Source: Acidimicrobiales bacterium (lineage in GTDB: Bacteria > Actinomycetota > Acidimicrobiia > Acidimicrobiales > Microtrichaceae). Taken from it: 35,855 nt of DNA. Positions 1 through 35,855 of this stretch are shown here, piece by piece. The notes under the pieces were generated by a model that worked only from the letters and a program-made list of their open reading frames with translations, was not told the origin of the DNA and ran no database searches. How positions within the stretch are numbered: the first letter of the stretch is position 1; each line of letters opens with the position of its first letter. The DNA lies in NCBI GenBank assembly GCA_038327485.1, contig JBBQLA010000001.1, forward strand, positions 1-35,855, given 5' to 3'. The position numbers were made by a program, and so were the translations under genes.

Positions 1-669
1 GGCGATGTCGGCCAGACCGTTGACCACCGGCTCCCACCCGACCCCGAGCCGGGCGGTGAGTTCGTGACGGAGCTGCGCGTCGTAGATGTACCCGGCTGTC
101 TTCATGTGTACGAGCAACCCGCGACCATCCAAGGTCCGCCATCGGCCGTCCGACGTTCGTATCGAGTTCGCGACCAGGACATGGGTGTGGAGATGCGGGT
201 CGCCGTCGCGCGACGTCCGATGCCGGAACCCAGCAGCGATCAGGCCGTCGCCTCGCACACGGTGGACACCGCCACGACCGGTGCGTGTGAACCCCGCCCG
301 CTCCTCGACGTAGCGGAGCCCAGCGCTGATCGCCGCCTCGTGCGCCGCCACCACGACATCGGAGACGGCCGGGTCGGACAGTCCCCACAGGACGCTCACG
401 GACTTCGGTGCACGGAACGTCAGATCCCAACCCGGCACCGACCGGCCCGTCCCGTGATGCAACCGCACACCCGAGGACGGATCGGCACCAAGCAACACCG
501 ACCGGAGGTCATCGGGATCGACCCGGCCGTCGAGACCGAGCAGTCCCGATGATGCCAACCACTCCCCGGGTGCTTCACCCGCACCGGCGTAGTAGTCCTC
601 GACCCCGGCGACGACCTGGTCCAAGTAGTAGCCCTCCGCGCCCGCGGCCAAACGATGAACGCTCAACAC
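1..669 (-). CDS. MobF/TrwC-family conjugative relaxase, N-terminal domain (partial; the rest of the gene lies beyond the window start)
   Basis: Absent from the ORF track because it runs off the window. The reverse strand is open from GTG 669 (or TTG 666) to position 1, 223 codons: VLSVHRLAAGAEGYYLDQVVAGVEDYYAGAGEAPGEW..WDLTFRAPKSVSVLW..GFRHRTSRDGDPHLHTHVLVAN. The N-terminal Tyr pairs, the APKSVS motif and the HxDx5HxH three-His motif are TrwC relaxase hallmarks. Confidence 0.85.
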   Translation of the reverse strand, partial: MLSVHRLAAGAEGYYLDQVVAGVEDYYAGAGEAPGEWLASSGLLGLDGRVDPDDLRSVLLGADPSSGVRLHHGTGRSVPGWDLTFRAPKSVSVLWGLSDPAVSDVVVAAHEAAISAGLRYVEERAGFTRTGRGGVHRVRGDGLIAAGFRHRTSRDGDPHLHTHVLVANSIRTSDGRWRTLDGRGLLVHMKTAGYIYDAQLRHELTARLGVGWEPVVNGLADIA

Positions 670-1202
670 CGATCGACCGACCTCGTCGCAACACTGCCCA
701 TGCTCTCCCTAAGCGCTCGCGCCAGGGGACAATCTCGAAACTTGGCGCCGATTTCTCGCGAGTGGTCAGACGCGCGTCACCGAGGGTGCATCTCTGTGGA
801 CTCGATCCCATCTCGAGCGGTGTCGCTCTCCCGGGAGCTGAGGGCGCATCGGCACGCTCGAGTTGTCGCACCGCTTCGAGCCTCCAAGGCAACGCAGCGA
901 TGACGGCTCGTCACACGATCGGGATCACCCTGAGACCGGCCCCCAACTGGCCCCGCCCGACAAATTCATCGCTCGGTCCAGACGAACGACCCCCTGATCG
1001 ACGGGCCCAGCCGTTTTCCCTTCCTCGAACGTGTGCACTGTCGCGTGGTCGACAGAGTTGGGGGATGGCGTTCGGCATGGTGGCGTTTGGGTCGATGCCG
1101 TCGTCGCCAATCGCTGGCAGGTGCTCGTTGCCAGGCGAACTGTTGTCCCCGTGTTCGGGTGGCCATCACCTGCGGTTCATTCGGACGAGGCAGTCTCTCG
1201 AC

Positions 1203-2558
1203 GTGGGCTCCGGACTTCGATCTCTCGCCGCCGCGTGGATGGTGTTGTTGCTGATCGGTGGCGTTGCGTCGAGCGCCGGAGCCGAGACGACCCCGATTGT
1301 GATCCCAACCAGCAGCCTCGCCTTGCCCTACTTGGAACAGAGGATTCCCGGACCGGGATCCGAGGCTGGGCCGACGGCGCCTGTCGTCGGAGGTGGTACG
1401 ACCTTCCCAGTTCCGCTCTACCGCCAGTGGATCGCCGATGTCGACCGGTCGCCCTACTTCCTCGACGTGAACTATCAGGCCGCCGGGTCCAACTTCGGTC
1501 GATTGAAGTTCCTCACCGGCGAACTCGACTTCGGCGGCACCGATACCCCATATCTCGCGCTCGACCAACCGGCGCTGGCGGCGTCGAGTCGGAAGTCGTT
1601 CGCCTACGTCCCGACCACCGCCGCCGGACTCGGGTTCATGTACAACCTCAAGGACGGCAACGGCAACGCGGTCACCGACCTTCGGCTCACTCCCCGAGAG
1701 GCCTGTCGGATCTTCACCGAACCCAACATGTTCTGGGACGACCCGGCTCTCCTGGCGACCAACCCGTCAATCAGCCTCCAACATCATCTCGTCCGCCCGG
1801 TCGTTCGATCCGACGGCGCAGGAACGAGCTACTCGCTCAGCCAGTTCTGCCTCGACGCGGCCCCTGCCGTGTGGGCCACGTTCGTGTCGTTCGTCGTCGG
1901 GCAGCTCCCCGATCAGTCGAACCCGGACCTGGTGTCGGGCCAGCCCACCGCCCAGTGGCCTCAGGGCTTCGGCCAGGTGTCGTGGGCCTATGCCTCCGAA
2001 GGTGTCGCCAACGTCGTGAACAGCGACGTGGTCGGGCAGGACTCGATCACCTACGACGAAGCCGAATACGCGCTGCAACGAGGACGGCCGAACGCATCGG
2101 TGTTGAACCCTGAGGGTGAGTACACACAACCGACTCCGGGCAATGTGACCGCCGCTCTCGCCTTCGCCCAGCCTCACCCCGACGGCACGTACGCCCCCAC
2201 GTACACGGGCAACGATCCGGCGGAGTATTTTCCGGTCACGTCCACCTACATCCTCGTGCCCACCGCCGCGCTCGATACGGCCGAGGGACGTGCCCTCGCC
2301 ACCTTCCTGAACTACGCGGTCACCGACGGACAGATGAAAGCTCCGTCGCTGAGTTTCGCCCGACTTCCCGACGGGTTGGTGAACTCTGCACTCGATCAAA
2401 TCGCCAAAATCCCCGGCGCGCCACCTCGATCAACCGGACCGCAGCCCGTCGTTCCCGAGGCACCGGTCCCCGTTCTGCTCGCGGTGGCGGCGATGGTGAT
2501 CGTCGGGGTTCGGTACCGCCGGATAGCGGGAGATCGACTCGCCCACGGCTCGGCGTGA
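1203..2558 (+). CDS. pstS: PstS-like phosphate-binding protein (periplasmic binding protein type 2) with a signal peptide and a C-terminal transmembrane anchor
   Basis: This is the C-terminal 450 aa of track ORF 408..2558. GGGTTFPVPLYRQWIADV..VNYQAAGSNFGRLKFLTGELDFGGTDTPY matches the PstS core. GTG 1203 gives the signal peptide VGSGLRSLAAAWMVLLLIGGVASSAGA; ATG 1065 is an alternative start. The C-terminus VPVLLAVAAMVIVGVRYRR is hydrophobic then basic. The upstream part of the track ORF is Arg/Pro-rich and looks non-coding. Confidence 0.75.
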   Translation: MGSGLRSLAAAWMVLLLIGGVASSAGAETTPIVIPTSSLALPYLEQRIPGPGSEAGPTAPVVGGGTTFPVPLYRQWIADVDRSPYFLDVNYQAAGSNFGRLKFLTGELDFGGTDTPYLALDQPALAASSRKSFAYVPTTAAGLGFMYNLKDGNGNAVTDLRLTPREACRIFTEPNMFWDDPALLATNPSISLQHHLVRPVVRSDGAGTSYSLSQFCLDAAPAVWATFVSFVVGQLPDQSNPDLVSGQPTAQWPQGFGQVSWAYASEGVANVVNSDVVGQDSITYDEAEYALQRGRPNASVLNPEGEYTQPTPGNVTAALAFAQPHPDGTYAPTYTGNDPAEYFPVTSTYILVPTAALDTAEGRALATFLNYAVTDGQMKAPSLSFARLPDGLVNSALDQIAKIPGAPPRSTGPQPVVPEAPVPVLLAVAAMVIVGVRYRRIAGDRLAHGSA

Positions 2559-2773
2559 GCCGCCCAGACGACACCTTTGCCGCGCCGCCCGCTCGATCGT
2601 TCGTCATCGACACCGACATCGAGGAGATCAGGGCGCGCTGGCCCGACGGGCGTCCAGCGTGGACGATCGCCGTCGACAACCCGATGTACGACGAGGCACC
2701 GCCAATCGAAATCAACGGTCAGATCGTTGCCTCGACCTCGGCTGGGGACATATTCGTTCTCCGCCTCGCGTAG
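2555..2773 (+). CDS. Hypothetical 72-aa protein, translationally coupled to the pstS-like gene
   Basis: A GTGA start/stop overlap at 2555-2558 and high third-position GC. The tail WTIAVDNPMYDEAPPIEINGQIVASTSAGDIFVLRLA loosely resembles a single PQQ/beta-propeller blade. No family assignment is possible by eye. Confidence 0.45.
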   Translation: MSRPDDTFAAPPARSFVIDTDIEEIRARWPDGRPAWTIAVDNPMYDEAPPIEINGQIVASTSAGDIFVLRLA

Positions 2774-2812
2774 GGCCTAGTTGCTACGGGTGGTTCGCCG
2801 GTGACGGCGTAC

Positions 2813-3037
2813 TCAATGGCACTCCGACGACACCCATCCGCGTCTGATGCAACGTGACCGGGACTGTTCCTGGAGGGTCGGACGCGCCGCATCCAATGTC
2901 GCCGTCGGAATCGCCGCCGCAATCAAGCGCCGTGACCTGCCAGCCCGTCCGACGGAGTTCCACGACCGCTCGGCGGGCGCCTTGCGCGGCGTCGCCGCCC
3001 AGATATCGAACTCGGAGGACGCGGGTCGTTTCGCCAC
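2813..3037 (-). CDS. Hypothetical small basic protein (74 aa)
   Basis: Strong SD AAGGAGG (reverse strand, 3043-3049) lies 5 nt before GTG 3037. The frame has about 80 percent GC3 (third-codon-position GC) and is the C-terminal part of track ORF 2813..3133. No recognisable domain. Confidence 0.4.
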   Translation of the reverse strand: MAKRPASSEFDIWAATPRKAPAERSWNSVGRAGRSRRLIAAAIPTATLDAARPTLQEQSRSRCIRRGWVSSECH

Positions 3038-3053
3038 CACTACCTCCTTCGGT

Positions 3054-3275
3054 TCAGTCCGACACCACCTCGAACCTCGACGACAGCCGAACGCGGTCAG
3101 TGGCCGGAGGTTTGAATTGCTCCCGGTACGCATTGACCAGCAGACCCGCCAAGGTCAGGACGCCTACGACAAAGAGCCCGGCACTCAAACGAAAGAGCCA
3201 TCGGGCGAGGCCGAATTGCCTCAAGGCTCGAAAAGAAGCTCCTGGGGAAGAGGGCGCGAGCGCCCGTCGAGCCAT
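3054..3275 (-). CDS. Hypothetical small membrane protein (73 aa, one TM helix)
   Basis: Internal ATG 3275 of track ORF 3054..3446. Hydrophobic segment WLFRLSAGLFVVGVLTLAGLLV, GC3 about 68 percent, and no clear SD. Confidence 0.3.
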   Translation of the reverse strand: MARRALAPSSPGASFRALRQFGLARWLFRLSAGLFVVGVLTLAGLLVNAYREQFKPPATDRVRLSSRFEVVSD

Positions 3276-3334
3276 GCCGCAACGTTTGCCTATGGACCAC
3301 CATCGAAGCTGACTGTTCTCCCTGTGGTCCCCCG

Positions 3335-3577
3335 TCAAAACTTCGGCTCCTCGCGATTCCGTCGCCGGTCGAGCATCAAGAGAAGGACGAACTCGACGAA
3401 GATCGCGATGGTCAGGATCACGACTGCATACAGCGAGATGAGCCATTCAAGGAAGTAGTCCAGGTTGGCCGCATGATCGTCGGTACCCGAGAGCCAGGTG
3501 TAGAAGAGCAGCGCGGCCACCGATAGCGCCCACATGACCGGAATGCCGATTTTGAGGGAGCGCAAGACATTCGGCAC
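3335..3577 (-). CDS. Small integral membrane protein (80 aa, two TM helices) immediately downstream of phoU
   Basis: Track ORF. It starts 20 nt after the phoU stop. Two hydrophobic helices (IGIPVMWALSVAALLFYTWL and LISLYAVVILTIAIFVEFVLLLML) are followed by a basic tail. Locally lower GC. A vague PsiE-like flavour only, not assignable. Confidence 0.55.
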   Translation of the reverse strand: MPNVLRSLKIGIPVMWALSVAALLFYTWLSGTDDHAANLDYFLEWLISLYAVVILTIAIFVEFVLLLMLDRRRNREEPKF

Positions 3578-3596
3578 GGATCTCAGCTGCTCTGAT

Positions 3597-4409
3597 TCAC
3601 GATTCTGATGGCTTCGGCCCAGCCGTAGCCGCTCGGCCGATCGAGGGATCGGGGTCGATCAGTGCGGGCTCGGTGAACCGGTAGTTCTCCTCGTCGATTC
3701 GACGGGCCACGTTGACGGCGTGGTCGCCGAGCCGTTCGTAGAAGCGGGCTACCAGTCCCATCTCGATGGCTACGGCTACCGGTAGCGATGAGGCCGCAAG
3801 CTCATCGCAGAGCTGGAAATGAAGGTCGTCGAGGGCATCGTCGAGCGGCCGAAGGTCCTCCCCCGTCGATTCGTCGGCACCACCGAAGGCACCGGCTGCG
3901 TGTTGCAACAGCTTGCTTGCGACGTTGCTTATCTCGCGGATCAACACCACAGAATGTTCGGAGAGGTGCGCAGCGATTCGGTTCGACGCACGTGCTGCGA
4001 TGTGTTCGACGAGATCACCGCTCCGTTCGAGTTCGGGCACGATCCGCAGCGCCAAGATCAGGCGTCCGAGCGCCTCGGCCTCGATTCCGGCCGACGTCAG
4101 GAGGAGTTGGCGACTGACCATCGCCTCGGTGTCCCGATGGAGATCGTCGATGATGACCTCGCCCCGGATGACGTCCTCAGCTGCGGTTGCATCACCGTCG
4201 AGGAACGCCGTCGTGGCTGACGCCAAGCCGCTGACAACGACGGCGAACAGACGGGAGACTCGCACGTCGATCTCGTCCAACGCTATGTCACACACCGCCG
4301 CACGAGTCGAGCGGTCACCACCCGAGCCTCGTCTGACCCTCATCCGCATGTGGACGATCCTGGCACGGCCCAGCCTGCAAATCGTGGCGCTCGTCTCCCG
4401 TTCCAACAA
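3597..4409 (-). CDS. phoU: PhoU-family phosphate signalling/transport accessory protein
   Basis: Track ORF. It has two PhoU repeats, with ExxxD-type motifs in IVPELERSGDLVEHIA and ARFYERLGDHAVNVARRI. The start is uncertain: TTG 4409 with GAGGTG upstream, or ATG 4349/4343. Confidence 0.8.
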   Translation of the reverse strand: MLERETSATICRLGRARIVHMRMRVRRGSGGDRSTRAAVCDIALDEIDVRVSRLFAVVVSGLASATTAFLDGDATAAEDVIRGEVIIDDLHRDTEAMVSRQLLLTSAGIEAEALGRLILALRIVPELERSGDLVEHIAARASNRIAAHLSEHSVVLIREISNVASKLLQHAAGAFGGADESTGEDLRPLDDALDDLHFQLCDELAASSLPVAVAIEMGLVARFYERLGDHAVNVARRIDEENYRFTEPALIDPDPSIGRAATAGPKPSES

Positions 4410-4448
4410 ACTTCACCTCGTGCTTGCTTTCACGAGTCGTCTCGAAAG

Positions 4449-4489
4449 GGTCAACAGTCCCTTGACCGCCTGGGCAACGCTTCGTTGAC
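4449..4489. promoter_or_regulatory. Two adjacent TTGAC-type palindromes in the divergent phoU / HTH-gene promoter region
   Basis: GGTCAA-N7-TTGACC at 4449-4467 is a perfect 6-bp inverted repeat. GGCAACGCTTCGTTGAC at 4473-4489 matches GTCAACGCTATGTTGAC (11087-11103) at 14 of 17 positions. Confidence 0.4.
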
Positions 4490-4525
4490 GCTGTTGCGCC
4501 ACAGTCTGCGCCGTACAGTTGGCCC

Positions 4526-4789
4526 GTGAAACAGCGTGAACGAAAGCGGCTGGCGACGGTGATCGAGGAGCTTCGCTCTGCCACCGACGAACCCGATGTC
4601 CTGGCCCGGCTGGACCTGCTTCGCGACGCACGGGAAGCCCTCGAGCGCCTTGAACGCAGCCACGCCGAGGCGGCCCGTGACGCTGGCCGCACGTGGGCGG
4701 AAATCGGCGAGTTGTACGGACTCAGCAAGCAGGGCGCCCAGCAGCGGTTCAACCGCCGCTCAACGAAGGCGGGTTCGACCGTCAAGTGA
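4526..4789 (+). CDS. Small helix-turn-helix DNA-binding protein (87 aa), divergent from phoU
   Basis: Track ORF. It has a coiled N-terminal half, then WAEIGELYGLSKQGAQQRF, a typical HTH recognition segment. Its 3' end overlaps the convergent phoD stop by 8 nt. Confidence 0.6.
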   Translation: MKQRERKRLATVIEELRSATDEPDVLARLDLLRDAREALERLERSHAEAARDAGRTWAEIGELYGLSKQGAQQRFNRRSTKAGSTVK

Positions 4790-6236
4790 GCGTGTTGGCA
4801 CCAGTCTGCGTTGTGAACTGGGCGAGGAGTTGTTCGCCGGGGTTCCACGGCAGGTACTTGCCGAAGTCGAAGAACCCCCAGATCTCGCTACGGGTGCGAT
4901 CGGCGTCGATGTCGAGCACGAGGTAGGTGCGGTCGAACCCGCTGTTCCATCGCACCCCGGGCCCGGGGTTCAGAAGATTGGAGCCTGGCGACGAGATCGA
5001 TCCGCAGGACAGTTCGACGCCGGCGGTTCCTGCGCCATCTTTCAGGTAAGCGGTGGGGTCATCAATGAGGTCGAGGGCGAGGGCCCGATGTGTGTCTCCC
5101 GAGACGACGACGAGGTTGTCGGTCCCGCCCGCTGCGAGCTGGTCGTAGACGCGTTGGCGGTCTAGGGCGCCCCAGCCGCCTGACGCTATGTCTTGGTCGG
5201 TGGACCCGAACGTGGTCTGCGCGCCGAGGATCATCCATCGGCTTGTCGACTCCGCCAACTGTTGGTCGAGCCAGCCGAATTGCGCATGCCCGAGGTACAG
5301 GTCTGCGTCGTCGGGTTCGGGCCAGATGTAGCGGCGTTGTCGATCGGTGAGGACGAGCCGGGCGAGGTCGCCGAAGTCGACGGTGCGATAGATCTGGTTG
5401 CCGCTCACGCGGGTCGGCATCCATTCGTCGTAGGCCTGCAGCGCCGCGGCCACACGAGTGCCCCAGTCGCCGTCGGCGCCGGGTTGATGGTTGACCGCCC
5501 CGCCGATGAACGGGTCGTCGGCGAATTCGTGGTCGTCCCATAGGTGGATCATCGGGAACTGGCGGTGGAGTTCTCGGAGGTCCGCGTCGCGTCGGTAGAG
5601 GGCGTAGCGGCGTCGGTAGCCGTCGAGAGTGGTGGCTTCGGTGGGTGGGTCGAGCGGCCGGAACTCGCCGAACGTTTCGCCGGAGCCGGCTTGGGCATAT
5701 TCGTAGATGTAGTCGCCGAGGTGCACGATCGCGTCGAGATCGGTGCGGGCCGCGAGGTTCCGGTAGGCGTAGAAGTTTCCGTACCCGTAGTTCGAGCACG
5801 AGACCACGCCCAGCTTGACCCGATCGGTCGCGCCGCTTGGCGTCGTTCGGGTCCGCCCGACCGTCGACGTCGCCGTGTCGGTCACGAACCGGTAGAAGTA
5901 GGTCGTGGCCGGTGACAGTCCGTCCGCGATGACCTTCACGGTCCAGTCGCGAGTCTGGGTGGCGGCGGCCGATCCGGCGCTAACGATGTGATCAAACCCG
6001 CCTGTCGTCGCGACCTCCCACCGAACTGTCGCGGCTGCTTGTGTGTCGGTCGGGTCGACCCGAGTCCACAGAACGACTGACTGGCTCTCCGGGTCTCCCG
6101 AAGCCACACCATGGCGGAACGGCGCAGGACCGCCGATCGGATCAGGGGGCGGAGCGCACCCCACGACACCCGGCAACGCTGCGCTCATCCCGAGCGCCGC
6201 GCTCCCGCGCAGGAACATCCGTCGACTGGTCGCCAT
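4782..6236 (-). CDS. phoD: Alkaline phosphatase D (PhoD family), Tat-exported lipoprotein
   Basis: Track ORF 4782..6296, started here at ATG 6236 (SD GGAAAGG). It has a twin-arginine signal MATSRRMFLRGSAALGMSAALPGVVGC with a lipobox Cys. The metallophosphatase motifs HLGDYIYE and HLWDDHEFADD are present, with PhoD-like length and layout. Confidence 0.9.
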   Translation of the reverse strand: MATSRRMFLRGSAALGMSAALPGVVGCAPPPDPIGGPAPFRHGVASGDPESQSVVLWTRVDPTDTQAAATVRWEVATTGGFDHIVSAGSAAATQTRDWTVKVIADGLSPATTYFYRFVTDTATSTVGRTRTTPSGATDRVKLGVVSCSNYGYGNFYAYRNLAARTDLDAIVHLGDYIYEYAQAGSGETFGEFRPLDPPTEATTLDGYRRRYALYRRDADLRELHRQFPMIHLWDDHEFADDPFIGGAVNHQPGADGDWGTRVAAALQAYDEWMPTRVSGNQIYRTVDFGDLARLVLTDRQRRYIWPEPDDADLYLGHAQFGWLDQQLAESTSRWMILGAQTTFGSTDQDIASGGWGALDRQRVYDQLAAGGTDNLVVVSGDTHRALALDLIDDPTAYLKDGAGTAGVELSCGSISSPGSNLLNPGPGVRWNSGFDRTYLVLDIDADRTRSEIWGFFDFGKYLPWNPGEQLLAQFTTQTGANTLT

Positions 6237-6432
6237 GGCGGCACCTTTCCCGAACCAGACCCTCAGGTCAACGCTCCCGGCCGAGAGTTCATCCATCGAT
6301 CACCTCGAAGACATCGCTCCCGGAGATCTCTCCGGAGGGCGCCGAATCGAGTGAGGCGAGATGCAGATGAAGTTTGGTGGAACGATCAGTGGTCCCCCAC
6401 CACACGGCCGCCATGGGTGAGAGGCTCACCCA

Positions 6433-7017
6433 GTGCAGCAGGACCACACCATTCCTCGCATCCCAAGCGCCGACCGGCTCCTCCACACGTTCGCTCGATT
6501 CGACCGACGCGGGAACACCGTCGCCGCGATCGGCCGGGAGCAACGAATGCTCACCGCGCTGATGTATTGGTTCTCGCGAGCTGGCGACGATGGACGGGTC
6601 TGGATCGCCTCGATCCTGGTGCTGGGCGTCGAGTCGATCGCGGTGAACTGGGGAGTCAAGAATCTCTTCCGTCGCTCGCGACCGGTCAGCTGTCTCGACC
6701 ACGGTTCTCGTCTTCGCCCACCGGCAGACACCAGCTTCCCCAGCGGGCACGCCGCTTCAGGGGCGACGATGGCAGCACTACTCAGCGACGCCTCCGGATC
6801 ATCCGCGTGGTGGTTGCTGGCGGCGGGGATCGGCTGGAGTCGAGCTCATCTCGGTGTCCACCACGCGTCGGATGTTGTCGCGGGATGGGCAGTCGGCGCC
6901 GGGTTCGGGTTCGCCGCGCGAGCTTGGGTCCGCGCTGACCGCAATCCGACCGATCCGAACCATCGCGGCAATCACAATTCCCAGCTCGGTCACGACCTCG
7001 AGGAGTTCCACCGATGA
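6433..7017 (+). CDS. PAP2-superfamily (type 2 phosphatidic acid / acid) phosphatase
   Basis: All three PAP2 motifs are present: KNLFRRSRP (Kx6RP), PSGH, and SRAHLGVHHASD (SRx5Hx3D). An ATGA overlap with the next gene at 7014-7017. The exact start is uncertain. Confidence 0.8.
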   Translation: MQQDHTIPRIPSADRLLHTFARFDRRGNTVAAIGREQRMLTALMYWFSRAGDDGRVWIASILVLGVESIAVNWGVKNLFRRSRPVSCLDHGSRLRPPADTSFPSGHAASGATMAALLSDASGSSAWWLLAAGIGWSRAHLGVHHASDVVAGWAVGAGFGFAARAWVRADRNPTDPNHRGNHNSQLGHDLEEFHR

Positions 7018-8423
7018 ACATCCACCAGCTGTCCCGCCGTGAGTTGCTTTCGATGCTCGCTGCCGGCGTAGCTGTGCCGATCATCGGCGGTTGCTCGTCC
7101 GACTCGACCCGAGCGAGCGCCTCGACCACATCGGTGCGCCGTTCCACAACGACGGTCCCCTCGACGACGTCGGGCCTTCCGGCCAGTCCCCTCGCGCCCG
7201 GAACCCTGCCGTTCCCCGCAAAGCCAGAAGGGACGGAGTCGATGCACGAGATCGAACACATCATCGTCTACATGCAGGAGAACCACTCCTACGACAGCTA
7301 CTACGGCATGCTCGCACGCGGCGACGGATACACATTGCGCGACGGGGTGCCCACCAACTCCAACCCCGGGTCCGATGGCACCGCCGTGCCGGTCTTTCAC
7401 ATGGACTCGACGTGCGACCGCACCAAAGGTGCCAGCCAGTCGTGGCACGCAACCCGAACCTCGGTCAACGGCGGGAAAATGGACGGTTTCGTGCGGGCCG
7501 GCGACGGCGGCACCGGCTCGATGGGCTACTGGACCCAAGATGACCTGCCGTTCTACTACTCGCTCGCTTCGACGTTCCCGCTGTGCGACCGGTGGTTCGG
7601 ATCCGCCCCCGCCCAGACGTTTCCCAACCGCCGATTCCTCCAAGCCGCCACTTCGGTCGGGATCGTGTCAACCGACGTGAACGAAGTCCTTGCCACCCCT
7701 GATGCCCCGAACGGACTCATCTGGGATCGCCTCAACGCGCACGGGATCACCTGGGCCGACTACGTCATCGATCTCGCCGACGTCTTCTTGTTCCCGACCT
7801 TCTTCGCGAAGAACAAGGACCACGTGAAGACCTTCTCGCAGTTCCTCACCGACTGCGCCGCCGGGACCCTTCCTCAGGTGAGCTTCGTGAGCCCCGGCGA
7901 CAAGACCTACACCGAGGAAAGCCCAGCCGACGTGCAACTCGGCGAGGCGTACAGCGCGTCGATCATCAACGCCGTCATGTCCGGAAAGAACTGGGAGAAG
8001 ACCGCCATGTTCTTCATCTACGACGAGCACGGCGGCTACTACGACCACGTTCCACCACCGGCAGCAATCCCACCCGACGACATCGCCCCACGCGTCGACC
8101 CCGAGGACCTCCCAGCAGCGTTCGACCACTACGGGCCCCGCGTGCCCGGCCACGTCATCTCCCCCTACGCCAAGAAGGACTACCTGTCACACGTCGTCCA
8201 TGACCACACCTCGGTCCTCAAGTTCATCGAGACCAAGTTCAACCTCGGCGCCATGACCTACCGCGACGCCAACGCCGACAACCTGCTCGACAGCTTCGAC
8301 TTCACCAAGATGGCCTTCCAGAACCCACCAACCCTCGCCGAGCCGGCGTTGGCCTCCACCAAGGTCAGCACCTGCGCACCCGACGTCGCCTACCCACCTC
8401 CACCGATCGCGCCGACCTCGTAA
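7014..8423 (+). CDS. Phosphoesterase-family protein (non-haemolytic phospholipase C / AcpA acid phosphatase type), Tat lipoprotein
   Basis: Track ORF. Signal MNIHQLSRRELLSMLAAGVAVPIIGGCSS (a Tat RR motif plus a lipobox). IIVYMQENHSYDSYYG matches the ENxSFDxYFG phosphoesterase signature, and FIYDEHGGYYDHV is the second conserved block. Confidence 0.9.
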   Translation: MNIHQLSRRELLSMLAAGVAVPIIGGCSSDSTRASASTTSVRRSTTTVPSTTSGLPASPLAPGTLPFPAKPEGTESMHEIEHIIVYMQENHSYDSYYGMLARGDGYTLRDGVPTNSNPGSDGTAVPVFHMDSTCDRTKGASQSWHATRTSVNGGKMDGFVRAGDGGTGSMGYWTQDDLPFYYSLASTFPLCDRWFGSAPAQTFPNRRFLQAATSVGIVSTDVNEVLATPDAPNGLIWDRLNAHGITWADYVIDLADVFLFPTFFAKNKDHVKTFSQFLTDCAAGTLPQVSFVSPGDKTYTEESPADVQLGEAYSASIINAVMSGKNWEKTAMFFIYDEHGGYYDHVPPPAAIPPDDIAPRVDPEDLPAAFDHYGPRVPGHVISPYAKKDYLSHVVHDHTSVLKFIETKFNLGAMTYRDANADNLLDSFDFTKMAFQNPPTLAEPALASTKVSTCAPDVAYPPPPIAPTS

Positions 8424-8425
8424 CA

Positions 8426-8453
8426 ACGTCGGCCGGCCAGAACCGACCGACGT
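8426..8453 (+). terminator. Hairpin after the phosphoesterase gene (possible terminator)
   Basis: ACGTCGGCCGG (8426-8436) pairs with CCGACCGACGT (8443-8453) at 10 of 11 positions, with a 6-nt loop. It starts 3 nt after the stop codon. No U-tract follows. Confidence 0.35.
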
Positions 8454-8598
8454 CGCCAGCTTGGTTGACGACGCACGACAAGATGCCGCCACCGAGGAGC
8501 TCCCCTTCCTGCACGAGAGTTCAGACGATGTTCGAGACGCGTACACCCACGACCCGTCGCAGCTTGTGTAGAGACAAGGGAGAGAGCGAGGTGTCGGC

Positions 8599-8841
8599 GT
8601 GGATGTGCCCGAGCCAGACCAAGATGAAGCCATCAAAGTCGTCGTCGACTCCCTTCGACTCGAGTTCGAGAGCCACGACCCGGCGGTCGTCGAAGCGATC
8701 GTGCGACGCGGCTTCGAGGAGGTCCAGGAGGAGAGCAAGGCGCCGAGCTTCGTCGGCATCCTCGCTGAGCGCTTGGCGCGTGACTGGCTTGCGGCGAATC
8801 CCCCTGACACTGGCGAAAGCGACGAGCACCCACGTCGATAG
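8599..8841 (+). CDS. Small acidic protein resembling the actinobacterial three-helix-bundle dimerization domain family
   Basis: Track ORF with GTG 8599 and SD AAGGGAGAGAG upstream, and high GC3. The layout VVEAIVRRGFEEVQ..APSFVGILAERLARDWL resembles family members recalled from memory (..FDGxxIRDFVPLLVERxARxxL). Confidence 0.5.
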   Translation: MDVPEPDQDEAIKVVVDSLRLEFESHDPAVVEAIVRRGFEEVQEESKAPSFVGILAERLARDWLAANPPDTGESDEHPRR

Positions 8842-9252
8842 ACGGCCGATCTCACGTCACGCAGTGACCGCCACCGGATGGCTGGGCGCCGTTCACTCAA
8901 CGGAGCAGCGTGCGGCGATTCGGTCAGGCTCGAGTCGAGAGTCGCGCCGAACGTTCCACCATTGTTCACCGACCGGATGTCGAGTCGTCATCTTCGATGG
9001 ATAGCTTCTTGGCCATCGTGGCGCTAGGTGCCCTCGATGCGTCTGGCGGATCAGATCTGCCGCTCGTTGGTCGGAGGACACCAACCCCGGGTCCTTCGAC
9101 TTCCGAGCACACGCCACAAGCCCTCCCCGATGGGTCCGCCGTCGAGCTCACTCTGCGATCGGGGTTCGTCCCACTTCGCATGGCAGATCGTAAACCAGAG
9201 GGTGGACGAAACGTTGCGGTCCTCCTAGCCTGCGCCGCGCGGGAGGTACGGC

Positions 9253-9507
9253 GTGGCGTCAACACGAACGGACAAGAAGCGGCGACAGGAGTCCGAATCA
9301 AGATGTGCCGCGATCGCGGACGGCGAGGCGAGAGAACTGCTTCTCGCTCTCCGCAGCAAGCTCGTCGCGCTCGAGGAATCGCTGGAAGCGGCGCAGGAGA
9401 ACATACGAGCTCGGCCCCCGTCATCGAAGCAGATCGCTCGTCTCCGCCTCATCAACGATGATCTCGTGTCCGCGACAAAGTTCGCAGCAAAGTTCGCGAA
9501 GGACTGA
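9253..9507 (+). CDS. Hypothetical coiled-coil protein (84 aa)
   Basis: Track ORF. SD GGGAGG (9241-9246) lies 6 nt before GTG 9253. The helical heptad-like sequence is ARELLLALRSKLVALEESLEAAQENI. No family recognised. Confidence 0.5.
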   Translation: MASTRTDKKRRQESESRCAAIADGEARELLLALRSKLVALEESLEAAQENIRARPPSSKQIARLRLINDDLVSATKFAAKFAKD

Positions 9508-9837
9508 GGTCCCGGCGGTCACCGAGGCGATCGGTTCCGTCTCTCCCCGGTTTGTTGATGGAGCGCACATCGAGCTATCGCCCGGGCGGCGACCGATTGA
9601 TCTCGGCGCGGAACGCGGGCCTCGCGTCCCAACGAGAGAGCGGACCGAGATGTTTCGCCAATGGTGGTCGAAACGCCACCGAGAGGTCACCTTCGGGGCG
9701 CACACTTCACGAACACGACGTCAACCACTCATTACGTGACAATTCTCCGGTCGGCCCACCAACGGCATCAGGGCGAACTCATGCCGAAACTCATGATGGC
9801 GCGACCGGCAGGCGGGTATGAAGTCCCGCATTCAACG

Positions 9838-9879
9838 GCAGTTGAGGGAGCCGGCGGGAGACCGACCTCCCTCAACTGC
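9838..9879 (+). promoter_or_regulatory. Perfect 13-bp stem hairpin in the surE leader, carrying a pseudo-SD and an anti-SD
   Basis: GCAGTTGAGGGAG (9838-9850) pairs perfectly with CTCCCTCAACTGC (9867-9879) across a 16-nt loop. The left arm copies the real surE SD context (GTTGCGAGGGAG, 9962-9973). Confidence 0.5.
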
Positions 9880-9977
9880 AAGGTCGTCCAGTCGGTCGAC
9901 GAGTTGAGCATCGACACGGGTCAACGAGCCACCGGCACTCGCTACGGTCGGGGGCCTGCGGGTTGCGAGGGAGAGCC

Positions 9978-10856
9978 ATGCGCATCCAGGTGACAAATGA
10001 TGACGGCATCTCCTCGGCGGGGTTGCATGCGCTCGTCCGCCGTCTCGCAGCGACGGACCACGAGGTGTTCGTCGTCGCGCCTGACCGCGATTGGAGCGGT
10101 GCCGGGGCGTGCATCGGCTCGATCCGACCCGACGAGTCACTCGACGCCGCGAAGGTCGAGATCGACGGAGCGACCGGCATCGACGCGTGGGCGCTGAACG
10201 GTCCACCAGCGCTCACAGTGATCGCCGCCCAGTTGGGCGCCTTCGGAGCGCCGCCAGATTTGGTCGTCTCAGGGATCAACGCCGGGCTGAACACTGGCCG
10301 TTCGGTGCTGCATTCCGGAACCGTGGGCGCTGCGCTCACTGCTCAGAACTTCGGGATCTCCGCGCTCGCGGTGAGCGTCGCCGAATCCGACCCGTGGTGT
10401 TGGGAGACCGCCGCCGACGCAGCGGCTTTCGTGCTCGGGCTCGTGATCGCGGCGCCGTCCCGCTCTGTCGTGAACCTCAACGTTCCAGCCGTGGCGCTGG
10501 GGGGTTCGCTCCGAGGATTCCGCTGGGGGCGCCTCGCTCCATTCGGTGCGGTCCGGGCAGCCCTGTCGGGCACCGAGGGCGACCAACTCCAGTTCGAACT
10601 GGTGCCCACCAACTACCAGCCCGATCGCGACACCGACCAGGGCATCGTTGATGAGGGCTACGCGGCGCTCACCACTCTGGTCGGCGTCACAGAAGCGTGG
10701 TCCTCGGACATTGACGACCAGAGCCAGCTCGTGCGAGCGCCACACCTCGAGGACCACATCGTTCCCGGAGCTCCCCTGCGGCGGCTCCATCGAGTTCCCG
10801 ACGCGTCGCTCAATCATTCGCTCCGGCGACCGCAGATCGGCGACCGGACAACCTGA
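9978..10856 (+). CDS. surE: 5'/3'-nucleotidase SurE
   Basis: Track ORF 9963..10856, started here at ATG 9978, which lies 4 nt after SD GAGGGAG. MRIQVTNDDGISSAGLHALVRRL matches the SurE N-terminal DDG signature, and SGINAGLNTG is the second signature. It has a C-terminal extension relative to typical 250-aa SurE. Confidence 0.9.
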   Translation: MRIQVTNDDGISSAGLHALVRRLAATDHEVFVVAPDRDWSGAGACIGSIRPDESLDAAKVEIDGATGIDAWALNGPPALTVIAAQLGAFGAPPDLVVSGINAGLNTGRSVLHSGTVGAALTAQNFGISALAVSVAESDPWCWETAADAAAFVLGLVIAAPSRSVVNLNVPAVALGGSLRGFRWGRLAPFGAVRAALSGTEGDQLQFELVPTNYQPDRDTDQGIVDEGYAALTTLVGVTEAWSSDIDDQSQLVRAPHLEDHIVPGAPLRRLHRVPDASLNHSLRRPQIGDRTT

Positions 10857-10870
10857 AGCGTGGCCTCGGG

Positions 10871-11068
10871 TCATCCACGCGCCGCGCGACTTCCATGATC
10901 ACACTCGCCCACAGCGATGGGCAGCCTGCCTGTCACACCCCCAACGACGCCCACATCGTAGAGAGACTCGCCCAGGCCCACGTCGACGAACCGACACCAG
11001 CCCAGCGAGCCGACGAGGGACCCGGCGAACTCGACTCGCACTGCGAGCCGCTGAGCAATTCGAGCCAT
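10871..11068 (-). CDS. Hypothetical 65-aa protein
   Basis: Internal ATG 11068 (or 11086) of track ORF 10871..11188. GC3 about 70 percent. Convergent with surE. No domain recognised. The upstream part of the track ORF is just the antisense of the lysine-codon repeat. Confidence 0.3.
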   Translation of the reverse strand: MARIAQRLAVRVEFAGSLVGSLGWCRFVDVGLGESLYDVGVVGGVTGRLPIAVGECDHGSRAARG

Positions 11069-11086
11069 CGTTGAACGGGGAATCAT

Positions 11087-11127
11087 GTCAACGCTATGTT
11101 GACCTCGGTAGTCAACTCTGTGTTGAC
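11087..11127. promoter_or_regulatory. Tandem 17-bp palindromic operators (GTCAAC-N5-GTTGAC, twice) over a candidate promoter
   Basis: GTCAACGCTATGTTGAC (11087-11103) and GTCAACTCTGTGTTGAC (11111-11127) are 24 bp apart, and the inner halves also form GTTGAC-N7-GTCAAC. Candidate promoter: TTGAAC (11071-11076), an 18-nt spacer, then TATGTT (11095-11100). The site lies between the divergent 65-aa ORF and the polylysine mini-ORF. Confidence 0.5.
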
Positions 11128-11144
11128 GTGACGGGAGGTGACCC

Positions 11145-11198
11145 ATGAGCAAGAAGAAGGACAAGAAGAAGGACAAGAAGAAGAGCAAGAAGAAGTAG
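11145..11198 (+). CDS. 17-codon polylysine mini-ORF: MSKKKDKKKDKKKSKKK
   Basis: ATG 11145 lies 6 nt after a strong SD GGGAGG (11133-11138), with TAG at 11196. All 12 Lys codons are AAG. A 12-bp hairpin begins 10 nt after the stop. It is too short for the ORF track. Confidence 0.5.
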   Translation: MSKKKDKKKDKKKSKKK

Positions 11199-11207
11199 TC
11201 GCGGGGT

Positions 11208-11244
11208 GGTGCGGTCCTCAGAGCGCGACATCGAGGACCGCACC
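11208..11244. terminator. Hairpin between the mini-ORF and the convergent minus-strand ORF
   Basis: GGTGCGGTCCTC (11208-11219) pairs perfectly with GAGGACCGCACC (11233-11244) across a 13-nt loop. No clear U-tract. Confidence 0.45.
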
Positions 11245-11311
11245 CCAGCCCGTGAACAATCTGCCGGCATCGAAGGGACTCGGGCTTCTGGGTCGCAGCA
11301 GTACGCCCGAG

Positions 11312-11776
11312 TCACAGGTCGAAGCGTGTCGCTCTCGCCATCCGTTGAGAAAGGTCCAGGTCGCTCGCCGTCGCTTCGACCGGTCGACTGCTCGCAGCTG
11401 ACCATCGGGCGTCGCATCTGAGACAGTCCTCGACGAGCTGCAACACCTCGTCGACGCACGCTGGTTCCACGACGGCGACAGTTCGCAGAATGGCGGGACT
11501 CGAGCTGGTGTCGAGCTGGCTGTTGTGGGGCCATCGACACGGTCCATCGTGGGTACGGGCGCCACAAATGGCCGAAGTGACGGCACCGCCCGGCGCTCGT
11601 GGGTCCGTGAGCGACGCGAGCGTGAGCACGGTCTCCACCACGACCACCTGTCCATCCACACCACCACGATCGCAGAACGACGACTGCTCGACGAGGGAAC
11701 CGTTTGCCCAAGCGTTGCCGACTCGCAATACGTCGACCCCGCCCCAGTCATCTGGGCGAGCCACAGTGCAGTGCAT
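11312..11776 (-). CDS. Hypothetical protein (about 154 aa), uncertain
   Basis: From track ORF 11312..11815, started at ATG 11776. GC3 about 70-75 percent. However, it shares third-codon positions with plus ORF 11490..12098 (the whiB frame), so the coding strand is ambiguous. The product is Cys/Trp-rich with no recognisable domain. Confidence 0.3.
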   Translation of the reverse strand: MHCTVARPDDWGGVDVLRVGNAWANGSLVEQSSFCDRGGVDGQVVVVETVLTLASLTDPRAPGGAVTSAICGARTHDGPCRWPHNSQLDTSSSPAILRTVAVVEPACVDEVLQLVEDCLRCDARWSAASSRPVEATASDLDLSQRMARATRFDL

Positions 11777-11816
11777 GAACGATTGGACATCGAACATCAC
11801 GACCCTGAACATCACG

Positions 11817-12098
11817 ATGCTCGAGTCGATGATGATCGGCGAGGACCCTGTACGTCCGTTGTTGCAGTTCGCAGCCCGGCCGGAATGGCACGCCCGCGCA
11901 GCATGTCGAGGCTTCGGTCACTCATGGTTCATCGCCGATCCAGGACAGTCCTCGGTGCGGGCCGCTCTGTACCTGTGCGGCAGGTGCGTCGTGCGGGACG
12001 ACTGCCTGACGGTGGCACTCGCTGAGAGTGACCTCGAAGGAATCTGGGGTGGCACGACCGACGAAGAACGCAAGCAAATACGCCAAGACGCGATCTGA
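11817..12098 (+). CDS. whiB: WhiB-family (Wbl) iron-sulfur transcription factor
   Basis: This is the C-terminal part of track ORF 11490..12098. It has four Cys (ACRG ... CGRCVVRDDC, i.e. C-x(n)-C-x2-C-x5-C) followed by the GIWGGTTDEER turn motif. Start is ATG 11817 or ATG 11775. Confidence 0.85.
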   Translation: MLESMMIGEDPVRPLLQFAARPEWHARAACRGFGHSWFIADPGQSSVRAALYLCGRCVVRDDCLTVALAESDLEGIWGGTTDEERKQIRQDAI

Positions 12099-12164
12099 CA
12101 TGTTGAGGTCGAAGGGCTCTCGTGTCTCGATCGCCTTCGTGGTGGACTTTCAACCGAGGGCGCT

Positions 12165-12186
12165 CTGATCACCGCAGAGTGATCAG
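12165..12186. terminator. Hairpin between convergent whiB and egtD
   Basis: CTGATCAC (12165-12172) pairs with GTGATCAG (12179-12186) across a 6-nt loop, followed by GTTAAATGTGTTT. Confidence 0.35.
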
Positions 12187-12274
12187 GTTAAATGTGTTTC
12201 ACTGAGCGAGCTGCGGCGGAGTTTCGGACGCGCACGATGTTTGACGCATTGCGGCTGGACGAGACAGATCCGGT

Positions 12275-13246
12275 TCACTCGACCCGGCGGCTCAGGCTGA
12301 GCGCGAAGTCACCCGCCGGGTCGGTCCACCAGCCGATCATCTCGAATCCGGCCGCGGCCAGTTCGCGCTCGACGCCGTCCCGACGAAACTTCGCGCTGAT
12401 TTCGGTGAGGATTTCCTCACCCTCGTCGAGGTCGACGAGCATCGCTAATTCGGCGACGGTCACCGTCTGGCGAACGGTCGAGCGAAGCCACATTTCGATC
12501 CTCTCCTGCGCCTCGTTCCACCGCGCGACGTGATCGAAACGATCGAGGTCGAAGTCAGCACCGAGCTCACGGTTTACCACCGACAAGACGTTGCGATTGA
12601 AGCTGGCGGTCACCCCAGATTCGTCGTCGTAGGCGGCGACGAGACGTAATGGGTCCTTGACGAGGTCGGTTCCAAGAAGCAACGTCTCGCCTGGCTGGAG
12701 CATGCCGGCGATCGAGGCCAGCAGGCGACGACGCGGCTCAGGCGGGTAATTGCCGATCGTACCGCCGAGGAACGCCACCATTCTCCGGCCGCCGCCAGGC
12801 AGCATCGCGAGGTGTCGATCGAAGTCCCCGACCACGCAGTCGATTGCCAGCTCGGGGTAGCGCCGCTCCAGCACCTGCGCTGCGTCGCGCAACGCGGCCG
12901 CGCTCACGTCGAACGGGACATAGCGACCAACGTCGCCGCTGGCGGTGAGCGCGTCGAGCAGAACCCTGGTCTTGTCCGACGATCCTGAGCCGAGTTCGAC
13001 CAGCGTGTCGGCCCCACAGAGCCGAACCACCTCGCCGACGGCGAAACTCAGAGCGCTCCGTTCGGCCTCTGTGGGGTAGTACTCGACGAGCCGCGTGATC
13101 TTGTCGAACAGCGCACTCCCGGCCGCGTCGTAGAACCACTTGGGTGGGAGCATCTTCGGTCGCTGGCTGAAACCTTCCCGCACGTCGGCGCACAAGGCGT
13201 TACGGACGTCGTCGGGACCGAGGTGATCGATGATCGAGACAGTCAT
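12275..13246 (-). CDS. egtD: L-histidine N-alpha-methyltransferase (hercynine synthase) EgtD
   Basis: Track ORF 12275..13576, started here at ATG 13246 (MTVSIIDHL), which overlaps the egtB stop as ATGA. LPPKWFYDAAGSALFDKITRLVEYYPTEAE, the SAM motif LVELGSGSSDKT, and GGTIGNY match EgtD. Confidence 0.92.
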   Translation of the reverse strand: MTVSIIDHLGPDDVRNALCADVREGFSQRPKMLPPKWFYDAAGSALFDKITRLVEYYPTEAERSALSFAVGEVVRLCGADTLVELGSGSSDKTRVLLDALTASGDVGRYVPFDVSAAALRDAAQVLERRYPELAIDCVVGDFDRHLAMLPGGGRRMVAFLGGTIGNYPPEPRRRLLASIAGMLQPGETLLLGTDLVKDPLRLVAAYDDESGVTASFNRNVLSVVNRELGADFDLDRFDHVARWNEAQERIEMWLRSTVRQTVTVAELAMLVDLDEGEEILTEISAKFRRDGVERELAAAGFEMIGWWTDPAGDFALSLSRRVE

Positions 13247-14517
13247 GTGTTTCGCGCCAATCGAACTCCCCCGAACGCCCAGCGAGCACCGGGGGGGAAG
13301 AAGTTTCGGTAAGTGGGCCGCGTATGGCGTTCGGGAGTGACGCAAGCACCGCCGCGTAGCACCATCTGGTTTGACATGAACTTGCCGTTGTACTCCCCGA
13401 CCGCGCCGGCTGCCGGCTGAAAGCCCGGGTACCCGATGTAGGGACTTGCGGTCCATTGCCAGACAGCGCCGAACCATTGACCTGCGTCGCTCGGCGAACA
13501 ACGCGACGAGGGGTGCCACGAGATGCCGTGTTCGGCATCTGATCCCGGTCCCACGGATGTGACCGCGTGTTCCCACTCGAACTCGGTCGGCAGCCGCGCC
13601 CCTGCCCAGGCCGCGAACGCGTCAGCCTCGTAGTGACTGACGTGACACACCGGCTCTTCGTCGGGGATCGAGCCGGGACCGGCGAGCGTAAACCGCGACC
13701 ACGTTCCGGGGTCGGTCCCGTCACAGCGCCAGTACAACGGCGCCTCCCAACCGTGCTGTTGGACTGCCGCCCAGCCGTCGGACAGCCACAGTTCGGGCCG
13801 CTGATAGCCGTTGTCAGCGATGAATTCCTTCCAGTCGCCGCAAGTGACCAGCCGGTCGCCGATCGAATACGGCCCGAGCCACACCCGGTGGCGCGGGCCC
13901 TCGTTGTCGAACGCGAAGTCGTCGCCCTCGTGGCCAACTTCGATGAGCCCTCCCTCGATGTCGATCCAATCCAACGGGGGCGTCGGACTGGTCGACTTGG
14001 ACTGCGGCGAGGCCGGGGGACGGTAAGCGACCACCGTCGGGTTCTGGGCCAGGACGTGTTTGATGTCCATGAGCAGCAATTCCTGGTGCTGCTGCTCATG
14101 GTGCAGACCCAGCTCGACCAGCGTCGCTGCGTCGGGGGACGGGCCACTTGCGAGCAACGCCGCCATCGCGTCGTCGACGACCTGGCGGTACGCCATGATC
14201 TCGCCAACCGCTGGCCGCGTGATGAGCCCCCGTTCGGCCCTGGGGTGACGGGGCCCCACGGCTTCGTAGTAGGAGTTGAACAGGTACTCGAAAGCAGGGT
14301 CGTAGCGCCGGTACCCGGGCGAGTGGGCAGCGAGCACGAAAGTCTCAAAAAACCACGTCGTGTGCGCGCGATGCCACTTTGTCGGGCTGACGTCGGGCAT
14401 CGACTGCACGGTCTGGTCCTCGGCCCCGAGCGGTTCCGCGAGCCACTCGGTGACCGAGCGGACGCGTTCGTACTCGCGACCGAGATCGATAGCGGTTTTC
14501 GTGTCAGACCATTCCAT
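13243..14517 (-). CDS. egtB: Hercynine sulfoxide synthase EgtB (DinB_2 plus FGE-sulfatase domains)
   Basis: Track ORF 13243..14604, started here at ATG 14517 (SD GGAGGG 5 nt upstream). PTKWHRAHTTWFFETF and the iron ligands in LGLHHEQQHQELLLMDIKH match EgtB. The C-terminal FGE-like part has RGGACVTP and YRNFFPP. Confidence 0.92.
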   Translation of the reverse strand: MEWSDTKTAIDLGREYERVRSVTEWLAEPLGAEDQTVQSMPDVSPTKWHRAHTTWFFETFVLAAHSPGYRRYDPAFEYLFNSYYEAVGPRHPRAERGLITRPAVGEIMAYRQVVDDAMAALLASGPSPDAATLVELGLHHEQQHQELLLMDIKHVLAQNPTVVAYRPPASPQSKSTSPTPPLDWIDIEGGLIEVGHEGDDFAFDNEGPRHRVWLGPYSIGDRLVTCGDWKEFIADNGYQRPELWLSDGWAAVQQHGWEAPLYWRCDGTDPGTWSRFTLAGPGSIPDEEPVCHVSHYEADAFAAWAGARLPTEFEWEHAVTSVGPGSDAEHGISWHPSSRCSPSDAGQWFGAVWQWTASPYIGYPGFQPAAGAVGEYNGKFMSNQMVLRGGACVTPERHTRPTYRNFFPPGARWAFGGVRLARNT

Positions 14518-14697
14518 GATGAGTGCCCTCCGAGGCTCCACGATGCCTGGAGCACCGCCCTGGTATTTGCCGGTCCTGTTGCACACCATCTGAGGCGGAC
14601 CCATCTCCGAACAGCGCTCCGCTGCCTGAGCCGCTGCTGCGTTGGTAGGAGTGTCCGGTCCGGATCACGGCGTTGGGACGTCCGTTCAGCTGGACCA

Positions 14698-16596
14698 TCA
14701 GCGCATCATCGCCCGAACTCGCAGCAGCTCGGCGACCGACCATGCTTGGAACGGGCAGCCGGTCGCGGCGTGCGGGGGAGCGCCGTCGAAGGTTTCGGAC
14801 ACGGAACCGATCCCCCACTCGCTCAGGTGCGCGACGAGCCCGTCGAGCACCGACCCGTCGACGACGCCGGCGCGCCGTTGCGCGTCGAACCAGGGCCCGA
14901 TCAGCCAGGGCCACACGGTTCCTTGGTGGTAGGCGCCGTCGCGCTCGACCGGCCCGCCGCGATGGCAGCCCCGGTAGCGATGATCGGCGGGGGCGAGGGA
15001 GCTCAGCCCGAGCGAGGTGACGAGCGGACCGACCGCGCAAAGCACCGGCGCCGGGTCGCTGATGGGCGCGTACGGGAGCGATACCGCCAGCAGCTGATTG
15101 GGGCGAACCGAGGCGTCATCGCCCTCGTCACCGTCGACGACGTCGTAGAGCCCCAAGCCATCGGGCCGAACGAAACGCCGGATGAAGGAGCTCTGCGCGG
15201 TGTCGGCGAGCGTCCCGAAGCGTGTTCCCTTTCGCCCTGCGATGGCGGCCACGTGCCTGAGCCCGTTGATCCACAAAGCGTTCACCTCGACGGGCTTGCC
15301 GCGCCGCGCGGTGACGGGGGTACCGTCGATTCGGGCGTCCATCCACGTCAGCGCCCATCCGTCGGCACCTTGGATTATAAGACCGTCGGCGTCGACCCGG
15401 ATGCCGAAGCGCGTGCCTGCGAGGTGGTGGTCGACGACATCGCTCAGCACGGGGAGCAGCTCGGCGCCAAGATCGGTGTCGCCCGTTCGCTCGACGTGGC
15501 GCCCAACGGCATGGAGGAACCAGAGCGACCCGTCGACCGTGTTGTACTCCGTGCCCCCTGCGTCGGCGGTGTTGGCGAGCATCCCCTCGGAGGTTGTGGC
15601 CGCCGCGGCTCGGAGCAGCTCTGCGCCTTCCCCGGCACGGCCGGTGGTGAGGAACAGGCCCTCGTAGGAGGTCATCGTGTCTCGGGACCAATCGCCGAAC
15701 CAGGGGTAGCCGGCGACGACGGTCGGCCCTGCGGGCGCGGTCACGATCAGCTGGTCAGCGGCGTGCGCCAGGAGAGCGTCGACCTCGTTGCCGGCGCCGG
15801 AAGATCGAGCCACCCCTACCGCACGCTGTCGGGCTTTGTCGATGATCTGCCGCGCAGGGGCCGGCGGCTCGTCGAGCTGGCCGTGCCACGCCTCGACCTC
15901 GATCGTCGCGCCTGGCTCCAACGCTGCGACGAAGCGCCCGGCGAACCACAGATCCTCGCCATCGTTCAGCCCCCGAGCCGCCTCCTCACGGTGGTGGACG
16001 CCCCGGTACCACTCGCCGACGGGCTCGAAGCCCGGCCCGCGCACCCGGTACACACCCTCAAACATGAATCCGTCTGCTGCCTTGTCGATCGCCGGGTCGC
16101 CGTTCGCCCTGCGTTCGCCGTGGACGTCGCGCCAGGTGCACAAGGCCTCGACCTCGACCGTCACCCGATCTCGGGCGCCGGACCGCAGCAGCGTGAATCG
16201 CACGCCGGTCGCAGCGCGGCCACGCATCATTGCCAGCTCGGCCTCGAGTGCGACCCCGCCGACCGACCACCGCCACCGAGGCACCCCGTCAGTGACATCG
16301 AAGCGCTCGAGGTGCACGTATCCCGCGGGGCTGACTGCGCCGTCGGCCCACTCGTGCGTCGCGAGGCGGATCCGCTCGTCGCCGATGACCAGCACCGGGT
16401 CGAGCGCTGCCAAACCGAGGTGGCGGCCGATCGGCGGCTCAGTCGCCACAACGAGGAGTCCGTGGTAGCGCCGCGTCTGTAGGCCCGCGACCGTGCCCAT
16501 CGCGAAGCCGCCGAGCCCGTCGGTGACGAGCCACTCCCGCGACGCCGCGGCGCCGAGGTCGCCACAGATCTGCCGTCCGAACGTGATGCTTGCCAT
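14698..16596 (-). CDS. Glycogen debranching enzyme family protein (GDE N-terminal domain plus amylo-alpha-1,6-glucosidase domain)
   Basis: Track ORF. EWLVTDGLGGFAMGTVAGLQTRRYHGLLV is the characteristic N-terminal block. The C-terminal (alpha/alpha)6 part has GYPWFGDWSRDTM and AYHQGTVWPWLIGP. Confidence 0.9.
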   Translation of the reverse strand: MASITFGRQICGDLGAAASREWLVTDGLGGFAMGTVAGLQTRRYHGLLVVATEPPIGRHLGLAALDPVLVIGDERIRLATHEWADGAVSPAGYVHLERFDVTDGVPRWRWSVGGVALEAELAMMRGRAATGVRFTLLRSGARDRVTVEVEALCTWRDVHGERRANGDPAIDKAADGFMFEGVYRVRGPGFEPVGEWYRGVHHREEAARGLNDGEDLWFAGRFVAALEPGATIEVEAWHGQLDEPPAPARQIIDKARQRAVGVARSSGAGNEVDALLAHAADQLIVTAPAGPTVVAGYPWFGDWSRDTMTSYEGLFLTTGRAGEGAELLRAAAATTSEGMLANTADAGGTEYNTVDGSLWFLHAVGRHVERTGDTDLGAELLPVLSDVVDHHLAGTRFGIRVDADGLIIQGADGWALTWMDARIDGTPVTARRGKPVEVNALWINGLRHVAAIAGRKGTRFGTLADTAQSSFIRRFVRPDGLGLYDVVDGDEGDDASVRPNQLLAVSLPYAPISDPAPVLCAVGPLVTSLGLSSLAPADHRYRGCHRGGPVERDGAYHQGTVWPWLIGPWFDAQRRAGVVDGSVLDGLVAHLSEWGIGSVSETFDGAPPHAATGCPFQAWSVAELLRVRAMMR

Positions 16597-16599
16597 GGA

Positions 16600-16866
16600 T
16601 CAGTCCCTTTCGTGGTATCGGTGGTAGACGTCAATGAGCCCGTCTCGCACCGGTTCGGGGAGGGCCTGCGGGCGCAGGCGTCCGAGCACATTGATGGTGG
16701 TGCGCATCTGGGCGAGGTAGGCGGTGCAGGCGTCGCAGCCGGCAAGATGGCGAGCGAATCGGTCGGCGTCCGGTGCCGCCAGTGCGCCCTCGAGGTAGTC
16801 GGTCATCAGCTCGACCGCGTCGCGGCAGACGATTCGTCGCCGCCGCGTCCGCAGCCAAGGGATCAT
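16600..16866 (-). CDS. Zinc-binding (zf-HC2, RsrA-like) anti-sigma factor, cytoplasmic, with no adjacent sigma gene
   Basis: Track ORF. It has Cys14 plus the HLAGCDAC H-x3-C-x2-C motif and no TM segment. It aligns along its whole length with the anti-sigma at 25399..25641. ATGA overlap with the upstream DUF427 gene (16863-16866), and only 3 nt before the GDE start. Confidence 0.8.
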   Translation of the reverse strand: MIPWLRTRRRRIVCRDAVELMTDYLEGALAAPDADRFARHLAGCDACTAYLAQMRTTINVLGRLRPQALPEPVRDGLIDVYHRYHERD

Positions 16867-17615
16867 GCGAAGTGGGTCCTCGGTCTGGGCTGTTGCTCGC
16901 CGTCAACGGTGACGTCGACCTTTTCGTCGTAGAACGCCACGAGCCCTGCGATCTGTTGCGATTCACGGAACGGGGCCTTGTAGCTCCACGCCAGGTCGGC
17001 GAGTTCGCCAGTGGGGGTCGCGACCGCCCAATAGTGCGCCGTGCCCTTGTAGGGACAGTGCGACTCGGATGAAGTCGGCGTGAACAGGTCCATGCGCACG
17101 TCGAGCTTGTTGATGTAGGTCCGTCGCGGCAGGCCGGTCTCGTACAGGAACATCGGGTGGATCGTGTTCGCGACAAATACACCGTCCACGCTCACCGTCA
17201 CGTGGCGGGTGCTCGGGAGGATCTGCACGCGGGTCGACGGATTGCGGGGGTGGACGAAGATTTCCTCGTCTTCCTCGAACCACGCGTCCATGGCGTCGAA
17301 CTCGAACCGCACCCGGTCACGCAGCTCCTCGAACGCGCTGTCCTCGTGGACCCACGCGGCGTCCACCGCCTCCCGGTCGCCGATCGTGACGTTGTACAGC
17401 GTGGCTTCACCTCGGCTGGGTGATCGCTTTGTGCGCCCCGTCGGTACTAGAGCGCCCTCAATGACCGCTTCTCGAGGCACGAAGTACTGCGGGTAGAACG
17501 GCCACTCCCATACGTAGAGGGCGTCGGTGGTGTCGACGATCTGGCGGCCGCCGAATCGGATGCGGACCCGCTTGTGGCTGGGCTCGGTGCGAACGGTCCC
17601 GCGCGTTTCGCTCAC
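16863..17615 (-). CDS. Tandem DUF427-domain protein
   Basis: C-terminal 250 aa of track ORF 16863..17975, started at GTG 17615, which overlaps the upstream stop as GTGA. Two DUF427-like halves. The second has the typical SSESHCPYKGTAHYWAV..AWSYKAP..IAGLVAFY pattern. The upstream part of the track ORF is Arg/Pro-rich. Confidence 0.8.
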   Translation of the reverse strand: MSETRGTVRTEPSHKRVRIRFGGRQIVDTTDALYVWEWPFYPQYFVPREAVIEGALVPTGRTKRSPSRGEATLYNVTIGDREAVDAAWVHEDSAFEELRDRVRFEFDAMDAWFEEDEEIFVHPRNPSTRVQILPSTRHVTVSVDGVFVANTIHPMFLYETGLPRRTYINKLDVRMDLFTPTSSESHCPYKGTAHYWAVATPTGELADLAWSYKAPFRESQQIAGLVAFYDEKVDVTVDGEQQPRPRTHFA

Positions 17616-18157
17616 GAGTTGGCTGCCAGCCACGCGTCGCGGATCTCCGGTGCCAGCGGGTCGAAGTCCGGCCGGATCCGCTTCGACAGATCGCGGAGGT
17701 CGGCCCACAGGTCGTAGATCGACGGCCTGCCCCAGAACCAATAGCCGCAGTAGACCTTGTCGACGACGAGGCCGGGGGCCAGCACCAACGTGTGGGGGAC
17801 GCTTGCGGGGTGGTGGGGGTCGGTGTACTCCCGGATGTCGAGGTCCTCCTGTACGGCGAGGCTCTCGTCGGCGAGAAACGTCCAGCCAGCACCGGTTGAG
17901 ATCTTGAGCTTGTACGTCTCGTGCGCGTCGTTCGGGAGCAGCGACACCAGCGAGCAGAAGCCCACCGCGCACCACTGGTGGAATTTCAGGAGCTCGAGGT
18001 GCATCTGGCGCTCTCGCGGGCAGTGCTCGCCGCGACTCAGGTGGAGCACCATGGTGTTGTCGGGCCCTTGGAGGTCGGAGAGCTTGTGAGGCACCCCGTT
18101 CTCGTCGGGCACCTCGTAGTCGGGGAACGTTGCACCGGGGACGATGTCGGGGCGCAT
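17612..18157 (-). CDS. Redoxin / AhpC-TSA-like thioredoxin-fold protein (single active-site Cys)
   Basis: Track ORF 17612..18349, started here at ATG 18157. The pattern GATFPDYEVPDENGVPHKLSDLQG..VLHLSRGEHCPRER follows the peroxiredoxin-like layout, but with C-P-R-E in place of the CxxC. Confidence 0.7.
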   Translation of the reverse strand: MRPDIVPGATFPDYEVPDENGVPHKLSDLQGPDNTMVLHLSRGEHCPRERQMHLELLKFHQWCAVGFCSLVSLLPNDAHETYKLKISTGAGWTFLADESLAVQEDLDIREYTDPHHPASVPHTLVLAPGLVVDKVYCGYWFWGRPSIYDLWADLRDLSKRIRPDFDPLAPEIRDAWLAANS

Positions 18158-18162
18158 AGTGA

Positions 18163-19731
18163 TCAAGCCTTCTTTCCGGGGAGTTGGCCGCCGGCGGGGA
18201 GCCGCAGGCGGTAGACGCTGGTCATGGCGGTGATGAAAAGAGTGTTTCCGTTTTCGCCCCAAGCGAGGTTGTGGGGTGATTCGGGCACAACGAGGCGCCC
18301 GAGCACCGCGCCGTCGGGGTCCACGACCCAGACGCCGCCGGGGCCGCACACGTAGAGATTTCCTGCGCCGTCGACCTTGATGCCGTCGATCGCGTCATCG
18401 CCGTCCTCGGCGGTCAGATCGCACAGCAGCACGCCGTCGCCGACCGAGCCGTCGACGGCCACGTCGTAGCGCATGACGGCCTTGTGGCCGGGGTCCCAGT
18501 CGCCGACATAGAGGTAGCGCTCGTCAGGCGAGAACGCGAGCCCGTTGGGTCCGGCCAGCTCGCTCGTTACCAGGCTGATGACTCCGTCGCGGGCGCGGAA
18601 CACGCCGGAGAAGGCGAGCTCTCTGTTGGGGTCGTCGTACACGCCGGGCAGGCCGAAGGGCGGATCGGTGAAGTAGAGAGTGCTGTCACTGCGGAACACG
18701 AGGTCATTGGGGCTGTTGAGTCGCTTGCCGTCGAACTTGTCCGCGAGGACGGTGACGTCGCCATGCGGGTTGACGCGAATCACGCGCCGGTTGCCGTGTT
18801 GGCAGATCGCGAGGTTGCCGTCGGGGTCGAGGGTCAAGCCGTTCGAGCCGGGCTGGTGGTAGCGGCCGATGTCGACGCCGGTGTACCCGCTCTTCGACCG
18901 GAACACCGTGACCAGCCCGTCGGGAGACCAGCGATAGATGGTGTTGACGTCGGGCGAGCTGAACAGCAGCGCGCCGTCGACCCACACGGGGCCCTCGGTG
19001 AAGACGAAGCCTGCGGCGATCCGCTCCAGCCGCACATCAGGCGGGATCACGTCATCGAGCCGGGCATCGCGCCGCTCGATCGCTAGCTCTGCGAGCTCGC
19101 CCACCTGCGCGCGCTCTGCGGCGTAGACGTCGAGCGACGCCGTCCGAACCCAGATGTAGTTGCGTGGATCGGCCGACAGCGGCCCATTGATGCCGAACAC
19201 TGCGATCGTGAAGGCATCGCCGGGCCGTGCGTCGCGCGTGAGGACCACCCGGTTCGGCGCATTGAACCCCGCGGCGACAGGCCCACCGACATCGCCGAGC
19301 GCATGGGGGAGCTCGCCGTCCACCCACACCTCGGCGTAGTCGTCGACGACGACTTCGAACACGATCGTCGCGCCGCTCGGGTCGAACTCGCCGATGCGCT
19401 CGGGAATCGTGACCTTCGTGCGGTACCAGTCGAAGCAGACACGTCCCGTGCTGAGGCGGTGCTCGAGTTCGTGGGGCGCGAGCTCATCCCAGTCGCTGTC
19501 GTCGTAGCCGATGGCACCGGCTGCGGGCGAGATGATTTGCGTGCGGTTGGGCTCACCGCTCGGTGCCAGGTCCAAGCCGACGCCGACGAAGTCGACGTCG
19601 ACGACGGTGGCGTCGCGGTGCCGCCACCGCGCGCCGACCAGGGCGGCGCCCTCCGCGGTGCGGAGGTCGACGATGGCGTCGGGGCACCCCGGCAGGAGCT
19701 CGGGCGGCCCGGGGATGCGGTGGGCGCTCAC
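18163..19731 (-). CDS. SMP-30/gluconolactonase/LRE-like beta-propeller protein with an N-terminal galactose-binding-like jelly-roll domain
   Basis: Track ORF with a GTG start overlapping the upstream stop as GTGA at 19728-19731. The N-terminal 220 aa (CFDWYRTKVTIPE..IVFEVVVDDYAEVWVDGELP) resembles GH2-type sugar-binding domains. The C-terminal part has FTEGPVW, SNGLTLDPDG, NSPNDLV, PNGLAFSPD and the IDGIKVDGAGNLY propeller motifs. Confidence 0.85.
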   Translation of the reverse strand: MSAHRIPGPPELLPGCPDAIVDLRTAEGAALVGARWRHRDATVVDVDFVGVGLDLAPSGEPNRTQIISPAAGAIGYDDSDWDELAPHELEHRLSTGRVCFDWYRTKVTIPERIGEFDPSGATIVFEVVVDDYAEVWVDGELPHALGDVGGPVAAGFNAPNRVVLTRDARPGDAFTIAVFGINGPLSADPRNYIWVRTASLDVYAAERAQVGELAELAIERRDARLDDVIPPDVRLERIAAGFVFTEGPVWVDGALLFSSPDVNTIYRWSPDGLVTVFRSKSGYTGVDIGRYHQPGSNGLTLDPDGNLAICQHGNRRVIRVNPHGDVTVLADKFDGKRLNSPNDLVFRSDSTLYFTDPPFGLPGVYDDPNRELAFSGVFRARDGVISLVTSELAGPNGLAFSPDERYLYVGDWDPGHKAVMRYDVAVDGSVGDGVLLCDLTAEDGDDAIDGIKVDGAGNLYVCGPGGVWVVDPDGAVLGRLVVPESPHNLAWGENGNTLFITAMTSVYRLRLPAGGQLPGKKA

Positions 19732-20564
19732 GGCTGGGCTTCGACGGCCGTGGCGAAAGCGGCGGCGGCGAGCAAGGCGAGCTCTTGGTCTTCGGGAGCC
19801 GACGAAGCGCCGCTCACACCGACCGCACCGATGACCTCACCATCGACGGTCAGGGGGATCCCGCCTTGGAGCGGCACGGCACCGGCGAGGTGTAGCGCCG
19901 AGGGACGGCCACCGGCCGCCTGATCCTCGAAGTCCTTACTCGGGCGGCGGTAGATCGCGGCAGTGCGAGCCTTGTCGGTGGCCACTCCGACGCTCGCCAC
20001 CTGCGCTGCGTCGGGACGGTTCAGGTACATCAGCTCGCCGCCGGCATCGACGATCGCGACGACAGGTACGACCCCGCGGTGCTCGGCCTCCGCAGCAGCG
20101 GCCTCGGCGGCGAGCCGGGCGCCGTCGAATGTGAGGGCAGGACCTTCGGTGAACGGCAGATCTGCGGCGGCACCAGCGAGCGAGACACCCTCGTCCTCGT
20201 CGGGCGTCTCACCGCTCGTGCCGATCGCGCCGACAACTTCGCCGTCCACGATCAGCGGGATACCGCCGGTCAGCGCAACGGCACCGTGCAGCGCAAGGGC
20301 GCCGAGGCGACCCTCGGACACCTGAGCTTCGATCTCGCGGCTCGGCCGCATAAAGATCGCCGCCGTCCGCGCCTTGTCGATCGCAACCTGCGACGAGGCG
20401 ACCTGGGCGCCTTCAGTGCGCCCGAGCCGGAGCAGATTGCCGCCTGTATCCACGACGGCAATGACGACGCGCAGCCCATGCTCGGTGGCGTGTCTTTCGG
20501 CCGCGGTCATCGCGCCTTCGACTGCGGCGAGGTCGAGGGTCCGGCGGGTTCGGATGAGGGTCAT
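19728..20564 (-). CDS. Fused double GlcG/HbpS-like (DUF336, haem-degrading-like) protein
   Basis: Track ORF. Two homologous halves share motifs: VVDTGGNLLRL..VAIDKARTAAIF..GGIPLIVDGEVVGAIGTSG and IVDAGGELMYL..VATDKARTAAIY..GGIPLTVDGEVIGAVGVSG. Confidence 0.85.
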   Translation of the reverse strand: MTLIRTRRTLDLAAVEGAMTAAERHATEHGLRVVIAVVDTGGNLLRLGRTEGAQVASSQVAIDKARTAAIFMRPSREIEAQVSEGRLGALALHGAVALTGGIPLIVDGEVVGAIGTSGETPDEDEGVSLAGAAADLPFTEGPALTFDGARLAAEAAAAEAEHRGVVPVVAIVDAGGELMYLNRPDAAQVASVGVATDKARTAAIYRRPSKDFEDQAAGGRPSALHLAGAVPLQGGIPLTVDGEVIGAVGVSGASSAPEDQELALLAAAAFATAVEAQP

Positions 20565-20566
20565 GG

Positions 20567-21394
20567 TCAGCCTCCACTGAGCAGGGCGACGACCCAGACG
20601 GCGTCGTCGGCGGTGATGAAGAGCCGGTTGTGATCGGGCTCGGAGAAACAGAAGTTGACGGCGCCTGGCAGATGGATCTCCGCGAGCAGGTCACCGTCAG
20701 GGTCGTAGACCTGCACGCCGCTGCCGGCCGAGGCATACACGAAGCCGTTCCGGTCGACCTTCAGGCCATCGGGGTGGCCAGGGTAGATGACGGTGAAGAG
20801 CCGGCGGCCCCGCAGGTGGGTGCCGGTCACGTCGAACGCCTCGATGTGGTGCGGCGCACCACTGTCAGTGACGTAGAGCACGCTGCCGTCAGGCGAGATC
20901 GCTATACCGTTGGGCTTGTCGAAGCCGTCGGCGGCGATGGAGTGCACACCGCTGCGAGGGTCGTAGCGGTGCACGAAGTCGCCGAGTGCCGGCTCGGGGC
21001 GGAAGCCCTGCAAATGCCCGTAGCTGGGGTCGGTGAACCAGATAACGCCGTCTGGACCGACGACGACATCGTTCGGTGAGCTGAGCGGCATGTCACGATA
21101 CGAGTCGATAACCGTCTCTACCGCACAGGTGGCGAGGTCGAGACGGGCGATGCGAGCCGGCTGCTCGAAGCTGCCCTGGTCGCAGACCAGCAGCGTGTTG
21201 TTGCCGCCGTCGAACATCCCATTCGGGCAAGCGATGGCGACAGCGAGATCGGTCGCCGCTGCGGTGGTGACCTCGATGCGGCGGATCGCGCCCGGCACCG
21301 TGACATAGAGCGCGTTCTGCTCTGCGACATGCACCGGACCCTCATGCGCGGCCGTGCGCGCCAACAGGCGAGGGATGAGCGAGTCAAGAGGCAT
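20567..21394 (-). CDS. SMP-30/gluconolactonase/LRE-family lactonase
   Basis: Track ORF 20567..21583, started here at ATG 21394 (SD GGAG upstream). Motifs HEGPV, SSPNDVVVGPDGVIWFTDP, PNGIAISPDG and PDGLKVDRNGFVY are present. The next gene starts 2 nt after its stop, behind an internal GGAGG. Confidence 0.85.
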   Translation of the reverse strand: MPLDSLIPRLLARTAAHEGPVHVAEQNALYVTVPGAIRRIEVTTAAATDLAVAIACPNGMFDGGNNTLLVCDQGSFEQPARIARLDLATCAVETVIDSYRDMPLSSPNDVVVGPDGVIWFTDPSYGHLQGFRPEPALGDFVHRYDPRSGVHSIAADGFDKPNGIAISPDGSVLYVTDSGAPHHIEAFDVTGTHLRGRRLFTVIYPGHPDGLKVDRNGFVYASAGSGVQVYDPDGDLLAEIHLPGAVNFCFSEPDHNRLFITADDAVWVVALLSGG

Positions 21395-21424
21395 ACTCCG
21401 CCATCGTCCGACATCGGCGCCCAG

Positions 21425-21450
21425 CGTTACAGCGAACTTCGGGTGTAACG
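21425..21450. promoter_or_regulatory. Inverted repeat in the divergent lactonase-operon / SDR-operon promoter region
   Basis: CGTTACA (21425-21431), a 12-nt spacer, then TGTAACG (21444-21450): a perfect 7-bp inverted repeat centred in the roughly 100-bp divergent intergenic region. Confidence 0.3.
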
Positions 21451-21499
21451 GATCGCCGCTTACGCCGACTACGCCTGAACAACGATCATGGAGGTCGCA

Positions 21500-22327
21500 G
21501 TGAACGGACTGCAGGGCAAGACGGCGATCGTCACCGGTGGGAGCTCTGGCATCGGCCAGGCGATTGCCATCCGGCTCGGCCACGAGGGCGTCAACGTCGC
21601 CGTCAACTACGTCGGCCCGATGGAGGGCGCGGAGCGCACCAAAGACGAGATCGACGCCGTCGTGAACGCGTGTATCGACGAGGTGAACTCCTGCCCAGCA
21701 CCCAGCCGGGCGATGCTCGTCGAGGCCGACGTGTCCGACGAGGGGGCCGTCGATCAGATGTACGAGCAGGTGCGCTCAGAGTTCGGCCCGATCGACTTCC
21801 TCGTCAACAACGCCGGGATCCAGATCGCCCAGGACTCCGACTTGCTCGACGCTGCAGCGTTCGACCGGGTGCTCGCCGTGAACCTCAGGGGTTCGTTCCT
21901 GTGCGCCCGCGCCCTGATTCATCAGCTGCTCGAGGACGAGCGGCCGGGAGCGATCGTCAACATCTCGTCGGTGCACCAGGTGATCCCGAAGCCGAAGTTC
22001 CTCGGCTACTCGGTCAGCAAGGGAGGCATGCAGAACCTGACCCGCACGCTCGCGCTCGAGTTCGCCGGACGCGGGATTCGCGTCAACGCCATGGGCCCCG
22101 GCGCCACCGTGACGCCGATCAACCGGGCCTGGGTCGACGACCCCGAGAAGGCGGCGCTCGTCACCGCGCACATCCCCATGGGCCGGCCCGGCCTCGCCGA
22201 GGAGATGGCCGCCACGACGGCGTTCCTCCTCTCCGAGGATGCGGGCTACATCACCGGCCAGACGCTGTTCGTCGATGGCGGGCTCACGTTGTACGCCGAC
22301 TTCCGTGGCACTTGGAGCTCGGAGTGA
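21500..22327 (+). CDS. Short-chain dehydrogenase/reductase, glucose 1-dehydrogenase-like
   Basis: Track ORF 21488..22327. GTG 21500 lies 5 nt after GGAGG and gives MNGLQGKTAIVTGGSSGIG. NNAG and the catalytic S..YxxSK (ISSVHQ..YSVSKGG) are present. PGATVTPIN and ITGQTLFVDGG resemble Bacillus-type glucose 1-dehydrogenase. Confidence 0.88.
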   Translation: MNGLQGKTAIVTGGSSGIGQAIAIRLGHEGVNVAVNYVGPMEGAERTKDEIDAVVNACIDEVNSCPAPSRAMLVEADVSDEGAVDQMYEQVRSEFGPIDFLVNNAGIQIAQDSDLLDAAAFDRVLAVNLRGSFLCARALIHQLLEDERPGAIVNISSVHQVIPKPKFLGYSVSKGGMQNLTRTLALEFAGRGIRVNAMGPGATVTPINRAWVDDPEKAALVTAHIPMGRPGLAEEMAATTAFLLSEDAGYITGQTLFVDGGLTLYADFRGTWSSE

Positions 22328-23121
22328 GCGCGGCCGTCGCCGCCGCCGCCCGACACGTACGCGACGGGCGTGTGTTCGACCTGGCGCACGTGCTCGACGA
22401 ACACGTCCCAGCGTTCCCGGGCCGCACCTTTCGTCAACTGCTGACGACGAACGCGGCTCGCTCGATCGGCAAGAACAAGGTCAACTGGATCGTGGAGTAC
22501 GTGCACGCGCCATCGCAGATGGGCACCCATATGGATGGACTCAACCACCTGCTGCGTGACGGGCGCATGCACGGCGGCCACCACGTCGACGACGTCGTTG
22601 TCGAGTGGGGAACGACCGAGAACGGCATCGAGACCGCGCCGCAGATCGTGACCCGCGGCGTGCTGCTCGACATTGCTCGCTCGCGAGGCGTCGCTCACCT
22701 CGACCCCGGCGACGTGATCACTCCCGACGACGCGGCCGCGGCACTCGCCGGGCTCACCGTGGAGCCCGGCGATGCCGTGCTGTTCCACACCGGGTGGGGT
22801 CGCTACTGGTACGACGACGGCGAGCGCTACACCTCGGGCGAGCCAGGTCCGGGCATGGCTGTCGCGAAGTGGCTCGCCGAAAGCGGTGTCGTCATCACCG
22901 GATGTGATACGTGGAGCTACGGCCCAGTCCCGGCCGAAGAACCCGACGAACCCTTCGTCGTCCCCCAGACCCTGAACATCGACCACGGCGTGCTGGTGAT
23001 GGAGAACCTCCGTCTGAGCGAGCTGGCCGAGGCCCGTGCGACGGAGTTCCTCCTTGTCGTCTCGCACCCCAAGCTCCGCGGCGCGACGGGCGCCTGGGTC
23101 GCCCCCCTCGCGATCACCTGA
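22324..23121 (+). CDS. Cyclase-family protein (kynurenine formamidase-like metal hydrolase)
   Basis: C-terminal 265 aa of track ORF 21670..23121, starting at GTG 22324, which overlaps the SDR stop as GTGA. It has the GTHMDGLNH metal-binding block typical of the putative cyclase family, and DAVLFHTGWG. The upstream part of the track ORF is an out-of-frame overlap with the SDR gene. Confidence 0.8.
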   Translation: MSAAVAAAARHVRDGRVFDLAHVLDEHVPAFPGRTFRQLLTTNAARSIGKNKVNWIVEYVHAPSQMGTHMDGLNHLLRDGRMHGGHHVDDVVVEWGTTENGIETAPQIVTRGVLLDIARSRGVAHLDPGDVITPDDAAAALAGLTVEPGDAVLFHTGWGRYWYDDGERYTSGEPGPGMAVAKWLAESGVVITGCDTWSYGPVPAEEPDEPFVVPQTLNIDHGVLVMENLRLSELAEARATEFLLVVSHPKLRGATGAWVAPLAIT

Positions 23122-23176
23122 CCCACCCGAACCCTTTCCCTTGCGGCCCTATTGGCCGCCCCTCGTGAGGAGTCCC

Positions 23177-24709
23177 ATGGCTGACCACTACGACGTGATC
23201 GTGATCGGTAGCGGCGCGGGCGGCGGCACGCTGACCTACGCGCTCGCCGAGACAGGCAAGAAGATTCTCCTCCTCGAGCGCGGCGGTTGGTACCCGCGTG
23301 AGCGCGACAACTGGGACTCCAAGGTGGTGTGGGGCGACCTCAAGTACCGCAACGCCGGACTCTGGACCGACCAGGACGGGCGCAAGTTCAACCCGAAGCA
23401 GCACTACTACGTCGGGGGCAACACCAAGGTCTACGGTGCGGTCCTGTTCCGAATGCGCGAGCGAGACTTCGGGGTGGTGCGCCACGTCGAGGGCGATTCA
23501 CCTGCGTGGCCCCTCGGCTACGGCGACTTCGAGCCGTGGTACACGAGAGCCGAGCAGCTTTACTCGGTGCACGGTGACCGGGGCGCCGACCCGCTCGAGC
23601 CAACCGCGTCGGCCCCCTACCCGTGGCCTGCGGTGAGCCATGAGCCTCGAATCGAGCAGCTCGCCGACGACTTGAAGGGCGCCGGGCTGCACCCGTTCTC
23701 GCTCCCGCTCGGGATCCTGCTCGACGAGGCGCACCCCGAGACCAGCGCTTGCATCCGGTGCTCGACGTGCGACGGATTCGCCTGCGTCGTGAAGGCCAAG
23801 GCCGACGCGCACGTCGTGTGCGTCGAGCCGGCCCTGCGCCACCCGAACGTGTCGATGCTCACCGGAGCGCGTGTGACCCGCCTCGTCACCGGAGACGGCG
23901 GGCGGCGCGTCGACAAAGTGATCGCCGACGTCGACGGAGAACGCCTGGAGCTCACTGCCGACGTTGTCGTCGTCGCCGCCGGCGCCATCAACTCGGCGGC
24001 GCTGTTGCTGTCGTCGGCGGACGAGCACCACCCGCTGGGCCTCGGGAACTCCTCCGGCGTGGTCGGGCGCAACCTGATGATGCACAACAACAGCTCGCTC
24101 ATCGCCATCTCGAAGGACCGGCATGCAACGGTGTTCGAGAAGACGCTCGGCCTCAACGACTTCTACTACGGCGATGGCGAGTGGGAGTTCCCTCTCGGAG
24201 CAATGCAGATGCTCGGCAAGAGCGACGCCTTCACGATGTCGCTCGACGCTCCCGACGCCGAGGACCCCGCCGACCTCGCCGCTCGATCCCTCGACTTCTG
24301 GCTCACCACTGAAGACCTGCCGCGTATGGAAAACCGGGTCGAGGTCGCGGCGGATGGTGGCCTGAAGCTCTCATATACGCCGACAAACCTCGAGGCCCAT
24401 ACGCGGCTCATCGAGAAATTCAAATCGCTCCTCGACACAATAGGCTGCGAACAACGGTTACGCACCAAGCACACGTACCTCGGCGGCAGGCTCGGGATCT
24501 CCGCTGTGGCTCACCAGAACGGCACGATCCGCTTTGGCACTGACCCGTCCACGTCAGCGCTGAACACGGACTGCCGACTCCACGACGTCGACAACGTGTA
24601 CGTCACCGACGGCAGCTTCTTCGCGTCAAGCTCGGCGGTGAACCCGACCCTCACGATCATCGCCAACTCGCTCCGCGTTGCCGATCACCTCGGCCAGCGC
24701 ATGGCCTGA
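23177..24709 (+). CDS. GMC-family FAD-dependent oxidoreductase
   Basis: Track ORF 23036..24709, started here at ATG 23177 (SD GAGGAG 4 nt upstream). YDVIVIGSGAGGGTLTYALAETGKKILLLERG is the FAD ADP-binding fold. The C-terminal HQNGTIRFG and NVYVTDGSFFASSSAVNPTLTIIAN match the GMC C-terminal domain. Confidence 0.88.
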   Translation: MADHYDVIVIGSGAGGGTLTYALAETGKKILLLERGGWYPRERDNWDSKVVWGDLKYRNAGLWTDQDGRKFNPKQHYYVGGNTKVYGAVLFRMRERDFGVVRHVEGDSPAWPLGYGDFEPWYTRAEQLYSVHGDRGADPLEPTASAPYPWPAVSHEPRIEQLADDLKGAGLHPFSLPLGILLDEAHPETSACIRCSTCDGFACVVKAKADAHVVCVEPALRHPNVSMLTGARVTRLVTGDGGRRVDKVIADVDGERLELTADVVVVAAGAINSAALLLSSADEHHPLGLGNSSGVVGRNLMMHNNSSLIAISKDRHATVFEKTLGLNDFYYGDGEWEFPLGAMQMLGKSDAFTMSLDAPDAEDPADLAARSLDFWLTTEDLPRMENRVEVAADGGLKLSYTPTNLEAHTRLIEKFKSLLDTIGCEQRLRTKHTYLGGRLGISAVAHQNGTIRFGTDPSTSALNTDCRLHDVDNVYVTDGSFFASSSAVNPTLTIIANSLRVADHLGQRMA

Positions 24710-24736
24710 TGGCCACCAACTAACGTCAGAGCCCGA

Positions 24737-25402
24737 GTGGAGAGCGACGGCGTCGGCACGGTGGATCTCGGCGAAGACGCCGCTCTCGTTGTCGCGCTCC
24801 GAATGGGCGACGAGAAGGCGTTCGCCGAGCTGCTCGACTGCCACTACGACACGATGCTGCGCGTCGCCCGGATGTATGTCGCCACCGTGGAGGCCGCCGA
24901 GGACGTGGTGCAGGAGACGTTCCTTGGTGTGATCCGGGGAATCGACCGCTTCGAGGAGCGGTCGTCGATCAAGACGTGGATGTTCCGCATCCTTGTCAAC
25001 CGGGCGAAGACGAGGGGCGAGCGGGAGGGGCGGACTCGGCCGTTCTCGTCGCTGCAGCCGGAGCTGGAGGCGGGCAGACCGTCGGTCGACCCAGGCCGTT
25101 TCATCGCTGACGGCCGTTGGGCCGGCTTTTGGGGAACACCTCCTTCCACCGAGCACCTTCCTGAGGCCCGGTTGCTGGCCGCGGAAGTGGGAGGCCGGAT
25201 CGTCGCGGCGATCGACGAGCTTCCGCCCTCGCAGCGAGCGGTGATTACCCTGCGCGACGTGCATGGCCTGTCGGCCACTGATGTTTGCGACCTTTTGGAC
25301 CTGAGCGAGGCGAACCAACGGGTGCTGCTGCACCGGGCCCGCTCGAAGGCGCGGGCGACCTTGGAGCGCTACCTTGACGAGGGCGTGGAGGCTGGTTCGT
25401 GA
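24737..25402 (+). CDS. ECF (group 4) RNA polymerase sigma factor
   Basis: Track ORF. Region 2 is AEDVVQETFLGVIRGIDRFEERSSIKTWMFRILVNRAKT. Region 4 is LPPSQRAVITLRDVHGLSATDVCDLLDLSEANQRVLLHRARSKAR. Confidence 0.9.
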   Translation: MESDGVGTVDLGEDAALVVALRMGDEKAFAELLDCHYDTMLRVARMYVATVEAAEDVVQETFLGVIRGIDRFEERSSIKTWMFRILVNRAKTRGEREGRTRPFSSLQPELEAGRPSVDPGRFIADGRWAGFWGTPPSTEHLPEARLLAAEVGGRIVAAIDELPPSQRAVITLRDVHGLSATDVCDLLDLSEANQRVLLHRARSKARATLERYLDEGVEAGS

Positions 25403-25641
25403 TGGTCCAGCCCGAGTTCCGATGCGTCGAGTTCGTCGAGATGGCAACTGACTGGATGGAGCTCGCGCTCGACGACCACGACCGCGTCTCGCTTGAGGAG
25501 CACGTCGCTATCTGCCCCCACTGCAGCGAGTACGTCGAGCAGCTGCGCCTCACTATCGGCGTACTGCGCGAGGTGCGGCACGAGGCACCGCCTCCGGCGG
25601 CCCGGGCTGCGCTGCTCGAAGCCTTCCGCCAGTCGCGCTGA
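25399..25641 (+). CDS. Zinc-binding (zf-HC2, RsrA-like) anti-sigma factor, cognate partner of the ECF sigma
   Basis: Track ORF with a GTGA overlap with the sigma stop at 25399-25402. It has Cys9 plus the HVAICPHC H-x3-C-x2-C motif, is 80 aa and has no TM segment. Confidence 0.85.
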   Translation: MMVQPEFRCVEFVEMATDWMELALDDHDRVSLEEHVAICPHCSEYVEQLRLTIGVLREVRHEAPPPAARAALLEAFRQSR

Positions 25642-25668
25642 GCTGACCTTCTCGGCTCAGGTCAGCTC
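25640..25668. terminator. Bidirectional hairpin spanning both convergent stop codons
   Basis: GAGCTGACC (25640-25648) pairs perfectly with GGTCAGCTC (25660-25668) across an 11-nt loop. Confidence 0.45.
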
Positions 25669-26280
25669 AAGGCGCACAGTGAGCCAACGCGATTGGAAGG
25701 CCCGCTCGGCCGCGTAGCCCTCGTCGTATGCATCGCGGTCGCCGGCGGGACCGGCGACGACGTGACCCGCGGAGCAGCAGGCGACGAACGGCGACTCGGC
25801 CGGGTTGCCGTACAGGGCGTCGTGCGCGGCATCCACCGCGAGGGCCGCCGCGGTCAGGGCAAACGACGCGTCGCTGACGTCACTGTCGAGGGCGACCAGT
25901 GCGTCGAGCGTCGTTGCGGCCGATAGCCGGTCGCCGAGGGCGCGGTCGCCGTCGTTGTGCAGCGCGGCGACGGCGCGGTCGCGGCTGCGCCATGCACCGA
26001 CCTCAGCGAGATCACGCACGACGGTGCCGTAAGCGTCGATGCGGCGCACGAGTCGCCCTCGCGACGCCGCGACTTTGTGGTGGGACCGGACGATCTCACC
26101 CCCGAGCTCGACCTCCCACAACGATGCTGCGAGCCAGTACGCGACGTCGGGGGGCTCGCAAGCGTGCACACCCGTTTCGCAGATCGCGACCGACCCTGAT
26201 TCCACCCACTCACCAACCGTCCACGGCACTGCTGTGAAGGGCGATCGGCCGTGGGGGTCGAGGAACTTGTATGCCCGCAC
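25657..26280 (-). CDS. Conserved hypothetical protein (207 aa)
   Basis: Track ORF with good GC3. From memory, the N-terminus MRAYKFLDPHGRSPFTAVPWTVGEWVE..GVHAC..LWEVELGGEI recalls an uncharacterised actinobacterial family. No function assignable. Confidence 0.65.
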   Translation of the reverse strand: MRAYKFLDPHGRSPFTAVPWTVGEWVESGSVAICETGVHACEPPDVAYWLAASLWEVELGGEIVRSHHKVAASRGRLVRRIDAYGTVVRDLAEVGAWRSRDRAVAALHNDGDRALGDRLSAATTLDALVALDSDVSDASFALTAAALAVDAAHDALYGNPAESPFVACCSAGHVVAGPAGDRDAYDEGYAAERAFQSRWLTVRLELT

Positions 26281-26315
26281 GTGTAACAGGTTGGCACGAG
26301 CGGAGACTGCGGCGC

Positions 26316-28892
26316 ATGGGAAACGCAGAAGAACTCCGGCTGGCCGAGCCGCCGCAGAAGTGGCGTATGTGGGGCCCGTATCTCGCAGAACGGGCGTGGG
26401 GAACCGTCCGAGAGGACTACAGCGCTGCAGGGACGGCCTGGGAAGAGCTCTCGCACGACGACGCGCGCTCCCGAGCGTACCGATGGAACGAGGACGGCCT
26501 CGGCGGGCTCTCCGACGAGCCCCAGCGCCTTTGCTTCGCGTGGGCGTTCTGGAACGGAAAGGACCCGATCCTGAAGGAGCGGATCTTTGGTCTCACCGGC
26601 AACGAGGGGAACCATGGCGAGGACGCGAAGGAGCACTGGTGGTTCCTGGACGCGACGCCGACCCACTCCCACCTGAGCTGGCGCTACTGGTACCCCCAGC
26701 GCGAGTTTCCCTACGCCGACCTCGTCGCCGAGAACCGTCGGCGCGGCCGTGACGTACCAGAGTACGAGTTGCTCGACACGGGCATCTTCGACGAAGACCG
26801 CTACTGGGACATCAGCGTCGACTACGCCAAGGCCGACCCGAGCGACACCTGCATCACGTTGACGGTGCGCAACGCGGGCCCGGAGGAGGAAACACTGCAC
26901 GTCCTTCCGACGCTGTGGTTCCGCAACACCTGGGCGTGGGGCGTCGACGACCGCAAGCCGCGCATCGTCGCGAAGGAGGGCGCCCTCGTCGCCGAGCACC
27001 ACAGCCTCGGGAGCATGACCCTCGTCGGCGACGAAGGCGGCACACCGCTGTTCTGTGAGAACGAATCGAACACTGGGCGACTCTTCGGCACGCCCGGATC
27101 GACCCCGTTTCCGAAGGACGGCATCAACGATCACGTGACTGCCGGTGCCGACACCGTCAACGGCGACAGTGTCGGCACCAAGGCAAGCCTCTGGTACCAG
27201 TTCACTCTCCCGGCCGGGGCAACGGCTGAGCTGCGGCTCCGGCTGGCGCCGGCCGGCGGAGACGTCTCGAGGACCCACGCCATCACGATGAAGGCCCGCC
27301 GGCGCGAGGCCGACGAGTTCTACGCGAGAAAGTTGGGGCACCTCGACCCCGAAGCGCAGGCCATCGCCCGCCAGGCGTTCGCCGGGATGGTCTGGACCAA
27401 GCAGTTCTTCCACTACGACGTCGCCCGCTGGCTCGACGGCGACCCGACCGGTCCGACACCGCCCGACGGCCACCGCTTCGGCCGCAACCACGAGTGGCGC
27501 CACCTCAACAGCCACGATGTCATCAGCGTGTGCGACACGTGGGAGTACCCCTGGTTCGCCACATGGGACCTCGCGTTCCAATGCGTGGCATTCGCGCACG
27601 TGGACCCGCAATTCGCGAAGGACCAGCTGCTCCTGATGTGCCGCGAGTGGTTCATGCATCCCAATGGCCAGCTCCCGGCCTACGAGTGGGCCTTCGGCGA
27701 CGTCAACCCGCCGGTGCACGCATGGGCGGCGTTACGCGTGTTTGAGATCGATGGCTCGACCGACCTCGGTTTCCTCGCCCGCATCTTCCAAAAGCTGCTC
27801 CTCAACTTCACCTGGTGGGTGAACCGCAAGGACGAGGACGGCGACAACGTCTTCCAGGGCGGCTTCCTCGGCATGGACAACATCGGCCCGATCGACCGGA
27901 GCGCCCCTTTGCCGGTTCCGGGTCGGTTGGAGCAGAGCGACGCGACCGGCTGGATGGCGATGTTCTGCCTCAACATGCTCGAGATCTCCCTCGTCCTCGC
28001 CGAGCGTCACTCGCTCGAATACGAGGACATGTGCACGAAGTTCCTCGAACACTTCGCGTACATCGCCACCGCGATCCACGACCGAGGCCTCTGGGACGAG
28101 GAGGACGGCTTCTACTACGACGTGCTACGGCTCGAGGATGAGTCAATCCCGCTCCGGGTGCGGTCGATGGTCGGCCTGCTGCCGCTGTGCGCCGCGACCA
28201 CCCTCGGCGAGCGCACCCTCGACGCGCTCCCCGACTTCGCGGCCCACCTGCGCTGGTTCGTGGAGAACAAACCCGAGTTCGCGCAACACATTGATCAGCA
28301 CCACGTCCGCGACGGTGCCGACGGGCGGCTGCTCGCCATCGTGGGTCCCGACCGTTTGGAGCGGATCCTCGCCCGGTTGCTGTCGGAGGACGAGCTGCTG
28401 TCGCCCCACGGCATCAGGTCGGTGTCGGCCATGCACCGCGAACACCCGTTTGTTCTGCACCTCGACGGCGCCGATATGAGCGTCGACTACGCGCCCGCTG
28501 AGGGCACGACTGGTCTGTTTGGCGGCAACTCGAACTGGCGAGGTCCCGTGTGGTTCCCCGTGAACGCCCTCGTGGTCGAGTCTCTGCGCGCGTACGGGCG
28601 GTTTTTCGGCGATGACCTGCTCGTCGAACACCCCTCCGGGTCCGGCAATCTCCTCTCGCTCGATGCAATCGCCGACGATCTGGCGAGCCGCCTCATCGGG
28701 ACGTTCCGCGAGGGTCCCGACGGGCGCCGTCCGGTCCACGGTGGGTACGAGAAGTTCCACGACGACCCCGAGTGGCACGCCTGCATCCCGTTCCACGAGT
28801 ACTTCCACGGCGATACCGGAGCCGGTCTCGGTGCATCGCACCAGACGGGCTGGACCGGCCTCGTCCTCGACTTTCTCCTCCGGAGGGGCTGA
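26316..28892 (+). CDS. GH63-like / MGH1-like glycoside hydrolase (large glucosidase type)
   Basis: Track ORF 26271..28892, started here at ATG 26316. WGPYLAERAWGTVREDYS..AYRWNEDGL..FWNGKDPILKERIFGLTGNEGNHGEDAKE is the typical N-terminus of the roughly 880-aa actinobacterial glucosidase family. The C-terminal (alpha/alpha)6 part has WEYPWFATWDLAF and FHEYFHGDTGAGLGASHQTGWTG. Confidence 0.82.
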   Translation: MGNAEELRLAEPPQKWRMWGPYLAERAWGTVREDYSAAGTAWEELSHDDARSRAYRWNEDGLGGLSDEPQRLCFAWAFWNGKDPILKERIFGLTGNEGNHGEDAKEHWWFLDATPTHSHLSWRYWYPQREFPYADLVAENRRRGRDVPEYELLDTGIFDEDRYWDISVDYAKADPSDTCITLTVRNAGPEEETLHVLPTLWFRNTWAWGVDDRKPRIVAKEGALVAEHHSLGSMTLVGDEGGTPLFCENESNTGRLFGTPGSTPFPKDGINDHVTAGADTVNGDSVGTKASLWYQFTLPAGATAELRLRLAPAGGDVSRTHAITMKARRREADEFYARKLGHLDPEAQAIARQAFAGMVWTKQFFHYDVARWLDGDPTGPTPPDGHRFGRNHEWRHLNSHDVISVCDTWEYPWFATWDLAFQCVAFAHVDPQFAKDQLLLMCREWFMHPNGQLPAYEWAFGDVNPPVHAWAALRVFEIDGSTDLGFLARIFQKLLLNFTWWVNRKDEDGDNVFQGGFLGMDNIGPIDRSAPLPVPGRLEQSDATGWMAMFCLNMLEISLVLAERHSLEYEDMCTKFLEHFAYIATAIHDRGLWDEEDGFYYDVLRLEDESIPLRVRSMVGLLPLCAATTLGERTLDALPDFAAHLRWFVENKPEFAQHIDQHHVRDGADGRLLAIVGPDRLERILARLLSEDELLSPHGIRSVSAMHREHPFVLHLDGADMSVDYAPAEGTTGLFGGNSNWRGPVWFPVNALVVESLRAYGRFFGDDLLVEHPSGSGNLLSLDAIADDLASRLIGTFREGPDGRRPVHGGYEKFHDDPEWHACIPFHEYFHGDTGAGLGASHQTGWTGLVLDFLLRRG

Positions 28893-28894
28893 TC

Positions 28895-30295
28895 ATGAGC
28901 GACCTGGACACACACGACTTCGACGTCATCGTGGTCGGCGCCGGACCTGCGGGGGAGAACGCGGCCGGACGCTGCGCCGAGGGCGGCCTGTCGGTCGCCA
29001 TCGTTGAGCGCGAGCTCGTCGGCGGTGAGTGCTCGTACTGGGGCTGCATCCCGTCGAAGGTCCTGCTGCGACCGGGCGACGTCCTCGCCGCAGCGCGACG
29101 GGTGCCGGGCGCCGCGCCGGCGGTGACCGGTGAGGTCGACGCTGAGGCGACGTTCGCCATACGCGACCGGTTCACGAGCGACTGGGACGACACCGGGTCG
29201 CTGCCCTGGCTGACCGACCGCGGCATCGAGGTGATCCGCGGCGCGGGTCGTCTGACCGGCGAACGTACGATCGACGTCACGGGCCCGACGGGCGACCTAC
29301 GCCGCCTGACCGCGGCGCGTGCAGTGGTGCTGGCGACCGGCACCAGCGCAGCCGTCCCCCCCGTCCCAGGCCTCGCCGACGCGAGCCCTTGGACGAACCG
29401 GGAGATCACCTCGGCCAAGGCGGTCCCTCGCCGACTGCTCGTGCTCGGCGGCGGCCCCATCGGCCTCGAGATGGCCCAGGCGTTCAAGCGCCTCGGCTCG
29501 GACGTCAGCCTCATCGAGGCTGCGCCGAGCCTCCTCGCTCGAGAAGAGCCCTTCGCCGGCGCCGAGGTGCAAGCTGCCCTACGAGCCGAGGGCATCGACA
29601 TACACACCGCAGTGGGCCTGTCCGAGGTGCGACGCGACGGTGACGGGCCGATCACAGCGATCCTCGCCGACGGTACGTCGCTCGTCGGCGACGAGATCCT
29701 GGTGGCCACGGGGCGCCGACCGTCGACGGGCGACCTCGGCCTCGAGGTGGTCGGCCTCGAAGCCGGCAAGTTCATACCGGTCGACGATTGCTTGCGAGCT
29801 CTCGGAGTCCCCGGAGCATGGCTGTATGCGGTCGGAGACTGCAACGGGCGCTCGCTACTGACTCATATGGGCAAGTACCAGGCGCGCATCGCTGCGGACG
29901 TCATCCTCGGTAAGGACGCTGCCGCTGTCGCCGACCACGCGTGCGTGCCGAGGGTGACCTTCACCGACCCGCAGGTCGCCGCGGTCGGGCTGACTGAGGC
30001 CCAGGCCCGGGCGTCGCGGCTGAATGTGCGGGTCGTTCGTCACGGCACGGGCGATGTCGCCGGCGCGAGCGTGCTGGGGAAGGGCATCAGTGGCACGAGC
30101 CAGCTCGTCATCGACGAGGACCGGCGGGTGATCGTCGGCGCCACGTTCGTCGGGCCCGGCGTGCAGGAGCTTCTCCACTCGGCCACGGTCGCCGTCGCGG
30201 GCGAGGTGACCGTCGACCGGCTGTGGCACGCGGTGCCTTCCTTCCCCACGGTCAGCGAGGTGTGGCTCCGGCTCCTCGAGGCCTACGGGTTGTGA
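28895..30295 (+). CDS. Class I pyridine nucleotide-disulfide oxidoreductase (flavoprotein disulfide reductase, Lpd/Mtr/MerA-like)
   Basis: Track ORF 28772..30295, started here at ATG 28895, 2 nt after the GH63 stop. It has the FAD fold DVIVVGAGPAGENAA, the redox-active disulfide GGECSYWGCIPSK, the NAD fold LVLGGGPIGLEMA, and the C-terminal His-Glu dyad region HAVPSFPTVSE. Confidence 0.88.
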   Translation: MSDLDTHDFDVIVVGAGPAGENAAGRCAEGGLSVAIVERELVGGECSYWGCIPSKVLLRPGDVLAAARRVPGAAPAVTGEVDAEATFAIRDRFTSDWDDTGSLPWLTDRGIEVIRGAGRLTGERTIDVTGPTGDLRRLTAARAVVLATGTSAAVPPVPGLADASPWTNREITSAKAVPRRLLVLGGGPIGLEMAQAFKRLGSDVSLIEAAPSLLAREEPFAGAEVQAALRAEGIDIHTAVGLSEVRRDGDGPITAILADGTSLVGDEILVATGRRPSTGDLGLEVVGLEAGKFIPVDDCLRALGVPGAWLYAVGDCNGRSLLTHMGKYQARIAADVILGKDAAAVADHACVPRVTFTDPQVAAVGLTEAQARASRLNVRVVRHGTGDVAGASVLGKGISGTSQLVIDEDRRVIVGATFVGPGVQELLHSATVAVAGEVTVDRLWHAVPSFPTVSEVWLRLLEAYGL

Positions 30296-31494
30296 GCAAG
30301 GACCTCGGCTTCAACGGACTGCTGCTCATCAGCCTCATCGCGGTCGGCGCGCCGCTGGTCGCCCGCCTGATCCCGAAGGTGAAGGTCCCGAGCGTGGTAC
30401 TCGAGATCGTCGCCGGGATCATCGTCGGGCCGTCTGTGCTCGGCTGGGTCCACGTCGATACCCCGATCGAGGTGCTCTCCCTCGTTGGGCTCGCGTTCTT
30501 GCTGTTCCTCGCCGGGATCGAGATCGACTTGATGGCCTTGAAGGGAGAGGCACTTCGCGTCACCGTGCTTGGCTTCGGCGCGACCCTCGCCATCGGGTTC
30601 GGGTTCGGCATCGCATTCCACGCTGCGAACTGGGTTCGCAACCCGTTCTTCGTCGCCATCGCTCTGGCGGCGACGTCTCTTGGGCTGGTCGTACCCGTAC
30701 TAAAGGACGCGGGCGCGGCAGATCGCCCCGTCGGTCGCCTCACGATCGCCGGTGCGACCGTCGCCGACTTCGGCGCAGTCATCCTCCTCTCCCTCTTCTT
30801 CTCCGAGTCCGAGGGCGGCACCGCCAGCAAGCTCGCGACGCTCGCGTTCTTCGTCGTCGTCATCGCGATCGTCGGGATCGTGTTGGCCAAGGCCGGGCGC
30901 AGCGCGCGACTCGACCGGGTCCTCGTGAGCCTGCAGGACACGACCGCAGAGATACGCGTGCGTATCGCCGTGGCACTGTTGATCGGGTTCGTTGCACTTG
31001 CCGCGAAGACCGGCCTCGAAACGATTCTCGGGGCGTTCATCGCCGGCGCGCTCCTCGGCACCATCGACCGCGACACCATGACGCACCCCCAATTCCGGGT
31101 GAAGCTCGACGCTGTCGGCTACGGGTTCCTCATTCCGGTCTTCTTCGTGACGAGCGGTGTGCGCTTCGACCTCAGAGCCCTCACCGACCACCCCTCCGCG
31201 CTGGCGCGAGTACCGGTGTTCCTGGTCGCGCTCCTCCTGGCGCGCGGCCTGCCCGCGATGCTGCTCTACCGCCGCTCGCTCGGCTCCGCTACACCGGTGG
31301 CCGCGTTACTCCAGGCGACGTCCCTTCCCTTCATTGTCACCGCGACCCAGATCGGCGTCGCCATCGACGCCATCGAGCCAGTGACCGCGGCCGCGCTCGT
31401 CTCGGCCGGACTCTTGTCCGTCGTGCTCTTCCCCCCCACCGCGCTCGCACGCCTTCGCCAGCTGCAGGCCCCGGAACTGTTGCCGGATACGTGA
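30292..31494 (+). CDS. Cation:proton antiporter (CPA2 / Kef-type membrane domain, no RCK domain)
   Basis: Track ORF 30223..31494, started here at GTG 30292, which overlaps the reductase stop as GTGA. About 12 hydrophobic helices. VVLEIVAGIIVGPSVLG and LLFLAGIEIDL are typical Na/H-exchanger family motifs. Confidence 0.88.
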   Translation: MSKDLGFNGLLLISLIAVGAPLVARLIPKVKVPSVVLEIVAGIIVGPSVLGWVHVDTPIEVLSLVGLAFLLFLAGIEIDLMALKGEALRVTVLGFGATLAIGFGFGIAFHAANWVRNPFFVAIALAATSLGLVVPVLKDAGAADRPVGRLTIAGATVADFGAVILLSLFFSESEGGTASKLATLAFFVVVIAIVGIVLAKAGRSARLDRVLVSLQDTTAEIRVRIAVALLIGFVALAAKTGLETILGAFIAGALLGTIDRDTMTHPQFRVKLDAVGYGFLIPVFFVTSGVRFDLRALTDHPSALARVPVFLVALLLARGLPAMLLYRRSLGSATPVAALLQATSLPFIVTATQIGVAIDAIEPVTAAALVSAGLLSVVLFPPTALARLRQLQAPELLPDT

Positions 31495-31616
31495 TTCACC
31501 GATCGCCGATCGCGCCTGCTTATCCGACTGCCGGACGGCGTCCTCGTCGCGATCCGGCTCCTTGACCCGAGTGCTGTTGACGGTATCTAAAAATGGGTGA
31601 GGTCTTCGGTGAGTGG

Positions 31617-34177
31617 TCACGTGTCGACGATGGCGGTGAGGATGTCGAGGCGGGCGGCTCGTCGTGCTGGGAGTGCGCCTGCGATGATTCCGAGGAGGCC
31701 GGCGGCGGCAAACAAGAGCACGAGTCGCCCTGGCGGGTAGGTGAGTTGCGCTGTTGCGGGGGGGAGGGCTGCGGCGCTGGCTGATCCGAACGCGACGCCG
31801 AGCGTCAGTCCGAGTACGCCGCCGAGTAGGGCGACGAGCACTCCTTCGATTCGGACCATTCGGCGCATGTGTCGGCGTTGCATCCCGACTGCTCTGAGGA
31901 GCCCGAGTTCTCGGGTGCGTTCGACGACGGAGAGCGCGAGTGTGTTGGCGATTCCCATCGCGGCGACAGCGCCCGCGAAGAGGAGCAGCACATCAACGAT
32001 GCCGAGTACCAAGTCGAGTGCGTTGGTTTGGCTGGTTACGTAGTCGTCGGCGGTTCGGGCTGACGAGTTCGGCACCACTGCGCTTGAGCTCGCCAGAGCC
32101 GAGAGAACAGCGGGCGATGAGTCGCGGGTGTTCACCAAAATCACTTTGGTGACGATCTCGAGGCCGTTGAGTCCGGAGATGGTTGCGTCACTGCCGACGG
32201 CGTCATCGAGGAGTTCGTCGCGTTCGTAGATGCCGGCAACGATAAGGACTCGATCGGCGTTGCCCGCATGGATTGTGAGCTTGCTCCCGATCTTCAGTTT
32301 CTGTTCGTCGGCGAAACTCTTCGACACCGCGACGTGCGCTCGATCGATCGGCCAACCGCCGTTGAGAAACGCGGGGTTGACCACCGTCGAGATCGATCGG
32401 ATCGATCCGATGGTGATCCCGATGTGGTTGTGATCTCCGGGTCCCGCCAACGACGCTCGGGCGCGGGTCAATGGAACCGAAGCTCGAACCCCTTTGGTGG
32501 AGGCGATCGCCTTGATGATCGAGGCGTTGAACGGCACGATCCCGTCCGCGTCGACCACCACATCGGCGCGGATCGAGGCGCGTAACGCTCCGCCGAACGC
32601 GGTCTTGACTGACTCGCCGAGGACCAGCGTGGCCGCAACGAGCGCCAGGCCGATCATCAGCGCCGACGCTGTCGCCGCTGTTCGGCGTGGGTCCCGCACA
32701 GCGTTCTGTCGGGCCAACCGGGTCGGAACGCCGCCCAGACGTTGCAAAGGCGCCCCGATCGCGCTGATGATCGGCGCGGCGAGAAATCGGGCTAACACGG
32801 TCACCCCGAGAACGGCGAGCGCTGCGCCTGCGCCGATGTATCCCATCCGCGACCCGGTCGTCATCGTTGTTCGTAACAGTCCGAGCGTCCCGAGCCCCAC
32901 CCCAACTGTTAGAGCGACGACTCCGACGGCGGGACCGCGTCGGCCGCGTTGAACAGGCGGCACCGCAGCGTCTTGCAAGGCCGCTACTGGCGGAATTCGT
33001 GTCGCTCGCCGAGCTGGCCCGATCACTGACATCAGCGTGACGCCCAGGCCGACCGCCACTGCGACGATGATGGTGCGGGGGGCGACGACGAGCGACGTCG
33101 ACGGGAGCGGGATGCTCAGCGCGCCGAGCAACGCGCGGAGACCAACAGCGATGAGCACCCCGAACAGGAGCCCCAACACTGACGCGACTGTCCCGACAAC
33201 GATGCCCTCCCCGACCACCGACCGCGACACCTGCCGCCGTGACGCCCCCACGGCGCGCAGCAATGCCAGCTCGCGGCGTCGTTGCGCCACCACCATCGAG
33301 AAGGTGTTCCAGATCAAAAACGAGCTGACGAACAGCGTGAGGGCGGCGAACCCAAACATCAGGCCGTTGAACTGCACCAATCCCGCCTGGACCTGTTGCC
33401 GTGCACTGGCCAACAGAGCATCTGCGCTGAAGACCGACGCGTTCGATCCGCCAACTCCGATGAGCGCAGATCGGATCAGATCCTTATTCAACCCCGGGGC
33501 GACTCGCACGCTGATGCTGTCAACCTGCCCGGCAGTGCCCACGAGTTCGGTGCTCGAGGAGTCGTGAACGCGAGAATCGTTCCGGCGATGCCGAGGTTTC
33601 CGCCACCCCGCTCGGCGAGGCCGACCACGTGAGCTGAGATGACTCCCCGACGTGTTGCAACTCGCAGACGACTGCCGAGTTCCAACTGACGGTCGCGCGC
33701 CGTGGTGGTGTCGATCACCGCTTCGTCAGGATTCGCCGGAGCCCGGCCTGCCAGCAGCCGCACAGCGCTCATCTCAGGGTGGTCAGGCCAATTGCTGATC
33801 GCGGTGAAATCAAAGTTGGAGGTCTTGCCGGCCTTGTCCAACAATTCAGCCTCGCCGATGACGGTCGGATCGACTTCTGTCACCCCGACGACCGCCCTGA
33901 TCCGTGTCAATAGTTCCGCTGGAACTGACCCCCGCGAACCAGCAATCCCACCGCCTTCGCCGAAATCTCCGCCGCCGCCGCCGCTCTCGGAGGCGGCCCG
34001 AACCACGAAGTCCGTGTGACCTGTCGCGTCGGCGAGGAGATGATCAATCGACGCCGACAACGTGTCGGTCAGCACGAACGACCCGACCACGAACGACACA
34101 CCAAGCACCACCGCAACAACAGTGAGAACGAACCGCCGCCAGTGGGCGCGAGCAGACCGCAGAGCCAGGCGCAGCAT
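31617..34177 (-). pseudogene. FtsX/MacB-type double-domain ABC transporter permease, interrupted by a frameshift near 33564-33566
   Basis: Track ORFs 33488..34213 and 31617..33542 are two pieces of one roughly 850-aa permease. Start is ATG 34177 behind SD GGGAGGG (MLRLALRSARAHWRRF). The reading frame changes after ..NLGIAGTILAF and continues in another frame as DSSSTELVGTAGQVDSISVRVAPG. Both FtsX 4-TM domains are present. Confidence 0.8.
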
Positions 34178-34346
34178 CAGATCCCTCCCCGGCCGTCGCC
34201 CGCTCGGCTCCAACTCTCGATCTCAAACGAACCTACCCGCACGTCACAGCCGCCCACCTCGAGCCACCATGAGAACTACGTGAGAAAATCCGGGACCGTT
34301 TGAGTTCGACGAACGAACCGGCCAACATCAACACAACTGTCCCAGC

Positions 34347-34670
34347 ATGAGGAGACAAGTGCGAGAGGATCAGGGTGTGCAGTTCAGCCCTGAGCTCCGT
34401 GACCGCGTGGCAGACGGAGCGATCACTGTTTCCTATCGCCTCTGGGCACAGCCCAGGGTCAAGGTTGGGGGCATCTATCGGATTGGCTCGGTGACGATCG
34501 AGATCGACGACATCGACTTGCTGCCGTTCTCATCGATCACGGCGGACGATCTCGCTCGAACGGGAGAACCCGACCGAGAGAGTCTGCGCAGACGGGCAGC
34601 CCATGCGGGGCCCATCGATGACGACACTGTCCTGCACCGCGTCGAATTTCATGTGCGACAAGACGAGTGA
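34347..34670 (+). CDS. ASCH (ASC-1 homology, PUA-like) domain protein
   Basis: Track ORF. The pattern FSPELRDRVADGAITVSYRLWAQPRVKVGGIYRIG..IEIDDIDLLPFSSITADDLARTGEPDRESLRRRAAHAGPI matches small actinobacterial ASCH proteins. An alternative start is GTG 34377, behind GAGAGGA. Confidence 0.72.
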   Translation: MRRQVREDQGVQFSPELRDRVADGAITVSYRLWAQPRVKVGGIYRIGSVTIEIDDIDLLPFSSITADDLARTGEPDRESLRRRAAHAGPIDDDTVLHRVEFHVRQDE

Positions 34671-34936
34671 GTACGAGTCCGGTCCCGCGTGCCGGTTGGT
34701 CGACTCATCAGCAAGGTGACGGTAAAGGTTTGCACCGCAATCACAACATCGGGGGTGGAGTCGTGATTCCCCGGCACAGCGGGACCATATCGCGCAAATG
34801 TCGCGCAAACCTCCACGGAACAGTTCGAAATCAGAAGGAACATGCCGGAACGCATGTGGGCCTCCAGCCCTTTGTTTTCAAGGGGGAGCGCCCCTGAGCG
34901 GGCCGGCACGGTTTGGCCGGGAACGGCCGAAATTTG

Positions 34937-34979
34937 GCTTCCCAAGCTGCATACGGGAGTTCGATTCTCCTCACCCGCT
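34937..34979 (+). tRNA. Partial tRNA-Gly(CCC): 3' half only (anticodon loop to discriminator), i.e. a pseudogene or att-site remnant
   Basis: GC-TTCCCAA-GCTGC-ATAC-GGGAG-TTCGATT-CTCCT-CACCCGC-T reads as: anticodon loop with CCC, 3' anticodon stem, variable loop, canonical T-arm (G53, TTCGATT, C61), 3' acceptor strand, and the discriminator U typical of tRNA-Gly. No matching 5' acceptor strand (GYGGGTG), D-arm or 5' anticodon-stem strand exists upstream, and CCA is not encoded. Confidence 0.6.
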
Positions 34980-34985
34980 CTCTCC

Positions 34986-35011
34986 GAAACCCCTGCTACG
35001 GCAGGGGTTTC
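34986..35011 (+). terminator. Strong hairpin directly after the tRNA fragment
   Basis: GAAACCCCTGC (34986-34996) pairs perfectly with GCAGGGGTTTC (35001-35011) across a TACG loop: an 11-bp stem followed by GTCGCTTCT. Confidence 0.6.
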
Positions 35012-35029
35012 GTCGCTTCTCCGGCCGAG

Positions 35030-35392
35030 CGGATTGGGATCAGCGCGGCGATGGTGCGCAATTGGTCCACAGGTCCTCGTTGGAGTGCCGAGCCGCGCCG
35101 AGCCCAACGCCGACGACCAACACCATCGTGATCCGTACTCGAGTCGACGCGATCCGACGGCGGAGCGAATTCAATCGACGGAGCATGTCATCGGAGACGC
35201 CGTGCGACGACCAACCCGTTGAGGCTCGGCAACATGACATCGAGCACGACAGCATCGAAATCGAACTCGGTCGCCATCCGCAGCCCGACTGGGCCGTCCT
35301 CAGCAATGTCGACGATGTAGCCCTCGGCCTCGAGGCCCCGACGCAGCGACGACGACATCGAACGCTCGTCCTCGAACCACCAAGATTCTCAT
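35030..35392 (-). pseudogene. Decayed OmpR-type response-regulator receiver domain (frameshifts, premature stop, no effector domain)
   Basis: ATG 35392 behind SD GGGGGAGAGG gives MRILVV. One extra C (35374) then breaks the frame. The shifted frame reads EDERSMSSSLRRGLEAEGYIVDIAEDGPVGLRMATEFDFDAVVLDVMLPSLNGLVVARRLR and stops at 35188-35190. Remnants of the later receiver helices (VGLGA.., DQLRTIAALI) lie in other frames. There is no room for a DNA-binding domain before the hairpin at 35011. Confidence 0.7.
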
Positions 35393-35753
35393 GACGCCTC
35401 TCCCCCTCGCACAGCGCGCGGCCTTGCGGTCGGCAGAGCTGATCAACCGCTCCAACGCTTCCCTCGGATTCGAAGCTGCCGCCAATCCGGATTCCCGCAG
35501 TCACTCCTGGCTCAATCAGTCGACGACGGTGGTGAGCGCCGCGTGAAGTGGGACCACCGACACGCCATCGCCTGTCTCGGTGGGTTGGGGATGGGCGTGT
35601 GACCCGAGATGATGACTTGAGCGCCTGAGGATTCTCCAGGTTCTCCCAGGAACCTCCCAGTCGCCTCTCAGGATCGGATCGTACGTTCATCCGTAGCGTT
35701 TCATCAGCGCGTCCGCGACGCCGCGGCGCGGGGACGTGACGAAAGGACCCATC

Positions 35754-35855
35754 GTGACCTCCCGAGCCCTCCTCCGAGTCGTGACGCCTCTTGTCTTTGC
35801 GGCGCTCGCTCTGAGCTCCTGCGGCTCCACACGGACGTCGGCGAGCGGCATACCG
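35754..35855 (+). CDS. Lipoprotein, N-terminus only (continues beyond the window end)
   Basis: GTG 35754 lies 6 nt after GAAAGGA. VTSRALLRVVTPLVFAALALSSCGSTRTSASGIP is a signal peptide with an L-S-S-C lipobox, open to the window end. Confidence 0.5.
   Translation, partial: MTSRALLRVVTPLVFAALALSSCGSTRTSASGIP

Follow-up and report, generated by a model that had tools for sequence, protein, structure and literature searches.

ZAS1, a zinc anti-sigma protein encoded within a metabolic operon, as a candidate second brake on a neighbouring ECF sigma factor in uncultured Acidimicrobiia

The gene at 16600..16866 (minus strand) of an Acidimicrobiales contig encodes an 88-aa soluble protein, ZAS1, which by fold and ligands is a genuine zinc anti-sigma (ZAS) domain, and it recurs as a second anti-sigma gene next to an orthologous ECF sigma gene in related uncultured Acidimicrobiia. 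In the window, the whole stretch of 35,855 nucleotides that was analysed, this sigma factor is encoded at 24737..25402 (plus strand). Judging from sequence, we lean towards ZAS1 being a regulon-encoded second redox-sensing brake on it, because of the synteny of ZAS1 with the sigma gene, a common ECF promoter motif, and a related locus (L001) in which the sigma-coupled anti-sigma ZAS2 has decayed and ZAS1 is intact. The same observations favour this reading, a redox brake on the sigma encoded 8 kb away, over the other one offered in the preliminary description, in which the ZAS fold has been taken over for a target other than a sigma.

The seven close-packed minus-strand genes described between 14698 and 21394 were borne out on recheck, with all open reading frames and every junction. 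The first gene (20567..21394) encodes a 275-aa SMP-30/gluconolactonase-like protein (Pfam SGL, E=1e-35) and meets the second at TGAccATG (20564/20567), which encodes a 278-aa tandem HbpS/GlcG-like protein (19728..20564; two Pfam HbpS-like stretches, E=4e-57). A GTGA overlap (19728-19731) joins it to gene 3 (18163..19731, 522 aa), which has a C-terminal SGL lactonase domain at residues 244-503 and an N-terminal part of ~240 aa to which Pfam assigned no domain. After a gap of 5 nt (18157/18163) comes an AhpC/TSA-like redoxin of 181 aa (gene 4, 17612..18157), whose Pfam AhpC-TSA call is borderline at 26.5 bits (cut-off 26), and after a further GTGA overlap (17612-17615) a double DUF427 protein of 250 aa (gene 5, 16863..17615; two Pfam NTP_transf_9 stretches, E=1e-47) with more than 3800 homologues. 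The stop codon of gene 5 overlaps the start of ZAS1, gene 6, in ATGA (16863-16866), and 3 nt (16596/16600) separate ZAS1 from gene 7 (14698..16596), which encodes a 632-aa protein like archaeal-type glycogen debranching enzymes (GDE; Pfam GDE_N and GDE_C). No terminator-like site was predicted within the operon, and we infer a single transcript. The ergothioneine genes noted 3' of the operon are indeed next on the same strand (12275..14604), with egtB at ~13243-14517 (Pfam FGE-sulfatase and DinB_2) and egtD at ~12275-13240 (Methyltransf_33), located 93-180 nt past the GDE gene. A scan of the GDE-egtB gap found neither a terminator nor a sigma-type promoter, the ECF motif that was to be sought upstream of 14517 included; egtB and egtD may be a 3' extension of the seven-gene transcription unit.

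ZAS1 scores 43.9 bits against Pfam zf-HC2 (cut-off 22.2) and has the zinc site claimed for it, Cys14 plus H40-x3-C44-x2-C47. Its resemblance to the 80-aa ZAS2 (25399..25641, plus strand; Pfam zf-HC2) also held, with 37% identity across 68 residues and no gap; the ZAS2 site is Cys9 plus H35-x3-C39-x2-C42, and the Cys-to-His spacing of 26 residues is the same in both. The AF2 model of ZAS1 has four helices (pLDDT 84.5), and its best fold matches are RslA, RsiW and RskA. Both zinc sites are predicted to sense redox state.

Divergent from the seven-gene operon, 94 bp from its first gene, runs a five-gene plus-strand operon. It consists of an SDR gene (21488..22327; Pfam adh_short_C2, E=2e-57; true start probably GTG at 21500), a cyclase-family (PF04199) gene (22330..23121, start approximate), a GMC-family FAD oxidoreductase gene (23165..24709, start approximate in an ORF that opens at 23036), the ECF sigma gene ("sigma A", 221 aa; Pfam Sigma70_r2 and r4_2) and ZAS2; the first three products share 82-83%, 77-78% and 80-81% identity, respectively, with their L001 and L171 orthologues. 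Out of more than 7000 homologues of the sigma factor, the nearest named ones come from Acidimicrobiia MAGs; it is the only sigma factor encoded in the window. Coupling of ZAS2 to it was confirmed as a GTGA overlap with translational coupling, and ZAS2 orthologues follow the sigma gene at L007, L008, L009, L171, L172 and L173. The label sigma-less given to ZAS1 thus holds for its operon, which itself has no sigma gene, but not for its setting, as the sigma operon lies 94 bp away and ZAS1 abuts the sigma gene elsewhere. A GH63/MGH1-like glycoside hydrolase gene (26316..28892, plus strand), a predicted regulon member, is followed by genes for a pyridine-nucleotide disulfide oxidoreductase and a Na+/H+ exchanger, an order kept at L171, L172 and on a JGI contig; at L171 and L172 it is egtD-egtB that closes the GH63 unit instead.

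Three exact copies of the motif TGTAAC-N17-GAC are present in the window against 0.08 expected, and none of 500 shuffles gave at least three. Two occupy the 94 bp between the divergent operons, arranged back to back. One, TGTAACGCTGGGCGCCGATGTCGGAC (21406..21431, minus strand), is the ECF promoter predicted for the seven-gene operon and lies where the preliminary description had proposed a search, upstream of 21394; its -10 element ends 11 nt ahead of the ATG at 21394, a distance that points to an mRNA with no leader or almost none. The other, TGTAACGGATCGCCGCTTACGCCGAC (21444..21469, plus strand), is the predicted autoregulatory promoter of the SDR-cyclase-GMC-sigma-ZAS2 operon. The third, TGTAACAGGTTGGCACGAGCGGAGAC (26282..26307, plus strand), precedes the GH63-like gene by 8 nt, counted to its in-frame ATG at 26316. 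Of the 13 TGTAAC hexamers at six loci that carry a ZAS1-clade gene or this sigma, 12 are followed by GAC at N17. All sites for which gene calls allowed a check lie just ahead of a start codon, typically by 8-11 nt. In every relative examined, the motif (L001/L002, L006, L007, L171) or its one-base variant TGAAAC-N17-GAC (L168, L173) directly precedes the ZAS1 orthologue or its operon. The motif is also kept 5' of the SDR gene (L001, L002, L009, L171, L172), and near-identical sites stand 5' of the GH63 gene in L171 and of the disulfide-oxidoreductase gene in L001. All three promoters in the window appear sigma-dependent, and on this pattern the window's ECF sigma very probably switches on ZAS1. 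This motif, or one much like it, also occurs in at least one sister-sigma locus, L003, and ahead of some of the others; therefore, the promoter does not identify which sigma drives ZAS1.

A ZAS1-clade gene lies beside the orthologous sigma (66-77% identity, where measured) at six other distinct loci, in five layouts. L171 reproduces the whole seven-gene operon, with identities of 61% for gene 1 (fused there to the GlcG gene), 82% for gene 2, 78% for gene 3, 81% for gene 4 and 74% for the GDE gene; there, 60 nt separate ZAS1 from DUF427, and ZAS1 is preceded by a promoter of its own. In L001/L002, ZAS1 stands alone, divergent from the SDR gene; on the JGI contig with the conserved GH63 order it precedes the SDR gene in the same direction; in L007 and another JGI contig it abuts sigma-ZAS2; and in L173 it heads a different divergent operon. 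At L006, glycoside-hydrolase-type genes adjoin ZAS1. The L001 ZAS2, known from a single metagenome assembly, is a pseudogene that is frameshifted and has lost ~31 codons including HxxxCxxC. Several of these loci were retrieved with ZAS1 itself, and among those retrieved with the sigma ZAS1 is nearby in two of four; L008 and L009 have none within 10 kb of this sigma, so ZAS1 is dispensable for it. The ZAS-DUF427-GDE adjacency, whose conservation had been raised as a question, is kept in a narrow sub-lineage (L171) only and is missing at the other ZAS1 loci; the DUF427 orthologue loci L169 and L170 have no adjoining ZAS, redoxin or GDE gene.

In the tree, ZAS1-clade proteins form a monophyletic group that falls within ZAS proteins co-transcribed with a sigma factor, and the other members of its lineage are nearly always co-transcribed with a sister sigma that is only 41-54% identical to the window's. 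ZAS1 shares 49-58% identity with the anti-sigmas coupled to that sister sigma versus 37% with ZAS2; therefore, its ancestral partner was another sigma, and a sister-type sigma could be present elsewhere in the host genome. The window's sigma might then turn on ZAS1 while ZAS1 sequesters this distant factor, a cross-wiring that we consider rather unlikely. It would agree with the nesting of ZAS1 within the sister sigma's anti-sigma radiation, far from the ZAS2 clade, and tandem ZAS duplicates with a truncated or missing sigma copy (L096, L098) offer a route to orphan copies. However, the window encodes no second sigma, the 10-20 kb around the ZAS1 loci show none besides the orthologous one, the sole intact ZAS beside the sigma in L001 is ZAS1, and the tight ZAS1-sigma linkage across five layouts argues for direct functional pairing.

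ZAS duplicates are frequent in this family, and L008 and L009 have no ZAS1 close to their sigma; both points would suit a redundant or decaying duplicate carried by the operon without a regulatory role. We hold this to be improbable, given that all orthologues have intact ORFs with C14, H40, C44 and C47 invariant at 50-70% identity, that a dedicated sigma-type promoter is kept through rearrangements, and that the decayed copy, where seen, is ZAS2 and not ZAS1. A shade less credible still is a non-sigma target, with ZAS1 as redox-sensitive partner of DUF427, GDE, redoxin or ZAS2. Its position between DUF427 and GDE in the window and L171, the ATGA overlap with DUF427 and the glycoside-hydrolase-type neighbours in L006 point that way, but the DUF427/GDE adjacency is missing in five of seven ZAS1 layouts and at both DUF427 orthologue loci, and L171 has the separate promoter and 60-nt gap. 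The constant neighbour is the sigma gene, not an enzyme gene, and the helices conserved in ZAS1 are those conserved in sigma-bound relatives; ZAS1 retains their four zinc ligands and conserved helix-1 and helix-3 residues, which speaks against recruitment of the fold to another target.

If ZAS1 is a second brake on the window's sigma, ZAS2, made 1:1 with the sigma through translational coupling, would hold it in the resting state. A cytoplasmic thiol-oxidising or electrophilic signal would hit the Cys/His zinc site and free the sigma, which would fire the three promoters. These would drive the sigma operon itself, the seven-gene operon divergent from it, perhaps with read-through into egtB and egtD, and the GH63, disulfide-reductase and antiporter unit. 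ZAS1 would come solely from sigma-dependent transcript, so that anti-sigma capacity would climb above sigma during the response, and the excess would bring shut-off and homeostasis, possibly with a second redox threshold.

RsrA/SigR of Streptomyces and RshA/SigH of Corynebacterium and Mycobacterium are thiol-stress switches (PMC3489674; PMC4960319). The present system resembles them in its small soluble zinc anti-sigma with Cys-x25-H-x3-C-x2-C, in its autoregulated ECF sigma and in a thiol-redox regulon content, here redoxin, disulfide oxidoreductase and ergothioneine genes. However, ZAS1 and ZAS2 score far under the RsrA model (24 bits versus a cut-off of 62.5), and the promoter is TGTAAC-N17-GAC rather than GGAAT-N16-19-GTT. 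The best sequence-profile and fold matches of ZAS1, the class I anti-sigma domains of RslA/SigL (M. tuberculosis, PDB 3HUG) and RsiW/SigW (B. subtilis, PDB 5WUQ), have the HxxxCxxC zinc site and helical domain in common with it, but belong to membrane proteins co-transcribed with their sigma, whereas ZAS1 is soluble and in an operon without a sigma gene.

The preliminary description could not map the arrangement to a described system, yet ECF sigmas with two anti-sigmas and sigma-dependent anti-sigma expression have both been described. An additional promoter of C. glutamicum rshA depends on SigH and was proposed to produce an anti-sigma excess and fast shut-down (PMC3489674), a shut-off device like the one considered here, although it is a second promoter of the same gene and ZAS1 is a separate paralogue of another ZAS lineage. 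Two putative anti-sigmas were noted for ECF107 (PMC7826278), SCO3450 of S. coelicolor has the putative zinc-finger anti-sigmas SCO3449 and SCO3451 on either side of it within its regulon (bioRxiv 10.1101/247056), and S. meliloti RpoE2 has RsiA1 and the orphan RsiA2 (PMC6180224, PMC8103513). Compared by their descriptions, these systems and the present one each pair a single ECF sigma with two candidate anti-sigmas; one of them is adjacent and the other stands apart, and both lie within the regulon or border on it. Those of SCO3450 are small zinc-finger proteins like ZAS1 and ZAS2, and its reported -35 element AACGG resembles TGTAACG here, whereas RsiA1 and RsiA2 are NepR-type and not ZAS; in none of the three descriptions does the second anti-sigma sit within a metabolic operon, nor is it shown to descend from the partner of a sister sigma. 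As a feedback brake, the ZAS1 arrangement would be a variant of a known design, since doubled and feedback-expressed anti-sigmas have precedents. Were ZAS1 instead to act on a sister-type sigma, the activation of one ECF system would damp another.

The anti-sigma ZAS1 (88 aa) is encoded by the sixth gene of a minus-strand operon whose seven open reading frames and six junctions match the preliminary description exactly. By Pfam, the operon runs from an SGL lactonase (20567-21394) through a tandem HbpS/GlcG protein (19728-20564), a 522-aa protein with a C-terminal SGL domain (18163-19731), an AhpC/TSA-like redoxin with a borderline match (17612-18157), a double DUF427 protein (16863-17615) and ZAS1 itself, which carries a zf-HC2 anti-sigma domain (16600-16866), to a protein with GDE_N and GDE_C domains (14698-16596). 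Terminator-like sites were not predicted inside the operon, and the window gave no match when scanned for Rfam families and tRNAs. Downstream of the GDE gene and on the same strand lie the genes of EgtB and EgtD. A search for an ECF motif upstream of egtB (14517) had been proposed, and no convincing sigma-type promoter or terminator was found in the gap after the GDE gene, so egtBD may share the transcript of the seven genes as a candidate extension. Ergothioneine synthesis may be part of the response of sigma A, the ECF sigma of the neighboring operon. In both the window (12275-14604) and the related locus L171 (L171:16938-19102), egtD and egtB form the 3′ end of a predicted sigma-driven unit, which differs between them: they follow the GDE gene in the window and a Na+/H+ exchanger in L171 and L172. 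Residues 1-240 of the 522-aa protein are without a Pfam match, and the protein is 78% identical to its L171 counterpart over its full length, including these N-terminal ~240 residues. A phosphate-related cluster at 408-10856 (PBP-like protein, PhoU, PhoD phosphatase, phosphoesterase-family protein and SurE) bears no relation to ZAS1.

The ligands of ZAS1 are C14 and H40-x3-C44-x2-C47, with the upstream cysteine ~26 residues ahead of the histidine, and all four are invariant across 18 aligned homologues. ZAS1 scored 43.9 bits against Pfam zf-HC2 (PF13490), above the cut-off of 22.2. The same ligand spacing is found in ZAS2 (25399-25641, plus), the 80-aa anti-sigma whose start overlaps the stop of the sigma A gene (24737-25402, plus), and the two proteins are 37% identical over 68 residues without gaps. 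The AF2 model of ZAS1, built on the 18-sequence alignment, has four helices (pLDDT 84.5), and its top six Foldseek matches were chains of RslA, RsiW and RskA at a probability of up to 0.97, with weak E-values (≥0.15), the domain being so small. These best PDB matches are anti-sigma domains within sigma complexes, and a sequence-profile search with ZAS1 likewise recovers RslA and RsiW. ZAS1 is very probably a genuine sigma-regulated anti-sigma. The ZAS1 and sigma A sequences of the window are each on record from one contig only, and among named homologues, those closest to sigma A and to the DUF427 protein belong to Acidimicrobiia MAGs.

Membership of ZAS1 in the RsrA/RshA family (TIGR03988) was ruled out by a model score of 24.4 bits against a cut-off of 62.5 and by the type of promoter; ZAS2, at 23.8 bits, also falls below the cut-off of this mycothiol-system anti-sigma-R model. 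The RsrA/RshA partner SigR/SigH reads GGAAT-N16-19-GTT, whereas the motif of the window is TGTAAC-N17-GAC, and SigH of M. tuberculosis matches sigma A weakly (E=3e-7). With the disulfide switch of RsrA/RshA, ZAS1 shares only the ligand pattern, and redox sensing by ZAS1 is putative; the zinc-site motif alone does not predict redox sensitivity (PMC3177212, PMC7406223).

On the plus strand, SDR, cyclase, GMC oxidoreductase, sigma and ZAS2 form one unit, with sigma A in fourth place, and 94 bp separate its first gene from that of the seven-gene operon. The preliminary description was right about the genes and missed this divergent partner operon. The 94-bp region contains two back-to-back copies of TGTAAC-N17-GAC, one at 21431 (minus) facing the seven-gene operon, upstream of 21394 where a search for an ECF motif had been proposed, and one at 21444 (plus) facing the sigma operon. 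A third predicted promoter, at 26282 (plus), is a TGTAAC with GAC at N17 located 8 nt ahead of an in-frame ATG of a GH63-like gene. These are the only three TGTAAC hexamers in the 35.9-kb window, and all have GAC at N17; three exact motifs compare with 0.08 expected, and 0 of 500 dinucleotide shuffles gave three. The motif of the seven-gene operon is identical to that ahead of the sigma's own operon, which places both in one predicted regulon. By its form TGTAAC-N17-GAC is an ECF-type promoter, presumably dependent on sigma A, and TGTAAC -35 elements have been documented for ECF16 sigmas (PMC8315932, PMC3420878). Relaxed to GTAAC-N17-GAC, the pattern occurs at 20 sites in total across the window and six related loci; those with checkable gene calls lie upstream of genes, mostly 8-11 nt ahead of the start codon, a spacing that would be expected of leaderless mRNAs.

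Several side observations concern these promoters. The near-identical variant GTAACAG..GGCAC....GAGAC occurs ahead of the GH63 gene in the window (26282-26316) and at L171:11591, and ahead of a disulfide-oxidoreductase gene at L001:618. The GH63 gene probably starts at the ATG at 26316, not at the ATG at 26271. The interval from ZAS2 to the GH63 gene is occupied by a DUF7666 gene of opposite orientation (25657-26280, minus), which is kept in L171, L172 and one JGI contig. A DM13-domain gene is found under the same motif in two genomes (L171:20513-20575; L173:12258), and its promoter in L171 stands back to back with that of a glycosyltransferase gene; both genes are additional candidates for the regulon, beyond the limits of the window.

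The neighborhood of ZAS1 and sigma A recurs in related metagenome contigs and MAGs. The closest ZAS1 homologue (70% identity) is found in L001 and L002, where it stands alone, divergent from an orthologous SDR-cyclase-GMC-sigma operon (sigma 73% identical), with the back-to-back motif pair between them as in the window. In L171, a 196.8-kb contig, the sigma is 77% identical and the architecture is that of the window: a minus-strand unit of GDE, ZAS1, DUF427, redoxin, the 522-aa SGL protein and an SGL-GlcG fusion is divergent from SDR, cyclase, GMC, sigma and ZAS2, beyond which lie GH63, disulfide oxidoreductase, exchanger, egtD and egtB. A 60-nt gap upstream of the L171 ZAS1 contains a TGTAAC-N17-GAC of its own. 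The ZAS1-clade gene is directly divergent from sigma-ZAS2 in L007 and one JGI contig, heads a different divergent operon adjoining sigma-ZAS2 in L173 (a 1.4-Mb contig), and in another JGI contig is co-directional, ahead of SDR, cyclase, GMC, sigma and ZAS2; downstream of this last arrangement follow DUF7666, GH63, disulfide oxidoreductase and the Na+/H+ exchanger, as in the window. The sigma, ZAS2 and ZAS1 occur together in the window, L171/L172, L007, L173 and two JGI contigs, so that two anti-sigma paralogues are recurrently linked to one ECF sigma across genomes. At every locus with DNA available, TGTAAC-N17-GAC or a one-base variant precedes ZAS1, the variant being TGAAAC-N17-GAC in L168 and L173.

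The embedding in a metabolic operon is narrower. When sigma A was queried against GTDB representative genomes, L008 and L009 were the only close orthologues (the other 78 loci, distant ECFs, were left out), and ZAS1 was absent within 10 kb in both of these sigma-first loci. Two loci with DUF427 orthologues had no ZAS, redoxin or GDE gene or motif near DUF427, which rules out the seven-gene operon as an ancient unit; the ZAS-DUF427-GDE adjacency, for which conservation in relatives had been raised, is therefore lineage-restricted. The ZAS1-sigma link appears to be general, and the embedded-operon form is confined to one lineage. An apparent deletion in L009 (one Acidimicrobiia MAG), at L009:9890-10396, joins residues 2-39 of the SDR to residues 85-217 of the sigma; it has taken out cyclase, GMC, sigma region 2 and the greater part of the SDR gene and spared the promoter motif and ZAS2.

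Regarding origin, ZAS1-like genes (49-58% identity) were surveyed at 80 metagenome loci, and in almost all of them the ZAS directly follows a sigma of what is here called the sister type, only 43-54% identical to sigma A over most of its length. In a neighbor-joining tree, the ZAS1 clade is monophyletic and nested within the radiation of ZAS proteins co-transcribed with sister sigmas, and a long branch sets it apart from the ZAS2 clade; on this tree, ZAS1 is therefore placed as an orphaned offshoot of the sister sigma's partner and not as a recent ZAS2 duplicate. Residue-level convergence of ZAS1 towards ZAS2 was dropped as an idea, since the positions in question vary too much among anti-sigmas of the sister lineage. 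Tandem sister-type sigma-ZAS duplications with a truncated or missing second sigma (L096:9423-11107, L098:185-1505) look like snapshots of orphan ZAS formation. In at least one sister locus (L003), the same motif lies ahead of a divergent lactonase gene, which suggests that promoter specificity and regulon themes are common to both sigma types. Upstream of sister sigmas at 63 metagenome loci, TGTAAC...GAC-like sites were found in a minority and most had no obvious site, a survey that neither separates nor unites the two types cleanly. At L003:6168-9474 and L004:6187-9472, a glutaredoxin-thioredoxin-reductase-like fusion gene lies after the sister-type sigma-ZAS pair and a lactonase-like gene, in divergent orientation, lies ahead of it; the lactonase-like gene of L003 has a TGTAACG-N16-GAC site. 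These thiol and lactonase themes parallel the regulon of the window.

The preliminary description had offered ZAS1 as a second brake on sigma A, and this part of its interpretation is favored here: it is somewhat more probable than not that ZAS1 acts on sigma A. We infer co-transcription, sigma dependence, ZAS1-sigma binding and redox sensing alike. ZAS2 would be the stoichiometric, co-translated holder of sigma A; a cytoplasmic thiol-reactive signal would open the zinc site and free the sigma, which would then switch on the seven-gene operon, the GH63 unit and the operon that encodes the sigma itself. ZAS1 would be made from sigma-dependent transcripts only, therefore adding anti-sigma in excess of sigma and closing the loop, and it may add a second sensing threshold. 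For C. glutamicum, the same feedback logic has been put forward to explain a monocistronic, SigH-dependent transcript of rshA (PMC3489674).

The main rival is a sister sigma encoded elsewhere in the genome as the target of ZAS1, a possibility with some weight given that its nearest relatives are partners of such sigmas, and still the less likely reading. The ZAS1 gene lies within the gene cluster of sigma A (24737-25402), the single sigma gene of the whole window, and its orthologues directly adjoin the sigma in L007, L173 and one JGI contig. The operon of ZAS1 has no sigma gene of its own, so the usual co-transcription with a cognate sigma is lacking. A non-sigma target is very improbable. 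A functionless duplicate is hardly more probable, the ligands being invariant and the promoter recurrent. In L001, ZAS2 (L001:782-902, minus) is a pseudogene in the single metagenome assembly in which it was seen: a deletion of ~31 codons has removed HxxxCxxC and caused a frameshift, with the N-terminal 26 and C-terminal 20 residues still recognizable, and ZAS1 is therefore the only intact ZAS beside the L001 sigma. This decay is the sole, indirect hint that ZAS1 and ZAS2 may act on one sigma. Feedback on sigma A is likelier than any of these rivals. It is rather doubtful, though conceivable, that a former anti-sigma of the sister sigma was captured by the sigma A regulon and links two ECF systems or provides two redox sensors: sigma A would induce ZAS1, and ZAS1 would in turn silence a sister sigma located elsewhere in the genome, or sigma A would be released by ZAS1 and by ZAS2 at different oxidant thresholds. 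If true, thiol stress would be handled by a hierarchical or two-threshold circuit of a kind so far undescribed for ZAS proteins.

The usual view of an ECF sigma and its anti-sigma is that of a closed one-to-one module. Surveys of anti-sigmas gather sigma-adjacent genes only (PMC7406223). The arrangement was at first thought not to map to any described system, a view that does not hold, doubled anti-sigmas being on record for ECF107 (PMC7826278), for S. coelicolor SCO3450, with the putative zinc-finger anti-sigmas SCO3449 and SCO3451 on either side and within its regulon (bioRxiv 10.1101/247056), and for S. meliloti, with RsiA1 and the orphan RsiA2 (PMC6180224, PMC8103513). What is new is the combination: a second ZAS of another lineage, consistently placed behind the sigma's motif or a one-base variant, and embedded in a metabolic operon in one sub-lineage. 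The practical pay-off is modest while binding of ZAS1 to sigma A is putative. An anti-sigma of one lineage has been repeatedly kept, as a predicted sigma-dependent gene, beside a sigma that already owns a coupled anti-sigma, across at least five rearrangements. If ZAS1 binds sigma A, paralogues would form a natural built-in negative-feedback or two-sensor design, and an anti-sigma would have been re-targeted within its group, which bears on specificity rules and synthetic ECF circuits. For uncultured soil Acidimicrobiia, a widespread sigma is given a predicted regulon of lactonases, GMC oxidoreductase, redoxin, disulfide reductase, glycoside hydrolases and ergothioneine synthesis.
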